32,000 nt of DNA. It comes from Caldivirga maquilingensis IC-167 (lineage in GTDB: Archaea; Thermoproteota; Thermoprotei; Thermoproteales; Thermocladiaceae). The DNA lies in contig NC_009954.1 in NCBI RefSeq assembly GCF_000018305.1, positions 1,590,001-1,622,000 on the forward strand, in the 5' to 3' direction. Below, piece by piece: positions 1-32,000 of this stretch. A program made the translations under genes and the position numbers. Within the stretch, counting starts at the first letter, position 1, and every line of letters starts with the position of its first letter. The notes beneath the pieces were generated by a model that saw nothing but the letters and a program-made list of their open reading frames with translations, did not search any database and was not told the origin of the DNA.

Positions 1-150
1 CATGTGTTCAATCTTCTCCTGAAGCGGATCATCAGGGCCTAGTTTACTCAGTTTTCCCTCCTTTAACTTTGCCTGTATCTCTTCAGGAATCCCCGTGAGG
101 TCTATGGTACTCACACCCCTTTCTATGTCATTTCTTATAGTAGCTTCCAT
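1..150 (-). CDS. Hypothetical protein, N-terminal part only (gene runs off the left edge)
   Basis: Minus-strand frame is open from ATG at 150 (alternative GTG at 198, upstream in-frame stop at 223-225) to position 1. It reads MEATIRNDIERGVSTIDLTGIPEEIQAKLKEGKLSKLGPDDPLQEKIEHM. No motif recognised. Confidence 0.3.
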   Translation of the reverse strand, partial: MEATIRNDIERGVSTIDLTGIPEEIQAKLKEGKLSKLGPDDPLQEKIEHM

Positions 151-306
151 GTTAGATAGTATGCTTGTACCTACGGTGCTTAGAACCGCTAACTTCACAG
201 TGTTACTGTAGTATACTTTAATTTATTAGTTTTTCCTTTATGACTATAATGTTCTTTACCCTTATACTCAAGATATTGATTTAACGTAAAACTTAGTAAT
301 TTAACA

Positions 307-314
307 TTAATAAA
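307..314 (+). promoter_or_regulatory. Candidate TATA box for csx1
   Basis: TTAATAAA lies 23-30 nt upstream of the csx1 ATG (337). This spacing fits crenarchaeal leaderless or short-leader transcripts. Confidence 0.35.
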
Positions 315-336
315 GAAGACGCGTGCAATACCTTAG

Positions 337-2025
337 ATGAGTAGTGGAGATTCCGAGGAAAGAGTCTTAGTACTGGCACCTTGGGGTTTACCCACTCTTT
401 GGGATGAAGTTAATTACGTAATCCCCAGGGTTAGTGAGAGTGGTGGGAAATTATGCGTTAGGCCCATTAATATTGAGTGGAATGATGTGGATAAAGTTAA
501 GAGTTATACTTCATTGGCTGGAGTCCTACGTTACATCACTAATGCTGGCCATAAAGGCTTTATTGACGTGATAATCATGGGCTTGGATACATTGGCATTC
601 CCAGATACGCGTAGTCAAAGTGGAAACTGCAACGTAGTGGGGATTCTTAGTGATTTTACCAATACTCTACGTAATGGTAAAGTTAACTACCGTGATATTG
701 AGAACACAGCTTATTCACTCCTTAAGAATTGTATTTCTCAATACCTTGGTGGTTTCAATAGTAAAGCTGATAAAATCAATATTGAGGTCGAGATACTGCC
801 CGGTACAGGAACCTACAGAGCCGGTAACTTTAATGCAAGGTTTATGGGCGGCATCAACAATCTGAACTTCACCATGCTATATAAGCTATACAATAAGGTT
901 AGATACAATAAGTACAGTGCCATTATTATCGACATAACACATGGTGTGAATTACTTACCCATGATAACGTACATGGCTGCTCAGTTAATAGCCAAGTACC
1001 TGAGTGCCAGGGATAATAAGGATATATGCTTAATAACCTTTAATGCAGACCCAATCTCAAGACAAAAAACAGAAGCCACACAGGAGCGAAGACTCAACAT
1101 AATCGAGATGCAAAACATAAGTATTGAACCTCATGAATTCCTCAAAGAGTTAACTGGTAGGTTAAATAAGGAGAAGATCTTTAGAATTGTGAGAACTAAT
1201 CATGATAAGGATAAGATAAACAAATTAAATAAGTTGAATAATAATTATGAAGATATACGACGCCGCTTAAATCCATCGAGGATTACCACATCTCTTGAGT
1301 ATGGTTTTGCACTTTACCTAGTTACTTATCTACGCAAAAATAACCTAACACATGTGAAGGATCTGGAGGAGTTATCAAGGAATATTTCGAATTTATGCGA
1401 TGAAATTTACAACTATATGAATGAGGCAGTTGATATTAGTATTAATAATAATGAGGTTCTCATTTCGAGGATTTACGATTTTGAGACTTCACCGCTGTTA
1501 TTATCCATGGCTTTTGACGTGGTGAGAAACAGGGTCATTAACGTATTGAACCTTGATCAATTAATGGATAATGAGGGTGGTATAGATATTGAATATCTAT
1601 TGAAGATACCGGTTAGCAGTGTAGCTGACACAATACTTAGTAATGAGGTTGATTCAATTAAGCGTGCAGCTGAGTTATTTAGGGATGTTGCTGTTAACTT
1701 ACTGGGTATGAATAAAGGAATCCTGGGTGGTTATGTGAAATACGGAAATATCCATGATTTTGTGAATAAATCCATCATAGACATAGGGCGTAGGTCTAAT
1801 GATATTCGTGAGGAGATTAAGAATTATTCATGCGATAACCAAGATTCACATGATGATTCCGAGTGTAGGTTCAACGATAGGAATTTTATTGCTCATGCTG
1901 GTCTTGAGAGAAATATCACATGTATTAAAATCAGTGGCGATAAAGTATTCATTAAGTATATTGATAAGTGCTTCGAAGATATTGATAAGCACATGGAGAA
2001 TATTAGTAAGGGTAATGCCAAGTAG
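337..2025 (+). CDS. csx1: Csx1-family CARF-HEPN ribonuclease (DxTHG-motif CRISPR-associated protein)
   Basis: DITHG (DxTHG signature) at aa 199-203 (nt 931-945). HEPN R-x4-H motif RNFIAH within RNFIAHAG at aa 515-522 (R515-H520 = nt 1879-1896). N-terminal LVLAPWG strand is typical of the CARF Rossmann fold. Lies next to a cmr locus. Confidence 0.85.
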   Translation: MSSGDSEERVLVLAPWGLPTLWDEVNYVIPRVSESGGKLCVRPINIEWNDVDKVKSYTSLAGVLRYITNAGHKGFIDVIIMGLDTLAFPDTRSQSGNCNVVGILSDFTNTLRNGKVNYRDIENTAYSLLKNCISQYLGGFNSKADKINIEVEILPGTGTYRAGNFNARFMGGINNLNFTMLYKLYNKVRYNKYSAIIIDITHGVNYLPMITYMAAQLIAKYLSARDNKDICLITFNADPISRQKTEATQERRLNIIEMQNISIEPHEFLKELTGRLNKEKIFRIVRTNHDKDKINKLNKLNNNYEDIRRRLNPSRITTSLEYGFALYLVTYLRKNNLTHVKDLEELSRNISNLCDEIYNYMNEAVDISINNNEVLISRIYDFETSPLLLSMAFDVVRNRVINVLNLDQLMDNEGGIDIEYLLKIPVSSVADTILSNEVDSIKRAAELFRDVAVNLLGMNKGILGGYVKYGNIHDFVNKSIIDIGRRSNDIREEIKNYSCDNQDSHDDSECRFNDRNFIAHAGLERNITCIKISGDKVFIKYIDKCFEDIDKHMENISKGNAK

Positions 2026-2032
2026 AGTTGGG

Positions 2033-2042
2033 TTAATATATA
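2033..2042 (+). promoter_or_regulatory. Candidate internal TATA box upstream of the nurA-like gene
   Basis: TTAATATATA lies 20-29 nt upstream of the ATG at 2062, inside the 36-nt csx1/nurA gap. The nurA-herA pair may therefore have its own promoter. Confidence 0.3.
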
Positions 2043-2061
2043 TGTTTGTATTCTACACTTA

Positions 2062-3135
2062 ATGCGTGAGATCTTTGAGTTAGCCTCTTCATTGAGTAGG
2101 TTAATGAGTATTGTTGGTGAATTAGCTAGCCCAGAGCCTATTGATTTAAGTGAAATAGGTGGTTTTGAGGTTGGTTGCGATACGGATTTTACAGTTGGTG
2201 AGTTGAAGCCTGTGAGTATTGATTACCCTTTAATGGGGCTTGATAGTCATTCAAGGATTATTAGGTTCTTAGGTGTTGATGTCCACTTGGTTACTGGTGC
2301 CTTGGTTGGTGGTGATAACGTGTTGATTCCTCAACCTAATGGTACTAATAATGTTAGATGGATCGGCCTTAAGCTTAGATTTAAGCCCCGTGACTATGAA
2401 TTGCTTGATAAGCTTAGTGAAATGTTTTACATTAAGTCTTCGTTCCTTGACAATGAGTATTTCGTGGGTTCTTATAATGATGAGGCTGTTAGGGATGAGG
2501 TTAGGAATCATGTTGAGGTAACCCTCATGAGGGCTGTCAACAATAATGCATTCCTACTGGTGGATGGGCCTGTTTTCCCCACGCCTAGGGTTCTATCCAT
2601 GGAGGGTAATAAGTATGCATCTGTTTTTAATGGTATTATTGAGTCTAGGGTTAAGGCTCTTAATGGGCTTAAGGCAGTGGGTGTTGTTAAGAGGATTGAG
2701 CATAGTCACTTCCTTGCAAGGTATCTTAGAGAGTGCGGTAGGGAGGGTGTACCCATGGTTGATGATTACACACTAGCCATTAAGAGAGCAACCTTGGCTT
2801 TACCTAACTCACGGTCTGTTTACCTAGGCCCCATTGTGGTTAAGGTTGGTAACTGGGTTAAGTACTGCTGGTACGTGGTTACTAGGACTGGTCGTAATGC
2901 CTCTGTTGTTCGTGTGGAGGGGTTGAGCGAAGAGGTTGCCAAGGAGGGTAGGGATTACGTGGGCATGCTAATGACGTTAAGCGGTACCGCGGTACCTATA
3001 CATATTGCTGATAAACTGGCTAGGAGATTGAACGCCAGCGCAGTACTAATGCTCTACAACCTAAGCCCCGGCGGCATCATCACCTACGAGGGCCTTGAGG
3101 AGGTTGAGAGGGCTAGGGGTGACCTTGTTGAGTAA
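2062..3135 (+). CDS. NurA-like nuclease (RNase H-like fold)
   Basis: Three NurA-like motifs occur in the expected order: GLDSHS (D61), E-containing helix RNHVEVTLMRAV followed by FLLVDGPVFP (D168), and C-terminal VPIHIADKLARRL. Length of 357 aa is typical. The stop overlaps the possible starts of the downstream HerA-like gene. Confidence 0.65.
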   Translation: MREIFELASSLSRLMSIVGELASPEPIDLSEIGGFEVGCDTDFTVGELKPVSIDYPLMGLDSHSRIIRFLGVDVHLVTGALVGGDNVLIPQPNGTNNVRWIGLKLRFKPRDYELLDKLSEMFYIKSSFLDNEYFVGSYNDEAVRDEVRNHVEVTLMRAVNNNAFLLVDGPVFPTPRVLSMEGNKYASVFNGIIESRVKALNGLKAVGVVKRIEHSHFLARYLRECGREGVPMVDDYTLAIKRATLALPNSRSVYLGPIVVKVGNWVKYCWYVVTRTGRNASVVRVEGLSEEVAKEGRDYVGMLMTLSGTAVPIHIADKLARRLNASAVLMLYNLSPGGIITYEGLEEVERARGDLVE

Positions 3136-4906
3136 CCTTGATTGTAATGAGTACCTTGGATTCATAACTAGGCAGATGCCCAGTTCCGTGAGTACTGATG
3201 AGGCATTGGCATACATGGTCAGTGGGTGTGATGTCGGTTTCCCAGTGGGTAGGTACGTGGTTATTGAGGATGATGGGGTTAAGTACCTGGCTAAGATTGT
3301 GCAGTCTAGGGTCGAGGATATATACTCCATAGCCAAGACACCGGTAATCTCCCTGGAACAGGAGTTAAGTATGGAAGTACGCTACATACCAAGGTTCATA
3401 GCCCTGGAGTTGATTAGAGAATGTAGGGGAGATGCCTGCAGCCCAGTAACCACTCCACCACAGATACATGCTAAGGTTAGGTGGGCGAGGGATGGTGAAG
3501 TATCGAAAATGCTCTCACTACCGAGCAATGGCGTGGAACTAGGGTACCTGGCACTACCCTCCGGTGAAGTGCTGAGGAGTGAATTCGTGAAAATACCCAT
3601 AGACGCCCTTAAGCACCATGTACTTGTGGTCGGCACCACAGGTAGCGGTAAGACTCAGCTCCTTAAGAACATGGCCCTGGACCTAGTTAGGAATTACAGT
3701 GACTGCGTGGTGATTGCAATGGATGCCGTGGGTCATTACCACCACTTGGCGATGGATAATGTTGAAACCAGGGTTGTAATACCAATGACCAATTCATTGG
3801 TGGGTCGGTTATTGAGGAATATAAAGGTAAGTGAAGCCAAGGAATTAGCTAGGGAGTTTGCACGTAGGCTTGTAAGGTACTACCTAAATGAATTCTACAT
3901 ACGTAGTGGATTAAAAATAAGCGGTAAGGTGAACATAAAGGTTGCCTACAGTAGGGAACAAGAAGACGCCGGGAAGGATAAGGGTTACGTGGTGAAGGTG
4001 AGTAAAGTGATTGTTAAGGCTAAGATTAACATTAATAATAATGATAAGGAAATAAACGTGACGCTACTACCTTGGGCTCTAAAATCCATTGATGTAATGT
4101 ACAGGATCAATGACATAACAGGCTTACTCACGGAGCAGGCTAAATTGTTCTACAGAAGGGTCATTAATGAAGTCACCGATGAATTACCTAGTAATGAAAA
4201 GCCCACGTTTAAGGAGATTTACGAGTATTTAATAAGCCCAAGCAACCAGAGTGAAAGGGGTAGGACACTGGTTAATTATGAGGCTATAGCCAATAAATTA
4301 GGCATTCACCCAAGTACCTTAGAGAACATAGTAAGGGCCATATTATCCCTAGTGGAGACAAGGCTCTTTGACGTGGAGCACAAGGCCGGTGACCACAAGC
4401 TGGTGGTTAAGGAACCTAATTACAGGGAATTATTTAAGCAGGGTTATGTGGTTGTGGATTTGAGGACCACATCAAGCCTCAACCAGAGGATTATAGTCTA
4501 CAGGATCTTGAATAAATTATTCAGAGCCATGAAGCCGGGTGGTAAAAGGATTGCTGTGGTTCTTGTTGATGAGGCGCACTTATTCTTCCCACAGACCAGG
4601 GATGAGACGGAGAAGAGGATAATTGAGAATCAGTTAACCAGGATTGCCAGGCTCGGTAGAAGCCGCGGCATAGCCGTAGTATTCGCCACGCATATGCCGG
4701 ATGACTTAAACGACGCAGTACTACAATTAACAAACACTAAGGTAATCCTCAGGAGTGACGAGAGGGTCCTTGAGAAACTCGGCATACCCACCAGTGAGAG
4801 GAGATTCCTCACAGTGACTGATGCAGGCATTGGTTACGTGAAGTCCTACGCAATGAAGTACCCAATCTACATTAAGTTCGAGCCGAAGGCCTTCCACCTC
4901 GGGTAA
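3095..4906 (+). CDS. HerA-like (DUF87/FtsK-HerA superfamily) hexameric ATPase
   Basis: N-terminal HAS-barrel-like segment (VGRYVVIEDDGVKYLAKIV). Walker A GTTGSGKT (nt 3632-3655). Walker B VVLVDEAH (DE at nt 4568-4573). HerA-type LGRSRGIAVVFATHMPDDLNDAVLQLTNTKVILR. Start is uncertain: the track start 3095 is TTG, and the alternatives are GTG 3119, TTG 3125/3128 and ATG 3176. Confidence 0.8.
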   Translation: MRRLRGLGVTLLSNLDCNEYLGFITRQMPSSVSTDEALAYMVSGCDVGFPVGRYVVIEDDGVKYLAKIVQSRVEDIYSIAKTPVISLEQELSMEVRYIPRFIALELIRECRGDACSPVTTPPQIHAKVRWARDGEVSKMLSLPSNGVELGYLALPSGEVLRSEFVKIPIDALKHHVLVVGTTGSGKTQLLKNMALDLVRNYSDCVVIAMDAVGHYHHLAMDNVETRVVIPMTNSLVGRLLRNIKVSEAKELAREFARRLVRYYLNEFYIRSGLKISGKVNIKVAYSREQEDAGKDKGYVVKVSKVIVKAKININNNDKEINVTLLPWALKSIDVMYRINDITGLLTEQAKLFYRRVINEVTDELPSNEKPTFKEIYEYLISPSNQSERGRTLVNYEAIANKLGIHPSTLENIVRAILSLVETRLFDVEHKAGDHKLVVKEPNYRELFKQGYVVVDLRTTSSLNQRIIVYRILNKLFRAMKPGGKRIAVVLVDEAHLFFPQTRDETEKRIIENQLTRIARLGRSRGIAVVFATHMPDDLNDAVLQLTNTKVILRSDERVLEKLGIPTSERRFLTVTDAGIGYVKSYAMKYPIYIKFEPKAFHLG

Positions 4907-5618
4907 AATCCAGAAGCCACCTGGGAAACTCAAGACCGGAGGCACCACGCCTCAGGAGACCTAAGGATTCCAGCGACTCAAGCAAATCCCCGGGCAGGGA
5001 CGCCAAGTCACCCTCAAGGACCTCACGCCTAAGGCTCAATGGTAACCTCGGTAAAATAACCAACTCACCGCTCTCACTTACATAAACCAATCTAGCACCC
5101 AGTATTGAAGCCACAAGCACAGAGGCCACAACCTCAATCTTCATACCACCACTAATACCTATGAAAACCTCGAAGCCACGCATCAAGTAATTACTCAACT
5201 CCCTACCAAGGGCATCCACAAGGTTTACAAAACCCCTCATCAAGTCACCACCACCGAAGAACCTAACCCTAACGTAACCCGCAACATTCACATGCCTAGA
5301 GAAGCATCTAGCAAGAGCCATAGTGCACAACTCAGCGGCATTAGTATCAGTGCTAAAGAATTCAAGCGTCAAGGGCTTAAACCCCTTCTCAAGCATGGAC
5401 CAGATCAGTGAAGCCTCAGCACAACACCTAGGATTACCGCAGGCAAAGTCTGATAACCTGCTGACGAAATCATCATTAAACAACACGTAGGCAGAATCCT
5501 CAGAACCCTGAAGAACACGACCCACAACCCCAGAGTAATCCCCAAGAGCATCACTACTCAACGCATTCCTCAACAACGAAACCCCCACAGTAATACCAAG
5601 AAAATAACCCATAAACAA
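4872..5618 (-). CDS. Stand-alone CARF-domain protein (APE2256-like family); candidate cOA sensor or ring nuclease
   Basis: N-terminal ITVGVSLLRN resembles the TVGTSLLxN CARF strand-loop. CAEASLI, STDTNAAE and ISGGMK resemble the SAE, TDT and (S/T)GG(F/M)K motifs of this family. No recognisable effector domain. The short C-terminal segment LESLESLGLLRRG could be a small wHTH. Confidence 0.55.
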   Translation of the reverse strand: MFMGYFLGITVGVSLLRNALSSDALGDYSGVVGRVLQGSEDSAYVLFNDDFVSRLSDFACGNPRCCAEASLIWSMLEKGFKPLTLEFFSTDTNAAELCTMALARCFSRHVNVAGYVRVRFFGGGDLMRGFVNLVDALGRELSNYLMRGFEVFIGISGGMKIEVVASVLVASILGARLVYVSESGELVILPRLPLSLRREVLEGDLASLPGDLLESLESLGLLRRGASGLEFPRWLLDFTRGGRPSART

Positions 5619-5742
5619 GACAAAACCCAGAGGCTTAAAAAATCAACACCCCCATCAATAAGTAATACAGAGCCTCCGTGGAATAAAGATACCGCACTTT
5701 GAGACTGAAACCGGAAAATCCTATGGGGTATAAAGCATTGCA

Positions 5743-6603
5743 TTAATGTCTTTGCTGCTCCAATATTCCATAGCCAAGCGCCGTCTTAGCACCAATACCC
5801 CTACTAAACACTTTAGTTACTATACTCTGCAAATCATTAATCGTACAAACACCCTTGCAATCACTCGATAGGTAGATGTAATCCCCAGGCTCATTTCTGC
5901 ATCTATACTTTAACCTCCTCCTCTCAGCCATTATAATAACCCTAAAACCCACGCCAGTGGACACTGTGAGGAACGGTACAGGTACAGGCTTCACCTGGGG
6001 CTCGGCAATGGTTCTCGCGGGTTCAGCGTAGTGTGGGTTTATAATATCAAGCGTCATTAATGATTTCCCAGAGGGGCAGTAAACTGGGTATGAGTCCAGG
6101 ACAATTACGTGTGAGGCCTCGTCCATACTGCCGAAAGCCTGTGAGCATTGCGTCCCTTCAGCTGAGGCTCTCATGGCACCCTTTAGGGAGCTTGCGGGTA
6201 TATAGGGCAAGTTCATTATTGGATCCCAGGAGATGCCTTGTTCGAGAATCTCGAAGTAAGGGTTCCTAAGCCCAATGGCTAACCTAGTTAGTGTTATGAA
6301 TATGTTGTTGATTACTATTTCATAACCGAGATCCTTTAGTGCGTTTACCTGTTCGTCAAGGTACTTATTCGCTTTATCTAGTAAATCCTTGATGGTACTG
6401 CATTTATAGGCATCAGCGATACTCCTCATGGCATCCCTAGCAAATTCAGATATACCCACAACCTCCCGCTCACCTCCCCTCCCTGCCTTGCCCATTAAGT
6501 CCTTCGTGAAGTTCAGGAACTCACGCCTTACGTAACTAACCACGTTCGTGCCAGTATCCAGTGCAGTTTTCCCTCCAGTTACTGAGGCCATACGCGCTTC
6601 CAC
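5743..6603 (-). CDS. cmr6: Cmr6 (type III-B RAMP subunit)
   Basis: LPYIPASSLKGAMRA RAMP motif and C-terminal glycine-rich loop GIGAKTALGYGIL. It is the last gene of the cmr4-5-1-6 operon and overlaps cmr1 by 25 nt. Confidence 0.85.
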   Translation of the reverse strand: MEARMASVTGGKTALDTGTNVVSYVRREFLNFTKDLMGKAGRGGEREVVGISEFARDAMRSIADAYKCSTIKDLLDKANKYLDEQVNALKDLGYEIVINNIFITLTRLAIGLRNPYFEILEQGISWDPIMNLPYIPASSLKGAMRASAEGTQCSQAFGSMDEASHVIVLDSYPVYCPSGKSLMTLDIINPHYAEPARTIAEPQVKPVPVPFLTVSTGVGFRVIIMAERRRLKYRCRNEPGDYIYLSSDCKGVCTINDLQSIVTKVFSRGIGAKTALGYGILEQQRH

Positions 6604-7814
6604 CTTATTCTCTGTCTACCCAGATATTCTAGGAATTCGTTTAATGCTACGTAACTCGCATTTATTATGTCACGCTCATTAATAGTAATTGGTTTTGAGC
6701 CAGCGCCGTGCCAGGTTAATCCGCTGGGCCAATCAGCCGATAAGAACAATGCCAGGTAAGCAACATCATTATTAATGCCATGGATCGAGAGGAGCATTGA
6801 TGAAGCCCTCCTAACTATATTATTTGACATTAACCTATACCCGGTCCCCTTCTGCTCCCTGGGTAGGCCCAGTATCCAGGCCATAAACTCGTTTCTAAGT
6901 TCGTCCTTTGCTTTGGGGTTTCCCATGAGTATTTTAGCCCTTTCGGGTCTTAGGAAGAAGTTATGCAACTTAGGTAGTAAATCCCTGCCGTAAACCTCAA
7001 ATAACTGAAACACAAACAACCTATCGACATATCTATTTTTCACTTTCACATCAACACATTTTGTTAATTCCACATTACTAACTACAGGCATTGGTGGTAA
7101 CTCGCAGGATTCAAGACCACTCTTGCTCATCTCTTTAACTATGTCTTTTACAAGCTCTATTGTATAATTCAACTTCTTAGCAAATTCTTTATGGTTAAGG
7201 TTAAAGAGAAAACTATAGTCACCATCAACCTTATCTACATCAAGGCACCCAAGCCCCCTCCTACCACCCTTACCGAAGCATGAGAGGGTCAAGGCTATGG
7301 ATAAAACACTAAGGGATGCCTTAATGGCATTATCATCATTTAATTTCACATTATTATGTTTATCAATGGTTACGTAGAATTCAGCGCTGGGTTCCACATA
7401 TTGTAGCGTTCTACAGTCAAGGGTTAGTAAGCCAATCCTTTGGAGTACCTTACCACTTACGCGGTTGCTACATGCCTTATTGATCCTAATGTTTTGCCCA
7501 TGCCTGATTATCAACTTAAGGTGAGAGGCCACGCTCTCCTCACCAGCATAACCAAGTCCCAACTTCTCGCCCACGATTTTCGAGACCTTCTTAGCCTCGT
7601 CTTTCTTCGGCACTTTAATAATGTCCTTATCCGGATGGCCATGGAGCTGACCTGCCTCGTATAGAGCACCACTCACAAACGTCCTGGCCCACCAACGCCA
7701 AACACCCTTAACCTCACTGGGCCTCAGGGGCCAATCATAATCGACACTATTGGGGTCCGCGGAGCCTGTGAATAATGGCGTCACCAACCTGAGGGTAAGC
7801 TCTGCATATGTCAT
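6579..7814 (-). CDS. cmr1: Cmr1 (type III-B RAMP subunit)
   Basis: N-terminus LRLVTPLFTGSAD...LRPSEVKGVWRWWART matches the Cmr1 pattern (TPlf.gg ... ps.kG..RfW.R). Second G-rich segment GKGGRRGLG. ATGA overlap with cmr5. Confidence 0.8.
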   Translation of the reverse strand: MTYAELTLRLVTPLFTGSADPNSVDYDWPLRPSEVKGVWRWWARTFVSGALYEAGQLHGHPDKDIIKVPKKDEAKKVSKIVGEKLGLGYAGEESVASHLKLIIRHGQNIRINKACSNRVSGKVLQRIGLLTLDCRTLQYVEPSAEFYVTIDKHNNVKLNDDNAIKASLSVLSIALTLSCFGKGGRRGLGCLDVDKVDGDYSFLFNLNHKEFAKKLNYTIELVKDIVKEMSKSGLESCELPPMPVVSNVELTKCVDVKVKNRYVDRLFVFQLFEVYGRDLLPKLHNFFLRPERAKILMGNPKAKDELRNEFMAWILGLPREQKGTGYRLMSNNIVRRASSMLLSIHGINNDVAYLALFLSADWPSGLTWHGAGSKPITINERDIINASYVALNEFLEYLGRQRIRWKRVWPQ

Positions 7815-8299
7815 TGAGTCACCTCAGATATCATGGCCTCGGCAAGTCTCTTCAACCAATCAGCGAATGTCAGAATCTTATTAGTAACTATGACTTCGGT
7901 GCCTAGTGTGTTCAATTTATTAAGTAAATCCATCAAGTCCTTAGCCCCATCAATTAAGCCTAATTCCCTCATGGCCCATAGAAGGCATGCCCCATAAACT
8001 TCATAGGCCTCATCACTTATTTTATTCTTAATATTGCTTAGGTACTTTCCTATGTCCTTCTCATTAAGCACATTATTTAATTTACCATAACCACTCCCGT
8101 TCTTGTCTGAGGACTTCGCGAGTATGAATGCAAGTTCATACGTTAAACCATTGTAGTAAATACCCTCAAGTTCCCTCCTACACCTAGTCCTAAACCCCTT
8201 AAGTATATCATTATTGTTTAGGTTCTTGACTGCGTTGATGCAAGTTATGGCTAAATCCAAAGCCTTGTCCCTAACCTGCTCACTCATGGCAACCACCAA
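7811..8299 (-). CDS. cmr5: Cmr5 (type III-B small subunit)
   Basis: 162-aa protein that looks all-helical, positioned between cmr4 and cmr1. The segment NGLTYELAFILAKS...GSGYGKL resembles the conserved Cmr5 core. Confidence 0.7.
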   Translation of the reverse strand: MVVAMSEQVRDKALDLAITCINAVKNLNNNDILKGFRTRCRRELEGIYYNGLTYELAFILAKSSDKNGSGYGKLNNVLNEKDIGKYLSNIKNKISDEAYEVYGACLLWAMRELGLIDGAKDLMDLLNKLNTLGTEVIVTNKILTFADWLKRLAEAMISEVTQ

Positions 8300-9312
8300 A
8301 CCTTGGCTAAGCCCTTACCTAAGGTCTCCTTACCACCAAGTATGAAGATCGTGGAGGGATCTTGCGTCTCACCCCTTAAGTACCTGCATACCTCCTCTGC
8401 GTTATTCTTCATGTTAGTGAACTTCTGTAGGACATCACTTGAATCACCCACCTTTTCCTTGAAGGATTTCTCATTAATTCTAGGTTTACTGCACACCACG
8501 CCAGACACGAAAACAGTGAACTGGGGTAGGTACTCCTCCTCCCAGAGCCCGCCTTCAGTTACGGTCTTTTTGGAGTAATCAAGCCTTACCCTTGTTTGTA
8601 TAATGATGCTTCTCTTAATCAACTCCATCATATCATCATCACTAACTAACACCAAGCCTCTCTCCTTAACCCTCTCAGCAATGACGTTAGGTAGCGCTTT
8701 ATTAACAACTTCATTTAATTTCTCATTTAATTTGACATTTACATTGGCATTGAACTCGATTTCATTGAGTACGGCTTTCCCACCACTAATGACAAGGTCC
8801 CCCTTACTAACCACTGCAGTGCCCTGGTCAATGTTTTCCGTGAGTTTGATTAATTGGTCCAGGGCATTTTGGTACTTGCTTAAGTTGTTGTTAAGTGTCT
8901 CGAGGGCATCCACGTAAGTCCTATAGTAATTAAGCAAATGCCTCGAGGTTGCGTAGGCCCAAACACCCCTTAGCGACCTAATGGGCATTAGCAGGAGCTT
9001 GGCATCTAGGAAATTAACCACAGAGGAATACTCACTCACCTCGTCAGTGCCAGGCTCGGGCCCGAAAACCGCATTAATAAGCACTTTATGGCGCTGGTCA
9101 TTGCTTGAGCGGTTTAGTGTGAGGGAGCTCCTAATGGCACCCTTAAGGCTGCTGGACCATATAACGGGAATCCCAAATTCATCCTTCTGAACCTCTAAAT
9201 CCACGATCTTACCACCGCTACCAGTGCCTGGGTGCATGGGCGTTAGTGCCTCAATAAACGTTAACATAGAGTACTTGAGCGGGGCATTATTTTGTACACC
9301 AGTGGTGCTCAC
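8284..9312 (-). CDS. cmr4: Cmr4 (type III-B backbone RAMP, target-RNA cleaving subunit)
   Basis: LTPMHPGTGSGGKIVDLEVQKDEFGIPVIWSSSLKGAIRS is the canonical Cmr4 N-terminus, including the catalytic-position Asp (IVDLEV). C-terminal GGKETLGKG loop. GTG start at 9312. Confidence 0.9.
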   Translation of the reverse strand: MSTTGVQNNAPLKYSMLTFIEALTPMHPGTGSGGKIVDLEVQKDEFGIPVIWSSSLKGAIRSSLTLNRSSNDQRHKVLINAVFGPEPGTDEVSEYSSVVNFLDAKLLLMPIRSLRGVWAYATSRHLLNYYRTYVDALETLNNNLSKYQNALDQLIKLTENIDQGTAVVSKGDLVISGGKAVLNEIEFNANVNVKLNEKLNEVVNKALPNVIAERVKERGLVLVSDDDMMELIKRSIIIQTRVRLDYSKKTVTEGGLWEEEYLPQFTVFVSGVVCSKPRINEKSFKEKVGDSSDVLQKFTNMKNNAEEVCRYLRGETQDPSTIFILGGKETLGKGLAKVWWLP

Positions 9313-9395
9313 GTTTAGCTACTCTATTGAATATTTTTAAATTTTAAGTGACTATAATTAGTAAAGCTTAAAATAACACCTGTTGCTAAGCTATA
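9313..9395. promoter_or_regulatory. Divergent cmr promoter region (cmr4 operon leftward, cas10-cmr3 rightward)
   Basis: 83-nt A/T-rich gap with TATA-like ATATTTTTAAATTTTA (9331-9346) and TTAAAATA (about 9369-9376, 20-27 nt before the cas10 GTG at 9396). Confidence 0.4.
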
Positions 9396-12300
9396 GTGAG
9401 CAGTATTAATTCGTTTTTTGAGAAGAAGCTGTTGGCTTTAATGCATGATCCACCCAATAAAATGTGGATGATAATTAACGGAAAAGACCATGAGAAAGAA
9501 GCTGGGAGAATATATAATGATATTTTCAAGGAGACGGGAATAAGAGAGTTTACAGGGGGTGTTCCACCATATAAGGATTATAACAACCCCACCACCAGGA
9601 TTATTAAGGAAGCCGATTTGTTGGCTTCATCCTTCGATAGGTGGGTATTCCTAAAACCCAGTGGCGCCAATTACGTAGTTAAGAACATCAGGTACTTAAA
9701 CATATTTAAGCCAGCCACGCACCTCAAATATGAAATAAAGAACCAGGATATTAACATTGATAATTACGTAAAGAACATAAACGACATCCTTAAGAAATTA
9801 AACAGCAACATAAAGGATAACCCAAGGGCAGTCTACAACCTACTTTACGCATTATACGAGAGTGAGTGGGTAAAGCTAGGCCTACCACCAAGCCTAGCAG
9901 ACACAAGGGCACCGACACACGATGTCTTCGACCACGACTACGCAACCGTTATGATAATGAACTGGTTGCTTAATGGTAAGTTCAGCGGCTACTACGTGGT
10001 TGGTGACATACCGGGTGTTCAGCAGTTCATAATGGCGAGCAGGAAGGCGGGGGACCTATGGGCTAGTAGCTGGGTAATATCCATGACCATATGGCTCACC
10101 CTATGGCCATTGATATGGCACTACGGGCCGGACATACTGATTAGACCCACGGCGAGGCTAAACCCGCTGTATTACACATTCTTAGCGGCATCTTTAGACC
10201 TAGTAGCAGACGGTAAGGATCCTGAGGAGTCAGATAACCTATGTCTAATACTTAGGAAAGCAATTGAGTATGATATTAAACACACTAATTTAGTAAATTT
10301 AGTAATAGAACTAATAAAACCGCTATTAAAACCATTACTTCAACAAATCCAACAAGATCAACAAGAGAAATTGATAAGGAGAGTATTGAGCATCGCGTTT
10401 ATAGGCGAAGCATTCCAATTAGCGCTGCCACCAATCAACCCTGAGGGAAATGAGCTAAAGAGGCTGAAGAAGGACGATATACTCAGCAAGATCAGGGACA
10501 ACTTCGAAAAAGCCACCAAATGCCTAATTAATATATCCAGAGACGAAGTAAACAAGGAAGAGAATGACTATGTGAAGAGGATACTCCGGAGGGCCTTAGA
10601 CAAAGGATTGATCGAGCTAAGGCTACCACTAAGGGTGGCAGTGCTAGACGTAGGCAACTTATACAGTAAGTACAGGAGCGAGAAAGGATGCCCATTGAGC
10701 GACGATGTGTTGAGGGAAATAGGCATGGACAGGGAGGCGTGCCTAGACGCGCTCTTCTTCGACTACCTAATGACCAGCAAGGACGTAATAAAGGCAATAC
10801 GTGAAGAGGAAATGACGAGAATACCAACCAAGGGCGCATGGTTCGATGAACAGGGAAACCTGCTTTTCACGAAGCTTTATGACGGTGACTGGACAATAAG
10901 CACGCTAAGCCCAGATACGCCGGCAGTGATGAGGTTCGGTAAACGCTTTGAAAATAATAGGTTATGCTATGACGAAAAGACAACTAAGTGGTTAAATGAA
11001 TTGCTGAACATAAACAACCCTATATGCACAAATACTGATAATAATAACGAACGTAGATTAATAAGCACGTTCAAACCAGGAGAGGCGCTGAGCCCAGTGG
11101 ATCTAGCCAAGAGATTAATATATATTGGGTTAAGCGGGAAGTTAGAACTGGGCTTCGAGAGTACCGATGACGTAGCCGTGAAATACTTACATAGCCTACT
11201 CGAGTATAACAATATTGCAAATAAAGTATACCGTCGTGGTGATAAATATTGCGAGAGCTTATTGAGAGACTATATAATGAGGCCTAATCCACCCAGGGAC
11301 ATGGACCTAATATGCAAAGACCAAGTATGCGGAAACCCAGAACAAATAAGGAGACTGGCCAGAGACTGCGTTGAGGAATTCGGCAAAAAGGAGGAGGACA
11401 AGGGGGTCGCTGAGGAAATAATAGGTAAGTTAACCAAGGACGGGGTATTACAGGACATACACAACCTAGTGGGTAATGGGGCCGACATGGCGGTAAACGC
11501 AGTGAAGGAGCTCCTCAACTTCCACTTCATGTACGCGATAATAAGGGGTGACGGGGACTCACTGGGCAGGATTCATCGCGGTGAACTACCCAATTACTAC
11601 GAATCACTACGTGAATTCTATGAGGACTTAAAAGAGAAGGCTAATGAATTGGTAATTGGTAATAAGGATGAATTCCTGAAGGACTTGGAAAACCAGGAAA
11701 AGTTACTAAGTGAGTTAGAGGAAAGATTAGAGGAAAAAGAGGAAAAGCTAGAGGGAAAAACAAAGATAAGGGTACCGGTGACTCCTGCATATAAGTTTGC
11801 AATAACGAGGGCGCTCATGGTAACGGCAATGAGGGTGCTCGCAAGGACCATGGACATATCCATGCCCGTGTACCTGGGCGGGGACGACCTATTGATTTTG
11901 TCGCCCGTGGAGGCAGCTCTGAAGATTGTTGAGGACTCCAGGAAGATATACTGGGCAGTGGATGAGAACACACCCTTCTTCCACAAGGTCAATAAGGACT
12001 ACGTAATACCAGCCCTAGCAGCCTATGGGCAAAGCTACTCAATAAGGTACGCACACCTCCTCGACATATTCTCAGAGGAGTACCTAAGGGCAGGGGAACT
12101 CCTTGAGGAGGTGGCTAAGGAGGCGAGGTGGGGCGGTGATTACGAGAAGGACTCACTGGTCATAAGCCACTCGAGAACGGGCACCGAGGTCGTACTACCA
12201 ATAAGGCCAGAAAATAATGGGGACAACTGGGTGATCGACTCCATAGATCGCCTAAGGACCCTATGGACAGCGCTGTTGGCAGGGCTGGTGAGTAGCAACA

Positions 12301-12533
12301 CGCCTGAGGACTTGGACAAATACAGCGAATTATTCATGAGGGATCAACCCGACATGGGGATAATCAAGGACGTCTTAAAAACAATACTCAAAAGAAACAT
12401 AAAGGTGACCGGCGAGGAGGGTAAGCAAAACGTGGCGAGTAAACTCCTGGGTGAGGATGTGTACGATGGTTACTACCACACCGTGTGGTACAACTTAATT
12501 AACTCAATAAGAATACTGAGGCGATTACCATGA
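9396..12533 (+). CDS. cas10: Cas10/Cmr2, type III-B large subunit with HD and cyclase (GGDD) motifs
   Basis: N-terminal LMHDPPNK (H17 D18, nt 9444-9449). Cmr2 signature ADTRAPTHDVFDHD. Palm motifs IIRGDGDSLG (nt 11547-11567) and VYLGGDDLLILSP (GGDD at nt 11877-11888). 1045 aa. ATGA overlap with cmr3. Confidence 0.95.
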   Translation: MSSINSFFEKKLLALMHDPPNKMWMIINGKDHEKEAGRIYNDIFKETGIREFTGGVPPYKDYNNPTTRIIKEADLLASSFDRWVFLKPSGANYVVKNIRYLNIFKPATHLKYEIKNQDINIDNYVKNINDILKKLNSNIKDNPRAVYNLLYALYESEWVKLGLPPSLADTRAPTHDVFDHDYATVMIMNWLLNGKFSGYYVVGDIPGVQQFIMASRKAGDLWASSWVISMTIWLTLWPLIWHYGPDILIRPTARLNPLYYTFLAASLDLVADGKDPEESDNLCLILRKAIEYDIKHTNLVNLVIELIKPLLKPLLQQIQQDQQEKLIRRVLSIAFIGEAFQLALPPINPEGNELKRLKKDDILSKIRDNFEKATKCLINISRDEVNKEENDYVKRILRRALDKGLIELRLPLRVAVLDVGNLYSKYRSEKGCPLSDDVLREIGMDREACLDALFFDYLMTSKDVIKAIREEEMTRIPTKGAWFDEQGNLLFTKLYDGDWTISTLSPDTPAVMRFGKRFENNRLCYDEKTTKWLNELLNINNPICTNTDNNNERRLISTFKPGEALSPVDLAKRLIYIGLSGKLELGFESTDDVAVKYLHSLLEYNNIANKVYRRGDKYCESLLRDYIMRPNPPRDMDLICKDQVCGNPEQIRRLARDCVEEFGKKEEDKGVAEEIIGKLTKDGVLQDIHNLVGNGADMAVNAVKELLNFHFMYAIIRGDGDSLGRIHRGELPNYYESLREFYEDLKEKANELVIGNKDEFLKDLENQEKLLSELEERLEEKEEKLEGKTKIRVPVTPAYKFAITRALMVTAMRVLARTMDISMPVYLGGDDLLILSPVEAALKIVEDSRKIYWAVDENTPFFHKVNKDYVIPALAAYGQSYSIRYAHLLDIFSEEYLRAGELLEEVAKEARWGGDYEKDSLVISHSRTGTEVVLPIRPENNGDNWVIDSIDRLRTLWTALLAGLVSSNTPEDLDKYSELFMRDQPDMGIIKDVLKTILKRNIKVTGEEGKQNVASKLLGEDVYDGYYHTVWYNLINSIRILRRLP

Positions 12534-13525
12534 GCCAGGCCCGTGAATTCCTTGAATTAAGGATAAAGCCCATAGAGCCACTACACCTCACGGCAGGCCC
12601 CATAAGGGGCATAGACCTAATAAGCGCAACCAGGGCATCATACGCACCACTACCCACAACGGTAATAGGGTTACTCGCAAACATATACTATGAAACAAAT
12701 AATAAAACCCAAACCGGTAAAATCCAGGACCTAGACTGTGGGGTGGAGGATTTGCTTAAGGTTAAGGATGAGGCTGGTATAGAGGACGTATGGGGACCAT
12801 TAATTGTAATAAACGGGAGGGAACACTTCCTGGTGGAAAACACGCTACTACCCGTAGAGACTCTGAAGGACTATGTAGAACTCGTGAAAATGGATAAGGA
12901 ATGCCAGGGGGAGTGTTACCAAGACCTAACTAAGGAATACTACCAATTCAGGGAAATAAGCAAAGTAGGCATAGCGATTAATATGGAGACTAGAACGGTA
13001 AGGCAGGGATTCATGTACGTACAGAAGTATACATGGCCGTATAGAGTAATTAAGGATGATGAATCGGAACCAGTACCACCGGGATGGTACTATAAGTACA
13101 TAATAATCATGAACCCGCAGAAGGCGGGGTGGATACGAGGTAAAATCACGTGGAACATAGGTGGTGAAGGTAGGCAAGCATTAATAGAGATGGGGAGAAC
13201 AAACCAAAAACCACCACAACCCACGAAAGAAGCAATACTACTCACACCACTAATATTCACAGGGGAGAAACCATACGTGGAGGTAGACAAAATAGACCCA
13301 AACATAGGGAAAATACATGGAATATTAACAAGCAAGGGGCCAAAGATAAAAATCACAACAACATCACTAGGCTACCGTGGTAAAACTAATCAATCAGAAA
13401 ACTGTAGAAGACCCATATACCCGGCACTACCGCCAGGGACGCTTGTAGAATTGAAGCAGCAGGTAAGTAAATTAGGGTTATATACGCAATTAGGGTATGG
13501 GGCAACATACCCACTCCCCCTCTAA
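12530..13525 (+). CDS. cmr3: Cmr3 (type III-B RAMP subunit)
   Basis: Translationally coupled to cas10. N-terminus LRIKPIEPLHLTAGP is Cmr3-like. C-terminal G-rich loop LGLYTQLGYGATYP. Confidence 0.8.
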   Translation: MSQAREFLELRIKPIEPLHLTAGPIRGIDLISATRASYAPLPTTVIGLLANIYYETNNKTQTGKIQDLDCGVEDLLKVKDEAGIEDVWGPLIVINGREHFLVENTLLPVETLKDYVELVKMDKECQGECYQDLTKEYYQFREISKVGIAINMETRTVRQGFMYVQKYTWPYRVIKDDESEPVPPGWYYKYIIIMNPQKAGWIRGKITWNIGGEGRQALIEMGRTNQKPPQPTKEAILLTPLIFTGEKPYVEVDKIDPNIGKIHGILTSKGPKIKITTTSLGYRGKTNQSENCRRPIYPALPPGTLVELKQQVSKLGLYTQLGYGATYPLPL

Positions 13526-13557
13526 AATACATGGGTACGTACAGTGCATAATTTATG

Positions 13558-14361
13558 TTACTGAAGGGTGTATTGTTTGGTTAATATTTTTCCTAAGTCG
13601 GTGGGTTTGTATATGTATGCCTTCCCCACTTTCTCATACGTTATTACCCCCTTCCTCCTTAATTTCGTTAGTTTCCTCTCAATTGATGCCTTTGATGGCC
13701 TTCTACTCCTTTCGAATTGACCATTAATTGCCTGTATTATCTCCTTTGCCTTAATCCCATCCTCCTTAGAGGTAATGATTCTCAGTATTTCATACTCCAG
13801 CTTATCCATGCTGGTTAATGCTGGTATAATCGGCCAGTGTATTATCCTCTCCCTAATTCCTGGAAAGATCCTCTTTATACTGGGACTCTCCTCCTCAAGC
13901 ATTACGAAGACATCCTCAACATTAACACGAGTATACCCACCTATGGTTTTTAACGCCATGGCCAGGAACATGAGAACCACGGATAACCACCTTAAACCAC
14001 CGGCAATGGCTATGGTTACTGAGGTTGGTGCCAAGGATTCCACAAGAGTCCTGAGTAATGCCACGTTATCAGCAAGGTGCCTACTCGGCGATAACCACAC
14101 ATCCTTAATATCCACTTCAGGTATATTATCGAGTATTATTTTTCTAATCTGATTCATCGCATCCTCCGGCTGCATCCTACCTCCACGGGGCCTTAGGTCT
14201 TCAATCCTCCTGGGCTCACTATTAACCAGTATAATGACGTCACCCGGCCCAACACCTATACTCATTATCGCTACAATAGCGTTATACGGATACATGCCCA
14301 CACTCACCACTATTGTCCTCTTTAATTTCAACTCCTCAATTGATTGAGGTGAATTCACCAT
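13558..14361 (-). CDS. csa3: Csa3-type regulator (CARF domain plus C-terminal winged HTH)
   Basis: N-terminal Rossmann-like IVVSVGMYPYNAIVAI...DVIILVNSEP. C-terminal wHTH EILRIITSKE...SKASIERKLTKLRRKGVITYEKVGKAYIYKPTDLG. Sits between the cmr and type I-A modules. Confidence 0.75.
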   Translation of the reverse strand: MVNSPQSIEELKLKRTIVVSVGMYPYNAIVAIMSIGVGPGDVIILVNSEPRRIEDLRPRGGRMQPEDAMNQIRKIILDNIPEVDIKDVWLSPSRHLADNVALLRTLVESLAPTSVTIAIAGGLRWLSVVLMFLAMALKTIGGYTRVNVEDVFVMLEEESPSIKRIFPGIRERIIHWPIIPALTSMDKLEYEILRIITSKEDGIKAKEIIQAINGQFERSRRPSKASIERKLTKLRRKGVITYEKVGKAYIYKPTDLGKILTKQYTLQ

Positions 14362-14387
14362 AGATCGAGATATATTTAAAGAAAAAG

Positions 14388-14395
14388 TTTATAAA
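14388..14395. promoter_or_regulatory. Palindromic TATA element TTTATAAA shared by divergent csa3 and the type I-A operon
   Basis: Lies 27 nt from the csa3 ATG (14361, minus strand) and 30 nt from the ATG at 14425 (plus strand). Purine-rich BRE-like bases flank it on both sides. Confidence 0.4.
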
Positions 14396-14424
14396 TCTTA
14401 TCAGGAGTCTTTTTGTGGAGGTGT

Positions 14425-14793
14425 ATGTCGCAGTCTAGTCAAGATGAGTCGCAAAAGGTAAAGACATATACCTTTGAAAATATGATTGATCTCTTAGCAA
14501 CCTACGTCAGTAATAGTGAGTATGGTGTGCTCGACGCTATGGTGAATGCTCATGATATCGAAGGATCACTTAAGGCGCTCTATAACGCTGTTAGGTACGC
14601 AGTTACTAAGGGCTACATTACCAAGCCAAATGAATTATACGGTGAGGTAAATGCATTCACCGAGGCAGTCAGGAGGTATGGCAAGAGAATTATTTACGAG
14701 ATCGCCATAAAGGCGCTCGTAAAGGGCTACATGAGGGCCTATGAAACAACGAAGGCTGCTAGTGAAGAGCAGGAGTCTGTAAGACAGGGGTGA
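14425..14793 (+). CDS. csa5: Probable Csa5 (type I-A small subunit)
   Basis: Small (about 122 aa) protein that looks helical, immediately upstream of cas7 (Csa2), which is the canonical csa5 position. The track start 14413 is TTG; ATG 14425 fits the TATA spacing better. Assignment rests on position and size only. Confidence 0.5.
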   Translation: MSQSSQDESQKVKTYTFENMIDLLATYVSNSEYGVLDAMVNAHDIEGSLKALYNAVRYAVTKGYITKPNELYGEVNAFTEAVRRYGKRIIYEIAIKALVKGYMRAYETTKAASEEQESVRQG

Positions 14794-14797
14794 GAGC

Positions 14798-15967
14798 ATG
14801 GTCTTCGTGAGCATGGGCTTTAGGTTTAGGGTTCAGGCAGAAGCCATGAACATGGTCGAGTCATGGGGCAATTACACCAGACACAGAATAATACCTGTAA
14901 TTAAGAGAGTGAGGACAAAAAACGGAGTAATTAAGTATAAAGTTCAGTACGCACCAGCAGTATCAGGGCAAAGTATTAATTACGCATTCATGAAGGTACT
15001 CACTAACCTTGCAATTGAAAGGAACTTGCCGGTATGCGATGAGTGCAAAAGATATGAATTAATAGGCGGCTTTCCGAAGAGACCAGAAATAGAGGACAAT
15101 GAAGAGAAGAAGCTAATTAACGAATCCTTTGGCTACCTTAAAGTTGAGGGGAAGAGAGTATTGGAATGCGTTGTTGAGGATATAACAGGCTTTATGGCAG
15201 TTACAGAGACAGAGAGGGGTGGAAAAAGGAGAACTAAAAAGGAGAAAAACCCCGAAAAAGAGACCGATAGAACTGAGAAGGGCGCAGGCGTTAAAAGGAC
15301 CGCCAAGGTTTGGTTCAGTTACTTACTACCAGACCCCAACAGCGACTTCTCAGTGGGACCTCAGTTCCACGTTAGGTTTAATAGGGAGAATCCTGACGAG
15401 CAGGCAGTAATCCAGGTTGAGTCAGGGAGTGCTATTTACACCCTCTACACCTTCATTGACGTTGACGGAATAGGCGCATACTATGAGAGGGCGAACGATA
15501 GGTATGTACTTAAGTATGTTAATAACCGCAGGGAGAGGATTAAATTAGTCTTTGACGCATTAATGCTAACCCTGAGCGGACTTCTTGGCGCGAAGCAGTC
15601 AAGGTACCTATCGATTAGGGAATCCCTTAGTGGTATTGCCGTGGTATCTAAGGTTCCATTTATGGTCTCTCCAGTTGTTTTCGGCTACGACTACGTGCAA
15701 GATACTGTAGATAGAGCAAAAATAATTAGTAAGGTAATAGTTGAAACAAGCACTGGCACTGGTTCCCAACAAGATGCCAGCTCCGAATCCACCACATCTG
15801 TGATTAAAATCTTTTACTATGATAGAGAAGGAATCCACCCAAAGGAAAGCAAGCCAGAAAAGAAAGAAAGTGAGACCTACAAGGAACCCATAGAAATAAA
15901 TGAGGTATCTGGACCCGAGGACATGATCAATAAGGTTAAAGAGACAGTCCTAAATATGCTTAAATAA
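14798..15967 (+). CDS. cas7: Cas7 (Csa2), type I-A backbone subunit
   Basis: N-terminus FRFRVQAEAMNMVESWGNYTRHR matches the Csa2 signature (eaLNm.Es.GN...H). VSGQSINYAF motif. Carries a K/R/E-rich insertion and a long low-complexity C-terminal tail. Confidence 0.85.
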   Translation: MVFVSMGFRFRVQAEAMNMVESWGNYTRHRIIPVIKRVRTKNGVIKYKVQYAPAVSGQSINYAFMKVLTNLAIERNLPVCDECKRYELIGGFPKRPEIEDNEEKKLINESFGYLKVEGKRVLECVVEDITGFMAVTETERGGKRRTKKEKNPEKETDRTEKGAGVKRTAKVWFSYLLPDPNSDFSVGPQFHVRFNRENPDEQAVIQVESGSAIYTLYTFIDVDGIGAYYERANDRYVLKYVNNRRERIKLVFDALMLTLSGLLGAKQSRYLSIRESLSGIAVVSKVPFMVSPVVFGYDYVQDTVDRAKIISKVIVETSTGTGSQQDASSESTTSVIKIFYYDREGIHPKESKPEKKESETYKEPIEINEVSGPEDMINKVKETVLNMLK

Positions 15968-15982
15968 CAAATAAAGTAGGTA

Positions 15983-16825
15983 ATGGCTATGTACGTACTT
16001 CTCGTTAAAATCAAGTTTTTGAGCGGTTTCATGTTATTACCACCCCATGTTATTCAATCAAGCGGTTACCCAGCACCTTCACCTACTACCTTAGTTGGTG
16101 CGTTGGCCTTTCCCTACATTAAGTTAATGGAATACCCCGAACTTGAGAGTAATTACTCGACAGCTAAGTACCTACTTGACCAGGTAGTATACGCGAGTTT
16201 CTGGGCTCCTCCTTACATCACGCACCTGGATACTGTGAGGGGATTCACATTAACCTGGCAAAGACACGAGAGACTAAGGAACCTAAGTAAAATAATAGTT
16301 TGCATAGAGAAGAACATAGATTGCAAAAAAGCTGAGGAAGCAAAGGACTCGGCTTACGGTCCTCTTTCAATGCCAATTACTGTTTACGAGGGGCCTGCTT
16401 ACATAGCGTACGTGGTTAAGGATAAAGATCTAGTTAGGTATGCGTACGGCATTGTCAGGATCGGCATGAAGGAGTCCCTAGTAGCCGCTGAAAAGATGTG
16501 GTTATTCGACTTGAGAAGTATAGTCGTTAGCAATATTGAGAGTGTGGAGACGCGATTTTATGTCCCAGCTAGGCTCGTGAATTCATGCAATAGGTGCGAT
16601 ACTTATAAAATGCCCACCCTTAATCCGCAGAACTACAGCTCTCTCGCCATTCAAGACTACGTTAGTGAAGAAGATGGAAGTAAGGTTTACGAGGTTTTCT
16701 ACGTCCCGCGTAACATTGACAACATGCAAGTAAAACCTAAAGAGGGTGAGACCCTAACCCTTAGGTTACAAGCCGATAATGAGGAGCTAATGCTTATAGT
16801 GCCTAAGCAAGGGGTGATGGAATGA
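15983..16825 (+). CDS. cas5: Cas5a (type I-A)
   Basis: The N-terminal strand followed by YPAPSPTTLVGALAFPY is the Cas5 family motif (p.PspstlvGal). ATGA overlap with the next gene. Confidence 0.8.
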   Translation: MAMYVLLVKIKFLSGFMLLPPHVIQSSGYPAPSPTTLVGALAFPYIKLMEYPELESNYSTAKYLLDQVVYASFWAPPYITHLDTVRGFTLTWQRHERLRNLSKIIVCIEKNIDCKKAEEAKDSAYGPLSMPITVYEGPAYIAYVVKDKDLVRYAYGIVRIGMKESLVAAEKMWLFDLRSIVVSNIESVETRFYVPARLVNSCNRCDTYKMPTLNPQNYSSLAIQDYVSEEDGSKVYEVFYVPRNIDNMQVKPKEGETLTLRLQADNEELMLIVPKQGVME

Positions 16826-17853
16826 GTAATAACACAGCTAGTAATACGCAAGAAAGCGCAAGGAACGCCATTGAGATAAATCTATGTAATTCGTGGGAGT
16901 TCAGGCACATGAGAATCACTTGGTATGCGAGGTTTATGCTGATGTACGTAAAGGGTGATTTGGATATCTTTGACAAAGACGTAGTAAGTTCCGAGGACAG
17001 CATTCATAATACCTTAGAACAATACAACAACTTTGCTAAGAGCAATGAGTTATGCAGAGAATTAATAGTCAATGATAACGAAGATAATGAGTACATTAAT
17101 CTACAGGACTTTAAGCAAACAAGAGGTAAAAAACGTGAAGAAATTGAAAGGCACGGTATCAGAATTAACCGGACTGCATCAGATGAATTCAACATTAATC
17201 TAAAGGAGTACGTGAGGGGGTTCCTAAGATCCATCGCTAGAAAGAGCGATGCATTTAGAGTAAGTTACGCATTACTTAAGGTGGCATTATGTGGTGAGCG
17301 ATTAAGCCGTATTGGTGCGAACAAGCACGTAATACTGGATCTGCGTGTTGACGTGCCAGAACTTTATAGTGAGGTTTTTAATGATATACATAGATACTTC
17401 AGGAAATTTAATGGGTGGAGGGGCGAGGGAGCAAAGGGAGGGAGCAAGCCGACGCCTGTGGAGTACTCATTACTCATTTACGCCGCTTCCGTGATAGCCA
17501 GTAAGATTAGGAGTAGTGAGCCGGCGATACTTTATTACATAACTGAGAATGGGGTTGCCTCGTATGAATTAAACAACTTAATAAGCGACTTAAAGCGGTT
17601 GAGGATTTATACTTATTATAAAATGTTGATAGATAAGTATAACCCTGACGAACAAGGTTCTGATGTGTTACTGGGGTTCATAAATAGCTTGACTTATGCA
17701 ATCATGGTTTACAACAGGATTAGGGATTTAGGGCCACTTTATGAGACGTTGAGGATGCTTAGCAGTGAGGAGTTAGTTAATGAGCTTGAGAAAAGAGAGA
17801 TCTCAGTGCTTGAGTTTCTGCGTAATCTGTCGAAGGCGGCTTTTTATGCCTAA
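16822..17853 (+). CDS. Putative Cas8a-like large subunit (Csa4/Cas8a2-sized); family not recognised from motifs
   Basis: 343 aa, translationally coupled on both sides (ATGA with cas5, ATGCCTAA with cas3'). It is the only gene in the operon that could supply the missing large subunit. Size matches Cas8a2. Confidence 0.45.
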   Translation: MSNNTASNTQESARNAIEINLCNSWEFRHMRITWYARFMLMYVKGDLDIFDKDVVSSEDSIHNTLEQYNNFAKSNELCRELIVNDNEDNEYINLQDFKQTRGKKREEIERHGIRINRTASDEFNINLKEYVRGFLRSIARKSDAFRVSYALLKVALCGERLSRIGANKHVILDLRVDVPELYSEVFNDIHRYFRKFNGWRGEGAKGGSKPTPVEYSLLIYAASVIASKIRSSEPAILYYITENGVASYELNNLISDLKRLRIYTYYKMLIDKYNPDEQGSDVLLGFINSLTYAIMVYNRIRDLGPLYETLRMLSSEELVNELEKREISVLEFLRNLSKAAFYA

Positions 17854-19594
17854 TTTAAAACCGAGACCTGGTATAGATAAATTATTGGAGGTACTTGATA
17901 GCAAGTTAAAAGGCCACGAAAAACCCTTTATTATTGCCGAGTTACCTACCGGTTACGGTAAAACCACAGCATCTCCTTATATTTATAAGTTAGTCAATGA
18001 GTACGGCATCTCGGACCGCGTAATTCACGTACTCCCCCTTAGGGCTATAATTAGAAAGCTCATTCAGGACATTACTGATGAAGGAACATGGATCGGCAGT
18101 TTATTTAGGGAAATTAGGCTAGGCATTAATGATATTGCCTATCAAATGGGCGAATTTGTCGTAAACGTTAGAAAGGAGCCGTTTTTCGACGCAAAGTACA
18201 CCTTAACGACTCTGGATTCCTTCGTCCATAATCTCTTTAAGATACCCATTACAGAGCTCTACAGAGACAAAAAGCATTACTTTATTCCGCTGGGCAGGAT
18301 ATTTACATCAACCGTACTTCTCGACGAAGCACACATAGCATTAGCCGCCGAATCCGAGAAAACAATCTCTACGGTAATTGCATCAATCAACGCACTACTT
18401 AGCTCGCACGTGCCTATAGTAATGATGACGGCCACATTACCGAGCAAGTACGAGAAATTAATAATTGAAAAAGTTAATAATATTAAGAAAGCCAGACCCA
18501 TAGTAATAAGGCTTGGGAAGAAGGAAGAGGTTAAAAGTAACGAAATCACAATAATCACAGTCCACGACCCAGATTTCGAAAACACGTATTCCAATGTTAA
18601 GTATGTGCACGAAAAGGTCTCTAAACTCAGGATCATTGATAAGGCAATGGATGAGGTAAATAATGGGAGGAGGGTCCTTATAGTTTTAAACAACATACGT
18701 AAGGTCATAAACATTTATAGAGAAATCAGTGATAGAATTAATGACAGCGACATTGCGTTGGTACATTCTAAATTAATAGGACGAGATAGAGAAATGTATG
18801 AGAGCAGAATCAATAAGGTGAAGGTCCTCATTGGTACTAGTGCCATAGAGGCAGGCGTTGATGTATCATTCGATACATTAATAACTACTATCGACAACCC
18901 AATGTCCTTTATTCAGAGGATAGGTAGGATTTGCAGGAAGGGTCCGGACGACTGCGCCGATGGGGAGGGAAGAATATACTTGATTAATGATGATTCAGAT
19001 AACCTAGAGGGGGCAATTAACTATGTTCTCACTAAGAAAATAAATTGGCGACTGCCCTATAACGTGAGTAATGACTTCATGGGCTACATGGAGTTCCTGG
19101 AAACCTTTACGGAAAAGATGGGTGCAATAACTTATGACGAAAGGCACCTAAGTATTCTCAATAGGGTGTTCATGAACATTTACATCTCAAGCAAAACATT
19201 GAATGAGCTACTTAAGTTAACTAGGGGGTCTTTGCTCAGGGAGCCCCTGATAAATGTATTCATTGGTGACCTCAATAAGCCATGTAGCGATGTGGGGATC
19301 AATGAATTTTTAGAGCGGTCATTTACTATAGACTTAAGTGAGGTGGTGTTAAATAAAAGTGGATTCTGCGCAAAAATGAAAGAGTGCATGGTGGGGATTG
19401 GGATACTTGAGAATGATGTATTAAGCTGCAGTTACCTTACTAACGACTCTGAAGACTTTAAAAAGAGTCTCTGTACTGACAACGTTTATAACATGTTCTT
19501 CAAACTAGTTGAGAAATATAAGGCACCATTAGTTATAATTATTAAAGATGAGTGTTACGAGGAAGGCATAGGCTTCAAACTCCACGGTGGTTAA
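17846..19594 (+). CDS. cas3: Cas3' (stand-alone Cas3 SF2 helicase)
   Basis: Walker A LPTGYGKT, DEAH box LLDEAH, motif III MMTATLP, and helicase C-terminal motifs TSAIEAGVD and IQRIGRICR. ATG 17846 is preferred over the track start 17780, which overlaps the previous gene by 74 nt. Confidence 0.9.
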   Translation: MPNLKPRPGIDKLLEVLDSKLKGHEKPFIIAELPTGYGKTTASPYIYKLVNEYGISDRVIHVLPLRAIIRKLIQDITDEGTWIGSLFREIRLGINDIAYQMGEFVVNVRKEPFFDAKYTLTTLDSFVHNLFKIPITELYRDKKHYFIPLGRIFTSTVLLDEAHIALAAESEKTISTVIASINALLSSHVPIVMMTATLPSKYEKLIIEKVNNIKKARPIVIRLGKKEEVKSNEITIITVHDPDFENTYSNVKYVHEKVSKLRIIDKAMDEVNNGRRVLIVLNNIRKVINIYREISDRINDSDIALVHSKLIGRDREMYESRINKVKVLIGTSAIEAGVDVSFDTLITTIDNPMSFIQRIGRICRKGPDDCADGEGRIYLINDDSDNLEGAINYVLTKKINWRLPYNVSNDFMGYMEFLETFTEKMGAITYDERHLSILNRVFMNIYISSKTLNELLKLTRGSLLREPLINVFIGDLNKPCSDVGINEFLERSFTIDLSEVVLNKSGFCAKMKECMVGIGILENDVLSCSYLTNDSEDFKKSLCTDNVYNMFFKLVEKYKAPLVIIIKDECYEEGIGFKLHGG

Positions 19595-20359
19595 ATGCCT
19601 TGCTGGGCCTACTACCCTAAGCAAGACATGGGGGACCGCGAGAAGCCTGAGGAATACTACTTACACATTAATGACATAATTGACTATATGAGTAAGTCAC
19701 CCTTGTTAAGCGCTATCGTGAAGAAAATAAAGTACATAACCAATATAGAGGAGGAATTCATTGTAGACTTTATACTATTAAGCGGATTGTTCCACGACAT
19801 TGGGAAAACGATTATTCATTACCAGAAAAACCCCGTGAACTTCAGTGGCCATGAAGTCGCAAGCATGGTGTTTGTGTACCATGCACTCATAAAGATAGGC
19901 TTACTTAAGAGCAACGACATTATCAAGAAGTTAATGGAAAGTAGCAACACCGGTAAGAAGGAGTTATACGCAGCACTCACCCTGGTACCAATATTCCTAC
20001 ACCACTATGCATTCGGGAACTTTAACGAAAGAATCAAAAAGGGTCTAGAGCTAGTAAACAATAAGGACGACTTTAGAATCTACGATGATTGCAAAGACGA
20101 AATCGAGAAAACCCTTAAGTACATAAATGAAATTATAAAAAGTGAAGAAGCAATCAAGGTAATCAAGGCAGCTAAGGAATTAATAACAACAAATGACCTC
20201 CACATAGTAATTCACAAACTAGATGACCAGGTCGAAAAAGACCTACCCTACTTAAGTTCAGACAGCATCAACCTCCGCATTGCATCAACCGTACTTTCAT
20301 TACTCAATGAAGCAGACGGCAGGGTATCCATAAAAAACCGCCGCAGAAACCCTAAATGA
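19595..20359 (+). CDS. cas3: Cas3'' (stand-alone HD nuclease)
   Basis: HD motif LSGLFHDIGK, followed by H-containing motifs (FSGHEVAS, FLHHYAF). Starts directly after the cas3' stop. Confidence 0.85.
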   Translation: MPCWAYYPKQDMGDREKPEEYYLHINDIIDYMSKSPLLSAIVKKIKYITNIEEEFIVDFILLSGLFHDIGKTIIHYQKNPVNFSGHEVASMVFVYHALIKIGLLKSNDIIKKLMESSNTGKKELYAALTLVPIFLHHYAFGNFNERIKKGLELVNNKDDFRIYDDCKDEIEKTLKYINEIIKSEEAIKVIKAAKELITTNDLHIVIHKLDDQVEKDLPYLSSDSINLRIASTVLSLLNEADGRVSIKNRRRNPK

Positions 20360-20413
20360 ATTCAGAACTCTAATCTCATGATTACGTATATCACACTTGA
20401 TATATAAATCCTT

Positions 20414-21264
20414 TTAAGTGCGGTTCTTAATCCTGGCCTCCCTGTAACTTAATACCTTATGCTCTTGCATACCCTAGCCCTATGGATCTATTTTGTCTAC
20501 TCCAGTATTGTTATGGTCTTTATTACTTCCTTCATTATTGTTACTGGGGATGGTCTTGTGAATGTTATATAGATGGTTCTTGATGTGAACACCTTCATGG
20601 TCCTCTTCACGTTTTCCATGATTCCTAGGTTTATGGCTATTATCCTGTGCCTCCTTATGCCTATTAGCTCTGTGTTTATTGCGATTCTTTGGCTATCTCC
20701 TTAGATTTATGTTCTTCACGATGCCTATGTATTCATTGCCCTTTTCCTTACTATTATTTCTTTAATTTGGTTAATATTTCGCTTATTGTGTTCATAGCAT
20801 TAATTACGAACATACTGAGACTTAGGTAGAGTATGTACCTTGATCTGAATTTGAATGCTGCGGGTCTGTAGTCCATGATCCAGGTTATCAATGCACCATA
20901 TGTCCCGGCCTCGTCCTCTACTATGTTCATTAATGCTATCCTAGCTCTGGCATTATTGATTATCAACTCGTGGTTTTTAGTAAACCGCTTCATAAGCGCA
21001 TCCCTAGCCTTCTCACTTATCGTGGTTACACTGAATGTATATACTTGCCTTGGATTAAGCTTATTATTTAGTCAGTTCTTCTTCCCTATCCATTATTGGC
21101 GTTATGTATAGGTGCTTCCTAGCCCTATGGTCTATGTTTATCCCATTTCCGCTCAGTGCCCTTGTTATTAATGCATTTAGGAATAACCCATGCCACTTAG
21201 CAAACAACACAGGAGACTCTGGGATGAATCCCACAGTCACCTTGTAAAGCTTAACCACATACAT
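20414..21264 (-). pseudogene. cas6: Probable decayed cas6 (fragments in three frames with in-frame stops)
   Basis: (i) Intact 66-aa N-terminal ORF with a Cas6-like start (YKVTVGFIPESPVLFAKWHGLFLNALI ... RKHLYITPIM). (ii) A second frame continues with NPRQVYTFSVTT ... ELIINNARARIALMNIVE. (iii) Near the 3' end TGVDKIDP*G*GM aligns with the Cas6 glycine-rich loop G.G.....G.GM, with TAG stops at 20480-20482 and 20474-20476. Total length of about 280 codons is Cas6-like. Assignment rests on pattern memory only. Confidence 0.35.
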
Positions 21265-21611
21265 TAATCAAACCCCTAATAATAAGCGTTCTCAATCATG
21301 GATAAGCTAAGCCTTAATAGAAACAGGCATTGCAATCGAATATATTCACAGTGGTTGTGTTGGTTTGTGGTTTTATTCTTGTTTGTGATTCCTGTCTTCT
21401 TTCATTGAGTCAAATATATACTCTATATATTATCATCGGCACAGTTTCATTATCATTCTTCATTTCTTTCAATTAGCACAACCATTAGGGGGCTTCATTA
21501 CATCATCAGCACAGGAATGTGAGAGCACAGAATAGCAGAATGGTTGTGCTAATGATAAACAAAACAGGCAGTAGAGTAAAACTTAAAAACCCTAAAAAAG
21601 CTGATAACTCA
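21265..21611 (+). promoter_or_regulatory. CRISPR leader
   Basis: A/T-rich non-coding stretch next to the well-conserved end of the array; the degenerate repeat is at the far end. TATA-like TTAAAAA at 21583-21589, 23-29 nt before the first repeat. Confidence 0.6.
21472..21553. repeat. 15-bp perfect inverted repeat inside the leader
   Basis: ATTAGCACAACCATT (21472-21486) and its exact reverse complement AATGGTTGTGCTAAT (21539-21553), separated by 52 nt. Confidence 0.9.
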
Positions 21612-22094
21612 GAAAATCCCAAAAGGGATTAGAAAGTATTGCATAATCAAGCAATTTAGCATAACCCCATCCGCTTACGAAAATCCCAAAAGGGATTAGA
21701 AAGATATTGGTATCATTGAGTTCACCAATACGTTTTATAACAAGTGACCTGAAAATCCCAAAAGGGATTAGAAAGGTCAGGTGGGTTGATAACCAATTCA
21801 AGCCCATAGATATACTTGAGAAAATCCCAAAAGGGATTAGAAAGTGTTTCCGAAGGCGTTGCTCCACGTTAGGTACCCGTTGATAATCGTAAATCCCAAA
21901 AGGGATTAGAAAGCATGTAGGGGATAGATCCCTATGCACCCCGATTATATCAAGTAAATCCCAAAAGGGATTAGAAAGTGCATTATGAGGGCGTCCGCTA
22001 TTAAACCGTGGCCTGGGGTTAGAAAATCCCAAAAGGGATTAGAAAGGCATGGGGTGTAGCTGATATATCAGAGAATCTCAAAAGGATTAGGTGG
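21612..22094 (+). CRISPR. CRISPR array: 7 repeats of 25 nt plus 1 degenerate terminal repeat
   Basis: Consensus GAAAATCCCAAAAGGGATTAGAAAG with an internal ATCCC/GGGAT stem. Repeats start at 21612, 21679, 21751, 21820, 21889, 21954 and 22022; the degenerate copy is at 22071-22094. Spacer lengths are 42, 47, 44, 44, 40, 43 and 24 nt. Plus orientation is supported by leader position and the GAAAG 3' end typical of crenarchaeal repeats. Confidence 0.95.
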
Positions 22095-22539
22095 TTAGTT
22101 TACTTCTTATTAGGGTGCTTGAGAGTTTTACTCCGTAGCCGTCCTTAATTATTGGTATTGATATGATTACTAGTGGGTTTAAGCCGTTCTTGATCCTAAT
22201 GTTATTTATCTCGAATGCCCTGGGTAGTGTTTCTAGGCTGACAACTATACCGTCTATGCTGTTGTCTGATACTGCAGGGCCGTATGGGTCGCTTATCTTT
22301 GATATGATTACCTTATCCTTATCAGTCTGTAGTTCTCTTGTTAACATTGTTAATAGTGCTTTAACCCTTTCTTCAAATGGCTTAACCTTATAGGACTTAT
22401 ACGATTGGGCGAATTCATCGCTGGTGACGCCGATGAGTATTCTTTCACCGTACTTAACAGCTGTGTAGAGTATCATAATGTGTCCACTGTGTATTGTGTC
22501 GAATGTACCACCCAGTGCGATCTTATGGAGCCTTAACAT
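22087..22539 (-). CDS. coaD: Phosphopantetheine adenylyltransferase (archaeal PPAT, cytidylyltransferase family)
   Basis: GGTFDTIHSGH nucleotidyltransferase (H/T)xGH motif. About 150 aa, the size of archaeal PPAT. Confidence 0.75.
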   Translation of the reverse strand: MLRLHKIALGGTFDTIHSGHIMILYTAVKYGERILIGVTSDEFAQSYKSYKVKPFEERVKALLTMLTRELQTDKDKVIISKISDPYGPAVSDNSIDGIVVSLETLPRAFEINNIRIKNGLNPLVIISIPIIKDGYGVKLSSTLIRSKLTT

Positions 22540-22666
22540 AATTCTCTAAATTCAATACGCCGCCTCGGTAATATTAACTTTATGCGTATTCATCATTAAC
22601 CCGTTTATTAGGTGATGTGCTTTAGCTGGAACAAAACTTATTAAAAACCTAAACTAGGGCAGCATT

Positions 22667-22906
22667 ATGGCGAGTAGGTGTATGAAGTTCGTTCAAGACG
22701 AGTTAAGCTCAGTGGTGGGAAGCACGGTGCTGGTTAAGTTAAGGGATGGTACAACCATAAGGGGTACCTTGAAGAACTATGACCAGCACATGAATCTACT
22801 GCTGGATGACACAGAGGAGATAATAGACCCTAAGACATCCATTAAGAGGGGTATGGTTGTGATAAGAGGGGACACTGTTCTCTTCGTATCGCCAATAACA
22901 ACATAG
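22667..22906 (+). CDS. Sm-like (LSm) archaeal protein
   Basis: Sm1 motif VLVKLRDGTTIRGTLKNYDQHMNLLLDD and Sm2 motif VVIRGDTVLFVSP. 79 aa. Confidence 0.9.
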   Translation: MASRCMKFVQDELSSVVGSTVLVKLRDGTTIRGTLKNYDQHMNLLLDDTEEIIDPKTSIKRGMVVIRGDTVLFVSPITT

Positions 22907-23022
22907 TGCTTGAAATGCATGCAGGAAGTTGCAGGTATTATTCATTATTCGGAGGAGCATCTATTCATGGGTACATTACGGGTTACTGGATGTTGATTAA
23001 GTGATTAAAGCGGAGATAATGA

Positions 23023-23727
23023 ATGCGCCCCATCTGTGCCCTATTCTCAGGGGGTAAGGATTCAACCTACGCCATTCATTGGGCTATTATGCATGGATTC
23101 GACGTTAAGTGCCTGGTTACCTTAATGCCCAGTAGGGAGGATTCCTGGATGTTCCATAAGCCAGCTATTGAGTATACTAGGCTTCAGGCAGAGTCCATGG
23201 GGATTAGGCAGATAATTGAAGCCACCAGTGGGGTTAGGGGTGAGGAATTAGTTGACTTAAGGAGGGCTTTAAAGAGGGCTATGGATGAATGCGGAGTCAC
23301 CGGTGTAGTTACTGGTGCATTACTCTCAGATTACCAGAGGATGAACATTAACATGATTTCCGAGGAATTGAAGATAAAGGCGTACTCCCCACTTTGGAGG
23401 AAGAACCAGGCTAAATACCTCATGGAGCTTCATGATGCTGGTCTAAGATTCATAGTAACCTCAATAGATGCATACGGCCTCAACCCGCGATTACTGGGTA
23501 AGGTTTTAGATAAAACGGACATAGAGTACATTATTGAATCAGCGCAGAGATACGGCTTCAACCCAGCCTTTGAGGGGGGTGAGGCGGAGACCTTCGTTGT
23601 TGATGCCCCATTATTCAGGAGAAGCATTAAGGTAAGGGGTTATGTTAAGAGGGTTGGGGAGTATTCGTGGAGATTCATAATAACTGATGCATTACTTGAA
23701 GGTAAACTACCTCACCTTGGAGGGTGA
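23023..23727 (+). CDS. PP-loop ATPase of the MJ0570/Dph6 family (diphthine-ammonia ligase-like)
   Basis: N-terminal ALFSGGKDS PP-loop and GALLSDYQR motif. About 230 aa, typical of the archaeal DUF71/Dph6 family. Confidence 0.7.
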   Translation: MRPICALFSGGKDSTYAIHWAIMHGFDVKCLVTLMPSREDSWMFHKPAIEYTRLQAESMGIRQIIEATSGVRGEELVDLRRALKRAMDECGVTGVVTGALLSDYQRMNINMISEELKIKAYSPLWRKNQAKYLMELHDAGLRFIVTSIDAYGLNPRLLGKVLDKTDIEYIIESAQRYGFNPAFEGGEAETFVVDAPLFRRSIKVRGYVKRVGEYSWRFIITDALLEGKLPHLGG

Positions 23728-23862
23728 GGCTTCCTGCTTCATTACCCCACCTTAAAAAGACTGGGCTTGCGTTATTTTTATAAGTCACAGCACCTTTAGG
23801 TTAACCCAGTCCCCCGTGATTTAATTTAAGGTGATTTAAGTGAAGAACATGACACTGTGTAG

Positions 23863-23882
23863 AGTAATGCATATGCATTACT
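23863..23882. repeat. 20-bp perfect palindrome in a long intergenic region
   Basis: AGTAATGCATATGCATTACT equals its own reverse complement. It lies in the 340-nt gap between the Dph6-like gene and the aIF2-gamma gene. Confidence 0.9.
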
Positions 23883-24067
23883 GCAATTGCTTACGCATTC
23901 CCCCTAGGTACCTTGGCTCTAGGCATGACTCCCCAGGGTTGCTTTCTTATCCTAGTGTTGAATTATCCTCCTCATATAGTGAATTCTAGTGTTGTGAATG
24001 ATTTAGAAGTAGGGAATGGGGTTAGGTAGGTTAAAGTTTTTAAGGTAAGCATCATTGGCTGATTGAA

Positions 24068-25294
24068 ATGCAGGAATACACTTACCCGGATTCAATAGTG
24101 ATAACGGCTGGTCACGTTGACCATGGCAAGACAACGGTAGTTCAAGCACTCAGTAGTGAGTGGGTTGCTAGGCATAGTGAGGAGATTAAGAGGGCTATGA
24201 CGATTAAACTGGGTTACACTAACGTTGACTTATATGAGTGCGGTGGGGAGTATCCAATAGTCCCCATTGGGTTAATTAAGGATGGTAAATGCCCAGACGG
24301 CTCTGAGGCTAGGTTCGTTAGGAGAATATCAATACTTGACGCCCCCGGTCATGAGGTCTTGCTCTCAACAATGATTAGTGGGATTTCATTCGTTGATGGT
24401 GCGTTAATGGTTATTGACGCCTCAATGCAGGCTCCGCAGCCTCAGACTGAGGAGCATTTCATAGCGTTAACAATAATGGGTACTAAGAGCCTTGTTATTG
24501 CTCAGAATAAGGTTGATTTAGTTAATAGGGATAAGGCCATTGAGAATTACATGCAGATTAGGGGGTTCATAAAGGGTACTTGGGCTGAGGGGGCGCCTAT
24601 AATACCGATATCGGCGCTTCACAGGGTTAACATTGATGCCTTAGCCTCAACATTAAATAACGTGATTAAGCCTAAGGCAATTGATTTAAGTAAACCACCA
24701 ATAATGTATGTTTTAAGGAGCTTTAACGTAAACAAACCCGGTACACCACCAAGTAAACTAATGGGTGGTGTAATAGGTGGTACACTGCTGCAGGGTAGGA
24801 TTAGGGTTAATGATGAGGTTGAGATTAGGCCAGGCCTTAAACTTGGGGATAAATACATGCCGATTAGGACTAAGGTGGTTAGCATAGCTATTGGAAACCA
24901 GTTAATTGAGGAGGCTAGGCCAGGTGGATTAGTGGGTATTGGTACGTTACTTGACCCAGCATTAACCAAGGCAGACGCCCTAGTGGGTAGTGTTGTCGGG
25001 GAACCAGGTAAATTAGCCCCAGTCTACGGGAGCATTGACATTGAGTACCATTCAATAAGCAGAAAAGGCATAGATTCATCACTTAAGGTTGGGGAACCGG
25101 TAATGGTTATCATTGGGTCAGCCTCAGTAATGGGTATTGTAAGGAGCTTCAAAGGCGACTCAGCATCAATAGACCTCAGGAGAGGTGTCTGCACCCAGGA
25201 GGGGGCTAAGTTAGTTGTCATTAAGCAGGTAACCGGGAGGTGGAGGATTGTTGGCTGGGGTAAGTTAAAGGGAGGTAGGGTGCTTTTAGATTAA
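24068..25294 (+). CDS. eif2g: Translation initiation factor aIF2 gamma subunit
   Basis: GTPase motifs GHVDHGKTT (G1), DAPGHE (G3) and QNKVDL (G4). 408 aa with EF-Tu-like domains II and III. Confidence 0.95.
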   Translation: MQEYTYPDSIVITAGHVDHGKTTVVQALSSEWVARHSEEIKRAMTIKLGYTNVDLYECGGEYPIVPIGLIKDGKCPDGSEARFVRRISILDAPGHEVLLSTMISGISFVDGALMVIDASMQAPQPQTEEHFIALTIMGTKSLVIAQNKVDLVNRDKAIENYMQIRGFIKGTWAEGAPIIPISALHRVNIDALASTLNNVIKPKAIDLSKPPIMYVLRSFNVNKPGTPPSKLMGGVIGGTLLQGRIRVNDEVEIRPGLKLGDKYMPIRTKVVSIAIGNQLIEEARPGGLVGIGTLLDPALTKADALVGSVVGEPGKLAPVYGSIDIEYHSISRKGIDSSLKVGEPVMVIIGSASVMGIVRSFKGDSASIDLRRGVCTQEGAKLVVIKQVTGRWRIVGWGKLKGGRVLLD

Positions 25295-25334
25295 CCTATC
25301 TTAAGCTTATTAACCCTGATTAAGCTAAGCATTA

Positions 25335-25799
25335 ATGAGCAGGGAGTACCCCAAGTACCCCTTAGTTGGTGTTGGGGCAGTGGTGATTAATAATGGGAAA
25401 ATACTACTCGTTAAAAGGGCTAATGAACCAGGTAAAGGTAAGTTAAGCATACCCGGCGGCATGGTTAATGCAGGCGAGGACCCGGGTGATGCAGCTGTTA
25501 GGGAACTTGAGGAGGAGACTGGGCTGAGGGGTGTGGTTAATCTGCTTCTCGGGGTTTACCAATACGTGGAGCATGATGATAAGGGTAACGTTAAGTACCA
25601 CTTCATACTATTGGATTACCTCATTAATGTTAAGGGTGGTTCACTTAAGGCATCAAGCGACGCCGCTGAGGCTCTCTTCATTGATTTAAATGAGGCATTA
25701 AACATGAATTTAACGGAAACCACCAGGGAATTAATCAACGATATTTTATCTAAGGGAATTAACCCATGTGTGGGGTCAATGAGCATTATTAAGCGTTAA
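25335..25799 (+). CDS. NUDIX hydrolase
   Basis: Nudix box GGMVNAGEDPGDAAVRELEEETGL. Confidence 0.85.
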   Translation: MSREYPKYPLVGVGAVVINNGKILLVKRANEPGKGKLSIPGGMVNAGEDPGDAAVRELEEETGLRGVVNLLLGVYQYVEHDDKGNVKYHFILLDYLINVKGGSLKASSDAAEALFIDLNEALNMNLTETTRELINDILSKGINPCVGSMSIIKR

Positions 25800-25855
25800 C
25801 CAACCCCCACCTTTTTAAGGGGGAATCAGCAAGTGGTTAAGGACGGTGATTAAGA

Positions 25856-27622
25856 GTGGAGAATGCTGTTAGGGATTTAGCCCTTAAGCATGCATTAATT
25901 AATGCAGTTAAGTTCAACGGTAAGGCTGATGTTAAGGCAGTTGTAAGTAAAATCTTCGCCGATAACCCTGAATTAAGAGGTAATGCAAAACAGGTAGTGG
26001 AGGTGGTTAAGGAGGTGGTTAACTACGTTAACTCACTGACGTTGGATGAACAGAGGAGGATACTTGAGGAGAAGTGGCCTGAGGCCCTCGGCGCCAGGAG
26101 AACTGTTGAGGAGAAGAGGGGGGATATTGAGTCCCTACCTGAATTACCTGATGCTGATAAGTTAAGTAAATTAACGTTTAGGTTCGCCCCAAACCCAGAC
26201 TTCTACCTGCACCTGGGTAGTGCTAGACCAGCCATAGTTAATTACGCCTATAAGCTTAAGTACGCTAATAAGGGTAAGGACTCGAGATTCATCCTTAGGT
26301 TCGAGGACACTGACCCCAGGATAAAGAGGCCGTTATTAGATGCATATGATGCCATTAGGGAGGATTTAAGGTGGCTTGGGGTTAAGTGGGATGAGGAGTA
26401 TATTCAATCAGATAGAATGAGCATATACTATGAGTACGCCAGGAAGTTAATTGAAAATGGTGGCGCATACGTGGTTGCTAAGGGCAGTGGCTGTGAACCT
26501 GATGATTGGAAGAGGCTTAAGATTGAGGGTAAGCCATGCCTAACCAGGGAGGCTGAATCATCCAGGAACCTTGAGTTATTCGATAAGATGCTTGAGGGTG
26601 CGTTTAATGAGGGTGAGGCCATTGTGGCTGTTAAAACCGATTTAAGTAGCCCAGACCCAAGTATTAGGGATTGGGTAGCCTTCAGGGTAATAGATGCTCA
26701 TAAGTACCCTCACCCAAGGGTTGGGGATAAGTACATTGTCTGGCCTACATACAACTTCGCCGTGGCTATTGATGACCACTTAATGGGCATAACCCACGTG
26801 CTTAGGGCCCAGGAGCATAGGGTTAATACCGTTAAGCAGTACTACGTGTTTAAGGCCTTTGGCTGGGAGCAACCATACACAATACACTTCGGTAGACTTA
26901 AGATAGAGGGCTTGAAGCTGAGTAAGAGTATTTTAAAGAAACTTAACTTAACTAAGGATGACGTAACATTACCAACACTGGCCGGTTTAAGGAATAGGGG
27001 GATTACCCCTGAGGCAATATGGAGTCTAATACTATTCGTGGGTATTAAGGAGACTGATGCTACAATAAGCCTAAAGAACCTTTACGCCTATAATAGGCGT
27101 GTAATAGAGCCGTTAGCCAATAGGTATATGTTTGTTAAGAACCCGGTTAAGCTTAGGCTTAGGGGTGTGGGTGATTTAATTGAGGCTAAAATACCCATGC
27201 ACCCCTCATACCCTGAAAGGGGGATTAGGGTAATCAAGATTACTGGCGAGGGGGGTTACGCCAATGTTTACGTTCAGGCCAGTGACGTTAAGCCTGGACT
27301 GGTGGTGAGATTAATGGGGCTGGGTAACGTCAAGGTGATTAACGTTAGTGGTAATGAGGCTGAGGCTGACTTCATAGGCCAGAGCGTGGAGGATGCTAGG
27401 AGAAGTGAGGCACCAATAGTGCAGTGGGCGCCTCCAGATGCCGTTAATGCTGAGGTAATAATCCCGGTTAATGTTGGTCAAGTAACCGTGGATAATGGTC
27501 TTGCTGAACCAGCTGTGGCTAAACTGGAGCAGGGTACGGTAATGCAGTTCATAAGGTACGGTTTCGTTAAACTCATGGGAAGCAGTAATGGTAAATTAAG
27601 GCTAGTTTACATACATGATTAA
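25856..27622 (+). CDS. gltX: Glutamyl-tRNA synthetase (archaeal type)
   Basis: Class I signatures: [15 protein letters not shown] (HIGH-type) and LKLSKS (KMSKS-type), plus [16 protein letters not shown] start. 588 aa. Confidence 0.9.
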
Positions 27623-27660
27623 TAACCCCTGGAGTAATCATTACTTAACGCGTAATCATG

Positions 27661-28134
27661 CTACTGCTCCTGCCCCTTAATTACCTTAACATGATGCCTA
27701 GTCTTAACCATAAACCCCCTATCCACGGTTTTAGCCTCTTCAGGCATTATTAGAAGCCTACCCACACCCACTACGTTGCCTTCCTCATCAATAATGGCTG
27801 CATCCATGTTTTGAACAACATTCCTAACCTCAATAACCCCCTTAACTGGAACACTCCTACCCTGCTTAACGTACTGGGCTGTTTCATCATTAACCTTAAT
27901 CCATGAATCCAATAATGATGCCCCGTAGAGGGTTGGTATTAGTAATCCATCACTAGCCCTAATGCTGAAGGCTACCTTACCATTAACGTAAACATGCTTA
28001 ATCCTCCTTAAGGCATCATAGTACTCAACCTCAATATTCATGCCACTTAACCTACTGGCAACCCCCCATCCATACACGTAGGCTATTATTGCGAGAGCCC
28101 TATTAACCAGGAACCTGCTTCTAGTCCTAACCAC
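27661..28134 (-). CDS. PUA-domain RNA-binding protein
   Basis: C-terminal PUA-like pattern VKVNDETAQYVKQGRSVPVKGV...MDAAIIDEEGNVVGVGRLLIMPEE. The exact family is not resolved. Confidence 0.55.
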   Translation of the reverse strand: MVRTRSRFLVNRALAIIAYVYGWGVASRLSGMNIEVEYYDALRRIKHVYVNGKVAFSIRASDGLLIPTLYGASLLDSWIKVNDETAQYVKQGRSVPVKGVIEVRNVVQNMDAAIIDEEGNVVGVGRLLIMPEEAKTVDRGFMVKTRHHVKVIKGQEQ

Positions 28135-28182
28135 AGGGCCGCTTAAACCATGAGTATTTAATACTTCCCCAATGCCTAAATC

Positions 28183-28506
28183 CTACATGAACCGGGTTAA
28201 ATCACTCCTCCTACTACCCTTAACTATAGCTTCATAGAGCCTACCCGCAAGCTCAATCCACTTTAACTCATCCTTAATGGCCCATGATACTATTAGTGAA
28301 TTATACTCACTCAGCATTTTAAGGAAGTCAACCCAATCAATACCCTGAGCCCTCAACTCCCCCTTCCAGGAGTTCCAAAGGTACTTGGCTAACTCATTAC
28401 CGAACCATATGGCGAAGTTACCGCAACCAGGTCCACTGCAGGTGCTCATTCTCTTCTTAATCCTATCCTTAATATCAAGTGGCTCAGGGGGTATATTCTC
28501 AGTCAC
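28183..28506 (-). CDS. Hypothetical protein (107 aa)
   Basis: ORF with plausible composition, sitting in a gap between flanking genes. No motif recognised apart from a CSGPGCG cluster. Confidence 0.4.
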   Translation of the reverse strand: MTENIPPEPLDIKDRIKKRMSTCSGPGCGNFAIWFGNELAKYLWNSWKGELRAQGIDWVDFLKMLSEYNSLIVSWAIKDELKWIELAGRLYEAIVKGSRRSDLTRFM

Positions 28507-28590
28507 GATTAATAATACCTTACCCTGGTAATAAATCTATGGTTTAAGTAGTGTGTTATGTTTATTTAGGATTACTGAATTAGTAACCAC

Positions 28591-29229
28591 GTGGAGTTGA
28601 ATGAGTTTGAGAAGGCCAGGAGAAGGCTTGTTGATGATCTTAAGGCCGACGGCATCATAGTCAGTAGGGAGGTTGAGGAGGCGATGTTAAGTGTACCAAG
28701 GCACTTATTCGTACCCAATTACATTAGGCATTACGCCTACCAGGACACACCATTAACCATAATGAGGGGGCAGACGATAAGCGCCCCCCATATGGTTGCA
28801 ATAATGTGTGAATTAATTAAACCCAGGAGAGGCATGAGGATTCTTGAGGTTGGTGCTGGAACCGGTTACCAAGCCTGCGTATGCGCTAGGGCTATTGGTG
28901 ATGGTGTCGTTTATAGTGTTGAAATAGACCCATACATTGCCTTATACGCAACCGTGAATATTATTCACGCCGGCTTCAGTGGTATGGTTAAGGTGTATCA
29001 GGGTGATGGTAAACTTGGGTTACCTAAACACGCACCCTTTGATGCAGTGTTGGTTACAGCCGCAGCATCCACTGTGCCTCAACCCCTCCTGGATCAATTA
29101 ACCATGGGTGGTGTATTGGTTATACCGCTTAAGGAGGATGGTTACCAGAAGCTTTACGTAATTGAGAAGGGTAAGGAGGGGTTTAGGAAGAGATTTATAA
29201 CCTACGTATCCTTCGTTGACCTAAGATGA
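28591..29229 (+). CDS. pcm: Protein-L-isoaspartate O-methyltransferase
   Basis: TISAPHMVA motif and SAM-binding ILEVGAGTGYQA. 212 aa. GTG start. Confidence 0.9.
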   Translation: MELNEFEKARRRLVDDLKADGIIVSREVEEAMLSVPRHLFVPNYIRHYAYQDTPLTIMRGQTISAPHMVAIMCELIKPRRGMRILEVGAGTGYQACVCARAIGDGVVYSVEIDPYIALYATVNIIHAGFSGMVKVYQGDGKLGLPKHAPFDAVLVTAAASTVPQPLLDQLTMGGVLVIPLKEDGYQKLYVIEKGKEGFRKRFITYVSFVDLR

Positions 29230-30425
29230 GTAAGTTAAAGGTTCCAAGCGGCTTCATGATTGGTGCAGCGTTATCAGCCTACCAGGTGGAGGGGAATAAT
29301 GTTAACGCCGACTGGTGGCATTACGAGGGGGAGAGGTTACCTAGGAGTGGTTCAGCGTGTGACTTCTGGAATAGGTATAGGGGTGATATTGAGTTAGCTG
29401 CCTCACTTGGATTAAAGGCGCTTAGAATATCCATAGCCTGGGATAGAGTCATGCCCAGTGAGGGTAAGGTTGATGATGAGTCAATGGATAGGTACGTGGA
29501 TATGATTAAGGAGATTAGGGGCCATGGTATGGAACCCGTAGTAACCCTCCACCACTTCGTTAATCCAATGTGGTTCGCAACAAGGGGTGGTTGGGTTAAG
29601 GAGGATAATGTGAAGTACTTCCTGGACTTCGTTAAGTATGTTGCTGATTCAGTGGGTGATAGGGTTAGGTTCTGGTTAACCATTAATGAAATCAACCTAT
29701 ACCCAATACTAGCATACCTACTGGGTGTCTTCCCACCCTTCATAATGAACATGGAGTACATGTGGAAGGCCTTGATGAATCTACTTAAAGCCAGTGATAA
29801 GGCCTATGAATTAATCAAGAAGCCGAGTAATCAAGTTGGGTTAATAATACACATTATGCCTGCTAGGCCGGCTTCAAGAATATCCATAACGGATTGGGGA
29901 TTAGCCATGGGTATGAATTACGTGTTAAACAAGATGATAGTGAACACTCTAGCTAAGGGCAGGTTACCTAATTGGCTTGGTGGCGGGGAGGTTGGTAAAC
30001 TGGATTACGTTGGGTTAAACTACTACACTGTGGCTAAGGTTAAGTTTAATCCATTAACCATGGGTGAATTAGTGACCTCTAGGCAGAGTCAAAGGGGTTG
30101 GGTTATTAACCCAGGTGGCTTGAAATGGGCTATTAGGCTGGTTAGGAGAATAGGGAAGCCAATAATGATTACTGAGAACGGCATAGCCACGGATAATGAT
30201 GAGGACAGGATAAGCTTCATTGAGAAGCACTTGGCAATAGCAATTAAGGAGAAGGTACTGGGTTACCTATACTGGAGTCTCCTTGATAACTACGAGTGGG
30301 AAATGGGCTATAATGCTAAGTTTGGTTTAATTGAATGCGACCCAGTGACCTTAACCAGGAGGCCTAGGGGAAGCGCCTACTTCCTAGGTAAATTAGCCAG
30401 CGGTAACCCAATTACCTTGCATTAA
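29226..30425 (+). CDS. Glycoside hydrolase family 1 (beta-glycosidase), short form
   Basis: Nucleophile motif ITENG, acid/base region LTINEI, and WSLLDNYEWEMGYNAKFGL. 399 aa. ATGA overlap with pcm. Confidence 0.85.
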   Translation: MSKLKVPSGFMIGAALSAYQVEGNNVNADWWHYEGERLPRSGSACDFWNRYRGDIELAASLGLKALRISIAWDRVMPSEGKVDDESMDRYVDMIKEIRGHGMEPVVTLHHFVNPMWFATRGGWVKEDNVKYFLDFVKYVADSVGDRVRFWLTINEINLYPILAYLLGVFPPFIMNMEYMWKALMNLLKASDKAYELIKKPSNQVGLIIHIMPARPASRISITDWGLAMGMNYVLNKMIVNTLAKGRLPNWLGGGEVGKLDYVGLNYYTVAKVKFNPLTMGELVTSRQSQRGWVINPGGLKWAIRLVRRIGKPIMITENGIATDNDEDRISFIEKHLAIAIKEKVLGYLYWSLLDNYEWEMGYNAKFGLIECDPVTLTRRPRGSAYFLGKLASGNPITLH

Positions 30426-30441
30426 TCCAGTCGTAATGGGG

Positions 30442-30636
30442 TTAAGCTATTACGCGGATTAACTCAGCCTCAGTGGATTCACCAAGGTAAGTATTCACTG
30501 AAACCTCCTTATCACTTATCCTCTTAGCAATGAATTCAACACCATTAGCCTTAAGCACCGCGGCGCACCAATCCGGGCTGGGTTCAATGAGGTAGACCTT
30601 AGGCCTATTGCCCCTTCTCAGCCTCCACATTACCAA
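30442..30636 (-). CDS. Small hypothetical protein (64 aa), doubtful
   Basis: ORF lies immediately downstream of rpoL and overlaps its 3' end by 32 nt. No motif recognised. Confidence 0.3.
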   Translation of the reverse strand: MVMWRLRRGNRPKVYLIEPSPDWCAAVLKANGVEFIAKRISDKEVSVNTYLGESTEAELIRVIA

Positions 30637-30919
30637 CCCCCAGTTGAGGCATTAACTTACCCTCCAATTCCCCTATATCATTAAGTATCCTGTTAACAGC
30701 ATCCTCAAGCACCTTAAGTGGATCCTTACCCTTAGTCCTAAGTTTAAGAGTAATATTCCTAAGCAGTGGGTGATCCATATCAAACGTCGCGAATTCAACC
30801 TCAGGATCCTGTAGAATATAGGTTAAGAGTGGTGACATGACTGTGTAATCCTCACCCTCAACAGTAACCTCCATGTAATCACCACTCAACTTAATGCTCT
30901 TAACCTTAATCCTAGGCAT
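30605..30919 (-). CDS. rpoL: DNA-directed RNA polymerase subunit L (Rpo11)
   Basis: GEDYTVMSPLLTYILQDPEVEFATFDMDHPLL matches the RpoL/Rpb11 core (ghT..n.l...L...p.V.fa.y...HPl). TATA-like TTTTATAAA lies about 25-30 nt upstream on the minus strand (30942-30951). Confidence 0.85.
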   Translation of the reverse strand: MPRIKVKSIKLSGDYMEVTVEGEDYTVMSPLLTYILQDPEVEFATFDMDHPLLRNITLKLRTKGKDPLKVLEDAVNRILNDIGELEGKLMPQLGVGNVEAEKGQ

Positions 30920-31141
30920 TACACCCTCCCTCAGGTAAACCCTTTATAAAACTGCACTTAAACATTACCTTGAAGTAACCGTTAAGTGGGTCTTGAATCA
31001 TTGTGAATCCTAGAATAATTCCAGCCGACCCATTCATAACCAGCACCCCTCGTTACTTAACGAGAATTTCTTTAACTCACTCATTCACTTACGTTAAACC
31101 TAGATATAGCACCGTAACCCCTGGTGTTAATAATGGAGTTC

Positions 31142-32000
31142 TCATGTATTAAATGGAGTCCGATAATTCTGTCTCCTAGCCTTATACTCCTCTAAATCCT
31201 TCTTAACCCTCTCATACGTAAACTTACTTACCCTACCCTCTCTATAAGCCTCCTCAATTACACGTGTACTCTTCTCCTCAAGCCTATTAATTATCGGTAT
31301 CCTAATCCCCCTCTCCCTGGCAACCATTAATGACTTGGGGTAGCCGGCATGAGCATGCCTAACAACACCGGAACCTGGATCAACAGTAAACACCCTGAGC
31401 GCCTTCTCCTCAGCTAATTCACTGCCATCAACAACCATACCGAAACCAGCGTGTATTGAGAAGCCAATACCGACTCCACCACCGTGGTGGAAGCATGTCC
31501 AGGTTGCCCCTGCTGCAGTGTTTAATGCGTAGTTGAGTATTGGCCAGTCACCAATTGCATCGGAGCCATCAAGCATGCCTTCAGTCTCCCTGAAGGGTGA
31601 TGCCACAGAGCCACTGTCTAAGTGGTCTCTACCAAACCATATGGGTCCATGTAATTCACCCTTCCTAACAAGCTCACTAACCACTTTACCGAATAATGCC
31701 CTCTCACCATAGCCTAAATAAACAACCCTGGCTGGTAACCCCTGGAACTTAACATATTGATGAGCCGCCTTAATCCACCTAATCAATTTACTGTTTCTTT
31801 CAAATAAGGTTAATAACACGTCATCCAGTTTATAAATATCATTAGGATCACCCACCAGGCTAGTCCACCTAAATGGGCCACGTCCCTCCTCAAATAAGGG
31901 CCTCATGTACTCCATTTGGCCAGGTATCTTGAATGCATCATTGACGCCAGCATCATAAGCCTGCTTTCTTAAATTATTACCGTACTCAAAGGTCACGGAA
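31142..32000 (-). CDS. hutU: Urocanate hydratase, C-terminal part (gene continues beyond the right edge)
   Basis: [20 protein letters not shown] and [16 protein letters not shown] are urocanase signatures. The frame is open to the window end, so the M at 31996 is probably internal. Confidence 0.85.

Follow-up and report, generated by a model that had tools for sequence, protein, structure and literature searches.

A CRISPR-linked nurA-herA pair and its Crn1-family neighbour in Caldivirga maquilingensis

What are genes for a NurA-type nuclease and a HerA-type ATPase doing among the CRISPR genes of Caldivirga maquilingensis IC-167? The window analyzed here is the whole 32 kb stretch GCF_000018305.1 NC_009954.1:1590001-1622000, and all coordinates are window positions. 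An earlier note on this DNA had read the two genes as a repair-type pair duplicated and recruited to a type III system. Its paralogue status and the specificity of its CRISPR linkage stand, whereas the possible novelty of the pair, the view that coupling to cyclic oligoadenylate (cOA) must be indirect or novel, and a helix-turn-helix (HTH) stretch as a special feature of the pair do not. The CRISPR-linked NurA/HerA grouping is already known from genome surveys since 2012; added here are a near-constant Crn1-family partner, the array and cas linkage measured against the sister clade, and the invariant candidate catalytic residues of NurA and HerA.

Relatives of the pair fall into three classes: class I is the close clade of the window pair, class II comprises more distant CRISPR-linked relatives, and class III is the sister NurA-HerA clade, which is non-CRISPR and provides the control (15 lineages or clusters). 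Class I was counted as 19 dereplicated clusters for CARF adjacency and as 14 lineages for CRISPR/cas flanks. Conservation was read from alignments of 52 non-identical NurA relatives, 102 HerA relatives, and 22 dereplicated CARF proteins from the trio of nurA, herA, and the CARF gene.

Fold and candidate catalytic residues of NurA and HerA

The nurA gene (2062..3135, + strand) encodes a predicted CRISPR-associated nuclease of the NurA fold, 357 aa long and 100% identical to the database C. maquilingensis protein. Three lines of evidence bear out the NurA assignment. First, the Pfam NurA family (PF09376, nucleases with an RNase H/PIWI fold) matches above its cutoff (E 7.4e-11, 42.5 bits vs a cutoff of 21, profile positions 47-254 of 254). 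Second, the PADLOC model PDLC01056, 'NurA - Type III coevolved', matches end to end (427 bits, E 1.1e-128, profile 1-310 of 310). Third, a Foldseek search of the PDB with the AlphaFold model (pLDDT 91.6) returned only NurA or NurA-like chains as its best 12 matches, with probabilities of 0.99-1.00 and E values of 3e-8 to 1e-4 at TM scores of only 0.32-0.45. Searches by sequence, including with the NurA family profile, matched none of the solved NurA structures, and the Pfam match therefore counts as distant.

The candidate catalytic residues are D61 (nt 2242-2244) in the motif GLDSHS (nt 2236-2253), E146/E152, D168 (2563-2565) in LLVDGP (2554-2571), and D317 (3010-3012) in HIADKLARR (3001-3027). 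Invariant across the 52 relatives are D61, R148, E152, D168-G-P, K210-R211, D235, R284, E286, and D317, and E146 is E or D in the other classes, a pattern of conservation indicating that the candidate catalytic residues are under selection. Structure prediction places D61 in strand 57-69, E146/E152 in helix 140-157, D168 at the end of strand 164-168, and D317 at the beginning of helix 311-334. In a comparison of order and predicted secondary structure, these acidic residues succeed one another along the chain like the metal-binding tetrad of P. furiosus NurA, D51, E105, D126, and H411 (PMC3300031). Such a tetrad consists of an Asp in strand 1, a Glu in a helix, an Asp in strand 4, and a His or Asp in the C-terminal helix.

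The herA reading frame on the same strand opens at TTG 3095 and ends at 4906, giving 603 aa; the database protein of 592 aa starts at TTG 3128 (3128..4906) and overlaps the end of nurA, whose stop codon lies at 3133-3135, by 8 nt. Both reading frames and the stop/start overlap are present as first described, and an overlap of 4-8 nt occurs in the window, V. distributa, and Thermocladium, which fits translational coupling. The 36-nt csx1-nurA spacer contains an AT-rich TATA-like element, TTAATATATAT (2033..2043, + strand), ~24 nt upstream of the nurA start codon ATG; it is possibly a promoter of its own for a leaderless nurA-herA transcript.

The product of herA is a predicted CRISPR-associated hexameric ATPase/translocase of the HerA type, within the FtsK-HerA superfamily. 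Pfam DUF87 (E 9e-11, 42.7 bits vs 23.2) and HerA_C (E 4e-10, 39.3 vs 22) both match above cutoff, and PADLOC PDLC01055, 'HerA - Type III coevolved', matches with 848 bits (E 9e-256, profile 5-532 of 532). The structural model (pLDDT 93) finds S. solfataricus HerA 4D2I as its best PDB match (E 9e-23), followed by Tko, Dra, TdpA, Sir2-HerA, and DUF4297-HerA structures; the alignments to 4D2I, 9X1M, and 7WRX cover ~600-690 columns at E 1e-21 to 1e-22 and TM 0.52-0.64. The N-terminal 160 residues are all-beta by prediction. The Pfam HAS-barrel model has no match in this protein, and a HAS-barrel N-terminal domain joined to a RecA-like core is predicted at the level of fold, by the whole-chain Foldseek alignment. 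Walker A (GTTGSGKT, 3632-3655), Walker B (VDEAH, 4565-4579), and an RLGR arginine-finger region (4649-4660) are all present, and the 102 aligned relatives show no variation at G169-T176, D481, E482, H484, R508, or R511. Taken on sequence and predicted structure, NurA and HerA appear divergent but structurally typical, with every candidate catalytic residue retained. Neither protein contains a sensor domain, a point against the reading that we prefer below.

Two further features of HerA differ in how far they are shared. Four cysteines in the N-terminal domain (3143..3439, + strand; codons 3143-45, 3227-29, 3422-24, and 3437-39) are invariant in 34-35 of 35 class I sequences and missing from classes II and III; they possibly form a metal site. 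The HTH-like stretch singled out earlier, NYEAIANKLGIHPSTLENIVRAI, lies in a winged-helix-like unit of the HerA insertion (4208..4408, + strand), with the predicted order H361-369, E371-376, E379-382, H383-391, H395-410, E416-420, E423-427 (H, helix; E, strand). Its two helices are indeed predicted (383-391 and 395-410 of the 592-aa protein), but the unit is common to non-CRISPR relatives, and the residues H394, T397, N400, R403, and D415 are largely kept in CRISPR-linked and non-CRISPR classes alike.

The CRISPR neighbourhood and its conservation

The pair lies between csx1 on the left and a CARF gene on the right, beside a complete Cmr module, as the earlier note had it. The csx1 gene (337..2025, + strand) encodes a CARF + HEPN protein of the cA4-activated RNase family (Pfam Csx1_CARF E 6.5e-35 and Csx1_HEPN E 1.3e-11; TIGR01897 124 bits vs a cutoff of 110; PADLOC Csx1/Csm6 E 2e-85). 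Family models resolve the type III-B module (5743..13525) into cmr6, cmr1, cmr5, and cmr4 on the - strand (5743-9312), cas10/cmr2 on the + strand (9396-12533), and cmr3 on the + strand (12530-13525). Cas10 keeps GGDD at residue 828 and HD at residue 17, and the module is the presumed source of cA4. Further along is a CRISPR array of seven repeats of GAAAATCCCAAAAGGGATTAGAAAG (21611..22046). Across all ORFs of the 32-kb window, the searches turned up neither a Mre11 nor a Rad50 family, again as described, and no cas1, cas2, or cas4 either.

This linkage is specific and is not shared by the sister clade. CRISPR arrays or cas genes stand beside 11 of the 14 class I lineages and none of the 15 class III lineages (Fisher p = 1e-5); the other three class I lineages have no cas gene or array in the available DNA. 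A Pfam census of class I neighbours counted RAMPs (11), the Cas10 palm domain (5), Cmr5 (3), Cas6 (3), and Cas1 (2), and no core cas family is among the 25 commonest Pfam families of the control neighbours.

The association itself is published. Bernick (2012, PMC3396285) described CRISPR-linked nurA-csm6(APE2256)-herA clusters in Thermoproteales, 'Cas NurA / Cas HerA' families were listed as 'Types I + III-specific' by Vestergaard 2014, and clusters 57/58, 'Type III coevolved' (PADLOC PDLC01056 and PDLC01055), were scored as co-evolved with type III by Shah 2018; the grouping was catalogued again in 2023. The window pair matches both dedicated PADLOC models full-length and very strongly. The V. 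distributa pair (CP002100 1.09-1.11 Mb), which by its position could be Vdis_1157/1158 of Bernick 2012, shares 51% and 56% identity with the window pair in identical synteny. The catalogued family and the window unit alike carry an attached APE2256-type CARF gene with type III-B and type I-A genes beside the unit, and the sole difference is gene order: the CARF gene is downstream of herA and convergent in Caldivirga, Vulcanisaeta, and Thermocladium, and between nurA and herA in Pyrobaculum. By sequence and synteny the window locus belongs to the catalogued CRISPR NurA/HerA family, and nothing sets it outside. Our literature search found no biochemical study of a CRISPR-linked NurA/HerA pair.

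The Crn1-family gene and what the unit may do

The right-hand CARF gene (4872..5618, - strand), whose 3' end overlaps that of herA by 35 nt, had been taken for a stand-alone neighbour. It is instead a conserved third member of the unit and encodes a full-length Crn1-family protein, a finding that removes the ground for calling cOA coupling necessarily indirect or novel. The protein is a CARF7 type, CARF + small wHTH (Pfam Cas_APE2256 E 7e-33; PADLOC CARF7 E 8.5e-58), and Crn1 has been placed in CARF7 (PMC12409355). By phmmer it matches the long-form Crn1 structures 3QYF (Sso1393) and 7PQ2 (Sis0811), and a profile of 12 trio CARFs matches Sso1393 (E 6e-37) and Sis0811 (E 4.6e-35) across CARF and wHTH, chain residues 8-268. 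The catalytic S12 and K169 of Sis0811 (PMC8643638) have their equivalents in window S14 (nt 5577-5579) and K160 (5139-5141), retained in 22 of 22 dereplicated trio CARFs; Asn16 and the T98/T100 motif are likewise conserved. Against the long form, several of the cA4-contacting residues are changed (D75 to S, S103 to A, Y189 to V, with Y191 deleted) and the wHTH is shorter in the Caldivirga type. The NCBIfam 'CRISPR system ring nuclease' equivalog NF040951 scores 20.1 bits against a cutoff of 600, and we therefore file the protein as Crn1-like and not as the equivalog.

Of the 19 dereplicated class I lineages, 18 have the Crn1-family gene no more than 1.2 kb from the pair, and none of 15 class III clusters has it adjacent (p = 9e-9); this apparently obligate link to NurA-HerA has not been reported for Crn1. 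Adjacency is retained across three gene orders and in a Thermocladium lineage in which the 10 kb around the unit are free of cas genes. The protein distance matrices are correlated (HerA-CARF r = 0.82-0.88, HerA-NurA r = 0.91), a mirror-tree correlation that is confounded by shared phylogeny. Csx1 behaves differently: BLAST with the window protein found a homologue, outside the window, only in two loci (L072 and L075) and in no other class I locus. Csx1 is not a constant neighbour, and therefore it is the ring-nuclease-type gene that follows NurA-HerA, not the known cA4 effector. Class II CRISPR-linked relatives (Acidianus L038, L039, and L072/L075) mostly have no adjacent Crn1-like gene, so a CRISPR link does not strictly need one.

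Our preferred reading, which we regard as about evenly balanced between right and wrong, is that nurA, herA, and the Crn1-family gene are the Caldivirga representative of a unit of three genes dedicated to CRISPR and encoding an ATP-driven DNA translocase-nuclease tied to cA4 signalling. [quoted passage not shown] By analogy with solved complexes, a HerA hexamer and a NurA dimer would form the usual machine, which would use ATP to thread dsDNA from an end into two NurA active sites and degrade it. Gene linkage suggests how cA4, the alarm molecule of type III systems, might be coupled to the output of this machine by way of the Crn1-like partner: Cmr would bind invader RNA and Cas10 would make cA4; a CARF dimer would bind cA4 and either dock on HerA-NurA or switch on nurA-herA transcription; and the ring-nuclease activity of the CARF protein would cleave cA4, resetting the system. 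The least certain step is the net effect, which may be the processive breakdown of invader DNA that is linear or nicked, with fragments that may also feed Cas1-Cas2-Cas4 spacer capture.

A tentative and somewhat unlikely alternative, which overlaps the preferred reading and does not exclude it, casts the paralogous pair as a helper of adaptation. HerA-NurA would resect or fragment DNA for prespacers, or repair the array after integration, playing in archaea the part that RecBCD/AddAB plays when bacteria acquire spacers, and the CARF protein would only tune timing. This role was proposed by Bernick 2012, who noted that P. islandicum, which may no longer be able to adapt its arrays, is also without nurA-csm6-herA (PMC3396285), and it agrees with the 'Types I + III-specific' listing of Vestergaard. 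In the MAG lineages the unit is either embedded in csa1-cas4-cas1-CARF-cas2-cas6-nurA-herA-CARF (L005, L010, and L071) or has adaptation genes in its locus (L069), and an array begins ~250 nt or less from the unit in many lineages. Two positions favour a role in spacer uptake: inside the adaptation module in one lineage, and a few kb away from adaptation genes, across a CRISPR array, in another. However, the unit in the window and in V. distributa stands against a Cmr interference module, the 32-kb window yielded no adaptation genes, Shah 2018 found the families co-evolved with type III, and the constant partner is a putative cA4-binding protein, which points to signalling and not to integration.

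It is quite unlikely, in our estimate, that the three genes are merely co-inherited, the Crn1-like protein being a ring nuclease that switches off Csx1-type effectors and NurA-HerA a cOA-independent accessory that, for example, removes DNA in which the Cas10 HD domain or type I-A Cas3 has already made nicks. The catalytic Ser and Lys persist in all trio copies, and a plain off-switch would account just as well for a Crn1-type protein with this pair retained. Crenarchaeal type III loci commonly carry Crn1, which pairs with Csx1 (PMC12409355); the window contains Csx1, and most class II pairs do without the CARF gene. Yet the genes stay adjacent in three different orders and also away from any cas gene, Csx1 is missing by BLAST from the other class I loci, and passive co-inheritance would be expected to break somewhere at mean distances of ~50% for HerA and ~70% for CARF, whereas the arrangement is kept in 18 of 19 lineages.

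Relation to repair-type pairs and other HerA systems

The NCBIfam repair-HerA equivalogs NF040937 and NF040819 score 58 and 50.8 bits with the window HerA, below cutoffs of 800 and 970, and at least one other HerA-family gene occurs in the same C. maquilingensis genome; both results agree with the earlier placement of the pair as a paralogue, not an orthologue, of repair herA/nurA. That it is an ordinary housekeeping double-strand-break repair pair lying beside CRISPR genes by chance is highly improbable: the NCBI name of the NurA protein, 'DNA double-strand break repair nuclease NurA', and a fold and catalytic residues like those of repair enzymes speak for it, but the repair equivalogs are missed by more than 700 bits, mre11/rad50 are absent from the 32-kb window, another HerA-family gene is available, the whole close clade is CRISPR-linked and the sister clade is not, and separate repair-type paralogues are documented in Pyrobaculum and Vulcanisaeta (Bernick 2012, PMC3396285).

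Canonical HerA-NurA (S. solfataricus 4D2I and 2YGK; P. furiosus 3TAL; T. kodakarensis 9X1L) shares with the window pair its folds, NurA acidic order, Walker A/B, Arg finger, and adjacent, overlapping genes. Typical NurA acts as a dimer whose Mn2+-dependent nuclease activity is stimulated by HerA. The window pair differs in having no mre11/rad50 operon around it, in missing the equivalog cutoffs, in the low NurA TM scores (0.36-0.45), in the clade-specific four-Cys set of HerA, and in the last catalytic position of NurA, which would be Asp, not His.

Among bacterial defence systems, the HerA model matches Sir2-HerA (Nezha), HerA-DUF4297, and TdpAB (Foldseek, E 1e-18 to 1e-20), and the NurA model matches chain G of 8WFD (E 2.7e-6), from TdpAB, which combines HerA-like TdpA with NurA-like TdpB. 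The shared logic, by analogy, may be that a ring-shaped ATPase loads its destructive partner, or activates it, in the course of defence. The bacterial systems stand alone and sense infection themselves, TdpAB through phosphorothioate-modified DNA, whereas the window unit is tied to CRISPR-Cas and a putative cA4-binding protein. PADLOC anti-phage HerA models give the window HerA 25-58 bits, compared with 848 for the CRISPR-linked model.

Csa3a of Sulfolobus islandicus is likewise a CARF-wHTH protein that joins CRISPR signalling to NurA/HerA, a precedent for the preferred reading. Csa3a is reported to control nurA/herA in S. islandicus (PMC5587795; PMC8616872; PMC12977600) and to co-activate adaptation genes together with nurA/herA (PMC5587795; PMC8616872), the latter in keeping with a role in spacer acquisition. 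Csa3a belongs to CARF3 and targets housekeeping repair genes, whereas the window pair is a dedicated paralogue whose CARF is CARF7. The window also contains a gene for a Csa3-type (CARF3) CARF-wHTH regulator (13558..14361, - strand; PADLOC CARF3 E 6e-71, Csa3 E 8e-8), located between the Cmr and type I-A modules, and its protein has a Pfam winged-helix match at the C-terminus.

Gene neighbourhood and protein assignments

On the Caldivirga maquilingensis chromosome, the nurA-like (2062-3135, plus strand) and herA-like (3128-4906, plus strand) genes of the window overlap, encode proteins with the NurA and HerA folds and intact candidate catalytic residues, and belong to a specifically CRISPR-linked clade that carries a Crn1-family gene in 18 of 19 clusters. 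An earlier note, made by a reader of the sequence alone, had described such a pair in a type III-B neighbourhood, and Pfam, PADLOC, fold matches and the gene map all bear this out. The pair follows csx1 (337-2025, plus) after a spacer of only 36 nt (2026-2061); a TATA-like TTAATATATAT about 24 nt 5' of the nurA ATG is, as a sequence motif, compatible with a leaderless nurA-herA transcript. Next come an APE2256-type CARF gene (4872-5618, minus), cmr6, cmr1, cmr5 and cmr4 (5743-9312, minus), and cas10 with cmr3 (9396-13525, plus), Cas10 bearing GGDD at residue 828. A Csa3/CARF3-type CARF-wHTH regulator (13558-14361, minus) separates the Cmr module from the type I-A interference module (cas7, cas3' and the HD cas3''; 14413-20359, plus). 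The CARF proteins encoded in the window are thus of three kinds: Csx1 (CARF9-HEPN), the Crn1-like CARF7 protein and Csa3 (CARF3). Mre11 and Rad50 families are absent from the entire window.

The CRISPR array (21611-22046) has seven repeats of GAAAATCCCAAAAGGGATTAGAAAG spaced 65-72 nt apart, with housekeeping genes on its 3' side. Between cas3'' and the array, the ~1.2 kb at 20360-21590 contains no ORF of at least 80 aa and, by tblastn, no remnants of cas6, cas1, cas2 or cas4; a leader for the array and sequence decay are both possible origins. A 146-aa 'ORF' at 21592-22032 (minus) was discarded as an artefact of the CRISPR repeats.

The 357-aa NurA-like protein contains the NurA motifs where the earlier note had placed them and passes the Pfam NurA cutoff (E 7.4e-11) as a distant member. 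Sequence searches of the PDB, with the single protein or a 19-sequence family profile, retrieved no solved NurA; the fold search alone succeeded. With the AlphaFold model (pLDDT 91.6) as Foldseek query, the 12 best PDB fold matches were all NurA or NurA-like chains, from T. kodakarensis, S. solfataricus, P. furiosus, D. radiodurans and the TdpAB defence complex (chain G), at E 3e-8 to 1e-4 and with low TM-scores of 0.32-0.45. Across 52 non-identical relatives from three clades, the invariant residues are D61, R148, E152, D168-G-P, K210-R211, D235, R284, E286 and D317. In the model, D61 lies on a long strand, E146/E152 on a helix, D168 at a strand end and D317 at the start of the long C-terminal helix, an order that matches the P. 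furiosus NurA tetrad of D51, E105, D126 and H411 (PMC3300031). We infer that D61, E146/E152, D168 and D317 are candidate active-site residues.

The HerA-like protein passes Pfam DUF87 and HerA_C, and its model (pLDDT 93) has S. solfataricus HerA as best fold match (E 9e-23), followed by all remaining solved HerA rings, in agreement with the assignment first made from motifs. In an alignment of 102 HerA relatives, none of the Walker A, Walker B and Arg-finger residues varies. The database start of HerA, TTG at 3128, gives an 8-nt overlap with nurA, and overlaps of 4-8 nt recur in V. distributa and Thermocladium.

Paralogy, CRISPR linkage and prior catalogues

The pair is a paralogue distinct from the repair pair: the window HerA gets 58 and 51 bits on the two NCBIfam double-strand-break repair HerA equivalogs, whose cutoffs are 800 and 970. 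That the genes are chance ORFs or the housekeeping repair pair was rejected, since the equivalogs failed, the clade is CRISPR-linked and the PADLOC CRISPR models matched. The earlier note had also raised the matter of a second pair elsewhere in the genome. A search with the HerA paralogue beside the Thermocladium pair and CARF gene recovered a second HerA-family gene of C. maquilingensis IC-167, ABW02546.1 (524 aa), on the same chromosome in housekeeping surroundings, with no NurA adjoining it. None of the extra HerA-like genes tested reached the repair-HerA cutoffs. Such an unpaired HerA-family gene is kept across the Thermoproteales (collected loci L120, 3961-5535, and L003, 5182-6822; ABW02546.1 in C. 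maquilingensis) and scores 166 bits on the repair-HerA equivalog, far under the cutoff. The Thermocladium copy is separated by no more than 2 kb from the CRISPR-type trio downstream of it. Pyrobaculum has at least three nurA-herA paralogue pairs, and V. distributa has separate repair-type genes (Bernick et al. 2012, PMC3396285).

For the comparison of relatives, 119 loci were collected and scored with NurA, HerA and CARF profiles; arrays were called with a reference-free CRISPR-array detector, cas genes by BLAST against cas references, and loci were dereplicated at 90% identity. A HerA-alignment scan of genome contigs gave at least five close-clade loci; a separate scan of viral contigs found no relative. 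Three classes of HerA relatives emerged. Class I, a well-separated clade in the NJ tree, holds the window HerA and its relatives in Caldivirga, Vulcanisaeta, Thermocladium, Thermoproteus, Pyrobaculum and uncultured Thermoproteales; class II is a heterogeneous set of distant relatives, Acidianus among them; class III, the sister clade, is mostly Desulfurococcales. In lineages whose flank measured 5 kb or more, an array or cas genes were found in 11 of 14 from class I (Fisher versus class III, p = 1e-5), 5 of 7 from class II (p = 8e-4) and 0 of 15 from class III. The linkage, which the earlier note would have given up had it been no commoner than chance, is therefore not refuted. A Pfam census of 102 class I neighbour ORFs returned RAMPs (11), the Cas10 palm domain (5), Cmr5 (3) and Cas6 (3), with Csa1, Cas1, Cmr2_N and Cas4 as further common families. 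For class III, 117 neighbour ORFs were covered; in their 25 commonest families the sole cas-named match was a weak Cas4 (E 1e-5, 2 ORFs), and PD-(D/E)XK matches were as frequent.

CRISPR-linked NurA-HerA is already known: a CRISPR accessory family of this kind has been catalogued, and the window locus is typical of it. Any novelty of the pair is excluded by catalogues of 2012, 2014, 2018 and 2023 and by existing PADLOC models: Bernick et al. 2012 (PMC3396285) describe CRISPR-linked nurA-csm6-herA clusters of Thermoproteales; Vestergaard et al. 2014 name 'Cas HerA' and 'Cas NurA' with 14 genes each as 'Types I + III-specific'; in Shah et al. 2018 the label 'Type III coevolved' is given to clusters 57 and 58; and Altae-Tran et al. 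2023 count both proteins as putative auxiliary genes of CRISPR. The PADLOC-DB 'NurA / HerA - Type III coevolved' models match end to end (E 1.1e-128 for NurA, 9e-256 for HerA). The V. distributa pair is 51% and 56% identical to that of the window, and synteny is the same as far as the Cmr genes. Directly upstream of nurA in V. distributa (L001, 7351-8879) are a RecF/SMC-like AAA_15/AAA_21 ATPase and a 153-aa gene, similar to the accessory pair 'cluster 17 / cluster 83' of Shah 2018. The earlier note knew of no biochemistry on a CRISPR-linked pair; our literature search likewise found no biochemical or genetic study, and a 2026 paper on the T. kodakarensis HerA-NurA complex cites for such pairs genomic association only (PMC12977600).

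The HTH-like stretch of HerA to which the earlier note had drawn attention is a predicted winged-helix-like unit. Its motif is mostly kept across classes I, II and III, so it is a property of the wider HerA subfamily and no special feature of the pair; the proposal that the insertion is a CRISPR-specific adaptation was rejected because the non-CRISPR classes conserve it too. The earlier interpretation thus holds for a CRISPR-linked paralogue (failed equivalogs; 11/14 against 0/15) but not for novelty or for the HTH unit.

The Crn1-like third gene

Of 19 class I clusters, 18 have an APE2256-type CARF gene no more than 1.2 kb from the pair, the exception being a 1.5-kb contig fragment, versus 0 of 15 for class III pairs (p = 9e-9). 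This adjacency survives three gene orders: nurA-CARF-herA in the Thermoproteus type and likewise in Pyrobaculum (Bernick 2012, PMC3396285); nurA-herA with a CARF gene converging on it from downstream in the Caldivirga, Vulcanisaeta and Thermocladium type; and CARF-nurA-herA-CARF in the MAG type. The Thermocladium lineage retains the adjacency as well, although no cas gene lies within 10 kb. Csx1, by BLAST, is no regular neighbour of class I pairs. Pairwise distances covary between HerA and CARF (r = 0.82-0.88) and between HerA and NurA (r = 0.91), all inflated by shared phylogeny.

PADLOC places the window CARF protein in CARF7, the family containing the cA4-cleaving ring nuclease Crn1 (PMC12409355), and a profile of 12 trio CARFs matches the Crn1 proteins Sso1393 (E 6e-37) and Sis0811 (E 4.6e-35) over CARF and wHTH. 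In Sis0811, S12 and K169 are essential to cA4 cleavage (PMC8643638); in the alignment they correspond to S14 and K160 of the window protein, and both are found in 22 of 22 dereplicated copies. The csm6 in the clusters of Bernick et al. 2012 (PMC3396285), who proposed an adaptation role for these clusters, is of the same APE2256 family.

A CRISPR array often starts close to the Crn1-like gene, at a distance of about 250 nt or less in many lineages of class I (L001, 12714-13304; L050, 8966-9479; L043, 11343-13632; L047, 2381-5600); in the Caldivirga window, cmr6 occupies the place of the array. Four Cys of the HerA N-terminal domain (C6, C34, C99 and C104; codons 3143-3145, 3227-3229, 3422-3424 and 3437-3439) are invariant in 34-35 of 35 class I proteins and absent from classes II and III, and may form a metal or docking site. 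The four-Cys set and the CARF partner thus belong to one and the same class.

A possible cA4-coupled DNA nuclease

In solved complexes, a HerA hexamer joined to a NurA dimer drives dsDNA, at the expense of ATP, into a pair of nuclease sites, where both strands are cut (PMC12977600). By analogy, the window HerA6-NurA2 would be an ATP-driven feeder and cutter of dsDNA. Its activity or expression may be tied to cA4, as gene linkage suggests, because a ring-nuclease-type cA4 binder would otherwise have no cause to accompany the pair, and not the cA4-activated RNase, through rearrangements. The CARF-wHTH protein could then be a sensor subunit, or it could be a cA4-dependent transcription factor. 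Another CARF-wHTH protein, Csa3a, is reported to activate nurA and herA in S. islandicus (PMC5587795, PMC8616872, PMC12977600). The output may be invader DNA destruction, prespacer supply or both: the Cmr-adjacent arrangement in the window favours an interference role, whereas two lineages in which the unit sits inside an adaptation module or close to one favour an adaptation role, as does the P. islandicum correlation: this species, which Bernick et al. 2012 regard as perhaps no longer able to adapt its arrays, also lacks nurA-csm6-herA.

The main weakness of coupling to cA4 is that most class II CRISPR-linked pairs have no CARF gene and that the Crn1-type protein may be an off-switch and nothing more; the constancy of the Crn1-like gene in class I speaks for the coupling. 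The most far-reaching version of the coupling, which we regard as rather unlikely, is that the Crn1-like CARF-wHTH dimer is a cA4-sensing regulatory subunit of HerA6-NurA2 and not a mere off-switch, perhaps docking on the clade-specific four-Cys domain of HerA. Type III CRISPR would then command an ATP-driven, processive DNA shredder; by cleaving cA4 itself, the sensor would set how long the shredder stays active, and the resulting fragments would seed spacer acquisition.

Most known cOA-activated effectors consist of one protein to which the sensor is fused; a sensor subunit here would give the first cOA-controlled effector on a translocase ring, acting in trans via a separate CARF protein. 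If the translocase-nuclease is cA4-gated, a motor-driven DNase arm would be added to type III signalling, and archaea, which are not known to have RecBCD, might possess a direct path leading from interference to spacer capture. The interest of the locus lies in this function, rather than in novelty, and in a hypothesis now sharper and testable: three genes and not two, the third of the Crn1 family with an intact catalytic pair. The sister NurA-HerA clades without a CRISPR link offer a natural control. In three Desulfurococcales-type loci of class III (L007, 2963-6709; L008, 3433-6734; L014, 4959-8260), a conserved block of DHH phosphoesterase, histone-deacetylase-like, CYTH and PD-(D/E)XK genes, with NUDIX added in L007, adjoins the non-CRISPR pair and may be a different functional module.

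Follow-up and report, generated by a model that had tools for sequence, protein, structure and literature searches.

Between the last gene of a type I-A module and the leader of a CRISPR array, the chromosome of Caldivirga maquilingensis IC-167 carries a region that was described in an earlier note, made from the sequence of this locus, as a decayed cas6 pseudogene and as the only cas6 candidate. This raises the question of which enzyme, if any, matures the crRNAs for the type I-A and III-B complexes encoded in the same island. We analysed a window of 32,000 nucleotides (C1:1590001-1622000) together with the rest of the complete, 2,077,567-bp chromosome, hereafter called C1, of this genome (completeness 99.97%). 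The window encodes csx1, nurA, herA, a Cas_APE2256 gene, a type III-B module, csa3 and a type I-A module that comprises csa5-like, cas7, cas5, an unassigned 343-aa gene, cas3' and cas3''. The last of these genes ends at position 20359 of the window and is followed by the region in question, the leader and an array of seven repeats (Table 1). Two Cas_APE2256 (ring-nuclease-like) paralogues are found on either side of csx1-nurA-herA, at window 4872-5618 and C1:1589302-1590198.

Table 1. Positions of the cas6 copies, of the pieces of the pseudogene and of the neighbouring CRISPR features (window positions unless marked C1).
Feature	Position	Strand	Remarks
Type III-B (cmr) module	5743..13525		Frames open; Cas10/Cmr2 retains GGDD
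csa3 and type I-A interference module	13558..20359		Convergent with the cas6 pseudogene; frames open
cas6 pseudogene, whole extent	20457..21264	-	ATG 21264 or GTG 21258, to TAA 20459-20457
N-terminal piece, 66-aa ORF	21064..21264	-	Paralogue residues 1-62, 55% identity
Middle piece	20769..21071	-	Paralogue residues 64-173, 34% identity; holds the 79-aa ORF 20993-20754
Cluster of 3-4 frameshifts (~20768, 20745, 20704, 20684)	20683..20768	-	A-rich; paralogue residues 174-202
C-terminal beta-hairpin piece	20515..20682	-	Paralogue residues 203-258; retains the arginine equivalent to Sso2004 R232
Glycine-rich loop	20460..20514	-	Broken by two 1-nt deficits, ~20514 and ~20497
CRISPR leader	21345..21611	+	Divergent from the pseudogene; 81-95% identity to those of the other eight arrays
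CRISPR array, 7 repeats and 6 spacers	21612..22046	+	25-nt hairpin repeat
Full-length cas6 paralogue	C1:1584098-1584973		5.0 kb left of the window, 25.5 kb from the pseudogene; genome-wide PF10040 search

A cas6 pseudogene beside the array leader

The minus-strand region from 21264 to 20457 is a full-length cas6 pseudogene. When the full-length Cas6 paralogue encoded elsewhere on the chromosome was used as a tblastn query, this region was matched in four collinear pieces (E 2e-35) and nothing else in the genome was, the best HSP reaching 75 bits compared with at most 21.9 bits in 200 shuffles of the DNA. We also built an independent Cas6 HMM from homologues of other genomes only, with no sequence of this genome. 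In a genome-wide six-frame search, three pieces of the pseudogene were matched by this profile at E values of 4.5e-10, 2.5e-9 and 0.003, and its only other match in all six frames of the chromosome is the full-length paralogue. A frameshift-aware alignment extends from 21258 to 20460 and covers residues 1-277 of the 291 residues of the paralogue at 41-44% identity. By both the independent HMM and this alignment, the homology to Cas6 spans the two RAMP domains.

All three approaches thus find Cas6 similarity in the region and uphold its description as a decayed cas6. The pieces proposed in the earlier note do follow each other in N-to-C order, namely the 66-aa ORF (21264-21064), a middle piece in a second frame and a C-terminal piece. 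Their number was set too low, the paralogue-based alignment placing four frameshifts within 20768-20684, and the end, given as 20414, is at 20460 in the alignment, directly followed by the stop codon. No single open frame of about 240-300 codons is present, the longest ORFs being those of 66 and 79 aa. Neither of them reaches the Cas6 Pfam cut-off, nor does the pseudogene in genome-wide scans, as expected for fragments. A match of the 79-aa ORF to DUF5531 was rejected: its 21.7 bits are below the cut-off of 25, and none of 11 intact homologues matches that domain. No Rfam RNA was found inside the pseudogene, and our literature searches found no paper on this locus.

Alignment to the paralogue alone yields seven frameshifts, near 21072, 20768, 20745, 20704, 20684, 20514 and 20497, and alignment to the profile yields six. 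All are compatible with deletions of 1-2 nt, and many adjoin A runs. At the first lesion, near 21072, a net 2 nt are missing, and the frame of the middle piece then runs from stop to stop (21071-20757). In this piece T143, P155, P157 and S163, which are conserved in 88-100% of the family, are replaced; the substitutions at conserved codons include P155L, P157L, S163N and V138M, several of which are single transitions. Between the preceding helix and the second half of the glycine-rich loop there are 22 nt in the pseudogene and 24 in the paralogue, two bases being missing. The loop was previously read with TAG codons exactly at two hydrophobic positions. These codons are out of frame, since the true frame shifts at ~20497 after TGV and continues as NRSIGLGY, with the loop Arg and the third and fourth Gly kept; the TAGs are a coincidence of staying in one frame. 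The GhGxxxxxGhG motif is found across this frameshift, its second Gly codon being the broken one. The terminal TAA stands four codons past the last loop glycine, would remove the last strand and may be an eighth lesion.

The frameshift-aware alignment has no in-frame stop inside its 259 aligned codons. This absence is not evidence of selection, because a transition could create a stop at only six sites, such that zero stops have a P of 0.06-0.56 for 5-10% decay. No close intact orthologue of either cas6 copy was found by a DNA search of 41 genomes, a protein search of 61 genomes (best matches 29-36%) or a search of metagenome contigs. A search of 5.8 billion proteins returned the query itself only, and in a profile search of 1.84 billion representatives the best outside match was at 32%. 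Decay by slippage in short runs is plausible, not proven. NucS/EndoMS acts on base mismatches and not on slippage loops; the presence of a homologue in this genome (C1:276002-276319) would fit an indel-rich decay. By analogy, the type of lesion fits the spontaneous mutations of S. acidocaldarius, among which single-base frameshifts in short runs are prominent (PMC4471258).

The surviving cas6, the adaptation scar and the arrays

That the pseudogene is the only cas6 candidate holds within the window; the genome as a whole has a full-length cas6, which bears out the alternative, raised in the earlier note, of a Cas6 encoded elsewhere. The protein scores 48.7 bits against PF10040 (cut-off 25) and 29.5 bits against the TIGR01877 equivalog model, below the cut-off of 58.65, a shortfall of uncertain weight. 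Its predicted fold is that of a double-RAMP Cas6 (AlphaFold pLDDT 82), and the top 37 Foldseek matches are all Cas6 or Cas6-family proteins, with 6FJW and 4ILR as the best PDB entries at ~1e-12. The reading frame is unbroken in three sequencing runs, and a TATA-like element is present ~20 nt upstream; a sigma-70 promoter scan was set aside as not applicable to archaea. No third cas6 was found in the genome using PF01881, PF21350, PF19308, the independent HMM or a scan for the G-loop motif. PF09559 gave no match either, but the control sequences were silent with it too. Of note, the cas6 of a related genome bin, located beside an array (positions 158768-159540 of its contig C2), consists of two adjacent ORFs of 158 and 118 aa and represents either another broken cas6 or an assembly error.

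The two copies of Caldivirga are sister paralogues (tree support 100/97) within the Thermoproteaceae clade, with 43% identity, and they have in common the departures S23H, R159M and loss of G236 from the rest of the family. Identity between them is 63/71/39% by codon position, and 17 of 43 fourfold sites are identical, which indicates that most of their divergence took place under selection on both copies and that the decay is younger. They occupy opposite ends of a 29-kb CRISPR island: the surviving gene is the cas6 that closes the adaptation operon, and the dead copy is the one beside the I-A module.

That adaptation operon is itself largely gone. Neither PF01867 nor PF09827, the signatures of cas1 and cas2, has a match in the genome at its 99.97% completeness, and tblastn searches of it with the Cas1 and Cas2 proteins of relatives gave no match. 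A scar is found outside the window, at C1:1583655-1584067, where a 24-codon stub of the csa1 N-terminus, 58-63% identical to the Csa1 proteins of relatives, abuts a lone inverted repeat. Next come ~45 nt of a leader end and the 3' half of cas4, and then the full-length cas6. Relatives carry csa1-cas1-cas2-cas4 in this order (PMC3396285; also seen in their genomes here), and therefore cas1 and cas2 were cut out in this genome, together with most of csa1, leaving it without a complete adaptive CRISPR-Cas system. The scar illustrates cleanly how systems restricted to interference arise. The loss of adaptation may be genus-wide. We did not find cas1 in five fragmented assemblies of the same genus, three of which are at least 90% complete; these five assemblies also lack the CRISPR repeat of this genome. 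In the rest of the family, cas1 was found in 12 of the 13 genomes searched, one of these matches being weak and under the cut-off. On the other side of the full-length cas6, between it and the next array, C1:1585033-1588174 encodes a flavoprotein oxidoreductase resembling mercuric reductase, a thioredoxin-like protein and an ArsR-like regulator (sequences read by eye).

The array beside the pseudogene had been called short, which is correct for its seven repeats and misleading for the genome, which holds nine arrays with 54 repeats and 45 spacers. A single 25-nt repeat (Rfam CRISPR-DR17), which folds into a 6-bp hairpin, is common to all nine with minor variants, and their leaders are 79-95% alike. 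No spacer targets the chromosome, and self-targeting as a cause of either loss is thus unsupported. We also identified a duplication of arrays: those at C1:1583088-1583382 and C1:1700150-1700374, 117 kb apart, have their first three spacers in common, one of which is 5 nt shorter in one array, and their leaders are 92% identical. A 16-nt exact match between spacer 2 of the array at C1:780147 and spacer 7 of that at C1:1588509 perhaps reflects overlapping protospacers of one invader.

The earlier note also proposed that the whole locus might be on its way to inactivation. This applies to adaptation, which is gone genome-wide; the effector genes of both the I-A and the III-B module have open frames and keep the motifs that we checked. 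With a lesion density in the pseudogene of ~8.75 per kb, ~170 lesions would be expected, as a crude estimate, in the 19.9 kb of neighbouring cas and accessory genes, and none is evident. No reading frame is interrupted, most of the genes cover their family profiles well, and the GGDD, DEAH, HD and Csx1 HEPN motifs are present. The effector genes and the other cas6 were thus kept while the pseudogene decayed, and the pseudogene serves as an internal clock and control for the pace at which unselected DNA breaks in this genome. Only the altered G-loop of the remaining Cas6 keeps the idea of inactivation alive. The system would still be able to interfere and unable to acquire new spacers.

Processing of the crRNAs

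The likely mechanism is that the surviving Cas6, supplied in trans, processes the transcripts of all arrays. The lineage carried two cas6 paralogues, one closing csa1-cas1-cas2-cas4-cas6 and the other between the I-A module and an array leader, which diverged for a long time under purifying selection. As all arrays have essentially one repeat, one processing enzyme could serve them all. One copy then decayed by small deletions and a few transitions at conserved codons, the deletions probably arising by replication slippage in short runs, as is typical of hyperthermophilic crenarchaea lacking MutSL. What is left of it encodes no nuclease, but at most fragments of 66 and 79 aa. The surviving Cas6 would cut the pre-crRNAs of the nine arrays, presumably leaving the usual 8-nt handle, and would feed both the I-A and the III-B complexes; the sharing of one Cas6 between systems is documented (PMC3973734). 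Loss of the second copy is an ordinary redundancy loss.

The main reservation concerns the loop of the surviving enzyme, in which one of the four glycines is missing. The third is replaced by Ala271, a residue present in all three sequencing runs, at a position occupied by Gly in all 142 aligned homologues. In addition, Thr268 stands at the position of the loop Arg (Sso1437 R269); Thr is found there in 34 of the 142 homologues, mostly with a Lys just before. The pseudogene retains both the Arg and the third Gly. Elsewhere in the protein, R229 aligns to Sso2004 R232, and K48 is presumably the equivalent of Sso K51, by an alignment made by eye; no basic residue is found near Sso K25/K28, as in several other family members. 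Of 31 conserved columns, the surviving Cas6 has a non-consensus residue in 8, the family median being 3. The nearest outside relative of both copies is also off consensus at 8 of the 31 columns, including an Asn at the first loop glycine, a residue found there in 30 of the 142 homologues.

Ala271, Thr268, the score below the TIGR01877 cut-off and these eight departures may all count against processing in trans. It is unlikely that both copies are effectively dead, the pseudogene by its frameshifts and the full-length protein by Gly271Ala and Arg268Thr, which would leave crude or no crRNA and an intact-looking, recently silenced CRISPR island devoid of adaptation. In its favour, only this protein among 143 sequences has Ala at position 271, the genome has lost cas1 and cas2, and the pseudogene keeps exactly the two loop residues that the survivor has lost. 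Mutagenesis at equivalent positions is damaging: the G256A change in Haloferax Cas6 lowered crRNA to 12% and abolished interference (PMC3945376), and replacement of the loop R269 of Sso1437 by Ala has a cost of at least 10-fold (PMC3652601). However, frameshifts would be expected in a copy that died when the pseudogene did, and neither the full-length cas6 nor the 19.9 kb of neighbouring genes carry any, so that any loss of its function would have to be very recent. The Thr at the Arg position is far from unique, albeit mostly accompanied by a preceding Lys in the homologues; the Haloferax mutant retained some crRNA, and the effects of substitutions need not carry over between Cas6 families so distant. 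Given its unbroken gene and the intact effectors, we consider the surviving Cas6 to be probably active rather than dead or bypassed.

A bypass would mean that the full-length Cas6 is a non-catalytic binder and that another nuclease processes the hairpin repeat, in which case neither cas6 would need to cut. In favour of this, Pyrococcus has Cas6-like proteins that do not cut, both cas6 copies deviate here alongside intact effector genes, both have lost the family-conserved R159 and G236, and the repeat folds into a hairpin. This scenario is nevertheless highly improbable: no candidate for an alternative enzyme was identified, the surviving protein retains basic residues that probably match part of the Sulfolobus catalytic set, and archaeal arrays are processed primarily by Cas6 (PMC3973734).

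Even less credible is the notion that the 66-aa or 79-aa fragment is kept as a small functional protein or that the gene is recoded by programmed frameshifting. Identity to the paralogue is higher in the N-terminal piece than in the middle piece (55% versus 34%), and the aligned codons are free of stops. The latter is unsurprising given the few sites that could become one, and the middle piece has lost P155, P157, T143 and S163. No relative with the same split was found in the 41-genome DNA, 61-genome protein and metagenome contig searches, and to our knowledge no case of recoding comes close to six or seven shifts. Finally, errors of the reference assembly in an intact gene would account for lesions readable as 1-2 nt deficits, many beside A runs as in homopolymer miscalls, but this is practically refuted by de novo Logan contigs from two sequencing runs other than the reference, SRR9435970 (4,939 bp, window 16444-21382) and SRR9435971 (3,237 bp, window 18146-21382), which span all lesions with 0 mismatches and 0 gaps, and by the substitutions that conserved codons carry as well.

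The pseudogene itself is routine, and the main points of interest are the adaptation scar and the altered loop of the surviving enzyme, a natural variant in which the need for the 'invariant' third glycine of the G-loop can be tested. If this Cas6 is active, its loop would point to tolerance or compensation; if it is inactive, a CRISPR system would have been turned off without visible gene loss. We hold it to be somewhat unlikely that this archaeon, having lost the cas6 with the canonical G-loop Arg and Gly and keeping only the Ala271 version, has been left with an inactive or nearly inactive enzyme. If true, a point change would have silenced nine arrays and intact I-A and III-B modules, or these would depend on a processing route that does without Cas6.

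Comparison with known systems

Compared with the Cas6 endoribonucleases of PF10040 (Thermoproteaceae clade; solved relatives include Sso2004 and Sso1437 of S. solfataricus, 4ILL, 4ILR and 3ZFV, and Cas6 of S. thermophilus, 6FJW), the pseudogene is collinear over its full length. It has in common with them the W-x-G, P-T-x-F and R-x-x-x-x-F motifs and the C-terminal Gly-rich loop, and, like genes of this family, it is located beside a leader and an array. Unlike them, it carries 6-7 frameshifts, several of its conserved residues are replaced, and its identity to the cas6 products of related genomes is only 26-31%. Most of those genes directly follow cas3'' and have its orientation, whereas in this copy the two genes are convergent.

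The surviving Cas6 naturally carries the Ala that was introduced by the G256A mutation in the Cas6 of Haloferax volcanii (Brendel et al. 2014, PMC3945376), and the spacing of the loop glycine positions is identical, 263/265/271/273 here and 248/250/256/258 in Haloferax volcanii. The Haloferax variant was made in the laboratory from a distant Cas6, of type I-B and His-dependent, and the effect may differ in the family studied here.

The closest parallel to the arrangement as a whole is found in Pyrobaculum islandicum (Bernick et al. 2012, PMC3396285), which belongs to the same order, lacks cas1 and cas2 and has a single listed cas6 located apart from its effector genes. Both genomes have several arrays of one repeat type, and in P. 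islandicum mature crRNAs were shown to be made from its five arrays. Its effector system is of type III-A only, whereas this genome has type I-A and III-B modules and a nurA-herA cluster and, unlike P. islandicum, displays both a visible scar of the deletion of its adaptation genes and a dead second cas6.
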